Assembly (NCBI GenBank): GCA_030704615.1
Contig: CM060734.1
Span: 45,880,001 to 45,944,000, forward strand
Reading direction: 5' to 3'
From: Takakia lepidozioides
Taxonomy: Eukaryota > Plantae > Bryophyta
Length of the DNA: 64,000 nucleotides
In this document: positions 1 to 64,000 of the stretch, in pieces
Numbering within the stretch: the first letter of the stretch is position 1
How the letters are laid out: every line of letters begins with the position of its first letter
Notes under the pieces: generated by a model
What the model was told of the DNA's origin: nothing
What the model saw: only the letters and a program-made list of their open reading frames with translations
The model's database searches: none
Position numbers and translations under genes: made by a program

Positions 1-1463
1 GTAAATGGTAGTAAGGGAGGTAAACGGAGCAGCGCCTTTGAGGACCGTCTCCGAAGGAGCTGACTTAGGGTGACAGGGCTGTGTGGTGACAAGAGTAGCA
101 GCTTGTCACCTGCATAAGTTGAGAAGGCCCTTGTTGTCAAGGTTTTGAGAGAGATATGGGTAGTAGGGGGCAGAAGTGCACCTGTTGGAGATGGTAGTAT
201 TGGAGAGGTTGCACATAAGTCGAGGGTAATGGGAGACCCGCATGTAGAATCAGGGTGTTGGGGGTGAGTGGTGGTGGAGCTTGAAAGAAGTCCATCAACG
301 TGGTAAGAAGGGTTGCGCTCCGCTGCACCGTCCCAAACCGTAGCCTGAGAACCCGCATCAGGGTGACACCCTGGAGTTGGCTGCCTGCTGCTATAGAAGG
401 GGCATTGCAACGCCCATTTGGGGCCTATCCAAAAAAACTTGGTGGGGGAGTGAGGGGGGGGGGGACATTTACCCACGAGATTGAGAGCAGCCCGTCGGAC
501 GAGCTGAGAACAGAGGGGGCAGCCAAATGAATTGTAGCAGGGGATAACTGGGCAGTCGACCGCATAACCAAGCCGTAGAATGCAGACAGCCACTCATGGG
601 AAATCACCAGTATCCCGGCGGGATCTGTGCTTGCCAGCTTGTAAATGTTCGGTCTCGCAAACAGCCCAAAAGGGGAGCAAATGGATGAGAAGTAGTAGAG
701 ATAAGAAGAAGGTTTAGCAGGAGCACTAAATTGACATATAGCTGAGAGGTTAGCGGAGAGGAGTGAAGGAGGGTGGCGCTCCGCCCTGCCACGGTGAGGT
801 ACAAAGTAATGCAATTGATGAAAGATATTGCAGTTTCACATTTGCTGCAAACCATGATTCATAACACTTATCAGGGGATTGGGATGAGATGGAGAGTTGA
901 TCTGCCTGCTGTGGCTTATATATTTTTCTACAATCATGTGGTAAGTGAAACCAGGGAGAGGGGTTTTGAGAGGGACACAAATGACATGTCGATGGTTGAC
1001 AGACACCTGTACTGCAACAACGTAACCCCCAGTTGACACGTGTAATATCTGAGCACTTCTCGAAGGCTCTACCGCTCGGGGTGGAGCCGCAGAGGGAAGA
1101 GAAGGCTCTTGCTTAAATTACTACTCACATTTTTACTGTATTCCTTGGGGATGAGTAAGCATCAAATTCAACTTACAATGGGTAAGTCCGGCGCTGAGAA
1201 GATCCCAGTGAACCTTCCATAACGCAGAAGGTGACGGCTGCGAATCATCACGGCCGTCTATACTCGGACGCTTCTCTCAAACACGTCACGTTCAGTTTGA
1301 GGTGAGAGCTTCTATTTAGTGTGGAGATCAGTCTTGTGCAGCGATTCCTTTTTTCTGTAAGAGAGACTGCGGGACATTGAGACTGAGCGAAACTATTCCT
1401 CCTGTCATCAATTTGCATTCTAGACGCTCAGATCGAACCAGGGGGAAGGAGGCAGTTTCAACA

Positions 1464-3554
1464 ATGGCACGGGCTGTGATACAGAAGCAGGCCGGGGAGC
1501 CTTTGGAGGTTCTGGAGCTGGTGCAGAAGCCGAAGCCAGGGCCACCTGCCGCTGGTCAGGTTCTGGTGCGCATAACTGTGAGGCCCGTCAACCCCTATGA
1601 CTTCCTCATAATCCGCACTGGGTCAACCCACTTGCAGCTGAAGGCAGGAGATGTTGTCACCGTCGGCTGTGAAGGATTTGGCATTGTGGAGGAGGTACAG
1701 CGGTCATGGCCAAATGCATCTCGCATATTGTGGAAGCACCCTGAAGCACCCTCTCCTTTCCTGCATGCATTTTGGTAGAACTATGGTGGATATTTGAGAT
1801 TCCCAAATATATCAACAACTCATTGGTCCTAGTTGCTGTTGCGGCTTCCCCGATTAACACGAACGTATAGATTGAGATCGTTAAACTGTCTAATGCACGC
1901 TGTAATGGTGCTTAGGATGAAAGAAAGCCTCTCCTTGTTTTAACTTCATGTCGACAGAGTTGATGCTCGCAATTCGCTCCTAAATTGGATCTGCTCGACC
2001 TCAATTACTAGCAAATTAATCTTGTTGTGTTTTGATCGACCAGGTAGGCGAGGGGGTCACAAAGTTCAAGCCAGGACAGAGGGTAGTGCCGCTATTGCTA
2101 ACTCATTTTCGTTCCACGGGGAACGGGTCATGGCAAGACTACATTGAGCTTCCAGAAGCCGATGTCTTTGGAGTTCCTGACGGTGTGCCAGACGACGTGG
2201 CAGCGCAGTTCGTAATAAACCCCTGGACCGTGTATGCATTGCTCAAAGTTTGTGCGGTTCCTCGTGGCCAATACCTTCTTCAAACAGCTGCTGGCTCTGT
2301 GCTTGGCAGGTATGCCCAACTTGCAAACCTTCGAGACTTTCTATGGCCGGCATGTAGCATGAGCCTATGTCATGCACATGTTATAAACGTGATAGCAAGG
2401 TGGTCCGTGTGCTTTGAGAATTTACAACATTTAGTATAAGGGTTACATCATTACTCAATTGTGAGTGGAGTCTGAACAGCTTCTTCCAAATCACTTGTGT
2501 TGTGTGAGTGTGGCAGGCAGCTCATTCAGATGGCCAAGCATTGGGGTATAAAGACAATAAACGTGGTGCGACGAGATGACTTGAAAGAGGAACTCAAAGA
2601 CTTAGGTGCCGATGAGGTCATCAACTCCACAACCGAAGGTAGACTACTGACCATTTGTTGACATTTGTAGACTGCACCAGGGTGGGTATATTATTGGCGG
2701 CAGCAGTGTGTTTCTTGGGATAATATGAGGGAAGGTTGAACTCGGCGATTGTCGGTTGGTTCAGATTTGGTGGCACGAGTGAAGGAAATTACTGGTGGAA
2801 AAGGGGCGTATGCTGCTGTGGATGCGGTGTCTGGGGAGCTAACTAAGGTAATTTCTCTGGTTCTCTCGATCCTCTCATTTGCTCATTTTCTCGAGTTACA
2901 ATGGCCTACAGGATGTGGCTGTGATCTGATGCTAATTTCTGTGTATAAATCAACACTTAAGGTAGGATCTGGGTTCATCACCCGAGTTAGAGTGTATGGA
3001 GCATGGAGGCAATGGGATCACTTGAAACAATCCGTTGGGATAGTAGAGTAAGCTCAAGGCCAGTGGGTGATGGGTGGGTGCAGAAGGTTGCAAACAGTGT
3101 TAGAGACGGTGGTGAAGTCGTGGTTTATGGGTTCCTATCAGGCCATGATATTACCTTAAGCATTTTTGATCTGCTTAGAAAAGTTAGAATCCGCACCTTT
3201 ATATCCACCGAGTACACCGATGGAAGAGAGACAGAAGTTGCAACCGAAGTAATGAAGATGCTGGAGGACAAGATCGTCGAGCCGTTGGTTGGCAAGAAGT
3301 TCAGTCTGACTGACTTCCAGGTTGCTCTGGTAGAGGCAGAGAAGGACGCCCGAGGAGACAAACAAACTCAATTGTTCACAACAATTCAAAAACAACAGAA
3401 ACCCTCAGACAATCATGTACCAAGCAAAACAAAAATGCACTCTAACCACCACTGCCCTACAGTTACCATCCTTTTAGCAAATCAAGAAAAGAAACCCTAT
3501 CAAACCGCGCAGGTCATCCATATCTCCAATCAAATACTGTCAATGATGATATAA
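1464..3554 (+). CDS. MDR-superfamily NADPH:quinone oxidoreductase / enoyl-reductase-like protein, 5 exons (about 1464-1694, 2044-2309, 2517-2638, 2765-2847, 3084-3554)
   Basis: GT-AG introns join in frame. GroES-like N-domain (GQVLVRITVRPVNPYD, GCEGFGIVEEVGEGVTKFKPGQRV), nucleotide-binding segment LLQTAAGSVLGR, LGADEVINST, ITGGKGAYAAVDAVSG. Sequence after about 3357 looks non-homologous. Confidence 0.88.
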
Positions 3555-5242
3555 AATTAGCGAGTTAGAGTTGTTTGCAAAGCAGGAAAACCCCTTCCTA
3601 CCAATTCACCTCCACTTCCTTGTGAAGAAGAACCATACAAAGGAAAACTACATAGGCGTCAGTTCAGAAAGAAGCCAGAGCAATGAGCCCTCCCTTGCAC
3701 AGCTTGTCGGGTGTAAGCTCGTCAAATCTTCGGACAATGCGGCCACCTGCCACCAACTCGACAGAGGAACACATCCATAAGCTTTCAAACTAAGAAAGAG
3801 AAGGATGCACAGTTCCTGTTTGCCGATTTCCAGTGATAAAAACATCGATCCTTGTAAGAGATGCTCTAATTGGCTGGCAACCCACGGTGCATCAGCAAAT
3901 GATTGGCTTCGTCAACAAAACACAGATCACAGCTAGTATGCACACAAGTACACCTATCAGTAATCCTTCATATCCAAGCCTCCAAAAGCTCCAGACCAGG
4001 GAAAGAAACATATCCCATACCATGCACTGCTGCACCATCTCATGGAAGTACTTGTTCTAGAAATCGTGCAAATCTTCAAATTTCTTGCGTCAATGTCCAC
4101 CTTCTGCTTGGTCTTGGGTTTTGGGGGCATGGGGTCTCTACTTCACTCATTGTGTACGATCAGTGTGTGTTGGGTCAGCTCAAGGTCGTAGGTGCAAGTA
4201 AGTGTGTATATGAAGGAATGAAACATATCATATTGAGTTGAATCTTCAACAATGGTATCAGCTAATAATGGCTCTGCGTTATGCAAAGAAAAGGTGGACG
4301 GTTAGCTTGCTCAGTACACTAGGCCGCTGGACAGGCAGAGCCTGGAAGCCTCCAATCTTAGCTGCAGAAGTAGCCATGCACGACAATGTAGCTGCCATCT
4401 TTCTAGGACTCTACTTGTTGAAGTGGATATGCAGGTGGAGTTGAACGAATCTCAATCTAAACAACGATGAGGCAGACTTGAAGCGACCTGAAGGCGGACG
4501 AAGTACCCGATGCAATCAGTGGACGAAGACTCTTCACATCGAATGCAGAAGCAGATGTGACGATCGATACCACTTATGATGTGAGGCGTATGGGCTCTGG
4601 TTGTCGCCTGCAGTGGGCCACAGGCAAGATGGGTGGGTGGGCGATTCTGGCTGAGTACTTACATGGCTGTGATCATCACAAAGCCCATGCCAAGTGGCAG
4701 CCACATGGATGGAAAAGAAACAAGACAGACGTGGCCGCCTCCTTCCCTACCCAGATGGACGGCTTACTCTTCAAAAGAGCGCGCCAAGTGGACTTGCCAC
4801 GCGCCTCGTTGCAACAAACATGACCTTTTACCGTGCTCTCAGAGTCAGTTGCCAAGACTTCGGGATCCTTTGAAGCTGGTCACGATTGTTGGCCACATAC
4901 ACGAGGGAAGATGCAGATCGAAATTAGAATGGAAAGGGAAGGAGGAGTTGAACATCGAACGATTTACACATTATCCTGTTCTACACAGAGGACACATGGC
5001 CGATGAATCGAAGGGAGCAAGCAGCTACATAAGCCGACTCCTCTCCTTCTACTCATCAGCCTTAACACACTCCTCCTCGTACACTTTCTTGTCCTTCGAC
5101 CTCCCTCATCTTTGTCTTTTTATCCGGGATAAGTCTCCACCTCCAGGCTTTGCAGTGTTCAATTTGGATATCCCTCCAAGTTCCGGTAGTTTGGTAGAGG
5201 TCGTCAGCCAAGTTTGACGGTGATCAACCCCGGAGAAGAAGG

Positions 5243-6253
5243 ATGGCACTCACATCATCGCACATGGTCACACCTCTGGGAGGCTTGCAAGCTCTACCCT
5301 CCCTCACGGTCGCCTCCAGCAAACAGCTGACCAGCTCTGGATTCGCAACCCAATCTCGCTCACTGAAATCTCTGGCCGGCAAGGTTCGATGTGAAGCCAG
5401 CAATGATGGAAGGGGCTCAGGACTAGCGGGACTGAAGCAGGAGGTGGACCGGTTGACAAAGAAGGAAGTTACCAGGGATGCGATTCTCAAGAACCAGGAG
5501 ATCAACGAGTCAGAGCAGCGGTCCGTGTTTGGGGCAAAGCCCAACTCTGGCTCGGTCTATCCTCGCCCTGAGCTGGAACGGAGACCCGAGACTGGTGACA
5601 AATCATTTGTGAGCGTGTTTGCATTCGATGGTCCTGCACCTGAGACCATCAACTGCCGCCTGGTATGCCATCCAAACCTGCTGAGCAACGTAGAGTCCCC
5701 TCTTGTGTGTGTTCAAGAGAATCAAAAGGGGTTGCGTGGGTTATACGTTGATTTAGCTAGTCTAGGTCTGTAACTCGTTCAGGATATGGTCCTGCATCAC
5801 CTCACCACGCAGAAATTTGGGTAGCTGAAATCGAAGTCATTGCAACGTTACGGTTGATGGGGAACAGAAAGAGAAATTACTCTTCATTGCATTGTAGATC
5901 TTCTGAAGTCATTCATACTTGGGAACGTCATGTCGAGCACTGGTCAACGTGGCAAATGATGTGCAGGCAATGCTAGGCATTGTGTGGGCATTTGTGGCCG
6001 AGAAGATGACCGGGCTTACAGTGCTGGAACAACTCTTCAACCCTGGCAGCGTTGGCCTCGTCTTCTTTGTCGGTGCCGTGCAATTGTTCACGTATGCGTC
6101 GCTGGTGCCCATCGTAAATGGTGAATCTACAGATTTTCGCAGCTGGGGCCCTTCACAGCAAAGGCTGAGCGTTGGAATGGACGTCTGGCTATGATTGGCT
6201 TCTTCTCTCTCATACTCACTGAGTTGATTCGGCAGGCACCTCTTTTTCACTAG
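5243..6253 (+). CDS. ELIP: Early light-induced protein (LHC-like three-helix protein), exons 5243-5662 and 5967-6253, apparent 1-nt frameshift near 6150
   Basis: Ser/Thr-rich transit peptide ending KVRCEAS. Helix-1 motif FAFDGPAPETINCRL|AMLG spans the intron. Helix-3 motif TAKAERWNGRLAMIGFFSLILTE lies in the shifted frame and ends at TAG 6251-6253. Confidence 0.9.
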
Positions 6254-6833
6254 ATCCTTCCGAAATTTTGTAACATCGTAGACTGCCTCTGGAACTGTAG
6301 CTTAAGCTCTCTACTCCAGAGACTTGCTTGAATAGTGGTTATTTGCGAAGATTGCAAAACAGCTGGACATCTGGGTGAGGGATCGGAGTAGGAGTGATGG
6401 CAGCTTCACTGTTACTCCACACTTTGATCACGTTCGTTTGGTAGGAAAATACATTGGAATATGTGAAACTTATCATGGGACCCACCCCAAACCTATATAC
6501 CAGTCCAACACTGGACCAAACTCAAAATAGCACTAAAATGAGAGCAAAACGAGTTTCGCCCTACATTTGCGTTTTGGCTTTCCTCTCGGGTACGTGGCGC
6601 GGCGTAGAACGAGGCGGGCAGGGAGGCTGGGTTAAGGAGAGTAGCTTCACGTGGGCCCCGCTGCTGTCATCCCTAGCTCATCCCTAGTTCTGCTTTTGGT
6701 ACTGTCTGCAGGACTTCCCGGATATACGCAAAGTGCAGAGAAGAGGTGTTTTGGGGATGTACGAGAGGGCAGAAGGGATGGTCACTTAACGGATGGTCAC
6801 TTAACGGATAATTTTACTCTCTTTAATCCAAAC

Positions 6834-7629
6834 TAGTGTTGGACCGATATTATCAACATTTCATACCAGTGTATGGTATTGTCGGTGAAGAGGCCTCCTT
6901 CATATCTGGCAAGTACTGGTATCAAGCTACGTTATTAAGCTTTTAATGTACCAGTCTGGTATGTATATTGTTTTTGTTTGGCCTGGTATGGTATGGTATC
7001 AGTATTTCAAATTTCAAATCTTATACTAGGGATATATCAATATTGGTATCAATACAGTTTTTTTTTTTTTAAAAACTGAAAAGTAAAAATATGTCAAAAT
7101 TATACCGCTGAGGTGAGCACTTCAGCCGCTGAAGTGATCACCTCAGCGGTTGAGTGCCGCAATTCATAATAACAAGGAGCTGGATCTCACCTTAGGTAAT
7201 TTGAGGTCACCTTACAAGAGCCATATTACATGTTGATAAATGAGATAATGCTCCAAGCCTAAGCAGATTTTTGAATGGCAAATCAGAGCCCCCAAAATTG
7301 CCATTCAGATCGTCCCAATCAAAGAGCCGCAACTCTCCATTGTTGTACCGTAAATCCCTAACGCTCCACATATTAATACTTAGGGTGCAAGCGACGGCGG
7401 AAAACATAGTACTAGTATCAACAAAGCTGCGTTCCTTGCGATACCAGGCTGGTCTAGTAAGAGCCCAGGTATTAGCGTTATACTATATTGCCCCCAATAT
7501 ATTCTGCCCGGGGTATTGTCAGTTGCTTATACCCGCTTGGTCTGGTACCCTGCTGCGATACCCTTACCCATGCTGATATACCCCCCCCCCCCCCCCCCCC
7601 CCCCACCCCCATATACCGGTCCAACACTG
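6834..7629. mobile_element. Non-autonomous hAT-like MITE
   Basis: TIRs TAGTGTTGGACCGATAT / ATACCGGTCCAACACTG, flanking direct repeat TCCAAAC (6827-6833 and 7630-7636), many internal TACCAG/CTGGTA subterminal motifs. Confidence 0.75.
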
Positions 7630-8493
7630 TCCAAACGTCTCCAGTTTGCTAAGTGGCGAGTCTTTACTTGGGTGCGAAATGGCAAATATGGTAGTTCATG
7701 GGGCTATTAGGCTCTACAACGTCTATCCGTGTGGGCCCTTCACATTGGGTCATCCAATGTGTGATGGATGAAAAGTATGACGCCTCCCGAAGGGAGCGTA
7801 ACTTATGGTGTCACTTCACCACAAGGGCTACTTCCTTCCAGCTGAAAGGTGGACACCTTCATGACACACCAGACCGTGGTTTGACATCCAACGTGGTATG
7901 TGCCCATTACCACTGGGCTACATGTTGGTTGTCGTGATGGATAATTTATTTATTTTTAATTCCGCTATGATGATCTACCGCATTCATGGGGTTGGATACC
8001 CTTCCACCCCGTATTTGTCAGGATATCGCATAATTCTGCATATTGGCCAAGTGGATGTATGTACGAATCGCATTACGTGAGACCATTTTAAAATCGGCCC
8101 ATGGATATTTGCCTCAATGCCAGCCCTGTGGCAATTATTGATGTTGCTGGAGACATGTCAGGGACCATCGGTAGGGCTCCATGTTTCTAATGGTCATTCG
8201 ATTTATTTCCCATTGTTTTTCTTGAATTTGGATTGAATTTGGATTTTGATCTGATGGATAGATTGTGTTCATTTGTATAGGGGAAGGCCTCGAGGGGAGG
8301 GGGTTCCTGGATTTAAGGGCACTAGGCAGAGGGAGCCCTGGGCCTAAGTGCCCGAAAATCCAGGAACCTCCGACCCGAGAGGCCTTCCCCTGCATAAAGC
8401 ACGCGAAAAAGATTTCTTTCCGCTTTGCCATGTGTTATTTCGTTATTTGTATTTCCCCTTTTGTTGCGTGTCAGGCGTCAGACTTTTGTTGCG

Positions 8494-10373
8494 ATGGCGT
8501 CTCCAAGGGTTTGGAGTAGAGAAGATGAGGATGTTGTAACTGCGAAACGCTTGTGTACTGCTGATGTTGTGGCTGATTCAATTCCGCAGGGTTCATTATC
8601 TGATTCGTTTCTTGCAAATGAGCACACTGGTCTCTACGAGGTTGATGATGGCGTTGCTGATTTTGGTGAACCCGAAGCCTGCGGTTCTAGTTCCGGAAGT
8701 TGCGCTTCCAAATACCTCTCTTTCCACAGACAGTAGTACTGATGACGAAGCTTTTGTTGAAACAGGAGCTCCTTGACGGCGTTTTGCACCTCATTCTAAG
8801 GATGAAATGCAGAATGTAAACGAAGGAGGACGTCGTAAAAGTAAATATGGCGAGAATTGGTAGCGGAACACTTTCGACAAATGGCGCGTAGAGCAGAAGA
8901 TTGATACCAGGTTGTCCATTGAGGAACTCTCTGAACAAGAGGACCTCGTTGATCTTTTGGCTCGCTTTATACTTGATGCCAGGAAACTTGATGGCTCATC
9001 GTATCCTCCGGGGAGTATTAATTCACTCTTACGCGGGATAGGCAGAATAATTCGACGTTCATGCTTGCTACAATAAGTGTGTCGTTGAATCCAGCAAACC
9101 TTGCAAAAAATTCTGTATACTCACGGATGTGAGGTAGCAACGAGCCAAATTGGCTGGTGACGAAGCTGTGGCAAGGTCTTTTAAAGCCGGCCTTGGAAAA
9201 AAAGTGCAGAAATCTGATTGTCTTACGCTTGATGAAGAAGCTGTTGTGTTGGATCAAGCTATGTGTCAACCTATTTCACCTTCCGGTTTGACTAATAGAT
9301 TTGTCTGGTACTGCACGAGAAATTTCTTTATTAGAGTGGCTTCTGAAATGAGAGCTGTGACTGTTCAAGATTTTTCCATTGAGCACACTGTCCTGGGAAA
9401 GGTTCTGAGATATAGCCCTAGTCTTTCGAAGACTGATGTTGCAAGATGCAGCGTGAACAACATTCGAAAAGTTGTCGATTGTCAAGTTGCAGACATCGTT
9501 GAGACTTACGAGAAAATGATCTCTTGTATGCCTTCTTGGCCACCTGGAGAGCCCGGTCCCCATCCATTGTTTTTTACAACGATTTCAAGGTGGAAGGCTA
9601 CAGATCCCGTTTGGTACTCTAGAGGTCCTATAGGGAAAAATACGCTTGCAACCGTTACAAAGAAAATGACAGCGGGCATACCTGCTTGTCTGAGAAGACT
9701 TTGACAAACAAGAGCGGCAGGACGACAGGTATTACACGGATGCAGGCAGGCTTTGTGCCTATTAGATACGGAATGGATATTACCAGCCATAGGGATGCCG
9801 AAAGTTATGAGAAATATAATCTTGTCTATAAAATGCTCAGAGATCGTGCTATTCAACGGATTATTAGTGGTGAGAAATTTCTTGGTCGACCTTTAACATT
9901 CCAAGATGCTCACAGGCAGGAGCTCGATGCCTATGCGAAATTGCAAGAACGTCAGGTGGCCAATGTCGTTACTACAGAGCGTCGAGTTCTTGGTGATATT
10001 GTCGTCCGAATACTGCATTAGTTCCACATTCAATAAATGTTGTGGCTACGGTACCTGCAACGCTTGCACTCGCTGTTTCGGATGAGGTTCCCTTCAAGAG
10101 GATAAGGGGGAATCTAAAGTGTCCTCTGATGTGGAGAATTTTTTTGATCTTCCAAATTCTATATTCCTGGAAACAGAACAGATGATGCAGAAGAATTGCC
10201 CGATCAACTACCAGGTTCGCGGTTTCACAAGCAACGTGGGTGGCCATTCATTCAACAATCTTCAAAATTGTGTCATTCTTCAAATTGGTCCCAATGTTGT
10301 TGATGCTGCCGCATTGTTGAAGGCTGCTATGGCATCGAAGGATACATTTGAGTCCGACAACTTGGATAAATAA
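8494..10373 (+). pseudogene. Crypton-like (DUF3504-type) tyrosine recombinase relic with frameshifts and stops
   Basis: Across frames: LLARFILDARKLDGSSYPPGSINSLLRGIGR, FFIRVASEMR (Arg 9333), SKTD, WYSRGPIGKNTL, TNKSGRTTGITRM (HxxR position), ITSHRD (His 9788), YEKY (Tyr 9815). Order and spacing match the YR catalytic R-K-HxxR-H-Y pattern. Confidence 0.75.
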
Positions 10374-10781
10374 CTGATGTTAGTTCACATTCATGCAGAT
10401 TTCTAGCTTCAGTTTTGTGTACAGATTCATCTTTGCAGGTTTTTGAAGGCATGCCATGCAAACAGGCAGTGTAGATTTTCTTGAAGCTTTCAGTGAAGCT
10501 GTTTAGCAACGGTTGAATAGATTCTTCAATCTAGCCATGTCCATACATTGCAATAAATGATTCATTTGCAAAATAGCAACCGTGACTCTGTCTCATTGCC
10601 GCTCGCAAGTTCCGAAAGAAATGATTTAAAGATATGGTGCTATAAAGAAAAAGATGCAGGGATGGAAAGATAAGAAAATCTTCATATTTTAATAACGGTG
10701 CATTCCACCGGTGCGTAATGCCCTCCCTCCTCAATCGAGCTAGGTATTCTGCTCTGGAAGGCTTTTGGAGTGGGTAGGGGC

Positions 10782-12092
10782 CAGGGGCGCATTTTGCGAC
10801 GTCCGGGCGTGGCAAGACCGTCCCCAGGGCATCACTATTTTAACGTCGCATAAATGCGACGGATGGGGTCGTAGCGCCACGCTGGCGCGACTGCCAAAAA
10901 AAAACATACTCTGCAATGCCGAGTTAGCGACGTCCGGGGGTCGCAAAGTGCGACCCCCAGACGTCGCAGTTTAGGGGGGTAGATTTGAATTTAGGTGGGA
11001 AAGTTTGAATTTAGGCGGGAACTTTTGAATTTCAAAAATTTGTTGACTGACTTTGACCATTGACTCATGTTATGTCAATGGCGATATGTTCATTGTTCTA
11101 CATATATTAGCAATGCATACTTGAACCTAGGACCTCCACGTTATAACATTTCTAAGACACTACAGACTAATCAACGCACGTACGATACATCTATGTATCG
11201 CAAAAACAATCTAAATATATATATACAGATCAAGATTTATTCTAAGGGGTCCCTCTTGTGACATCGGGGAGCTGCAAACTCCACAGCCTTAGTGCCCAAC
11301 CCCAACCCCAGCCCCAAGGTCGTCGCCGTTGTTGCAGCCCCAGCGCCAGGCGCCCCAAGTGACGTCCTTGTGATGACCTAAACTAGTTATAACACCGTTG
11401 CGACCCCCTGTGGCGACGCCGTTGTGACCCGCTGACATCGCATCGTTGGACGTCCCAGCGCGGGACGCCACACTACAGCGACCTTCAAGTCAGTAGGATT
11501 GGGGTGTTTGCTGGATTAATTCTAGGCTGTCATTGTCGGCTGCTAGCAGCAAGGCAAGGATATGTGCATGATTTGTGCAGAGGCTTGGATAGTTGAAGGA
11601 GCAGGGATAAAGCGTGGGTCCAGATTCATCCAAGAGGGCCGGATTTCAAGCTCCAGATTACCTATGATTCCTTGTGGAATGATGGCTACCAAAAAAAAAA
11701 AAAAACCCTCACTGTGGCGACGCCCCGGTGTCGTAGGGGGCACCCTAGCATTGCGCTAGGCGCCCCTTGCGACGCCAGGGCGTCGCAATGTCCAAAAAAT
11801 AAAATTAAAAAAAAATATTGTGACGCCCCGACATCGCAGAGTTGCGTTGGATTCGCAGAGTTGCCGGGGCGCCTCAACGCCCAAATTTTTATTTTATTTA
11901 TGTTATTGCGACGCCTCGGCGTCGCAAGCCCCGTGGCGACATACCTTGCGACGGCTGGGCATCGCAGCGGGGGCCCCATTTCCCCTTTTATGCCACTTTG
12001 CGACGGCTGGGCGTCGCAAAGATGTCACAGCCTCCGCTGCGACGCCGGGGCGTCACAAAAAGACGCTAGTGCCGTCGCAGACTGAGCACCGC
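10782..12092. mobile_element. Putative non-autonomous DNA transposon with dense GCGACG/CGTCGC subterminal repeats
   Basis: Many GCGACG(C/T)CC motifs in both orientations cluster towards both ends. Imperfect terminal inverted repeat CAGGGGCGCATTTTGCGACG vs GCGGTGCTCAGTCTGCGACG; no clean TSD. Confidence 0.4.
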
Positions 12093-12177
12093 GCGGGGCA
12101 TGGGGACGTGGCTGGCATTGCTAAACCCAACCCACCCACCCCCCTCCCCCCCCCTTCCCCGCCCATTTGCTATTGTG

Positions 12178-12945
12178 ACACCACAATTGAAGCAATTGGC
12201 AAGGAGATAGGCCCATCTGAGTAGCTGAACGTCCGGAAACGTGAACAACAAGTACAAATCTGTTGGGGCCCTGACCACAACCCCTTAAGAATATTCAGAA
12301 CTTAGGAGGCCACCATAACACGATCACACTAGTTATTAGAAATGTGTTAAGCCATAGCACACCACAATTGGAGCAATTGGCAAGAAGATAGGCCCATTTG
12401 AGTACTTGAACGTCTGGAAACTTAAACAACAAGCGCAGATCTGCTGGGGGGGGCACACCACAACCCCTTAAGAAAATCAAGAGCTCTGGAGGCCATCATA
12501 TGTTGATCACACTAGTTTTGAGAAATGCTCCAAGCCGTAGCATACCACAATTGGAGCAATTGGCAAGGAAATAGGCCCACCTGAGTAGCTGAACGTCTAG
12601 AAACTTGAACAACAAGTGTAGACCTGCTGGGGGCCAGACCACAACCCCTTAAAAGAAATCCAAAGCTCTGGAGGCCACCATATGTTGATCACACTAGTTG
12701 TTAATAATGTGCCAAGCCATAGCACACCACAAATGGAGGAATTGACAAGAATATAGGCCCATCAAAGTAGCTGAACATCCGAAAACTTGAACAACAAGTG
12801 CAGCTCTGCTGGGGGCTAGACCACAACCCCTTGAAAATCTTTATGGCTCTAGAGGCTAGCATATCTTCATGCCCCTACTTGCTACAAATCCACCAGGCCA
12901 TAGCATACCCAAATTGGAGAAATTGGCATGAAGATAGGGCATCTA
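12178..12945. repeat. Tandem repeat, about 182-bp unit, about 4.2 diverged copies
   Basis: CCACAATTGGAGCAATTGGCAAGGA-like motif recurs at about 12181, 12362, 12545, 12727 and 12908, and the intervening sequence is conserved. Confidence 0.9.
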
Positions 12946-14004
12946 AGCACAACATAAATGAATGTGACCCGGTTTTGGCTTCACCCCCTGCTGCTGTGCA
13001 TTTGCTCACAGGTCTCCAAAGCCTCCATCCCCCATAAACCATCCCCCATATCCCCCATATCAAATATTTCCTTTACATCCACAGTGCTCCCACATTCGAC
13101 ATACATATTAACGAGCCTCGCCGCGCGCGCAATCGCGAAGGGGAGAAAGACGACATCAATCCGGGGCCTGGAGTCCGGCGACGAGATGGGTTAAGCTCAA
13201 GAACCGCCCACCCGTGAGATGTGTTGCTAGTCTTGGCGGAGGGTCAGCGGTCGATGGAGGGAACTCCTCCCGCTATCTAAACTACTAGTGAAACGCGGGG
13301 TCCATCTCCCACGCTTGCAAGGCAAACTATTTGTATGACCTACGGAATCTACTCCTAACTAAATGTCTTCCGAGACTTTTTTTATTCGCGTTATCACGGC
13401 TTCACCCCGGAGCCTGTCAGTTTCTCGGGAGGTCCTCTCCGCTTGGAGTGACTGCTTCCGGAAGACTTTGCAAAGCGTTAAAGGCAAGCCGCTCAGGTCG
13501 GGGTTGCTTCACAAACACGCTTCCCCGGATTGCACGTGTGTGCAAAAGGGTCGCCTACGTTCCCGCTGTCCGGAGGGGAGAGCACACCCTAGCCTAGAAG
13601 AAAAGCTCATAACCGGACAATATCCCAATTTTCCATTAATTTCTAGGGCTCCTGGCTCTTTTCTAGAAATAGAGTTCAATAAAGAAAATGGATAAAATAC
13701 TATTCTAGGTAAGCTCTTCTAATTAGGAAATAGAAATAAATATTGTGGGCTGTCGCTCCCAGGTTTCTCTTATTAAAAAAAAAAACTAATTACTTAGGCT
13801 GGAAATTCACTAATTCTAGAAAAATATGCATTAGGTAGGAACTTATCTAAGCTTTCCAATGACCTAAGGCTTGGCCTCTAGATAATTCACTAACCCCTTC
13901 TCATTGCCCAAAAACCCTTCTCATGGTAAGGAAACCATAGGAAAATGGCCTTATAGGTCAAAACACCCCCCTAGGTCAAAAACACCCCCTAGCCCCTTAA
14001 TAAA

Positions 14005-17000
14005 ATGAAGGCGGACATGGATACCTGCAAGAAGAACCTCAAGAGCGCGTTTGACAAACACATTAGAATCGCTGACCCTGGACTGGGAAAGGGGTTTTTG
14101 GAGCAGGCTCGGATCCACTGGAACAAGCCCACTAAGCCAGAGATGACACAGGAAAAGCTCCACCGCCTTTCCATTTGCATGGTTGACCCTGCTCAGAATG
14201 TGAGGTGGCTGGAAATCTGGAACTCGGATCCAATCATCCGGGATACAAACAATTTCCCCAAACCAATGAAGGACGTTGAGACTGGGGTGGTGACACATGT
14301 GAGCGACCACGCATTCAACACTTGGTTGCACAAAGCGACCTTCTGGAGCCGGGTGAGACTCTATATACATTCGCACTAGTAAGCAATGAGTACATGGTTT
14401 CTTCTGTTGAATAACTCAAAATTTAGCGGATGGTTTTGCAGTTGGAGAAGCGGGCAATTGATACTTTTGAGAAATCACTACTGGACTACAAGATCACAAT
14501 GACCACTCCCCGCATCAAGTTCCAATCATACGTTCGGAAATGGAGAAGAGAACTCTAGAAGTATTTTTTTCCGTGAGTTCGAGAAGGATGGAGGCATTCT
14601 CCGCTCCCAGGACTTCGACCATCAGTATAACAGCGAGCAGGCAATGAAACGAGTTCTCTACATGTACTGACTACTATGGTGATGGTGTCATTGACGACAT
14701 CTTAAAAAAGACATTGTCTATAGTCCAGCAAGTAATTTTTCGACACTAAACCTAGAATTCCATGTATGAAGGGGGTCGATTTTAGGTGGCGTTGACGACA
14801 CCTTAAATGGTGCCATTTTGGCTCTTGGAAACGGGTTTGTTGAACATGTCTGTTTCGTGTTCTTCTGCAAGTCTTCATTTTTTGTTGACCTTCCTGCAGT
14901 TTAAGATATCGACATCTTAAAACAAGCATTCTTTTTAGTCCAACAAGCCATTTTCCGACACTGAACGTAAAATTCCATGTTGGGAGGGGGTTGATTTAAG
15001 GTGGTGTTGACGACACCTTAAATGGGTGCCCTTTGGGCTCTGGGAAACAGGTGGTATGAACATGTTTGCTTCGTGTTCTTCTGCAGCTCTTCATTTTTTG
15101 TTGAACTTCCTGCAGTTTAAGATATCGTCAACGACATCTTAATCTACAGTCTGAAAATCTGCAGAGCACACATAAGTACTTGTGGTGTGTTGGGGGATAT
15201 GCTCTGAGGAGGTTCACTTGTGTGGATGCAGGTACTTTCACTTCGTTCTTATCCAGAGAAGGCTCTCAGTGATGATCCGGACTTCATTCGTGGATGGGCG
15301 AACCCAGACGACGACACCACAATGTACACAGCGGGAATTGTGAAGGACTAGGGTCGGGCTCATTACCACGACTGCGGGTGGTACCTCGACTGCCTCGGCA
15401 ATCCAGTCCGTGGGAGGAGAACGTCTTGAGGAATCAGAATGAGAATGTAGATGCCTTGGCACCTCAGACAGATGAAGAGTTGCAGGCTAGGTTCCTTGCG
15501 CAGCTGAGGAAGAAGGAGCCAGCAAAAACGGCCACCCCCGCAGGTGGGAAGAAGAAAAATAAAGGGAAACGGACTACGAAGGCGGGTGGGTTTGTCGGTG
15601 CTGCGGCTAGTGTTGATGTTGGGCCAGGCCCTACAGGGACTGGTGGGGCAGTTCTTGATCGCCCACAGGCAGATGATCGCAATGTGCGTACAAAGGGCCA
15701 ACAAATTCCCTCCCAGGTGATGAAAGGACTACCCACAGGGCAAGGAAACGCCCTTGCAAAGCCCGCCTGTGTGTCTCCAGAGTAGTGGGTCCACACTTCC
15801 AGCGAAAAATGTCAAACGTCATCTTCCTGCATATGATGGAGTCCCGGAAGTCCACATTCACATGGGTCAAATCTCTTGCATGGGACCATCTCTGCTCTTT
15901 TCTCACCCTGGTAAGGCCCATGCATCTTTCAAGTTTGTTTCCCATTTCATGACATTGTGGGGTGTGCGGATGTGGTGGATTAAGATGTCGTCAACGCCAT
16001 CTTAATCCACCAGGTCTTTGCATTGCTAGTTCCCTGAATGAACACCAACAACCCAATTTGATTCATTTGCATTTGCTTTTGACAGGTGACCAAGAATCCA
16101 TGCTGGGTGAATGGTGTCCAGCAGCCCTACGCCACTGACCTTGTGATCCTTGACATCCTAGATGGGCAACATGTGCTTGATATTATTCCCCCTGCTGTGA
16201 CTCCAAAGTGGAATGCTCATAACCCTCTGTATTGGCAGTGGGCATTCTCTTTCTGCAACAAGTTCCTCTCTGACGCAGGGGGCCTCTGATATTTCAATCT
16301 GACGACATGGCATCCCACTGGATTCTTCATAGCTACATGAAGTTGTCGGGGTTCCAAATCAACAAAATATGGACATGTGTTAATACCCTGCCTCTATCGA
16401 AGGGGGAGTTTCCAGGGCAAAAGGTATTTCCTGTGACTTTCATTGTCTTCGGTCGTGTGGTCGTAGACTACCCATAGTTGCTGACACATTTCCCTTGGTG
16501 CTGGTGTAGACCCATGTGTTCAAGGCGATTTGCCTATCTTGAATTCGGCCTGCCAACACTCCGGATTATGTTGGGCATTTCAACATTTGGGAAGGAGGTC
16601 TGCACATAGACCCAGAATGCGACCCAGTGGAATCCGATGTTGTTCAGAACTATGTGGATGCGTCTCAGACTTTGAAAAAGGCTGGAGGCATTCCATGGAG
16701 AGGTGCCCGGGAGAAGTCGTCCGTATTCATGCAAACCTTCATTGAGATATGCAGCCGGCATGGTGGCAAAGTGGTTGACCTCTCCATGGGCACAGGTGCA
16801 TGCCGAAACACTTCTCAATTCTTAGTTGTACATGTTCCTCTCATGTTTTTGCTTGTGACATGGTTTCGTGCATGCATTCGGTACCCTGCAGGAGCTTCGT
16901 TCCATGCCTACAAGTGTGTAGGAAGACATCTTTTTGGGTTTGAGGGGGACGAGGAGCTTTACTCTCGGGTCATCGCTCCACTGTCTGAGGGATCCTCGCA

Positions 17001-17461
17001 TGAACGACCCAGACTGAGAAGATTGTGGAGGAGCAGGATCTGCAAGAGCCGGATGCTCTGGATGTGGATTCGGATTTTTCATGTGAGTAAGTGCATGTTC
17101 TATTGTGGCACCTCATAGACCCCAGGACGCATCCTTTTGGTGTTCTTTTTTGGTGCAGAAGTTTGGCATACAGAGTATTTATGAAGTTTACTCATTGTTG
17201 TGTGATTGCAGGAGTCCCAGGACGCCCCGGTTTCTACCGTTCTTTGCCAACCCGGATTTTTTCTCAAGTCCTCCAGCATATTTTCATTTGTCATCTTATG
17301 CGGAGGCTGCGGCTACGGAGTATAGTCCACTGGCATCTCCCCCTTCTCTGCTTCACGACAGACATGGTTTTCAGCAGAGCAGGGCTAGCGTCTTTGTAGA
17401 CAGTTCTGCCTTCATTTTGAACACTACCTCCTGTAGCAGTGGATCTTCTTTGTCCGAATGA
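14005..17461 (+). pseudogene. Spliced, degenerate gene with a C-terminal beta-class amino-DNA-methyltransferase-like (N6_N4_Mtase) domain; 5' end uncertain
   Basis: Exons about 16086-16423, 16510-16795 and 16892 onward give DLVILDILDG (motif IV position) ... FLSDAGGLLIF ... PWRGAREKSSVFMQTFIEICSRHGGKVVDLSMGTG|ASFHAYKCVGRHLFGFEGDEELY (motifs X-I-II). Frameshift near 16286 and in-frame TGA near 16540. Upstream exon-like segments at 14005-14378, about 14441-14665 and 15232-15716 are linked by inference only. Confidence 0.65.
14693..15143. repeat. Intronic tandem duplication (about 215-bp unit, 2 copies) carrying palindromic motifs
   Basis: GACATCTTAAAA...GTTGACGACACCTTAAATGG...CTTCCTGCAGTTTAAGATATCG occurs twice. 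Confidence 0.85.
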
Positions 17462-18099
17462 ATCATTTCTTTTGAAGGGTTTGCTTAAAAACCACGAGTT
17501 CACCTTTATGCCTTCTTTATAATTGCATGTGAGCCTCTTTCTCAACCTTGGATACCTGGGAAAATGACAAATAGTCCTTCTCAATCAACAACGCAATGTG
17601 GACTCATTGTTGGTAATATACACTGCACTTTCATAATTGATTTTCAAGCAAGACAAGCATAGTTTCATATATTTCGGAGCACATGGGATTGGGGAGCTAC
17701 CACTACAAACAACTATCTATTCTTTCATTTATTTCATTCATCCGCCTCTCATTCGTCGTACAGACATTCATCCGCCATTCATCCATCATTCATCCAAGCA
17801 ATATCCATAACCGAGCTTGTAATGCGTAGTAATAGGTCTTCTAAGTCGAGTAGGCGTCCGCGGTTATAGGTGGGCAGATCCTGAAGCATGAGCAGATTTC
17901 TCCTCGCGGAATTTTCTGCTCGCGGGATCTGCTCACATAATAGCTTCCCCCCCCCGGTCCCAACCTTGGACCGCTGGATTTTGGTGCGAGACCCGTCCCC
18001 CACGTTTCCCCCACGTTTTTTCAGTTGCTGCACAGCCCGACAGTCGCGCGGGCTTGGCACCGGTCAACAGCCCCTTCTCGTGGTTCGTGCTTAAGTATT

Positions 18100-19420
18100 T
18101 CACAATAGCCAAGGCTGGCTATTGCCTTGGGCATTATGGCTCATCATCATGGCCAAATTAATTCCATCAAGCCTGAAAATGAACAACCACATCCCCCATA
18201 ACATGCCAAAACCTTTGGGTTGTACTAACCCTTGTGGTTAGTCAAAAAATATATTAGCTTCTTCAAGAATAAGGTCCCTCAAGCTTTCTATGGGCTATCG
18301 GGCCTAAACTTAATAAGATTTGAAAATTGGGTTGGGTTGGTTTTTAGATTTCCATCGACATGGTAGCAGAAAAAATATACTTTGAAAAAAAGATTCCTCC
18401 TCCCTAACCTCTCTTGTTTCGTCTCTCCTTCATGGGGGGAATAGGGCCTAGTGGAGAGGACAAAGAAGTGATTGACCTAGTTGCTCTAGGCTCCACTTTT
18501 CAAATAACAAAACTAACACTTCTATTGACTTCATGCTTGGCTAACCCTTGCATGGTTAGTCTTGGAAGTCAAGGGTTAGTGGTTCATCAACTTTAACAAC
18601 ACAAAAGGGCCTAGTGGCCAACACAAAGAGAACCCACACCCATCGTAGAGCTACTCCACTGCATGGCTAGCACTCTAGGGTTAGATCTTTCCATTCTTAA
18701 AACAAAAAGCAAAACATAGAACAAAATGACAACTCATTGGGCCTCTTGGCTACTAAGGAGAGTTAGTCTTCATCTCTTTCCCGAGCTCCCACCACTCTCT
18801 TATTAGTAGGACCAAGCTAAGGTTAGTACAACGGACTTCCAACAACAAAACACAAAATAACAAAGCAAAACTTTGAACAATGATCAAGAAACCCTTTCTC
18901 CACTCTAGGGTGTCTTCACTTGGCTAAGAATACTACCAAAACCTAGGGGAATGGATAGAAGCTTACCTCTCCGATGGGGTTGTTGCTTTCTACCTCCTCT
19001 TCTCTCTGTAGGGGCTCGCCACTCTCTTAAGTTGAACCACACTCCTCTTTTTAGGGAAGATCTCTCATTTTCAAAGCATAAATGACATTTGGCCTACAAC
19101 TTAAGACCTATGGTATCCCTAGTCTTCCTAAGTTGCACTAGTTGCTTTCTCCAAGCTTGCCTAAAACATCTAGGCTAAGCTTTAAGCTCAGAAGCAAACT
19201 AGCTAGGACTTCACAAAACAAGTTGCATAAAGCAAAACCTTGCTCTCAAGCAAGCTCTTCTAAGCAACTAACTAACAAGAAACCTAGCAAGAAAAAACTA
19301 GAAGTGAAGTGGTGAGCAAGCTCACCTCCTAAGCTACTTCTAGAAAAACTAAAAAAAAAGATTAGATGGAATATCCAAAATCCTTGGATGAGAAACAATT
19401 TCAACACTTATTGGTTGGTA
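18100..19420 (-). mobile_element. Probable LTR-retrotransposon LTR/UTR fragment (CG/CHG-poor, strand-biased)
   Basis: Composition mirrors the reverse complement of 33014-34400 (rich in CTAG/AAGC/CCTA, few CG or CWG). No coding capacity; boundaries approximate. Confidence 0.35.
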
Positions 19421-19487
19421 GGTGTCATATTTCATCCAATCAGCTGTCCCAAGGCGCTCTTATCTCTTTTGGGCCCAAAAATCCACT

Positions 19488-20324
19488 TCAATTGAATTTT
19501 TTGTGACCACGGGCGCTCGAAAACTTCATAAATGATGATTTGTTGCAAATCCTCTCCAAAAATCTTGAAACTTGGCCACAAATTCCCTTGGGGTAGGCTT
19601 GAAATACCCACCAAACTTCAGGTCCATGTGATTTCACCATCAACCATGGAAAATCAACAAGTCGCAAAACGACGTGAAAACAAAGTTTTTCTCGCGTAAC
19701 ATATGTTTTGGTTGTGAACAAATCGACACTTGGGGCTGAAATTTCTTCCACATCATCTTGTATCATTTTTAACCACACACAAAAAAACCCTCCCCAAACA
19801 GCGCTTGATTCCGGCTTCGTTCTGTTCGCTGAAGGTACTTTGCACAACAAAATCCCAGTCAACCGCACTGCTGGATAAAATCTCTTTAGGATTTTTGATA
19901 GAAGACCAAAACATCTTGAAGCTTCTTGAATTGATTTTACACTTAAAAACTTGATTGTCCTCCTGCAAAAAAGAATACACTGCCGGTAGTTTGCTGCTTT
20001 TCGCACTGTAGTGTCTGTTTGAATGAATGAACCAAAACTCATGGGAACCCATGCTTGATCCCTATCAGTGACGTATTCGAGCATGAAAATAAAATCGTAA
20101 CCATGAGCATGTGTGCTCCACGCCTCCAGCGTCCTCATGAAATTGCATTGGAGCAACGTGAAAATTTCTACTTTCCACATTACGAGACTGTTGTCAACCG
20201 TGTCGTTTAAAGCATAGCCCATCGGGCGTTTTTTTCTTAAGGCCAAGCACTCCTTGCTTGCCTTTGCTTTGAATAGCAATCTGATGTCGAGGTGAGGAAC
20301 AGGAAGACCGTTGTCTGCAGTCAT
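19488..20324 (-). CDS. Hypothetical intronless 278-aa ORF, unknown function
   Basis: Long open frame with globular-protein-like composition; no motif recognised. Confidence 0.3.
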   Translation of the reverse strand: MTADNGLPVPHLDIRLLFKAKASKECLALRKKRPMGYALNDTVDNSLVMWKVEIFTLLQCNFMRTLEAWSTHAHGYDFIFMLEYVTDRDQAWVPMSFGSFIQTDTTVRKAANYRQCILFCRRTIKFLSVKSIQEASRCFGLLSKILKRFYPAVRLTGILLCKVPSANRTKPESSAVWGGFFCVWLKMIQDDVEEISAPSVDLFTTKTYVTREKLCFHVVLRLVDFPWLMVKSHGPEVWWVFQAYPKGICGQVSRFLERICNKSSFMKFSSARGHKKFN

Positions 20325-21475
20325 ATAATCGGCCCCTAGATGTTCGAACGGACAACTGGAAATCGCTTGCCTTCAACTACTGCTCCTTGTAGGTACCTAG
20401 TCTTATAAACTCCTGAGCGCTTTGGCTTCATGGACGTTGCAGACTCTTCCATTTGCGGGCTATACCAGTAGTTGTGTCAATGTTTCGTCGTTTCTGTAAC
20501 AAATGGTCCTGATTCTACACTGTCTACGTACAATTCGGCTCTCCTCGCTCAAAAACACTCTAAAAACAATCAGCACGTTTTTTAATGCCCCTACACATAG
20601 CAACAAGAATATTGTTCAGAATGACATCTGATATTATTCCAGCCTTGACGATGTCACCATGGACCTCTTTTCCCTTCATGAATATATAAACGGCTGAGCC
20701 CTAGAATACAACTTTCTGACAATGGTGCCCCTAAAAAACCGGCAACAGAAAACCCAGTGCCGGAGCGACCTACTGCAGCAAAAACATGAAATTATGAGGG
20801 TGGGAGCGAGATTGATGGAGAGTTGAAGAACGTTTGGCGTGGACTAAGAAGAAGTAGACAATGTGAAAGAAAGATGGGGTAGAGATGAGGGAGGAAATGA
20901 CGTTGTTGAAGGCCGTATGAAAAAACTAGGAAGTTGTCGAGCTTTAACCCTCCCGCATCGATTGCGCGCATGTCTCCAAAGCTCGTTGAGCTTCAACCCT
21001 CCCCGCATCGCTTGAGCACACGTGATCTCCAAAGCTTTCATCTCGGACCCTAGCTATGCACCTACAAATCATCCCACAACACAAACAAAGAAAAAACAAC
21101 CAAGTCCAAGACTCATCGCTCAGCACAACCCCGCAACCATAAATCCATTTTGAACTATTTTGAACTTTTTGAACCTTTTGAGCTTTTATTGGATAGTACA
21201 CTTTTTGTTACCCCAATGGTTGCGGGCTCAAATCCCGCTACGTCCTTTTTATACGTGGTACGATATGAATTTCACTTTATTGTAATGAGTACAATGTTAA
21301 CTTCTTTTATGAAGTGGTAGTAGCAATCGATAAAGGCAGGCCAAAATGAACTAATTAATGACCAAATTTAAATTATGTAATGCATGTTTGGCCATGTATC
21401 CGAGTCATATGAAACCTATTTGATGCCATGTTCGCATCATCAAACTCGAGTATATCGAGATGGAGATGGGAAGGA

Positions 21476-24400
21476 TCAGCGAGAAGAAGGATTAGAGCAC
21501 TGCTGCATTTTCACCAAATGAGCGTACGACCCATTTCTACGTTGCATTAGAGCCGTGTGGGTGCCTTGCTCTACAATGTGCCCCTTTTCAATAACTACGA
21601 TTGTGTTGGCGGACCTGACTGTGCACAGGCGGTGAGCGACGCCCACAGTGGTGCGTTTGCTGCCCATCACGAGGCGGTCCAGTGCCTCTTGCACTATGTG
21701 TTCTGACTCCGCATCAAGTGCACTTGTGGCTTCATCAAGCAACAAAATGGGGGGATTCTTGAGAATAGCTCGTGCAATGGCAATCCGTTGTTTCTGGCCG
21801 CCTGAGAGCTGCACGCCGCGTTCACCCACCTATGTGTGATCCCCAAACATCCGAACACACAGAATGAGAATCACTTACAACTTTAGACATTATAGCCCTA
21901 ACTTGGAAACTATGAAACTATGTGCATTTGCTGATTTGGCGGCGTCGATCATTTCGCTTTCTGATACTTGCTCATTCCCATAGATGATATTTTCACCGAT
22001 GCTTGTTGCAAAAAGTATTGGCTCCTGCTGGACAAGACCTATGTGCTTCCTCAACCATCTAAGGTTAAAGCTTTTCAAATCTCTCCTATCGATGGAGACA
22101 GTACCAAAGGAAGGATCATAAAACCTCTCTATAAGTGCAATTATTGACGACTTTCCAGAGCCGCTGACACCCACTAGGGCAACAGTTTTTCCAGGCTAAA
22201 CTGTCAGATTGAATTTTTGGAGAACCATCACCTTTGGCCTGGATGGATATCGGAAGTCGACATTTCGAAACTCAATACGACCTTCAATGTAGTCTAGCTT
22301 GTCAGAATACACACTATCTGGGTCCATCTCTGTGTTACGGTCGACGAGTGCAAACACAGCCTTCAGACCTTGCCCAACTCTCACCAAAGCAGGGATAAGG
22401 GTGACCAACTCAGTGAGAGAGACGGAGGTATTCATAAGCACGTAGAAAGCTCTAAAGCTGTGCAAGAAATCAGAGTAATTGCGTCTGATGGAAATTGCCA
22501 CGAACCAACAGCCTATCGCACCAGCAATATTTACAGCAAACACTGTAACAGCAAACATTGCCCCATTCCTCATACTTCCAATTTTGCTCTTGCGTAGGGG
22601 CTCTTCCAATTTGGCACTTAGAGTTGCAAGGATCCGATCCTCAGCGACATACGAGGCAACAGTGCGAATGTTGGTAACAGCTTCTGATGCCACTGTGATA
22701 GCTTCTTCCTGGGCATTTCTTTGCTCTTGGGCATACCCAATTGCTCTGGTCATCTACAATGACGAAACAAGATAATGTTAATAAGGGTTGTGTTGCTCCA
22801 TTGTTCGAAGGTGTTGATGATCCACTTAATATACATACACACAAGCTGTTTGATCGCCACATAAAACTTGTGTTGATAACTGGTCGCTGCATAACTGATC
22901 TCAAAAATGGATGATGGAAAATAATATTGCAGTTTATAGGTGAACCTGAGGAGGTATAGAGTATGAACTTAATCACATAATTCAAAGAAGATCCGGCAGG
23001 TAAATGCAGGGTTGACTGGACCAAAATGGACGTTACCGGCACAGTTTTAGATGACTGCAATTGATGGTGTCATCAATTGAATTTGAATTAACTCATTAAA
23101 ACCAGAAAATATATATGTCATTGGATTCCTAGCTTCAATACGCACCCACAGCACTTCTCCAATCATGAATCCGATAAGAAATGACTCTGCTATGGACTTT
23201 TGAATACCGTCATTGTGGACTATTACCACAGTGAATGGAATTACAATGGACTCAAGTTCTCATATGTGCCATTGGTGAATTCCACTGAAATTTGGATATA
23301 AGGTGGCCATTTTGGTCTACATCATAGGTATGGATTTAAAGTGGCAAAATCATTTGTCATTTGACTCATATGGACTAATATATGTAAAACAAAATAGACG
23401 TTTTTTGAAAAGTCGATAGCTCATCTTGTTTTTTGGATTTTGGGTGTCAATTTTTTTCTAGAGGTATAAAAACCTATAATCTTCAATGGCTAGGTGGCAT
23501 ATTGATTTTTTTTTTTTGTAAAATCTAATTTTTAGTTTTTCATGATTTCTTTAAATAAAAAAAATTAAGTATTTAATAAATTATATCTTTAATATTTGGG
23601 GTGGGACTCTTTACTAAATATGTTCAATATACCATTATCTATCACTAAAATATATATTTTGGATAGTATCCTTAACTTTTGTTTTTTTGGTCATGGACTT
23701 TCATGGCCGTTTTTGGTCCACTCAACCCTGCAACTGCCCCGACACAGTTCCCTCAGGTCTAAGGTTCATATATATAATCTTGTTCAAGAAGAATACGTAC
23801 CTGTCCAAAACCTCCAAGAAGATAAAGAGGCATTATGGCACAAGTGACTAGTGCGACTCGCCATGCTGTAATCAAACTGAGAGCAAGTGCAACAATTAAA
23901 GATGACATCTCTTGAATAATTGATGCGAGACGGTCGCTAAGGACTGTTTTGATGAGCGCCGCATCGGATGCCAGACGTGAGGTGATGGCAACAGTGGTGT
24001 TCTCGTCTCTATCAAACCACCCCACCTCATTGCGCGTAACCACTAGTCATGCATGTGTCACAGCCCAGTCAATATGAATGCGTACAGACATGAATCCCTT
24101 CAATATCTATATCTATTGACTCCAAGTTACATTGCAATGCAGAGAAACATTGTATAGGGAAACTCGATATTCTAGAGCTCTTGAAAAAAAACTTTACATG
24201 ACATGTACTCAAATGTGTCATGAAGTTCCGAAGTCTTACCTAAGAAAATCTTCTCACGCACACTCTTGGTAACTTTCTGGCCAATGATTCCCAAAAAATA
24301 GTGCTGCACTGTACTTGTTAATATGACTGCAATCCCAATACACACATAACCCAGCGAGAATTGGTTGACTATCTTGTTCATAGTTGTTGGTTTGGCATAT

Positions 24401-27400
24401 GCAACTGCAATTCTTATCATAAAGTATGAGTACAGTGGTCTGGCACCGCCAGTCAATATTGCCCCCATGACACCAAACAAACCTTGTGGCCAATAACGTA
24501 AACTTAATCTCAATATGCGGAGAAGTGGCGAAGTTGTTGTCAATGGTGTTGGCTCTGTGTACATAAGTTTGCTCGTGGAGATTTGACGAGCCGCGGCCAT
24601 GTCCGCACTGTTTGGCTTATACTCTTCTCCAAAAACCATGGGGCTTGAAGTACCAGGATAGATTTCTTCCGAGAGGAAGATGTTGTCTATATATGCAAGA
24701 GATCCCAGCACATGAGCCGGTGACCATGTTGTGCCCATGACTGTTGATGAGAAACTCATACCGTATATGTATGGTGAAGGTGAGTCTGGGATAGGAGAAC
24801 TTGCGACAGAACTAGATTGATACTTGGGTTGGGAGATAAATTTTTGTTGATTCAGTCCTCTGCATGCATATCAGGAACAATCGTCACGCATGTACTGGAG
24901 CCCAAAATAGGAAAACCGGCCCATTGCATGTTCGACTTTCATGTGCACCATCTTCACATAGAAGGATACTAGATACCATGATGTAAACAAGAGTAATAAA
25001 GAAAAACTTGATGTCCATGTCCTGAAAATGGAGACAAGGATATAGATAGAATAGCCTATCGATCGAAAAGTGAAAAGGTTAGTACTGTAGAAAACAGTAT
25101 TAAAGCATTTGAAAAATATTTGTAAGGCAGACTAGCTTGGCCAATCAATTTACCTGGAATCTTGGGTACTGATGGATGGAATATGGTCAGGGGCCTTGTC
25201 CTCTCCTTGCAAGCGAATCATACTAATGTACATGCTACTACCTGCTTCTTGTGCCATGAGCTCTACATGTGTCCCCGATTCCACGATCTGGCCTTTGTCC
25301 ACCACTGCTATAGTATTTGCATGGCGAATAGTGGAGAGGCGGTGGGCAATAATAATGGTAGTGCGGCCAAGCATCAATCCGTCGAGTGCCCCTTGAACGA
25401 TATGCTCCGACTGCGCATCAAGGGCACTAGTGGCTTCATCTAGAAGTAGGATGGCTGGATTTTTCAGTAAAGCCCTGGCAATGGCCACACGTTGCTTTTG
25501 CCCTCCTGAGAGTTGAGTTCCCCTCTCTCCAACCTACATTTGTTCAGGTCATTTTGTGGATTTACTCACAAAATCAAGTATGTAATTAGTGGATTTTATC
25601 ACTGGATGATCTCAGGGTTAAACCCCTCTTTCAAACATGGAACAAATTTTTTGTTCTCAAACTTAAAGAAATGATAGTTCAGTCGACTCTAGATGGAAGA
25701 TTTACATTGCCTGCGAGCCAAGTAATTTGTACCTGTGTGTCATACTTGTCGGGTAGCTGCATAATGAAATCATGTGCATTGGCAACTTTTGTAGCCATCT
25801 CAGCTTCTTCAAGGCTTGCATTAGCTTTTCCATACATAATGTTCTCTCTGATGCTGGTAGCAAACAACGCAGGTTCCTGTCCTACAAAGCCGATCTGGCT
25901 ACGTAGCCACTTCAAGTCCAACCTTTTGATGTTATATCCATCTACCAATATCTCTCCTGCACATGGATTGTAATCCGCATTGTTAAGTCCAATGGGTATA
26001 ACTAAAGTTGGGAAGAAGACTTAAAATACAACTCTAGATTCACGTAAGTAGATTGACGTGAAGGTGGAGGTGTTATACGCAATTCAAATCGTCTTATGTA
26101 TTCAACTTGTGTTTACCTCAAGACAACATTAATTACGTAAATAATATGGACCTTCCGATCACTACACACCTTTGACGGGATCATAGAAGCGTTCAACCAA
26201 TGAGAGCACAGTGCTCTTTCCAGATCCACTGCTCCCAACAAGTGCAAGGGATTTGCCTGTAGGAACCTCCAATGAGAAGCCTTTGAAGATAGGTGCATCC
26301 GGACGAGCAGGGTATGCGAAGTGCACATTTCGAAACTGAATTCTTCCATCAACCGCCTTCAATGTAATTGCGTCTTGTTCTGAGATAATGCTCGGTTTCC
26401 GTTTAATGATCTTCAAGACTTTACAAAATGCAAGTCTGGCGATCCTAAATGCCTGCAAGTCTGGTGCTGCGAGTACCAATGACCTGTACATGATGCAACA
26501 TAGCAAATCAGTCTAATTATCTAGCTTTTGTACTTAAGAAGTGCGAGTTGTAACCATACTTGTGAAGATACATGTATGCGCACACGCTCCTTTTGACATA
26601 TGAAAATTCCTGAAAAGTTACTATGCTCTCACATGAGTCCGTGTTTGGTCTGCATTGAGGATTGAGAAGAACATAATATTTGAAGTTTCAAGGAATTATG
26701 CACATGATCTTATGTATTTGTTATGACATGCCATCTCTCAAGTTACTTAATACCATATTGCATTTAATTACGCAAATTGGAAGCAGGATATACTTGGTTA
26801 CATGTTACTCACAAGCCACCATAGCTGACACTGAGGATACAGACTAGAACGTTGCCGGTGCCATTGCGACCACCTCTGATCATACGCCCCCCAAACCAGT
26901 ATAGCAAACCCCAAGAGCAGTTTGTCACACCCAAGATGAAACCCAAGCCCAACCCTTTTGCCAGTCCAGCCTTTTTCTCAATTTGAAGGGTACTGGAAAG
27001 AGCAGTTGAGAAACTGGTCATCGCCTTCATCTCCCCGACATATGAATACACAGTGCGTATTTGGGATAAGGTCTGTCAATCCCATGATAAATTTGTACTT
27101 GTTATCTTGTTCAAAAGATGGGATGGAACTAGTCACTCAAAGATCAGCTATATATATCCATCTCAAAGTATAACATGCTTCTAATCGATACAAATTATTT
27201 TGAGGCCCTCAAAATCCAACAAAATGAAAATATGTGTTCTGCAATCCAGGTAGACTAGTTTCAGTGAAGTCAGTGACCACAAGATGTGAAAGAGATTTCC
27301 AACATTATACTAGCTATCAGCTAACTTATAACTATATTTCAATCATACCTGCTTAGCAATGCCCCCAGCATCAGCATAGGCTGCAAAAGTTTTCTTGCTC

Positions 27401-30400
27401 ATATTCATAACGATTCGGCCATAGATAGCGCTCGATCCGATAAGGAGAGGAACAATGGATAGATTGACCAGTGTAACTTGCCAACAGTAGTAGAAGCCAA
27501 TACAAACTGTGAGAATAAATGCAGCAAGTTGGCAAATGAAGTGTCCCATTTGCATCAAGAGAAGATGGAACGTCAATAAGATCATATATGAACTATCATG
27601 TATATCAATATTTTTCTAGTTCAGATTTTTGTCATGATTCTTGCTCTCCAAATTCTCTTGAGATTCTTGCTCCACCCAGACTGGGCGCGGGGTCTATAGC
27701 CACAAGGCTAAGTTAAACAAACAACGTCGTATGCGTACATCGGTAGTTTGATTTCTTTTTGTCAATGTATCTAGCTCTATGAGATTTTCTTTCTCATCTT
27801 GGGGACAATTTTACCCATTTGTACAGTGACCCCACTTGGGTCTTTTTATAAAACTATGCGGCAATAAGATCTCTTCGATTCTTGTCATGATGTCCAATAT
27901 CACAATCTTGGAACATAAAACTCTTTTGTGTTGATCAATGTCCGATATGACATCGAGCGGTCATGGGTTCAAAACCACATACATGTATGTTGGATATCAC
28001 CAATTATGGCCAACCCAGCTATAAAAGGGGTGTAGCTAGGTCAACGATAACTACTTATGTAATGTTAATGTGTGGGTACTTGGGAGTCCTTGGGAAGGGT
28101 TGGGTAACCGAGTTGCCAAGTTAGAAAATGTCCACCTTCCAATTCCAATGACGAAGGCTTTCCTTGGGGGTCAAGGCTTTGTAAATGTCATATACCACCT
28201 GCGAACATTGGGTATTTTAAAAATTCCATATAACGTAACTTTTACAAATTTAAAAATGTTATATATATATCTATATATGTATGTATCGTCTTAAAACTTA
28301 AATAATTGAAGTATGTAATATTGTAAAAAGTAGGTTGTTAAGATACACCCTTATGTAAAGTATCATATTAGTTTAGTTTATAACGTGATATAAAGAAACA
28401 AATAATGTTAGTTTTAAGTCTTACAATGGAGTAAATTTAAAACCAGACATGCGACTATCATAAACATACCCGTTTTGTAAGTTATGATTCACTGAAAAAG
28501 TAACCCCCTTCAGTATTTGTATTTTTGTAATTAAATGGCTTTAAAGGTCTCTTTCTAGTACATACATTTGTTTGCAGGTGACGTGTTACATCTCAAAGTG
28601 AATCCCGCGAGAGGCTTTCGGGGGTGAAGTGATACCATAAGTTACGGTTGCTTAGGCACAAGGCTTCCTCCTTCATCAGCGGGATTCTATTTTCGCTGAC
28701 GCGGCCGTAGTTTGGGCAACTTGGTGGCCGTAATTTTCCCAATGACCCAAAGGCCCATTATAAGTAATCAATGGGTTATAAAGTAATGCATGGGCTAGAC
28801 CCGAGAGTAATGGCCATGGTAGGGTACTAGAGAATGTACCTTCTCTCCAATGGCTTCTTGCACCAAGTTGATATCAGTGGTGATGTTCCCTAGGATTTCG
28901 GTTGTGTTGGCACCTGTATCAAAGTATCCAACTTCCTGTTTTAAAACTGCCGAAAGAAACTTTGAGCGTAGCCGGGCACATTGTCGTTCGCTAGTGTGCA
29001 TCCAACAAGCAACCTCTGCATCATTGGAACAGTAAAACTCTAATGAGTTTTCTAGGACTTTTACATATCCGCCAGTATTTTAAACTGCAAGGAAATTTCG
29101 AACACCAAATTTCAAGGGCAAAAAATTATAAAGTCGCCAATTGTTAGGTCTCTTGGATAACTAAATTGTTGTCATTCAAGTGTTTAAAATTTGGTTTGGC
29201 AATCCAGTACAACCAGATGTTGGCTAATAGCTAGTCTACTCATAGTTCTCATGACTATGTTGGTCTTGTTGTCTGCTGGCGCCCAACGATGAGATCATGG
29301 AGGAGCTTGAACAACAAAACATTTAATTATATGGAACTGTCATGATTTTGTCGATATAACTATGCATTCTCTTCACTGATAATTAATCTTTCTCAGAAGA
29401 TTTAGCCTAGAAGTTTACTCACCAAGAAATGGAGTAACAAGACCCACACAACCTAGATAAGTCAATGTTAATGCCATCTGCACAGTTACCATACCACATT
29501 ATCAGTGACAAGTGACAAAATCAATATTCAAAGTCATAATTATCTATCTATGAGTTAATGCAGTAAGCCTTGATCAACAAAACTTACGTTCAAAGGGCTG
29601 ACAACATCGGCGCTCAGGTGTGCATTTCCCTCTAAAAGAGTTTTGAGTTTGGCCCATCAGCCTGATGCACTCAATGGTTCACTCTAAAATTCACTGCTCT
29701 TGACCATGTCAGGCACAGGTTTTGGCATACTTTTTGGCTCTACATATCACTTGATTCCATGCACATGAAACATGATTCATACAATTTATCTTTGGCATCT
29801 CGGATGTACCTGTAAGGTGGCTGTTGCCACTGTGCCTTTTTCATCATCTGCATGTTCATTCAAAGAACCAAAGACCTTTCCAAAGATAACGAACACAATA
29901 GGACTCATCACACCCCTACCCACTGCTCCAATTGTGCCAATAAACATGAGCACCAAATCCAACTTGGTTGCAAACGAGAACAACGCGAAGAACGACACTT
30001 TGTTTGGGTCCGACTTCCTTTTACTCTCCTTGACTCTCACTTCATCTTCGTCTTTTTTGAACAACGTAGATAGCATGAAATCTCCTTCTTCATCACATTC
30101 ATGTGCATACTTGTTGTTCACCAAACTTTTAGTACATTTGATATCAACAGCCGCCATAACTGTAGCTTCGTAATCAGAAAGCTTGATGCCTGATGATTCT
30201 GCATGGAAAAAACCGGATAGACAACAAAGTTTAATAAATACCTAGTATGATTACTTGGATGTTGGAGTTCTAGATGCCCACTTGGGTACTGACGGATTTC
30301 AGTAAGAAGGAAATTCACGTAGAAAAAAACAATTTCCAAGTTTGGCCCGGGGCAAAGTTTAAGATCACAAATGTCATCGTACCTTTGTTGAAGTGGACGT

Positions 30401-30590
30401 AGTATCTTCCAGGCCCTAGGATATCTTCCCCTATTAGGGCTGGACCATATGCTTTTTTATTCTCATCCCATGCATTCAGGTACCCATTTCCTGCACCGAG
30501 CACTTGGAGGATTGAGTGGGCGGATTTTGGTGCAATAAATTTCTTGATCATGTTGCGCCCATCTCCTAGATACACACAAATTGTTGACAT
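21476..30590 (-). pseudogene. ABCB: Full-size ABCB (MDR/P-glycoprotein) transporter, TMD-NBD-TMD-NBD, with disabling lesions
   Basis: VSFFALFSFATKLDLVLMFIGTIGA. NBD1: [37 protein letters not shown]2: [23 protein letters not shown]. Lesions: in-frame TAG at 22196-22198 just before the NBD2 Walker A, frameshift/stop near 21890, acceptor reading AA instead of AG near 27550. Core begins MAAVDI at 30157; possible upstream exon 30590-30383. Confidence 0.88.
23007..23730. mobile_element. hAT-like MITE in an ABCB intron
   Basis: TIRs CAGGGTTGACTGGACCAAAA / TTTTGGTCCACTCAACCCTG, AT-rich interior with repeated TGGAC; no TSD recognised. Confidence 0.55.
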
Positions 30591-31491
30591 GCTTCGCAAC
30601 TTTCAGCCAACCTCCTATCACACAGACACACCATTTCAAATGCGAGAGATTATTTTCTATGCGAATGCTCAAACTTGACCTCATAAGGTAACTATATTCA
30701 TGAGAGAGCATTTCCAATGGATTCACTTTTGCTGTATATGTGCACCGTCTCTCTTCCCTTTAGAGATCTCACCGATCTCCCATATCCTCACCCTTTGTCA
30801 TGCGAGTCATTTATCTATCACTTATAGTTTTCCCTCTAATACATGTTACAGTCCATTCCCTCCTTTGCAGATTCATTCTTTCAACTCCTAACTAAGTCCT
30901 CATCAAATGACGGAGTGATTTATGGGGAATGTTGAAGTCCATGTGGAGGTGGACCCCCGATTTTTATGTTAGTAATCTTCGATATTCTTGTAGTAACTAA
31001 CACTAACTTTTTTGGCTAGAATGTACATCAATGCGGCCATACATGCTTTTGTACGCGGTAAATTATCTATTGGGCACACACATGACTAAAGAATGTATCG
31101 GTCTAAACAAGAACGACTTACCAGATGCCAATACCAAGAGAACACAAGCCGTAATCAAAACTCCATGTTGCAAGATATGAGTTCAATAACACGTTCGTAG
31201 TCCATTTGTGCAAAAGCTTGATCTGCAGTGAACTGATTGAAGAAGTCTATATAGAACCTGTCATTGATTAGATCTGTTCCTTCGTGACCTCCAAGGATCC
31301 ACAAGGCAACCCGACCTAGCTAAACGCCCCAAGTATGTAGAGCATGAGTGAGTATGGATCAGTTGACCGACACTGTAGAATACATCTCAGGCTTCCTCCA
31401 ACTAGACATAACTCTCATCTTAGATCAGCAGTCATAATATAGACTTGATCAACGACTATAAACGCATTCAATCCACATACAAACCTCCTAA

Positions 31492-31888
31492 GAGCATCTC
31501 CACGGTGCCACGACACTTGCCCCAAAACGACAATCTACCGGCGTGGGGTCCAAAAAAGTGCTCCACGGTTGGCTCAGCCCGGCAGATTTGCTGCCGGCCC
31601 CACCTTAATCTTGCCTCGTGCTCGACACTTTTGCCAATTATACCGGGACCCTGCCAACCATGCTACATTAAACTTGAGTTGTTTGGGAGTTGATGCGATA
31701 TGATGTCCTCGGTCAACGCGCCCAGATTGTGATCGTGCGGCGGGTCTCCCCCGGGGACTATCTCTGCCGTGTCTCTCGTACCGTCCCAACCGTGGAGTGT
31801 CATCCAACCAATCATTGTAAAAAATACCGTCGCCCCTGTAACCAGGATACATAACGTTTGATGGGCCGTGCTCACCGTGGAGATGCTC
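31492..31888. mobile_element. PIF/Harbinger (Tourist-like) MITE
   Basis: Perfect TIR GAGCATCTCCACGGTG / CACCGTGGAGATGCTC with TAA target-site duplication (31489-31491 and 31889-31891). Confidence 0.92.
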
Positions 31889-32648
31889 TAAGGATGAGAC
31901 AGTAAGTACTACAATAAATTGCATATTACATAGACAGAGATCAAGATTGTTATTTATAGGTGTTGAATTGCAATCATTACTCACTGTTTACACCCTAATA
32001 TCATAAATCACTGCACAACTTGATTGATCATGATGGCACAGTTTCCATGACGCACAATATACCACGGATCTACCTCGAGAAATTTTGTTTTTTGTGCGTT
32101 TGATGGGATGCCCCCACGCACGAATTTGTCATTACCGATCCGCATCATTTGATTGTCTCCACATAAAACAAATTAAAATTATTTTGTTTAAGTCTGTTGA
32201 TCTCACTATCATAAACTATATAGAGTTAGTTAGATGATTGTGTTTCATTTTTATTTTCTGGTCAAAGAATAAATGAATGTATATTTACATTTTCCTTTAA
32301 CCAATACGACCACTCTATGGCGAGAATTGCTCCCCTGGCATCCACGTGGTCATAAGACAAAACGCTGGCTATCATTATTAAAGTTATCCATTAAATCCCA
32401 CCGTGTTTGACCCTATGATCCATCCCCACATGCCTCTTTGGTGGGCAGTTTGAGCCTACCCGTTAAGTCGAGTAAACTCGGCACAAGTGAAAAAATTGGG
32501 GATAGGACCAGCCTACAAGTAGCATAGCTCTGTGTTACGTGGGAAGATCAACGTGATGGCAACGTGGCCCCGCGTCAGGCTCATCCACGTGTCCAATGGT
32601 GGGGTGTGGGGGCACCGATGCGAAGGGCCCAACGACGAGCATGGAGCT

Positions 32649-33013
32649 TGTCATGGTTTTAGTCATGGTTAACTAGAATTACCTACTTCTAGTTAACTAG
32701 GATATTTTGGATATTCATATTTGTATTTTGTGTGTTGGGACTTCATTTGGTCTCACATGCCAAGTGAGGTGTCAAACCTCACTTGGGACATGGGGATGGG
32801 TTTTCCCTTGTGAGGGTTGAGGAGGGCTCATCTTCTTGTAGTTGAGCCTCCATGAGCCTCTCCCACCTCCATAGCTCTAGGTATTGAGAAAGAGTGTGGT
32901 GAGGGCTTTGTAGGGTGGATTCCCTTAGCAAAGGTACCATTGGCTTGACTTAGTTTATGTGATTGAGTGGATTCATGAGTGGAGTGTTTCCCTTGTGTTC
33001 ATTTTCATTATCA
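32649..33013 (+). repeat. LTR segment A, copy 1
   Basis: TG...CA, 365 bp; about 9 substitutions and 1 indel versus 48921-49286 by manual count. Confidence 0.95.
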
Positions 33014-34249
33014 CTACAAGAAGATGATCTTATGCTTGTGAGTGCGGAGTGTAAGGGTTAGTTTAGCACTTGTGTGTTGAAGAGCTTGGGAAGATAGCTC
33101 TTGTGTTGCAAGGTGTTGCATATATTGCAAAGGAAAATCCTTATGGTGTTAGGGCTTTGAGAGATATTGTTTTGCCCTAAGGAGGTAGAGAGCTCAAAGA
33201 TGGAGCTCTTGTAGATCACAAGCCTTTGCAAAGAAAGGTACTTGTGGTGTTACACCAAGGTGTTGGAGAGCTCAAGAAGGAGCTTGTTGCCACAAGATTT
33301 GCAATGATTGCAAGAGGGAAGTCTTGTGTGTGTGGAACCATGGTTTCTAGGGTTTGAGAATCTTTTCAATGCATTATGGAGTCAATGGTGTGTGCCATGG
33401 CTTGTGGAGAGCAACTAAATGATTGTTAGTACTCATGTCACTATCAATCTAGGGTTAAGCAAGCTCAATTGTGGATGTTGTGGAAGAGAAGCCAAGGAGC
33501 TACATAGGCTTGGGCTTGAAGACAACAAGGGCAAACACTTGGAGAGCATTAGGAAGCTCAAGAGGTTTGAAGGGAAGCATATGGGTGAAAATTCTATCCA
33601 TGATGATGTGAAACCAAGCCTAGAGCATTGAAGAGCTTGGAGCACATGTGAGAGATCATTGGAGGTGGTCTTCATGAAGAAAAGAGATTGTGGCTCAAGG
33701 CATGTATAGCAACTTCAACCATACATTAGCATGTGACAAGACAAGGAATGGGAAGGTGAAGCTTATGTATTCATTCCCATTTGGCTTAAGTTTTATGGTG
33801 GATGGTTGATCAAGCAAGTGATGCTTATGTGGAGCATGCTTCCCAAGTGTGGCTTCCAATTTCAAGCTTGAGGAGAGCTAGAAGGTAAAGGGAGCAAGTT
33901 GATTCCTTTGTGTATGAGGTGATGCATGTGTGGAGCATGTTTTTGGCTTGAGCTTTGCAATTTCAAGCTTGAGAGGAGTGGCTCTTGAGCTAGCAAGTGA
34001 ATGGAGCTTGAATGACCAAGGCTTGAGAGGAGACAAGGCTTGGTGGCTTGCCAAAGGAGGTACAAGCTTGATTTTGAGTTCCAATGAGAAATTGAGCTTG
34101 TTGTGTGGCCAATGCATTGCTAGTTGAGTTGGAGACAAACTTGAGTAGCTTAAGGTGAAGAAGATCAAGGGAATTTGCCTTGGTACCCCGTAGAATTCAT
34201 GGATGCTTGAGGGGATTAAGCATAGAGCCCCAAGGAGCACAAACCCTAG

Positions 34250-34900
34250 CTTGGTAAGGCTAAACCTCAAGGAAATAGAGGGGGAAGTGGCTAAAGCTTA
34301 GGGGGAAATGGCTAAACCCTAAGGGGAAATGAACTACTCTATGAGAGGGAAATGGCTATTCCAAGGGGAAAATGGCTATTCCTAAGAGGAATACAAAGGG
34401 AATACGTATAGGCCCAGGGGAATACTAGGGGAATACTATGGCATATTCTTGGGAATATTCTTAGAGAACTTTGGGAACCTATTGGGAACTTATTGGGAAC
34501 CCATTGGGAACTTGGTGATATAGGAAGAGTCCTTGGAGGACTATTTGGGGTCCTTGGAGGACCATTGGGGGACCATTGGGAGTTCTTGGAGGACTGTTTA
34601 GAGGACCATTGGGAGTCTTTGCAGGACTATTTGGAAGACCATTGTGAGTCCTTGGAGGACTGTTTGGGGTCCTTGGAGGCCAATATTTGGCGAGCTTGAG
34701 GAGTCTTTGGCGACTTGTGTGAGGGACTATTGGGAACCTCGAGGGCTAAGTTTTGGCAGGCTCTTGGGGCCTTGGTGTACTGTTTTGGAGTCCCATCATG
34801 CAAGGATTGGGAGCCTTAGTGAGATTGTTTGAGAGACATATTCTTGAGGGCTCCTGGAGAGTTATTTGAGAGACCCTTGAAAGGTAGTCTTGTCTATTGT
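34250..34900. repeat. Degenerate short tandem repeats in the element 5' UTR
   Basis: Recurrent GGGGAAATGGCTA, GGGAATACT and TTGGAGGAC(C/T)ATT units. Confidence 0.6.
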
Positions 34901-35476
34901 TCAAGCAAGAGAGTGTGGAGATAGGGTAGTGGGATGAGGGCATGCTGGGATTAGGAATTGCTTTAGTCTCTCTTCCTTGTAGTCTTTCACCCTCTCTGTA
35001 GGCCAAAACATTTCCGTAGGTGGAGGCAAGAGTCAGTCCGGGTTTGGGCTGGGGTGTCATTGCAGGAACGACACTGTGGAGTGTTTTTGGTGTGGGGGAG
35101 TTGCCGTCTTGATTTTCTTGTGTTTGGATCCCCTCCACACTTGCATGCTTGACTGTGCGCCATGTCAGCTTTGTGTGGGCGCTTGTTTTCATAGGAGGTT
35201 GGTCCAGATTTGATCACCGGTCAATCCTAGAGCGTGCTGTCGGTGGTGAGGCTGGGGTGATGACCAGTCAGACCATCATTGTTTCTCTTATGGTGAGGCT
35301 GGGTTGATGACCAGCAGACCATAGGAGTGTTTGCGGTGGATGCAGATGCAGGTTTATGTTACGAACCTAGTAGTCTAAGCCATAAGCTGCAACAGGTTCT
35401 CTACCCGGTTACCTTGTGGAAAGGGGGATTAGAGACAGGTTTACAACAGGTGTGGTTGTGAGTTTTCATCACGGAG

Positions 35477-37176
35477 GTGCCACCAATTGCTGAGGAGAGT
35501 GCCGGTACGAGCACCAGTGATACTAGTGGGTATACAAGACGAGGTGTGCGGTTTAGGCCACCTTCACCTTCAGTGTCTTCTGAGGAAGGTTCAGACTCGG
35601 AGTCAAGAGGATTCTCGCCGAGGGTGCAAGTCATTTCCGTGCCATTGTTGTGGGACACGATGGAGGAGATGTATGGAGCTATCAAGGGGCCACGTAGGTA
35701 CTCTGGAGCTGTAAGCACCATCGAGCTTGATGACTTCATACAAAAGTTTGATAGTTGGTGTGATTAGCAGTCCGTAATCCACAACTGTTTACGCCTTTTA
35801 TGGCGTGGAAGGGGCTATTTCAGCACCTTGAGGGGCCGCCCATGGATGACTACCATGAGTTTAGGCGGGGGCATGAGGTGGAGATTGAGGAATGGCGGAT
35901 GTATTGGTCACCTGACTATGTCTCCATCACTAGAGGCACAAGGGTAGTGGTGACACCGGCAGCTACACCGGCAGCTTCTACAAGCAGCAGTGGGACGTCA
36001 AGTGGAACAGGAGCTGGGAAGTCCACCCAAGCTCCTGCTGCAGCACCAACACCCGTGCCAGCCTTTAACCCAGTTGTGGAGCTCTTCGAGGAGTTAAGGA
36101 GAAACTACCAGGGGATAAAGACAGAGAAATTGCGGAGTTTGCAAGAGTTCCAACGAAAGCCTGCTGAGAGTTTAAGGGAGGCTTACACGCGCATGAGGCG
36201 CTTGATAAACGTAACCCAAGGGGTTACAGAAGCTCAAGCAGTCCAATTCTGGTATGGGATATTGGACAAGGAGCTGAGGAGAAGGGTGCTGGATGTAACT
36301 CTCCTACAAGTAGCCCAACCCACCTTAGCAAACGTGTTTTTGCTGGCAGAGCGGAAATAGCTTAATATGGTGGAGAAGCGAGTGGTCATGGTGGGGTTCG
36401 GTAAGGAGACACAACGAAGTGGGGCTCCTAGCCAAGAACAACCACTACCCCAACGTGCTCAAGGCAACAAAGGGGCTCAGGCGAAGCCCAAGGAAGGACA
36501 GAGAGGATCTCAATTGCAGAGGTCACTTCCTTCATTCTCAGGCCAACAACAGTCGGGAGTGACATGTTGGGATTGTGGAGGACCCCATGTTAAGAGAGAT
36601 TGCCCGGAGAGAGGCAAAGGGCCGGCACAGGCACAGCCTACACAACTACAGTGTAGGCATTGTGGCAAGTATGGGCATAAAGAGACCCATTGTTATGACT
36701 TGCATCCTGAGCTACGGCCAGGCCAGTTCCAAGGGAACAATGGTGGCCGAGGACAAGGCAATGTAGTCCAGAGAGGTAGAGGAGGCAGAGGAGGCAGAGG
36801 TCGTGGTGGAGGTCGTAACCAAAACCAAGGAGCACAGGGTCACAGTCAAGGTCATGACCAAGGCATGGTAGATAGGCTTGCCCAGCTAGAGCATCGTCTT
36901 GCTACCATGGCCAATACTCATGTTGCGCCAGCTCCAAGGCCTGAGGTTCAAGCCCCACATACACAACCTCCTATGCCTAGGGAAGACCATATTGGTATGG
37001 GCTTTATGTGTGGAGCCGCACTTGCAGGACCATTGTATGTGGACTCTGCAGCTGCTGTCACTCAAGCAGCAACGCGTGCTCCTGAGCCAAGAGGAGCGGA
37101 TGTGGATTTTGATCCACAAAGAGGGGAAACAAGTCGGCAGACAAGGCTTCCACAATCTTTGACATTGGCTGAGACA
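35477..37176 (+). pseudogene. Gag with two CCHC zinc knuckles (degenerate)
   Basis: Capsid-like FQRKPAESLREAYTRMRRL; knuckles CWDCGGPHVKRDC and CRHCGKYGHKETHC; RGG-rich tract; stops at 35765 and 36358. Confidence 0.85.
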
Positions 37177-38577
37177 CTAGAAGCATTCGTGTCTTTTCCG
37201 ATTCGACTGCATGTCCGCGACCACTCCGGGAACCACTTGGTAGTAAACGGGACTACTGGAGAGTCGAAACAGACAATGTGGGCCCACGGGGGCATTTCAG
37301 ACGGCGGACAGAAGTGGGGTCAACGACTCCGGAGTCGTAGCAGAATTCCGGGCTATTTTACGAATTGCGTAAATACATAAAATTTGAAAAAGCCAAAATT
37401 ACAAGTGGTTGTAATTACTGCACATGCGACTACAAATTTTCTTTCCTAATTCGATTAATGGAATAAAGATATTTATTCATTAAAGTGAATATGTAGTCGA
37501 CTCAACGACTCCATGAACCACTGCGCATTCATTGCACCCATGACTCAGCAGCACATTTGCTGACGTGGCTTTCACAAAAAGAGGTAAACAAAATGTGGCC
37601 TTGGGGGAATAGATATTTTAATACGTGCTGCCTCCACCTGGCAGAGACAAGGATGCAAGTGCTGCGTCGGACTTGGGGGGACGTGGGAATGGAAATCCTG
37701 ACACGGCAAGGCCTTCGTATACTCACTTACGTGTAGCAGATCGCAGACCCCCAAATGCCTGGAGAGAAAGCCAGACGGCAGTCAATGCATGCACGGTTGT
37801 TTTGCACTAGTTGGGACGGAGTGGGGTGCAGAGGAGGCGTGCTGTGCCCGAGTTCGCATGCCTAGCATCCTGCAGCCGGCGGCTTTTGCACGTTGGGCAG
37901 CAGTACCCTCTGCTGTATGATTACCATTTGTGGTACAGACTCACCGGCCTCCCCTGTCCACTTGGGTCTTGGGACAGTGACTTATGGAGTATGTAGACAG
38001 AATTGCATGTCGCACAGGTACACCAAAATCTCTCATTCGCAAATTCTCGGTGTGTAGGTGTGTGTGTGAGGACCTCAACCTGGCATGGTGCGATGGGTGT
38101 CGAATGGACCCTTCTCTGCGATGGGAGAACCACTACAGTTGAGTTTGTTTTTGCTGAATCATTTGGCAGAGCACTGTGTACACTTCTCACACATCATGCG
38201 CATTTTCTCCAAGAATGCATGTAAAGCGGAGCCATACACGGCATCATTGCAGTGTGTTTCCTTCGCCTAATTTTGAACGAAAAAAAGTTAACGGATCCAT
38301 GTCAGTTGTGTGAATCACTACATCTAGTTGTCTGGAGGATTGTAAGTGGTTTAGGGTTTAACGTCTCAAAGTGGAAAAGGCCATAGTGTCGGATGCACGA
38401 CACGTGTTCATATTTGAAATCAACAACGGCCGGATCTTCACTACAGATCGGGGGGGGTGTGTGATCACACTCCCCTCCTTGTCCTTCTTTCCTCCTTTGC
38501 ATGTCTTGGTCTTTCTCGCTCGTCTTTGTCTTGGTCATGGTCTATGTCCTCGCTCGTCTTCATCTTTGTCATGGTCT

Positions 38578-41500
38578 ATGTCCACGCCTAGTAAGAAGCG
38601 CTCGACCGCCGAGGCAGGATCACCTCCTCCCAATTCTGCACATTCCAGCCCCGCGGTACGAAGGAGCCCCCGCCTGGCTCGACTGAATCCGGTACAGATG
38701 GCGCCGGTGCGAGAGGGAAGGCAGAGCGGTGGGCGGTCTTCGAGTTCGGATTTTGACACAAGCGAGTATAGCATGGGCGACAACGATGAGGTGGAGGACA
38801 GTTCGGTGGAAATTGCACCTCCATCTGCAGAGTCTCTCCAAAAGGTGTGCAAACGGCACAAAACCGCTGCGCATGAGGTGAGTTCTATCCCTACTTGTGT
38901 TCATGTTTTCTGGGCGTTGAGTTCTCCTGAAACTGAAACTGGGATGCACATATCCACAAAGTTGTTCAAACGGATCTCGTAGTATACAGGGCAGTAGAAG
39001 AAGAAGTGTTCTTCAGTTTCAATTTCCTTGCTGCGCCCTATGCAAGCTGGACATAGGCGGTCCTCCCGTTGCAGGTTTTCCCATCTGCCAGTCTCTATCC
39101 GTAGGTTGTGGGAACCCACCCTGAACCGCCCCAATGGCCTCAAGAGGGAAGGAGGTAAGGGTGCTGAAAGGTAATTTGGTCTGAAGATTCTATCATCGTG
39201 GAGCACCAAGAATGTCTCTCGATAGAAGTGGAGCTTTGTTGTGAGATTGGGTAGCATCCAAGTTCTCTTGACATGTAATTCCATAAGCTCTCTCCGAATG
39301 AGTCTGTTGCGGTCATGTCAGGATGTGATGTCCACCTCATCTGGGTTCATTGGTAATAGGAAAGCAGTAGAAAGTCCGTTACGTTTCAATAAACTGTCCA
39401 CTCGAGCATACCAGGAGTTCCCGAAACCTGCAGCTTTGAGCCTCATAGATGTTGTGAGGGCCTTGCCACTAGCCCTTTGGGTGGAAGGGCCTGCAATCTA
39501 TGGAGAAAGATTGTAAGCCTGAATTGTGCCTCGGATTGCAATGGTACACATGCGAACTCTGCACCTAGGATCTGAGATGGAATTGTGCTCCTGGCGCCAA
39601 GCATTGCTTGGAGAAAAGATGACTGTAATGGTTCCAAATTCTTTTCCCACCAGGAGACAGGGACACCAGGTGCCCAGAACTCACAACCATTGATGGTAGC
39701 AGGGCTGACGACGGTGTCAAACAGCCACTTTTTGGTCGGGGGATGCCGCAGATGTATTTGCTTGCATTTGGCGTGAAGGCGGACGGAGGCCGCCTTACCT
39801 TTAGTCAATCTGTCCAAGGCAGTGGTTGCAAAGTGAAACTTGGGGGAGTGGATAACCAGACCTAGGTACCGGTATGATTTGACAATCTCAATTTCCTGCT
39901 AGTTGAAGATGAATCTACGATCAGCCTGGCCATTGAAGACCATGATCTTGGTCTTGCTAAGATTGACTTGCATCCCATAGTCTTTGCAGAACTGTTCCAA
40001 AATTTTGAGATGGCGTTGCAGAAAGACCGGGGATTGTGCCAAAAGGGCAACATCATGAGCGTAGAGGAGATCTGATTGGGCAGAAAATGAAGTTAGGCAG
40101 AAAACATCCCTGAACATGTTTTCAATTTGTGACATGGGGGAGGACATCGTGGAAAAACCTTCAGGTCTACCACTGTGTGCAGAGGGACTAGTTTTTAGGT
40201 CAAGGAAATGTTGCTTTGTCACGTCATTGCACCTGCGTTGGAGTACGCATTTGCTATATGCGTTGATAACTCCAATGAGGCTAGGTCTGCAATATCCTTT
40301 CAATTGAATTGTGTCTGCACCTGCGTTTACCAACATTGAGAGTCTTTAGGCCTTTTGGGGCTCCGTTGCTGGGCTCCGCCATACAGCCATTTGCTGATTG
40401 TGTGAATCGATGTCCACTGGATATGTGCAAAACCCGGATGGATGTTCTGTTTCCTGGTAAGTTTCATGTGGTACTGATGTGAACCCGCCCACATTCTGTT
40501 TCTTCACCAATGAATGGGCTTACATGTTATGAGGACATTCTGTCCCTCTCCTTTTCAGTTTTTGGCACTTGCGCTGCAGGGGAGTGGGTTTGAGGTCAGC
40601 CAATCCATAGTTGTGGTTGTGGGATGGTTTGTGCTCTGGTGACGTTGTGTTCAGTAGGACTACAGCTGATGCACCTTGTGTGTGGGATGTTTTGGCAGCG
40701 GAAGGGGAGTGAAGCTGCAGCAAAGCACTCACAGCCACTACACAATGCCAACCAACACCAACCTTGGCACCCACCCCCTGCCGGATGGTCTCCACAACAG
40801 AGTGCACCATGGGGAGCCCCCCCTGCTTCGGGGTCATGGCGCTGGCTTCCTGATGTTGCCACGTCACAATGGGGGCCTCCCACATCTCCATACGGCCCTC
40901 CCCCCTCCGGCACACATCAGTCACCCCCCACAACGTATGACGGCGCTGCTCCAGATCATGGGGGCAGGAAACGGACATCAGAGCTGAGGAAGGAACGACG
41001 CCATGCCATGAAACAATGGGAAGGAGATGGAGAGGGAAGGGTGGCTGCAGGGCTAAAGTGCCACAAGGTGGAGGTGCATGGAAATGGAGTCATCAATGCT
41101 GGCTGCGAAGGTATGGAACACTGGCAGCGTGATTTGCGTGGCCTGGCATTGCGTTACCTTGACTCAAGCGTACAAGACATTGACCAGCAGTCCCAGAGTG
41201 CCATGTCAACAGTAATAGAGGGCATAAATGGAATGTACGAGTACACACCTATCCCTGCCAATCGTGATTTTATAGTGAAGCAATGTGGGAAGATAATGAA
41301 AGGAGAAAGAGCAAAACTGAAAGATAAATGGACGAAGACTGGTGTGAGGCCAATGAATACTGAACCCGCCTATTGGGATAAGCTTGTTGCCTACTGGGAG
41401 TCCCCTCGTGGACTTGCAAAGGCTGAAGGGATGAAGCAAGCGCGTGCTTGTGTCACGAACCCCTCGCGTTGGGGCCGGGCAGGAGTTGCAGGCCAAGCAG

Positions 41501-43144
41501 CCCGTTTGGTAATCTCCCTCACCCCCTTCTCATTGCTCTTACGTTGTGGCATGTTCTGATGGAAGAGACACCCACGAGTGGGTTTTATTGCTTGTGCAGA
41601 ATTAGTTGTTATGTGATATGCAGGGCAGTGCTTTGTCCATATGCTCCTGGCATTTTGTACTGACAGTGTGTGGATGGGCAAATACAGAAAAGACGCAAAG
41701 CGCGGAGCCCGTCACTGTCCAAGCTCGGGGCGGAGTGCAAGAACGCTGCGACTGGCACCCCATCAGAGTCTGTTTTGAGCCAGGTATGTTTTGAAGTCCG
41801 GTTTCCATTCATGAATCTGTTGTTGTACTAAGATTTGGTGGGTATGTGGGGCCCCCACGCATGGTACAGGAGGGGTGTTATGCCAAACCCAGCCATCTCC
41901 GAATGCCTGAAATCCTGCACATTCGGCCTCTTCTTCTGGTTTTTAACAGTACGGGTGGGTGTTTGTATGCGTAGGGAGCGGAGAACTCAATGGCAGCCCG
42001 CATCGGGGCCCTGGAGAGGCTTGCGGCTCTCTCTGCGGAGCGGGAGAGGGGAATGGAAGCACAACTGAAGAAGATAGTGGAACTCATGATGGGGCAAAAA
42101 GGGGGTGTAACGGGTGGCATTATGGAAGACCCCCCTGCTGCGACCATTGTACCTGACAAGGAGGAAGTAATTGTAGTGGGTAGGGATGTGATAGAGGTCC
42201 GGGCTGTTGTTGATGATATTCACAGTGGGGGGCAGGGTCCACTCGTTGAAGAGGGAGAGGTCCAGCAAGTTGGTGGGGATGACATGGACGATGGGGGGGT
42301 CATTGCTCATGATGGGGGAAAAGGGGAAGCTGTAGGGGGAGAGGGTGGTAGTTTGCTTGGTCCAGGCTGCAGGGGGACCGAAACTTTGTCCTCCGGGGTG
42401 ACTGTTGTCTCCCAACCCACTGAGGTGAGACCCCGTGACACCCCTTCAAAAGCTCCTTTCATAGAAAAGTCGAAACTAATTGTTCTAGACCTGAACGGGA
42501 TCTTGTGCCACTCTATTCCTAACTTTCAGCCCAACCTGAGGCGTCATTGGCCATGGGTGTTGACCACCAACAAGTATGTTTTCCCAAGGCCGCAGGTCTG
42601 TGAGTTTTTAAACCTTCTCTTCCGGTATTTCTACGTTGGGATATGGTCCTGTGCTTCCAAGGGGAATGTTGCAGACATCTTCAAAGTGGTGATGCAGGGG
42701 GTCAAGGGTTCTCCCCTCTTTGTGTGGTCACAAGAGGAGTGTGACCCCTTGACAGAGCCACACCCCACAAAAGGGCCTGCCGTACAGAACTTACAGAAGA
42801 GACTGTCGAGGGTGTGGTCGGAATTTTCTGGATTTAACGAATCCAACACCCTCCTAGTGGATGATTCACCACACAAGGGGAGGGGGAACTCCCCTTTGAA
42901 CATGGTCCATCCATTGTCATTTGATGTCACTGGCAATGTCAGTGAGGGGCCCGATTCAGACTACCTTTTAGAAACAGTCTGGCCCTACTGCCAAGATTTG
43001 TTTTGCTCCAAGGATGTGCGTGTCTTCACAAGCACGCGGAAGCTGACCCCGACTGGCAGCTTGAATGTGGGAGAGGATGGGGTCGTTGGGGGAAGTACTT
43101 CTGCGCCCATGCAGGTGAAACTAACCTTACTGTTTGCAACATGA
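38578..43144 (+). CDS. CACTA-borne spliced gene: TnpA/Transposase_24-like domain, coiled coil and FCP1/NIF-type HAD phosphatase domain
   Basis: Exon 38578-38877 (MSTPSKKR, donor GAG|GTGAGT). 40624-41507 has YWDKLVAYWESPRGLAKAEGMKQARACVTNPSRWGRAG. 42470-43030 has KLIVLDLNGIL, RPQVCEFL, VGIWSCAS, LFVWSQEEC, NTLLVDDSPHK. Exon joining is inferred and the 3' end is uncertain. Confidence 0.7.
38960..40110 (-). mobile_element. 5'-truncated LINE fragment (RT C-terminus and C-terminal zinc finger) in an intron of the CACTA gene
   Basis: LLYAHDVALLA (YADD box), FCKDYGMQVNLSKTKIMVF, YRYLG, RFRVGSHNLRIETGRW, RLCPAC...ETEEHFFFYCPVY; frameshifted. Confidence 0.85.
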
Positions 43145-44668
43145 CATCGAAGCCAAAGTCCATGTTTGTTTTGTTCCCCCCGGATGCCCTCTCACGCAAG
43201 GCTGGCACTATATGTTTTGCAGGGACCACATGTACAGGGAGTGGCAGTGGGGTCGAATGTGAAGAAGGTGGGTCCTGCGCCTAGGACCATAGTGCTACGG
43301 CGGCAGCATTCCGGATTTCCTCCCCGGCAAGAGGAGGCAGCGCCCAAGGTATGGTTGTTCCCAGCCCCTCTCCGCAAACTTACTTGGTTGGTTTCCTTTA
43401 TGGATACACTTCCTGAAGCGTTGCAATGTGTATTCATTGCAGGTGAGCAAGAGGAGTGGGCTGTCCCCGGCACCATCATCACAGCAGGACGTGGTTCCCC
43501 AGGCATGCATTCATGGCTCCTTGCTTTGCCTGGCTGGTTTTTAGTAGGGTTATTTTTGCCAGGAAGTTGTAGTGTGCAGGGTCTGAGCAGGGTGTTTGTT
43601 AGCTTGCTCCGTGGAGGTGTGTTTATATCATTGCAACCACCAGAGTTCATGTTATTCTTATTCGTCTGACTAAACCTCTTTTTGCTGCTGTAGTTGAAGA
43701 CACGTGGGCAGCTTTCCTCAGTTGCCACCCTCAGTGACGAGCTTCGCTTCAAGGTACGTTGGTGCACCGTGAATTTGCTGCTGATTCAGTATTGTGGCAA
43801 CCAATATCGTTTTTGGTTCATTAGCGTGATGTTGTGCATGCATCGTGGTCTGTGTTCTGAGTCTCGCCTACTATCATTGCTTCTCAATTCCCCCTACATA
43901 TGGGTGAACCACTAAAACCAGTAGAATGCATCATAACCATATTTTCAGCTAGAATGCAGGTCAGTTGGAAACTCACACAAACCACTACAAGTGCTCATTT
44001 TTCGTGCTTTCCTACTATAGTGCAACCAACTAGCACAGTGGCAGCGGAGTTGGCCAAAGCAGTCCCGAGATGGCACAAGCACTCTGCGTCTTTCCACTAG
44101 CAGTCGTACCCGTCACTGCCATTGCGTGGGGATGACGCCACGCGTCAACCCACATACTCTCCACGTGGTCCCCGTGGATTCGTCTGCCGGAAGTTGTGCA
44201 GTCGACTTCGCCAGTGGCTGTTGCGACGTCACATGCAGCACTCCAAGTGATATGGCCGACTTCGATGTGGCGTCTTGGGCCCGTGGCCACGCGGCAGCAT
44301 TGCCGCTCGTCGCGGCGCCGCCACATCGGCATCCACGTCCGCATCCATGTCTGCGTCCATGTGTCACCGCGCCCCGGGTGAGTCAGTTCACTCATCCGGA
44401 GGGAAAAGTCAAAGTCAGCCCAAAAGGTCAGACACACGGGCGGCCCGCCTGGTTACGCCACGTGGTTCTTCAGCATTAATTCCATTAATCGCTGAGCAGT
44501 TGTTCGCGCGTCTGCGTCCTTTACCACTCCAATCATTGGATGTCCAACCCAACTACCACGTCTGTTGTAACTAGTCTGTTGTAACTTCCAGTCGATCCCA
44601 GTTTTTTGACTTTTACGACTCAAAATGAGTTGTTACCCCAGTGGTAAATGACACGAATGCTTCTAGTG

Positions 44669-45733
44669 ACAGTGCCAACTATGCCATCGATGGCACCCGC
44701 TCGCCCAAGTGTGTCAGAGGTGAGCCACGAGTTCCATTAGGGAGAGTTGGTATGGCTTGGGATGCCAGTGGGTGGTACTGCAAAGCAAGGTGCAGCCAGT
44801 ACATTGTTGGGGGCGGCTACGGCAATTTACCAAGCTCCATTGTTTTTTGCCACGACAATTGCAATGCCGGGGATGCGGTCAACTGCAGTGTTTAGACTGG
44901 CAGCTGCACTTTGTGAGAGTGGTGATGCATCGGCGCTATCTGTGGGGATAGTGGATCAGGTGCAGTGCATGGATGCCCTGGATTCAAGGGTGAAGACAGC
45001 CACAGCTGCGCCATGGCAAGCGGCAGCTACAAGGTTGCAAGAGTTGCCAGCTAGACCAGCCATTAAGCGTAGTATGGTGACTCCTGGGGTAGTCCTGGTG
45101 GAAAATCAGGATGGTGTGTTTCAGTTGGGTGGCCCAGCCGGGAGGAGGTATAGGCCACTGCGGGTCTTGTTGGACTCGGGAGCACAGCCATTGATGTTGG
45201 GGAGAGGCTTGGGCCTTACAGAGGCGGATTTGGAGCCTTGCCCTTTCCAAATTCAAACATCTTTGGGCGGTTCAGAGAAAGCACGAGGGATTACACGCCA
45301 TGAGCTCTTTATTCGATTGCAACCAAATCATCCTACAGATGGCTTTGTCATGAGAGCTAAAGCCATTGTTACGGACGCAATGTCTTATGATGTGCTTGTT
45401 GGTGGGGCTGTGTTATACCCGATGGGCTTTACTTTGGACTTTTGGGAGGAAACGACATCCTATAGGCCGGAATGGCAGTCCGGGGATGGTCGACGTGCAC
45501 TGCTTCCAGTGCGGTTTATTGGGAATATAGCGGTGGATCATAGGAACATGATGCCCACATTGGCTGCATTCTCAGGGGTGGTGGCTTGGGGTGGTGAGCT
45601 CTTGGAGGGCAATAACCATGTAGATGATAGGCCACCACCTGATGAGGATAAACAATTGGCATACAAGGCTGATTTGCTTCCTCATGTGCCTGTTCATATT
45701 CCACTGTGGGGTACAGTTGGGAATTTGCATTGA
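44669..45733 (+). pseudogene. Retropepsin-type aspartic protease region of the polyprotein
   Basis: VLLDSGAQ (Asp codon at 45173) and YDVLVG flap-distal motif; in frame with gag once the CACTA is removed. Confidence 0.85.
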
Positions 45734-45869
45734 ATAGCAGGCGAGTGTGTGCACCAAGCATGGCAGGAGGCCTATCCATTGGTGAGTGAGGGGAGTTCAG
45801 TGACATCACCTGGACCTCCTCAGTTAGCTCCTTTGGACACAGTGTCCATTACTTGACAACCACCTGACT

Positions 45870-46830
45870 CAGGGATTTGTTTGCTAGACCTGTTTGGAGG
45901 CATGAGCACTGGACTTGCAGGAGTGTGGCAAGCTGGGATTAAAGTACAAAAGTACTTGTATGTGGAGAAGGATGAGATAGCTCGGCGTATTTCTATGCGC
46001 CACGTTGCCTTGTTCATACACCAGTACCCTGAGTTGCTGCCTCTCTCAGCAATTCAAGGGTGCCAAAAGGCTTTGCTAGCAGACATTATCATGCTGGGGG
46101 CGGATGATTTGGACCGGCATGGTGCCATTGACTTGGTGATAGCTGGATGGCCTTGCCAATGACACTCTCCCGCACGTCATGGGAATGGCTTGCATGATGC
46201 ACGATCGTATTTGTTTTGGGAGATGTTGAGAGTGTTGCGTGACTTGCAGACGAGGCAAGTGCAACCTCTAGCCTATATCTTGGAGAATGTTCATCTTATG
46301 GGGGACTCTCGGGCCAGGGTTATGGCCAGTGTGCATCAGGTGCGGTCTTGGATTGGATTGGCGGTGCTATTAGATGCAGCAACGGTGGGATCACGCGCGC
46401 ATCGACCTCGATTGTGGTGGACCAATCTTGCACCACCAGAGCTGCTCAAGAGAGCATATGGTTCCATTCAACGGCCACCCAATCTCACGATTGACGGCAT
46501 TTTGGACTAAGGGAAGCAACCACAGAGGGTGCAACATGATGACCGTCCACCTCTAGCAGTGGTCAATCGAGTGGGGCAGCCACGTACAGCCTTGCCTACG
46601 CTCATGAGCTTTCCCTCGTCTCATGCTTTTCGAGACGATGGTCCTAGGTTGATTTGGGACAGTGTGCTACAGCGATTGGTGGAGTCCAATGCGGATGAGC
46701 GCAAGTGGGCAATGGGGTTTGCCACGGGCACTACAGCTGTGCCAGCTCTGTCAGAGGCATCACGACGCCAGGTGTTGGGTCAGGCAATGGATCTCAATTG
46801 CTTGACATGGGTCATTGGCTTGTGCATGGC
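45870..46830 (+). pseudogene. C5-cytosine DNA methyltransferase domain inside the retroelement polyprotein
   Basis: Motif I LLDLFGGMSTG, II YLYVEKD, IV DLVIAGWPCQ (catalytic Cys 46154-46156), VI YILENV, VIII AHRPRLWW, X RQVLGQAM. In-frame stops at 46160 and 46508. Confidence 0.92.
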
Positions 46831-47129
46831 TGAACAACGGAGATTGCAAGCATTGGTGGCTACTTCTGCACTTCTATTAGATATTGCACCATCTCTGCCA
46901 ACCGGGACGGTGGAGGCAGTGAGTGGAGGCGAGCACATGATCATGGGGTGCAAACACCCATGACAAATGTGGGATGAGATGCGGAAAGAGAGAGTCATTG
47001 GATCTCTCAAGCAGCAATATGAGGAGTGGGGAGAGCCATACACTGAGGATCAGTTAGAGGCCAAGCTGGTCCATCCCATAACATTGGTCAAGTAGATGGT
47101 GTGCATGACGATCCGGAGATCAGTGAGGA

Positions 47130-48576
<1,447 letters not shown>

Positions 48577-48820
48577 TGGGCATGACAATGGTGAGGCGGA
48601 CAAGTGATCCAAGGTCTAGCTAGTGGGGCTTCAATGCCATAGATACTCAACTGAAGATCATGGATTGCATGAAGGCGACTAACGATGGGGCTACGTTTGC
48701 ACCCGGCCTCTTGATCTATTGACTTCAAGTGTTGGGACTTGTGCAATTGAAGACCAAGCGATGATCTTATTGAGATGGATACTTGTCAGCTATCCGGTGT
48801 TAGAGGGACCTAAACACCAG

Positions 48821-48833
48821 CTAAGGGGGCGAT
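48821..48833 (+). promoter_or_regulatory. Polypurine tract
   Basis: CTAAGGGGGCGAT lies immediately before the TG start of repeat B1. Confidence 0.65.
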
Positions 48834-49371
48834 TGTGGCATAACTTTCTAGGATTGTGTGCTTAGAATGTATGGTGGACAACGATGTATGTTGTGGCACG
48901 ATGCTTAGGTGCACGACAACTGTCATGGTTTTAGTCATGGTTAACTAGAATTACCTACTTCTAGTTAACTAGGATATTTTGGATATTCATATTTGTATTT
49001 TGTGTGTTGGGACTTCATTTGGTCTCACATGCCAAGTGAGGTGTCAAACCTCATTTGGGACATGGGGATGGGTTTTCCCCTTGTGAGTGTTGAGGAGGGC
49101 TCATCTTCTTGTAGTTGAGCCTCCATGAGTCTCTCCCACCTCCATAGCTCTAGGTATTGAGAAGGAGTGAGGTGAGGGCTTTGTAGGGTGGATTCTTTTA
49201 GCAAAGGTGCCATTGGCTTGACTTAGTTTATGTGATTGAGTGGATTCATGAGTGGAGTGTTTCCCTTGTGTTCACTTTCATTATCATTGTGGCATAGCTT
49301 TCTAGGATTGTGTGCTTAGAATGTATGGTGGACAGCGATGTATGTTGTGGACGATGCTTAGGTGCACGATA
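48834..49371 (+). repeat. 3' terminal repeat block B1-A2-B2
   Basis: B1 48834-48918, AC spacer, A2 48921-49286, T spacer, B2 49288-49371. B1 and B2 differ by about 3 substitutions and 1 indel. Confidence 0.93.
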
Positions 49372-52300
49372 AGCTGGAAGACAAAATCAAATACGTTTTG
49401 GCTGTTTTTTCCCACTGTTTTGAGTTTTTGCTTACACTTTGCTCGACTGCCCTTTTTTATATTCATTGTCGTTCATCCTATCTCTTAGCCAAATTGGCCG
49501 AACTCACCCCGCATCCCCTCGACTTAACAGATAATTTTATTAAGTGTTTTTTTTTTTTTTTTTTTTGGTGTTTTTTACCTAAAGGTAGCGGCATCCCAAA
49601 TTGCATTGCAGGAGGTGGAAAAGATAACCACTAGACAACTGTGAAGGCTTACAAAGGGGGGAATCACCCCGTAACCATAGCCAAAAAGCATGAAAAGAGC
49701 CACGTATCCGCAACTGTCCAGAAATGAGAAAAACAGACCCATCAATGGGCGGGACTGGAGCCTGTGAGAGCCAGCTAGGGTCTAGCATATTGGCATACAA
49801 ACCAAAACTAAGGATAAATAAGTCAGTGTAAGGTTTTGGGAGCAGCAAAAAAGGCAGATACAAAGATTAAAATTTCAGCTTAGCTTTAAACTTGGGATCT
49901 CGTGCTCGCCTATGTCGCCAGTCTACGTATGTTGCCATTTGTAGTTTCATTCTTCACCTTCACCAGGGGTCTTGATATTGCGCGGGGACGGAGTGAATTT
50001 GTAAGTTGAATCCATAAATCCATGCATGACAATGGTGGATGGTGGGACAAACTTGCCCCATATCTACTCTCCTCTCCCTTATCCATCAAGATCTCCTAGT
50101 TGAATCAAGGAAAGCGTGGATCAAACTTTGTGCAAACATCGAAAGATCTCCACGCAATGTAGGTCAGCTCCATGCTACCTTTACGACAACCTGGGCCTAT
50201 CAAGGAGTCATATGCCACGACTCTTCGATAGATCATTGCGTCTAGAACAAATAACCCCCCAATAGATAGCTGAGAGACCTCCGTGGTACCATCCACCGCC
50301 TTGCCGGAATTCGACCATGTCATTAACTGAAAGCACGTCAAGCAAAACTCCAAAGCATCCAGACTCTACTTCTGTTAATAAGTGCCTTCGCTGCAGTATC
50401 AGTCTATAAGCTATGCTGCCACTATTTGTCTGTACTTTCTTTGTTGGCTCTAGTGGCCTCCATTGGCCCAATTCTTTTATAAGACTTCGAGCCTTGATAG
50501 TTCGACTATTACTCATCCTCCATCGAGGAGTCTTGTTCGCTTTTCATTGACTACCATTCAACACAAAGGCGGCCTCTATGCAGGCATTGTCACCCACAAT
50601 GTCGACAACCCTGCAGGTTAGTGAAGGCATAGGATGCATGCAATAAGGCCAGCTGCATGCAGGGAACGCAAACTAAGGACTTCTGAATCTAGATGCCAAG
50701 AATCCCCTCTCAAACCAGAAGCGCCCATCAAACATGACCACCTTGAAAATGCCCACTACCAGAGCGATCCCAATTTTATTTTTTAGTAATAAAATCGGGA
50801 CCGCCAGCTACGGGACCGCCACCGCCATAGCTGGCAGTCCCGAATTTTAATTTTTTTTGTTCATGATGTAGATTCTGAGCGCCAGTAGTGACGATCATGT
50901 GTTTTTTTTTTTGTTTTTTCTGAATTGGACAAATTTTGGACCGCCAGCTCTACTGGTCCCCATTCCTCGAATGCATGTCCTAAAATCCTTAGCAGAATTA
51001 TAATTTAATTAACATAATCTTTTTTAGTTCACCCACATAGATTAAATATCTGAATTATGCATAATGTTGTAGTAAGTTGAAGATTAGAAGCAATTGTAAT
51101 ACCAAAATTTGGGGGTTACTGCACTACACATGGAGCTGGCTGCATCCAGGTCGAATATCAGATTGCTGCACCAGCCAAAAGCAGTCACCTGCACATCAGG
51201 AAGACACCCACATGGGACTCTCTACAACAGATACCCGATGTTATACTAGGACTTGTCAAGCGACTCACTACTCTAAAGTATTTAATAAAACCTCTTCAAG
51301 CTCAACGATAGCATTTACGTTGGAGCGGAATTGGAAGTTTGACAACTGGGGCAATACCGTACTTACTTAGCTTATTAGACAATTCAATGCCTAATAATTG
51401 ATAAAAATAAAAATAAAAAAAATAATTAGGAGATTCAATTTTGTTATTTAGGCACCTTACCTAGGTAATTTCCAAACATTAGGTAGTATTATAGTCGACC
51501 TTGGATGTCACCCTTAATGTTATGAAATCTTTGCTATGTAAAAATTTACACTTGAAAATGGCATGACCAGAGCGTTATTTGATATGTGTTATGAAAATAT
51601 GGCTTTCCTCTTTGTTAGCACACCTCCATAGTTGTTAGATCTTATGCTGAGCCTTAATATAGTTGGTTTGAGAAATCATTTATCCAGTCTTATCAAGGAT
51701 CTAGTTCTTATCCAAAGGCACCACATCCATAACAAAATAACATAATGAACAATTATTTTTGACCTCCCTCAAAATTCATTGTTGAGGTAATTTTCTTTCA
51801 AAAAATATAATGGTTTTGAAAATAGATGTTACATCAACAATTGTTTTTTACCTCCCTCAAAAACTATTGCTGAGGTAATTCTTTAAGAAAAAACATAATG
51901 TTTGATATGTGATAAAAGAATGGGTGCAGTGAAGGCTGTATATCCTAAACCCTAAAGCTTTCCAACTGTTTTTTTTTTTTACCTGCTTTATTGTTTTTTT
52001 TTTCAAATGTTATGTTTTGGATTTTGACCTCTATTTCTGTTATCTGATATATCTACATAAATGTTATAATTTTTCTGCTTCTATAGGCATCCAGGTCAAC
52101 TGTAGATAAGGTAGGTGATATTGAAGAGTCTTAGTGTCTTACCTATACCTACATGTAGTGTGAATGCAGGGGAGTAACAGTGAAATTTTTGTTTGGCATC
52201 AGGATTCGGCATTACTGCAAAGGGAGTGCCCTGGTACTAATAACGAGAGGGAACTATCCATGCCTACAGGTAATTCCATGGGCACACTATGCTATTGCTC

Positions 52301-54688
52301 TGCCAGGACAAAATGTGGCTAAGTCATGAAATACGCCTTTTCATCCATAGGATGAATGGCTTTCATCGCTGGTGATTACCTTAGAAACGCGGGTCGAGGA
52401 AGCTTAGGGCTTGCTGGAGGGTAATCGTGCAGGGAACAGCTAGGTAATTTTGCTCAAGCCAGGAGAAGGGAGGCGGTGCAGTAATCGTTTCATGGCTTTG
52501 AAGAGAGGGAGTGCTGCAGGACGATTCATCAAGGGCAAGGGAAGTAATATCATGTACTACTGACAGAAGTAATGAAGACATAGAGGCGGTGCTTCCTGTG
52601 ATTTGACCGCTGAAGGTGTAGGAGTTGCGAGGAAAGCAGCTCGGTGGAGGGGCGGCAGTGCCGTCGTTACTCTCATAACCACGATGACAAGGAGGATGAA
52701 CTTGCAAGGGAAACAGCCTGCTGCCAGGGAATAGGAAGGTGGGGTTTCCGACTTGATCAAAGGCTAGTTAAGATGATGGAGCAGCTCCATCATGACGGGC
52801 ATCTGCCAGAGGTAGGGTATGCATACTGATACCGCCGCCATTGCATTCATGTGCAATTATAGAAAGCTGCACTTGTGGAGAAGCAATTGCTGCCAGATCA
52901 AGGGCAGAGATGGGATTACTGACTTGACCACTTGTGAAATGGTGCAATCGCCAGAATGAGGGCATTGGCTTGTGGACAGTGATACAGGTTATCTGTAAAT
53001 AAAGAAGCAAAGAGTGAAATATGTAGAGCAGGAAGCTTTCAGATAATGACTGTCTTCTTGTTATCACATCAGATCTTAGGGTAGATTAGCAGAAATGGTA
53101 GGATAGGGTAGTTAGTTGGCAAGCAACAAGGTTACTGCCATAGGTTGAAACAGAGCTGTCATGACTCACGGAACGCTTGAATCGACGAAATATCTGAAGG
53201 TGGAGTGGCAGAGCAATGACAGGATCTGACATGCATAGATCTTTGTTTTTACAACGTGGCATTCAAACGACAAGAGGAGTTAGGGGAGCTGCTGACAGAG
53301 ATGGTGAGGTGCCATTTCAGGCAGGCGATCCCACCGCTTTCAGCTGGAGTATAAGAGAGCTAAGTTCATAGATGCAAAGCCTCTCTCTGACTTAGGGATA
53401 GTTGCTATGGAATTTTGCTAGAGAGACTCTCAATAGAAATGAGGGAGATATAAAAAGATTTTGGCAAATGGAATGGAGACTTCTGGAATTCATACCAGTC
53501 CTGGTGGTAGAGAGAAAGTGAGGTAGGGTGGAAGTTGTGTGGAGTGCTGCAAGAAGTTGGGAAGTCAGCTCTTAAACATAGGATGCTTCTTTTTTGGGTG
53601 TGACTTAGAAATCGTTTTGGGCAGATTTAGGACTTGCTCTTGATAGAAGGGAAAAGGATAGAGACATGTGATAGAGGAAAAAGGGTTTTTGAAAATGGAA
53701 TGGAGTGGTGGTCTGGGCTTCAAACCAGAATGGTGTAGAGAGGATAAGAGATGATGCATGTCAAATTGGGAATGGTGATAGAAGGGCTGTCTGGTCCAAT
53801 ATGGGCACTTGCATCAGAAAAGGGAGATACAACATTGGGAAGAAGAGAGATACGCATCAGCAAAAGAATGATGAGAGGAGGGTCAGTTGAGAGATAAAGG
53901 AAAGACCATGAGTTGGATAGAAATATCAGACTTGCACTGTATGGTAGATACATGTTGCCTTGCACTTTAGGTGATTGCATGACAACAAAGGGGGTTCAAT
54001 ATAGATGCTACATGCAAATGGTGAACTCATAGGCTGTCATTAACCCACTGGTAAGCTGTTTGAGTGACTATATCAGCATGAAAACTAAGCTGGTGCAAGA
54101 CAGAACCCTAGTCAGGCCTGTTGCACTATGCAGGAAACACCTTCACTTGTCCCATCCATGTCTTCTCTTCCGCTGCGGCGTGGATGAGGGCTTCATGAAC
54201 TCTGATCATAAACAACATGGATGTAGCCAACCTGTGTGGGAGAACCAGGATAACAACAAGACCTTGCACTAAGAACTAGATTAGGATTAGACAGAAGGGG
54301 ATATATGCCCCCTTCTTTTCACACTACATACACATCTGGTACAACCCTAATTCTCTTTGCTTGTGTTTTTGTAAAGGAGAACCAGGTTGGAGGCGCTGGA
54401 AGTGGCAGGTTCCTGACCTTAACATTCTCTCAGATTTAGAAGATTCACATGAGATAGGTGATGAGACTTATGAGGATGTAGTTGCATCAATGCAGGGCCC
54501 TTTGGAAGTTGTGTGGACATGCAATTTTAAATTGTATGCATTTTTTCCACATATTTGGACATTTTGGTAATTTTTCACAATTTTCGAGCAATTAGGCACT
54601 TCTCAGGAATTTCTTAGGCACATTTTCCAAAAATGTTCTAAATTTAATTAGGCACTTGATTTTGAATTAATTATTGCCTAATAAGCTA

Positions 54689-55053
54689 GGGTAAGTTGGC
54701 CTATGACCGAACAAGCGTCTATGACCGAACACCCCATTAACGCTTCTCTGCCTATGACCATACGATGTTGGTCCCAAGACTGTCCATTATTGCCACTTGG
54801 CAAACAAGTATTTGATAGAACCCCCCAAAAACCCCGATTGGTCATAGGGCTCTGGGTGCACACAAGCATTCTGATTGGTTCGACTTTAAAAGCCTATAAC
54901 TTTGTGTAAAATTCATGAAATCAAATAGTTCCAAGTTTGTGGGTTGCCCCATTCGTGGGACACCTTACAAATTTTACCCAGTATAAAAACGACAAAAACT
55001 CATTGTTAGATTTTTCACCATCGTTGTGTGAACGGTCATAGGCCAACATACCC
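54689..55053. mobile_element. MITE, superfamily unclear
   Basis: TIR GGGTAAGTTGGCCTATGACCG / CGGTCATAGGCCAACATACCC, flanked by TA (or CTAG if the TIR is 1 bp shorter); internal CTATGACC repeats. Confidence 0.85.
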
Positions 55054-56061
55054 TAGGTAAGTTCGGTATTTGCAGTTTCTCAGTTTGCTGTCACTGTCGC
55101 CACCGCAGGGATTTGGTTTGTAGGATACTAAATCAGACACGATTATGCCACTTTTTTGAGCGGTTTTAGATCCTTCCAGGCGTTATCACACAAATCTTTC
55201 TCTCTCACCGAGTTGATATCCCTTGTTCCTGCATTGGTGCACACTGGACAAGCTCAGGATTGCTATATTTGCACTCGTTGACAGTAATACAAAGATGGTA
55301 GGGACTCACTACATTGAAGGCCGCAATGAGTTTAGCCATGTTGACTTTAGATACCCATGTAGGTCAAAGGTGAGGGTTCTTTTATGAAGAAACCTTTGTT
55401 AAGACTTTATTTATACCATGTACAATGGGTGAATGTACATAGGATCCAGAGTTTTTTTTTTCATTTAAGAACTTGAGCCAAGTTGGCTCCTGGCTGGCCT
55501 ATGAGGAAGATCAATTGGCGACTCTGTGGCATGTGATCTCGAACCAATGGCTACTGTCAAGAATGTTTGATGAGTTTTATGCGAACTCAACTCATGTAGT
55601 GTTCGGTTTGTGGGAGCGACAAGGAAGGTATTTTTTTCTAAGTAACAACGACACTGCATCTTGGAAAGCCTAGCACAACTCTGTCACATGGATACAATCC
55701 ATTGACAAATATGACTAATCTTGTGCAAGATCAGCAACTCTGCTCAAAGCCTCATGTGCCAGTGCAAGAGACGGTGCAAGTCTGCTTAAATGGAGGTGCA
55801 TGACACGGATACTAGGCGGGTTCCCTCCATAGCTCGACCCCTTGGCGAAAGCGGGAAGAGTTTGAACTAGTGTTGGCCGGGTACCATGTTTGGAGCTGTC
55901 GCGCGGCTTTTACTCACCCATCCCTTCGTTATCCGAGGTGGGAACTCCAAGATAGAAGAGTTGGAAATCTCTAAGCACTCAGCCCGCTCAGAACAATCAG
56001 TCATGACCTACAGCTAGTGTATCATGGGGGTGTTTCCTATTTGTATTCCTTCCCGTATTCA

Positions 56062-56931
56062 TGTTAGCTAGTTACTTTACTGTTGGTATTTAAGTATCAG
56101 ATTGCTTCAGCAATCTATCGGATTCCATCAACTCATCCATTCATTCCACAGCTTCACTCAGATCTCTCTACACAGGGTGAGTATGAAGTATGTATCAGAT
56201 TAATATCTATCAAGTATCAGGCTGAAGCCATGGAGTCTCTAATCTGCTCTACATTACAACTCTACTGTTTGCATTCATCAAGCATCAACAGATCGTTCTC
56301 CTCCTACTCCGTGCTCTCCTTCTTCCTACTCAGAGATGCACTCTCCGCTTCATCTCCCCCCCCCCCGTGATGCCAGAAATCCCCCCAGAAGTAGTGATCC
56401 CCAAGAAGTGATCATTTTCCAGTCCTCGCTCCTGGCTTTATCTTCCTACCCGTTGTTCTAACCGTTTTCCTCACTAACCGTCATCCGTGAACTAACATGT
56501 TCCATTCGCAGATGTTGTTCCCCACAGTCGTTCCCTGTCCTGCTATCCGTTCCCTATGGTCGTGACAGCTGTGTCAAGCTGTGACTGGCTGTGTGAAACT
56601 GTGAGGGGCTGTGACTGGCTGTGCGACTGTGTTGGGCTGTGTTGGCTGTGACGGGTTGTGTTGACTGTGACTGGTTGTGTTGGACTGTGACGGGCTGTGT
56701 TGACTGTGACTGGCTGTGTTGGCTGTGTCGGGCTGTGTTGGCTGTGACTGGCTATGTTGGACTGTGACGGGCTGTGACGGGCTGTGATGGACTGTGTTGG
56801 GTTGTGTATCTCCCCCCCCTAAAGCCTGTTGCTGTCACCCCTAAGGCTCCTGTTGGTCTCAGTCTGTGTAAAAATTAAGGGTACCCCACAGATCCCGTAA
56901 AAGCGTCTAAGTCCCAAGCAGTCCTCTAACA
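56062..56931 (-). repeat. Putative 3' LTR of the minus-strand Gypsy element
   Basis: Minus-strand PPT GAGAGGGGGAGGGGTAA precedes TGTTAG at 56931, with an inverted TGTTAG at 56062. The distal boundary cannot be confirmed without the other LTR. Confidence 0.55.
56565..56806. repeat. Degenerate GGCTGTG-based minisatellite
   Basis: Repeated (G/A)CTGTG(AC/TT) units of about 9-10 bp. Confidence 0.85.
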
Positions 56932-56972
56932 TTACCCCTCCCCCTCTCAAAAAGCCATGTCCTCACGGTTTA

Positions 56973-59900
56973 CTATTTGGGATTTGTAAACCTTTGTGAG
57001 CGAGCACCCTTGTGACGTTGAGAGTCTCGTGAAGGACTCCGTGTGCGAGCCCGTGTCCTGTCACTGGTTGAGGGAGATGATTGAACACTACCTGGATATG
57101 TCAGTCCCTCTGGAGGCTGATATCGAGGTAATCTTTCAGGCATAGGAGACCCCCGTCGCTTCTTCTCTGCCATCTGAATTGCATAGTCATCTGCCATGTC
57201 AAAAGAGTCCGCTGAAGAAATAGTAGTATCAGAATCATCGTCCCCCCTGAGGTGTTTTAACGGTCGAACTCTAACTGGAATTCTCTGGGGCATACAATGT
57301 TGTCCCACCATGTCTGGAAGTTTAAACTGCAAAACTTGTTGTAAGCGTTGAATGGCAAATTGGAAGACCCTGAACTCCTTGTCTGTCCATGAGTGGTGTA
57401 CCAATGACTTGTGAATTGTGCAAGTTTTTCCATGCCTCATGGCCCTTAAAGAAAATATCGTCAGGCCCGAATTTCTGTGTTGACAAATTGTTCCAGGCCG
57501 CATGAAACCATGAACGAAGTTGGGAGTCCTTTTGCATCATTACCTTTGCATCATAGAGGTACATATGAGGTGGCACTGAAGGTAAGACCCAATGAACCCC
57601 ACTGGAATAACTCAGAAATCGCAATTGCATTTTCTGCTGCTCAATGTGATAACGTGCCAGAAAACAAGCAGCGTAGTATAGCCCGCAGCCCATGACAATA
57701 CTTGCTACCTCCTTGGTCTTGGTATAAATGTACCCATGTACAACTTGGAAGGCAATTAATTCCTTCAACATGGTACTTGCCTCATGCCAGTACCTCGCAA
57801 AGTGATGATCCTCAATGGGTCGATTGTTCGGAAGAACCTTAGTCCTAGTTGCCACCGGCAGCCAAATGCGCATGATCTGGTAGTAATGTGCCACGACTGT
57901 GGAGGACTAAATTCTTTCCAAGCCAAATCCAACACAATTGGAATTTGGTTGAAGAGCATTATCATAGCCCGACTGTACTCCCGTGCAACATGAGTTTTAG
58001 GTGGGTTAAAAGCAGCATCCCCCATACTCAGGCTGTGGTGGCTGTGGTGTGGCTGTAGTAACAACAGGGTCAGCTACTGTCACAGTGGACTTGTTTGGGG
58101 TGTTGGGTCTACACTGGCTCTTGTACCACTGGCAATCATCTCCTACACCCCCCTGCAAGAAGACTGAAAGCCAAAGTTCTGGCTTGTAAATAAAAGCCAT
58201 CAACTGCTCCTCAGGTACAAAGACTCTCTTGTCAATATTTGATGTCAGGTCCTCCACCTGAGTCTGCAGGCCGTCTACATCCTCTTGTAGCTCCGCTATC
58301 TTACTATAGACATTGTCTATAGTAGTTGTAGCAATGTTCTACACTTGCAGTCTGAGCTCATTCATCTCACTTTGGGTGAGCTTTCGTGATGCTTTGCCCT
58401 CCACCGGCCCTTGTGCTAACCAGACCTGCATAAAGTGGTTATCCACCAAGTTGCTTGTGGCACCCCTTAGAGTCTGCTCCTCTGTGAGCCTGTACACATC
58501 TATCTGCTGCTGTAAAGCCTCCATGCGTTTCGCATGAGGTTCAACCAAACTCGCATATGCAGCAGCCAGATTATTGGCTTCCTTCCAAGCTTTGTTAGCT
58601 ACAGAGAGTTCATTTCTATTGGACATGAGCGTTTGTTGCAATTCCAGGATGTACCTCTCTTGGTCAGCTTCAACCTGCATGTATTGCTTGAAAGTATTCT
58701 CGTTGCGACAGATTGTATTCTTCATATCAATAATGAGTTTCGTCTGCTCGAGATTATCAGCCTGTGCCTTCATACATCTTTCCGCTTGGTTGTTAACTTC
58801 TAATGTAGTTTGCTCAAACGTAGTTGTTAGTGTAGCACATTGTATGGCCATCCTGTCATGCACTGTCTACAACTCCGTATGTAGTGCATTCACTTCTTGC
58901 AACTTGCTTTCATGCTTCACCTGCATTTGGTATAGCTGTTGCTTATGTGCTTCGTGCAACTAGTCCTGCGCGAGGCCTGCCTCAATCAATTGTTCCTTGG
59001 CCATTTGCAAAGCAGCTTCTGTACTCTCTAAGTCTTGCTGTATCTTGAGAGTGACCTCCTCATCGACCTTGTTTGCACACTCAGTGGCAAGTCGAGCCTC
59101 AAACTCCTTCCTGAGTTCCTCCCTCAAAGCTGCCAATTGGGTAGTTGGAACATGGGATTTGACATAAGTGCCCAACAAATTAAGTGTCCTGCTTATGGAA
59201 CTCATAAGCATTTCCTGTTGAGGGTCATCATGGTGAGCTTGCTGCTGTTCTCCCTGATCCTCAACAATGTGATGCCTCACGAACCATTTAGGCCATTGCC
59301 CCACCAGATTTTCTTCCTGAACCACTTCATCCGTCATAGGTGCTGCAGTGTCTTGACATTCCACCTGTGGTACCTCCGTCACATGTGTGTGTATTATATG
59401 CACAGCAGGGTTTCCCCTGGACAACCGCTGCACCTCTGCAATCATTGTTTCCCTGACCAAGCCAGAATTTTCATAGAGAAGGTCCCCCGACTCAATTTCT
59501 GCCACCACCCGTTCTGTAGTGGGGATATCTAACCCTTCTTTCTCCAAATCAATTATTTGTGGTGGAACTGCATGGACAACTTGTGGTAACTCTGTGACAA
59601 GCCGATCATCTGGCTGTGATGGCTGTGATACTGAAGTAACTTCCTCTTCCCTCTCTGAAGGCCCTGCTTCCAATAATAGCAGCTCTCTGTGCTGCTGTGC
59701 CCCTTCTTGCACAAGAGCTTGAGAAACATTATCATGCGGTTTCCGTGAAGCCAGTGGATCCGCCACTATAGTCTTTTCCCCGCCTCTGTCTCTTAGACTG
59801 GGGTTGCCCTGCTAGTCCACCCTCACTGTGTGAAGAGCCTTGCTCTTCTATTGCAGTGGTTGCTGTCTCAAACACTCTCATCTCCTTCCTTTCTCTCGCA

Positions 59901-60508
59901 TCAAGTATGCACGAGTCTAGAATAATTTGTGCAATGATTGGCCCAGACACTATGATAGGAGACTTTGCGGCAGTGCCTTGTAATCTCTTCATCTCCTCTA
60001 CCAGTGCGTTGTACATTATGTCCGCCCATGCTACCTCTTCTCCTCTCAGGGCTTTGAGTATTTCCTCTGTGAAGGATCTGCTCAAATACTGTTGGTTCTG
60101 TTTCATGGCAAACAGAACGTTCAATACCTGGCCTACCTCCCTTAGCCCTGGGTACACGGCCTTGGTACAAGCATAACCCTGAGTTTTAAAGAAACTCCCT
60201 TCTTGGAATAAGTCCCCTATTTGCAGTCTTGCCCTGTGCTCCTCCACATGCACCTGACCTGATGGCAATTCAAACAATTGCTGTAGGTATAGGGAAGTAA
60301 TTTCTAATTCAACTCCCTTCACCATTGTTGCTCCTGTCCTAGGCTCAAAGTTCTGCTGCCTATGGTGCAATGTCCAATCTTTGCTTTGCAATCCTTCTAA
60401 TCGCAGCTCCTTCAGTAACTGTACTGCCTGTGGAGTAGCAATCGTTTGTTTCTGCAGGATTGTGGTGCTCTTCACCCTGATTTCTTCCATTCCTCTCACT
60501 CTCTTCAT
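56973..60508 (-). pseudogene. Additional long ORF between integrase and the 3' LTR, fragmented by stops and frameshifts
   Basis: Consecutive same-strand ORFs 59732-60508, 58960-59766, 58339-58863, 58006-58257, 57765-58064, 57322-57894 and 56973-57503; central coiled-coil heptads. Confidence 0.65.
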
Positions 60509-61204
60509 TCTAGACCCCTAGAAAGGTTTTGGCTGTAACAATTGAAGAAATGCCTGCAGTGCACAAAGCATAAACGTATGGTTGCCACAAAATGCTATGG
60601 TAATTTCTTTAAGCCTGCAGGGCTTGCAAGCATCGATTAAGAGAAAAAACACTCTCTGTTCTTCTATCCCCGTGCCACTGCGTAAGTAGTATCGCGAGCG
60701 TATAGTCTGTTAGTTCCTCCATAGCTTCAAAGCTATAGCATTGATGGTTTGTCCCGTCGAGACGCCCGTTACTTGGAACGACGCCGACTCTTGCGCTTAA
60801 AATCCCTCCTTTTTCTTGATCCTGCTTCTGGCTTATGATTGGCTGTAACTGCTGCGACTGGATTTTAGATTTAATTTCCTTCCATGAATTTTCCACTCTG
60901 GATTGTCCACTAGGATAACACATGTGACATGGATTTCGCTTTTCGGTACTTTTAAAGGGTTCCGTTACCTTTCCCTGTATGCATTAATGGGCCCATAATA
61001 AGTTAATGTGCCGGGTAGGTACTTTGACGGCCAATTTTGTCTTTTTCCTTGATGACACTTGCCTTTGCAATCCATGTCCGGCTGTGTGTCTCGCCCTGGC
61101 ATCCACGTGTCCATTTCTAAACGTGCCTCCGTCCACTTTTCCGCCGGCCACTGTCCGGATGTTAACCCACGTCCACCTGTCACGGATTCTATGGACTGTG
61201 TAAC

Positions 61205-61505
61205 CCCAGTAAGCTGTGTTGAGCTGTGACAGGCTGTGTCATACTGTGGTACGTTGTGATAGGCTGTGTTGCACTGTGGTAAGCTGTGATAGGCTGTGAC
61301 ACGCTGTGGTAGGTTGTGATAGGTTGTGTCGCACCGTGATGGGCTGTGATAGGCTGTGCCGCGCCGTGTTGGGCTGTGATAGACTGTGTCGCGCCTTGAT
61401 GGGCTGTGATAGGCTGTGTCGCGCCGTGATGGGCTGTGATAGGCTGTTTGACCCTATGTTGGGCTGTGATAGGCTGTGTGACCCTGTGTGGGGCTGTGAT
61501 AGCTG
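61205..61505. repeat. 30-bp tandem repeat, about 10 copies
   Basis: Consensus-like unit GGGCTGTGATAGGCTGTGTCGCGCCGTGAT. Confidence 0.92.
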
Positions 61506-61627
61506 TTCGAACATCTGTGTTCTTTGCTCAGACCATACACAATTGGTTTTATGACAAGTACTTCGTGTTCCGTTGGTATTACTGGGGTAGCCCCTGACTG
61601 TTCCTGTGTTTCAACATGCAAATCATG

Positions 61628-62781
61628 CTACAATGGTTTGTCATGGATACCACTGTACCCCTTCAACTTATTGGCATTGACTCTTCCCAGCATCTCTTTG
61701 TTAATGGTTTGTAACATGGCGGTGTTGTTATCATACATCTTTTGTATGACATAAGGTCCTTTCCATGGTGATTTAAGCTTAGAAGCTTTAATCTTTCCCT
61801 TCTTCTGCAACCAGAGAACCAAATCTCCCGTCTTAAAAGTCTTTAACTTGCCTTCATCAAACTATTCCTTCCTCTTCATCTGAATTCTGGTCATATTATC
61901 AGCTGCATCAGCACGTACTTCTTCCACATGGTATAATTCATGTTTCCTGACCTTAATTGAATCTTGCAATTCCATTCTCTTTCCCCATTCCGTTCTCATG
62001 GTAGGTAACAGGAATTCCACTGGAAGTAAAGCTTCCATACCATAAACTAATTGGAATGGTGTATACTTAGTGGTGACTTTATATGAAGTCCTGTATGACC
62101 ACAAAGCTGTTAGCAGCTTTGTATCCCAATCCGTTCTGTTTGCATTGACTATCTTAGCCAAGATAGTACATAGTATTTTGTTGGTAGCCTCTGCCTGCCC
62201 ATTACCCTGTGGGTAATATGTTGTACTCTTCCTATGCACAATCATGAACTCTTTAGTCAATAATTCAATGGTCTCATTAATGAAGTGACTTCCCTGATCA
62301 CTGATAAATTCCAAGGGACAGCCAAATCGTGTAAGTATGTTTTCATACGGGAACCTTGCTGTGGACTTGGCTGTGTTGTCCCTCAAAGCTTTAGCTTCCA
62401 CCCACTTCGTAGTATAATCAGTGGCTGTAATTATGTACCTGTTCTGTGAATTCTTGGCTGGTGGGTTAATTGGTCCAACAAAGTCTAGTCCCCATTTCTG
62501 AAATGGTTCCGTAGGCATTGTAGGATGCAAAGCCATCTTCCCAGATCTCTGCAATTGTCATAGCCTCTGACATTCATCACAACTCTGACAATACTTGTGT
62601 ACATCTTTGAACAAAGTAGACCACCAGTAACCGGCATGTAGTATCTTCCTATTGGTAGTCTCTTCTCCAAAATGACCTCCTGCCACTCCTTTATGAACTT
62701 CCTCCAAAACTTTATTAACTTCATGGTGGTATAAGCATCGCTTCAACACTCCATCTGGTCCTAGCTTATACATTCTGCTTC
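61628..62781 (-). pseudogene. Gypsy integrase with GPY motif
   Basis: HKGVAGGHFG...CDECQR, WGLDFVGPI, ISDQGSHF, YPQGNGQAEATNK, PWKGPYVI; stops at 62555 and 61862. Confidence 0.92.
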
Positions 62782-63281
62782 NNNNNNNNNNNNNNNNNNN
62801 NNNNNNNNNNNNNNNNNNNNNNNNNNNNNNNNNNNNNNNNNNNNNNNNNNNNNNNNNNNNNNNNNNNNNNNNNNNNNNNNNNNNNNNNNNNNNNNNNNNN
62901 NNNNNNNNNNNNNNNNNNNNNNNNNNNNNNNNNNNNNNNNNNNNNNNNNNNNNNNNNNNNNNNNNNNNNNNNNNNNNNNNNNNNNNNNNNNNNNNNNNNN
63001 NNNNNNNNNNNNNNNNNNNNNNNNNNNNNNNNNNNNNNNNNNNNNNNNNNNNNNNNNNNNNNNNNNNNNNNNNNNNNNNNNNNNNNNNNNNNNNNNNNNN
63101 NNNNNNNNNNNNNNNNNNNNNNNNNNNNNNNNNNNNNNNNNNNNNNNNNNNNNNNNNNNNNNNNNNNNNNNNNNNNNNNNNNNNNNNNNNNNNNNNNNNN
63201 NNNNNNNNNNNNNNNNNNNNNNNNNNNNNNNNNNNNNNNNNNNNNNNNNNNNNNNNNNNNNNNNNNNNNNNNNNNNNNNNN
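62782..63281. other. Assembly gap (500 N)
   Basis: Run of N. Confidence 1.
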
Positions 63282-63329
63282 TACTCTGCTCATGCCGCTC
63301 ATGCCGCTCATGCTCATGAAATAGCAAAC

Positions 63330-63720
63330 CTCCATCTCATGGCCTGCCACAGTGTCCAATACCGCTTCTGTGAATGGTAAAGGGAAAGGATCTTTCTTCG
63401 TACAAGCATTCAGCTTCTTGTAGTTCACACAAACTCTTAGTTTCCCATTCTTCTTATGAACTATCACAATGGGTGACAACCAAGTCGTATACTCTATCGG
63501 GTATATAAACTTAGCCTCAGCCAACTTCTTGATCTCTTCTCCAATCTTCTGTGCATAGTTGGGATTCATTCTGTACCTTGCCTGCTTGATTGATACTGAC
63601 CCTGGGTTCCAGTTCAATCTTATGCTGACAGATTTCAGGTGGTATCCCTTTTAGATCCTCGTAGCTCCAAGCAAATACATCTCTGTATTTGATAAACAAA
63701 CTCTTAGCTTCTTCAAAGAA
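63330..63720 (-). pseudogene. Gypsy reverse transcriptase, N-terminal part
   Basis: YRDVFAWSYEDLKGIPPEICQHKIEL, WLSPIVIVHKKNGKLRVCVNYKKLNACTKKDPFPLPF; frameshifted. Confidence 0.9.
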
Positions 63721-64000
63721 TTATGGCTCCAAATCAGCTCCTACCTTTACCATCCTCGGTTCCTCTTCAGTTCCCACATTCACTTCTCTCGCTTGCTCAT
63801 CAGCTGTGATTGTCCAACCAATCACCACTTCATCCTGTAAACTCACAGTGGCTGGTTCCTCTAGGATTTCCATTTCTCCTTCTCTTTCTTCATAGAAATG
63901 TGATGGGTAACTGCTGGTTTCCTCTTCAATTGGTGTTGCTGACACTACACCACAGCAGATACCTCTTAAACAACTTAGGCCTTCCAGCCGCATCTCTGCA

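Follow-up and report, generated by a model that had tools for sequence, protein, structure and literature searches.

KnitGypsy-Dnmt3 of Klebsormidium nitens combines Gypsy domains with a C5 methyltransferase and DIRS-like repeats (PMC5890265, legend of Fig. 4c). The 2018 description of this Gypsy-Dnmt3 type and its unusual repeats gives, in the portion available to us, no mechanism of priming or integration (PMC5890265). A 2026 preprint mentions Gypsy-DNMT3 only in passing in its available part. In the open-licence literature, we found no report of self-priming or circle integration of Gypsy-Dnmt3 elements.

Self-priming is established for Tf1, Tf2 and Tj1 (PMC4600332). The Tf1/sushi group includes the plant lineage Tcn1 (bioRxiv 10.1101/2022.12.06.519325, PMC6317226). 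The REXdb table lists self-priming for Tcn1 and TAR only, and a PHD or methyltransferase domain in no Ty3/gypsy group (PMC6317226). Split direct repeats of the A1-B1-A2-B2 type occur in the PAT/Ngaro tyrosine-recombinase elements, and DIRS-1 is described in the same paper as having no known primer (PMC7192593). The integrase of foamy virus is reported to cleave palindromic 2-LTR circle junctions (PMC1180852).

We analyzed a retrotransposon in a 64,000-nucleotide stretch of Takakia lepidozioides DNA (the window). Like KnitGypsy-Dnmt3, it has a C5 methyltransferase in the Gypsy polyprotein region and repeats in the order A-coding-B-A-B, and Klebsormidium integrases are 54-59% identical to the window integrase. 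Unlike KnitGypsy-Dnmt3, the window copy is a deletion derivative without reverse transcriptase (RT) and RNase H (RH), and it lies in land-plant DNA.

Like Tf1/sushi elements, the window element has a primer-binding site (PBS) complementary to a segment of the 5' repeat and not to a tRNA, and its primer lies at the predicted RNA 5' end. Unlike them, its integrase carries a PHD finger (PF00628) and has no chromodomain match, and its split repeats are permuted, with the integrase sites internal to the LTR that reverse transcription would define. Repeat A ends in TTTG in the relatives L042 and L052, whereas Tf1/sushi LTRs end in CA before the PBS. The target-site duplication (TSD) of window-type elements is an exact 4 bp in five of the six testable elements, compared with 5 bp in 100% of cases in the table entry for Tcn1 (PMC6317226). 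Because of the chromodomain, the TSD length and the LTR layout, the window element is not a member of the Tf1/sushi group, although it would work like Tf1 and Tj1.

Other lineages differ as well. REXdb Phygy is listed with a tRNA-Trp PBS and the TSD NCGN (PMC6317226), whereas the window element has no TGG at this place and the TSDs among the elements are AGCT, CATA and TACA. The TAR/Houba lineage, for which self-priming in plants is likewise predicted, differs in being Ty1/copia with ordinary LTRs and a 5-bp TSD in the same table (PMC6317226). The split repeats are shared with PAT/Ngaro; unlike those, the window element has a DDE integrase, TG...CA ends and a 4-bp TSD. When 12 and 3 window frames were scanned with Pfam, no tyrosine recombinase was matched and an rve integrase was found.

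Layout and coding region of the element

Self-alignment and inspection of the flanks gave the layout A1-internal-B1-A2-B2, with AGCT duplicated on both sides (32645-32648 and 49372-49375). Repeat A1 (32649-33012, plus strand) starts with TGTCA, an integrase-type left end, and repeat A2 lies at 48921-49285 on the same strand. In the self-alignment the A pair extends over 32649-33013 and 48921-49286 with 97.3% identity over 366 nt, and the B pair over 48832-48919 and 49286-49372 with 95.5% identity. Base 33013, an A, fits better at the start of the PBS than at the end of the repeat. Repeat B1 (48832-48918, plus strand) ends in GACA. Repeat B2 (49286-49371, plus strand) is fused to the end of A2 and forms the right end of the element. 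A polypurine tract (PPT), AAGGGGGCG (48823-48831, plus strand), lies directly 5' of B1, and the same G-run precedes B1 in relatives. The PPT thus stands before B1 and not before A2, and the PBS stands after A1.

Other readings of this layout were rejected. A1 and A2 are not an ordinary LTR pair, since a PPT is absent before A2 and the TSD follows only B2. A solo LTR inside the LTR of another element was discarded because the same layout occurs in 17 other insertions. An apparent B/B pair in L023 is a different repeat and was excluded ahead of the A-copy search. An exact TSD was not found for L042/L072. The TSD CATA occurs in three distinct insertions (L004, L026 and L053) and TACA in a fourth, a hint of target preference.

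Judged by its sequence, the element is a decayed copy of a bryophyte-type Gypsy-Dnmt3 retrotransposon with the order gag-protease-C5 methyltransferase-integrase-PHD. The gag region (35660-37174, plus strand), with two zinc knuckles, a frameshift and a stop, was recognized from translations, tblastn with P0125 and a match to PF03732 below the cut-off (E 6.6e-4). Protease and C5 cytosine methyltransferase, with stops, occupy 44669-46933 (plus strand; tblastn, and PF00145 with E 6.4e-5 and 23 bits against a cut-off of 22), and methyltransferase probes, one of them from Klebsormidium, match 45875-46837. The Dnmt3 label of the methyltransferase follows the usage in the available part of PMC5890265. 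A DDE integrase with zinc-binding and core domains and a C-terminal PHD finger, again with stops, lies at 47071-48567 (plus strand; PF17921, PF00665 and PF00628) and is 66% identical to P0006. Gag, protease, methyltransferase, integrase and PHD are all broken in the window copy. The closest named proteins are from liverworts, mosses and Klebsormidium.

The gap between the methyltransferase and the zinc domain is 363 nt in the window, compared with about 1,990 nt in the related locus L004. From this gap length, about 1.6 kb is missing at an RT/RNase H deletion junction (46934-46975, plus strand), where tblastx gave a possible 14-codon RT remnant. Among the 80 metagenome loci retrieved with the integrase, RT lies upstream of the integrase on the same strand in 51, and it is present in all 37 that hold the methyltransferase. 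The earlier note had argued from self-priming for an RNA intermediate despite the missing RT; this is backed more directly by the RT-RH of these relatives.

In the public run X1, positions 46963-46966 are covered by 47-51 contigs with a summed depth of about 94,000, compared with about 60 at the unique flank. Among the 12 matches listed of 367 in X1, no loose end was seen at the deletion junction. This hints at a high-copy RT-less gag-protease-methyltransferase-integrase subfamily that moved in trans, where the summed depth is not a copy number. In L059 (6100-10765), a distant relative, the order is RT-RH-methyltransferase-integrase-PHD and not methyltransferase-RT-RH.

The linker between gag and protease holds a CACTA-like insertion of 7.5 kb (37175-44668), foreign to the element, with a 33-nt inverted repeat region at its ends; the P0125 alignment resumes at 44633 (tblastn). 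Its terminal inverted repeats are about 20 nt long and are flanked by a near 3-bp TSD (AGA/ACA). An ORF in the insertion (41975-43144) encodes a NIF/FCP1-like phosphatase (PF03031, E 3.8e-13), and fragments of a LINE RT lie on the minus strand at about 38900-40345.

The predicted primer and its binding site

The earlier note had reported a 15-nt complementarity between the end of A1 and a segment inside the repeat. In the window copy, ACTACAAGAAGATGA (33013-33027) is indeed the exact reverse complement of TCATCTTCTTGTAGT (32828-32842), and the match is not extendable. As a null, dinucleotide-preserving shuffles of the 365-nt repeat were searched for their longest perfect complement to a 35-nt segment at the repeat end. 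None of 20,000 shuffles reached 14 or 15 nt, and the longest complement was 13 nt, in 6 shuffles.

Only part of this match belongs to the family. In contigs of four public runs, base 33026 is mostly C in related copies (summed depth 116,818 of 172,939 in X1 and 137 of 137 in X5). Since most related copies carry this C, the family-wide duplex is 13 nt, 32830-32842 with 33013-33025 (plus strand). The 15-mer is therefore exact in the window copy and shortened to 13 nt across the family, and its first base, 33013, belongs to the PBS rather than to A1. Among the 40 variants listed, with 28 further ones beyond these, none falls at 32828-32842. The predicted RNA start, as read from the sequence, is A32830 rather than 32828, and the RNA would begin with the 13 nt of 32830-32842. 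In X1 and X5, both of them DNA runs, the summed contig depth drops about tenfold some 70 nt past the PBS (33083-33200), which suggests that most copies of repeat plus PBS are in subfamilies with another 5' leader.

A tRNA-type PBS had been described as absent, and this agrees with our results. No TGG follows the repeat, and judged by this missing TGG the PBS does not match a tRNA 3' end as in tRNA-primed plant Ty3/gypsy elements. ARAGORN found no tRNA genes in the 64-kb window. Rfam gave 3 matches in 32600-33300, all far under their gathering scores and none to a tRNA.

The earlier note suggested looking for covariation of the two segments across family members. Eight distinct elements with A1 and downstream sequence were available: the window element, L004, L007, L037, L026, L042, L053 and the reverse-strand element of L052. 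They contain four unrelated PBSs (window; L004/L007/L037; L042/L052 reverse strand; L026), each matching the repeat A motif of its own family, so that LTR motif and PBS change together in three families other than that of the window. In six of the eight elements, the PBS forms 11 or more Watson-Crick pairs with a 13-14-nt motif in the element's own A1 (13/13, 13/13, 13/14, 12/13, 11/14 and 11/14), and this motif always ends in a T that pairs with the initial A of the PBS. In L037, A1 and A2 share a private primer variant, and the PBS carries the variant that matches it. CpG decay could account for part of the within-family covariation.

Duplex energies were compared between families and with 300 shuffles. 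The window PBS reaches -22.1 kcal/mol with its own repeat, compared with -8.2 to -12.1 with the other seven. The number of shuffles that did as well was 0 for the window, 0 for L042, 0 and 4 for L026, 2 for A2 of L037 and 9 for L052. Duplexes were weak in L004 (153 and 21 shuffles) and in A1 of L037 (16). The L053 duplex is not significant (equalled by 66 and 161 of the 300 shuffles), and L007 lacks a duplex in A1, where a 14-nt deletion removed the primer segment. The family specificity is incomplete, as the L042 and L052 PBSs do as well with the L026 repeat (-15) as the PBS of L026 itself. When the sequence upstream of 16 other loci was scanned de novo for inverted repeats, a PBS-type pair appeared only in L042. 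In viral contigs, 13 pattern matches included no relatives.

Four of the six elements have a TATA box 26-29 nt 5' of the primer start, and a fifth has an AT-rich stretch; in the window family, TTTT takes the place of TATA at -29. Primer lengths of 13-14 nt were picked to start at a C|A step, and the initiator match is partly by construction. The covariation over four unrelated PBSs, the position of the duplex at the repeat end and the TATA/initiator spacing in relatives support the self-priming that the earlier note had proposed.

That note also placed the primer segment mostly in the loop of a GAGGGCTCA/TGAGCCTC hairpin. The hairpin exists (32822-32850, plus strand) and straddles the predicted transcription start. 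It is weak when folded alone (z -1.64, equalled by 14 of 200 shuffles), and we rejected it as a strong stand-alone structure.

When the modeled RNA starts at the primer, the mean pairing probability of the primer is 0.77-0.98 in four of the six elements. It is 0.85 in the window, where upstream extension lowers it to 0.55-0.76 and the 3'-most primer bases pair weakly (0.5 and 0.3). Addition of 10-60 nt upstream reduces pairing to 0.00-0.47 in L042, L026 and the reverse-strand element of L052, because a local hairpin captures the primer once the upstream bases are present. In the decayed A1 copies of L004 and L037, the probabilities are just 0.04 and 0.00. From these folds, the hairpin likely hides the primer sequence both in the 3' copy and in RNA that reads through or starts upstream. 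The three-duplex "pretzel" that surrounds the PBS in Tf1-type elements was not seen in the minimum-energy folds of the six decayed copies.

Junctions and the proposed route of integration

The PBS of the window element supplies a replication mechanism for this element type: it fixes the cDNA ends and predicts where the integrase should cut. At the A2|B2 junction, the base preceding the PBS is joined to the base following the PPT. This junction has the exact length in 13 of 17 insertions from families with a PBS; two have an additional G and two lack one base (counted by eye). At B1|A2 (48915-48924), the integrase-type ends TGTC and GACA meet inside the B+A LTR as GACA-AC-TGTC, the predicted internal integrase site. 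The palindromic site GACA-NN-TGTC is present in 18 of 18 distinct insertions, with GC, AC, GT or AT as spacer, and the 2-nt spacer is missing at the outer ends of the element. L005 and L012 have the perfect palindrome GACAGCTGTC. The count of 18 omits L029/L030/L078, L009, L012 and the deletion form in L051/L052/L054 as diverged, without B2 or apparently the same insertion as L058. Duplicate insertions between samples were merged by eye via identical flanks. A pattern scan missed or misplaced the PPT or the B end in about one third of the loci, and the junction counts use self-alignment coordinates.

We propose the following route. Transcription would start at A32830, and the opening 13 nt of the transcript would pair with the site directly after A1. 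The 13-nt primer would be cut off and prime reverse transcription, as in Tf1. In Tf1, RNase H cleavage frees the self-primer. Since the window copy lacks RT/RH, RT would likely be supplied in trans. By the established mechanism, primer end and PPT would define a standard two-LTR cDNA whose LTR is B+A, because the PPT lies before B1 and the PBS after A1. Joining of the cDNA ends would give the A2|B2 junction that is observed; the split repeats are then explained because the primer- and PPT-defined ends fuse. The integrase would then cut the circle at the palindrome GACA-NN-TGTC, inside the LTR between B and A, with loss of the 2-nt spacer. Insertion with a 4-bp TSD would leave the observed A1-internal-B1-A2-B2. 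As in foamy virus, the integrase would thus open a circle at a palindromic junction. In foamy virus, the site is reported to consist of the joined cDNA ends and to serve as an alternative route (PMC1180852), whereas the predicted site of the window element is internal to the LTR, at a distance from the joined ends, and cleavage there would be the sole route.

Self-priming followed by a circle and internal cleavage is our best explanation of the whole, with a probability of about 0.8. Tf1-like self-priming by the family, as judged from the sequence, is the part we hold most firmly and consider very probable. Circle formation with internal cleavage is favored to a lesser degree. We lean only slightly toward the wider view that Gypsy-Dnmt3 is a DDE-integrase lineage that passes obligately through a DNA circle, its cDNA ends carrying no integrase site.

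The circle step has one serious competitor, which keeps the self-priming. A2|B2 may instead come from read-through RNA via an extra template jump between B copies, after which the integrase would trim both ends of a long linear cDNA back to internal sites nearby. We consider this unlikely, though well worth weighing. It would explain the exact length of most A|B junctions, and also a bias in layout: B precedes none of the 8 PBS-adjacent A repeats, compared with 5 copies of A-internal-B-A-B, and no A-B-A-internal-B copies were found among them. Such a bias has a chance of about 1 in 32 if the layouts are unbiased and counts against a symmetric circle; therefore either the cutting is biased or the template jump applies. 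Against the template jump, the junction joins the primer- and PPT-defined ends in every family though their sequences differ, 1-nt junction variants occur inside one family (L013), and the L037 insertion has private variants common to A1 and A2. One alignment column splits all three A1 from all five A2, which is about the chance level. Clean ends at B1 are also frequent, counted by eye in 12 distinct insertions, and L007 has the form A-internal-B and is flanked by a TSD. These could come from one-LTR circles, and B1-by-B2 recombination could produce them too.

Self-priming itself has been weighed against two other accounts. The complementarity may be a regulatory or packaging structure (leader closure or dimerisation), with a small RNA, a tRNA fragment or a protein as the primer. 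The folds fit this to the extent that the primer/PBS duplex closes a large leader domain. However, the duplex ends precisely where the A|B junction places the end of the cDNA, TGG is absent, and the PBSs are wholly different between families yet track the LTR, which a shared cellular primer would not do; we regard this account as improbable. A match by chance or local duplication in a decayed copy, or an element that is a DNA transposon, might be suspected because the window copy lacks RT/RH, is broken by stops and an insertion, and lies in a window with three further exact inverted repeats of 15-17 nt within 1 kb. Yet the position-specific null was 0 of 20,000, three more families show the feature with different sequences, and PPT and RT are present in relatives. 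The cross-family covariation has already largely refuted this account, and very little weight is left to it.

If the preferred route of self-priming, circle and internal cleavage is true, a self-priming lineage is added outside Tcn1 and TAR, and a tyrosine recombinase is not needed for split direct repeats to arise. It would also become testable in a bryophyte whether LTR circles can be true integration precursors, a long-standing question. On the wider view, toward which we lean only slightly, self-priming would have a separate origin outside the Tf1/sushi and TAR lineages, and Gypsy-Dnmt3 elements would offer a natural, obligate example of integration from a circle junction.

Aberrant copies and neighboring sequences

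An LTR finder built around two equal LTRs and a tRNA PBS would probably miss such high-copy elements. The A-internal-B copy in L007 (2545-11184) has no repeats and has TG...CA ends; copies of this kind resemble DNA transposons, and LTR finders would overlook them too. B-only 3' ends were seen in L003, L016, L019, L020, L023, L024, L034, L036, L041, L042 and L049. In L014, L018, L033 and L071, B1 and the 2-nt spacer are followed by unrelated DNA, like an insertion or deletion at the palindromic junction.

Elsewhere in the window, 1320-5773 and 22196-30241 hold what we take, from their translations, to be host genes, namely zinc-type dehydrogenase-like, light-inducible-protein-like and ABCB-type transporter (minus strand). 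An ORF fragment at 9138-9704, far from the element, may resemble a Crypton-like tyrosine-recombinase domain. Beside an assembly gap, the minus strand at 61862-62722 holds a second Ty3/gypsy integrase, a distant one with 31% identity to P0006, and a 10-nt tandem array is found near it at 61183-61532.
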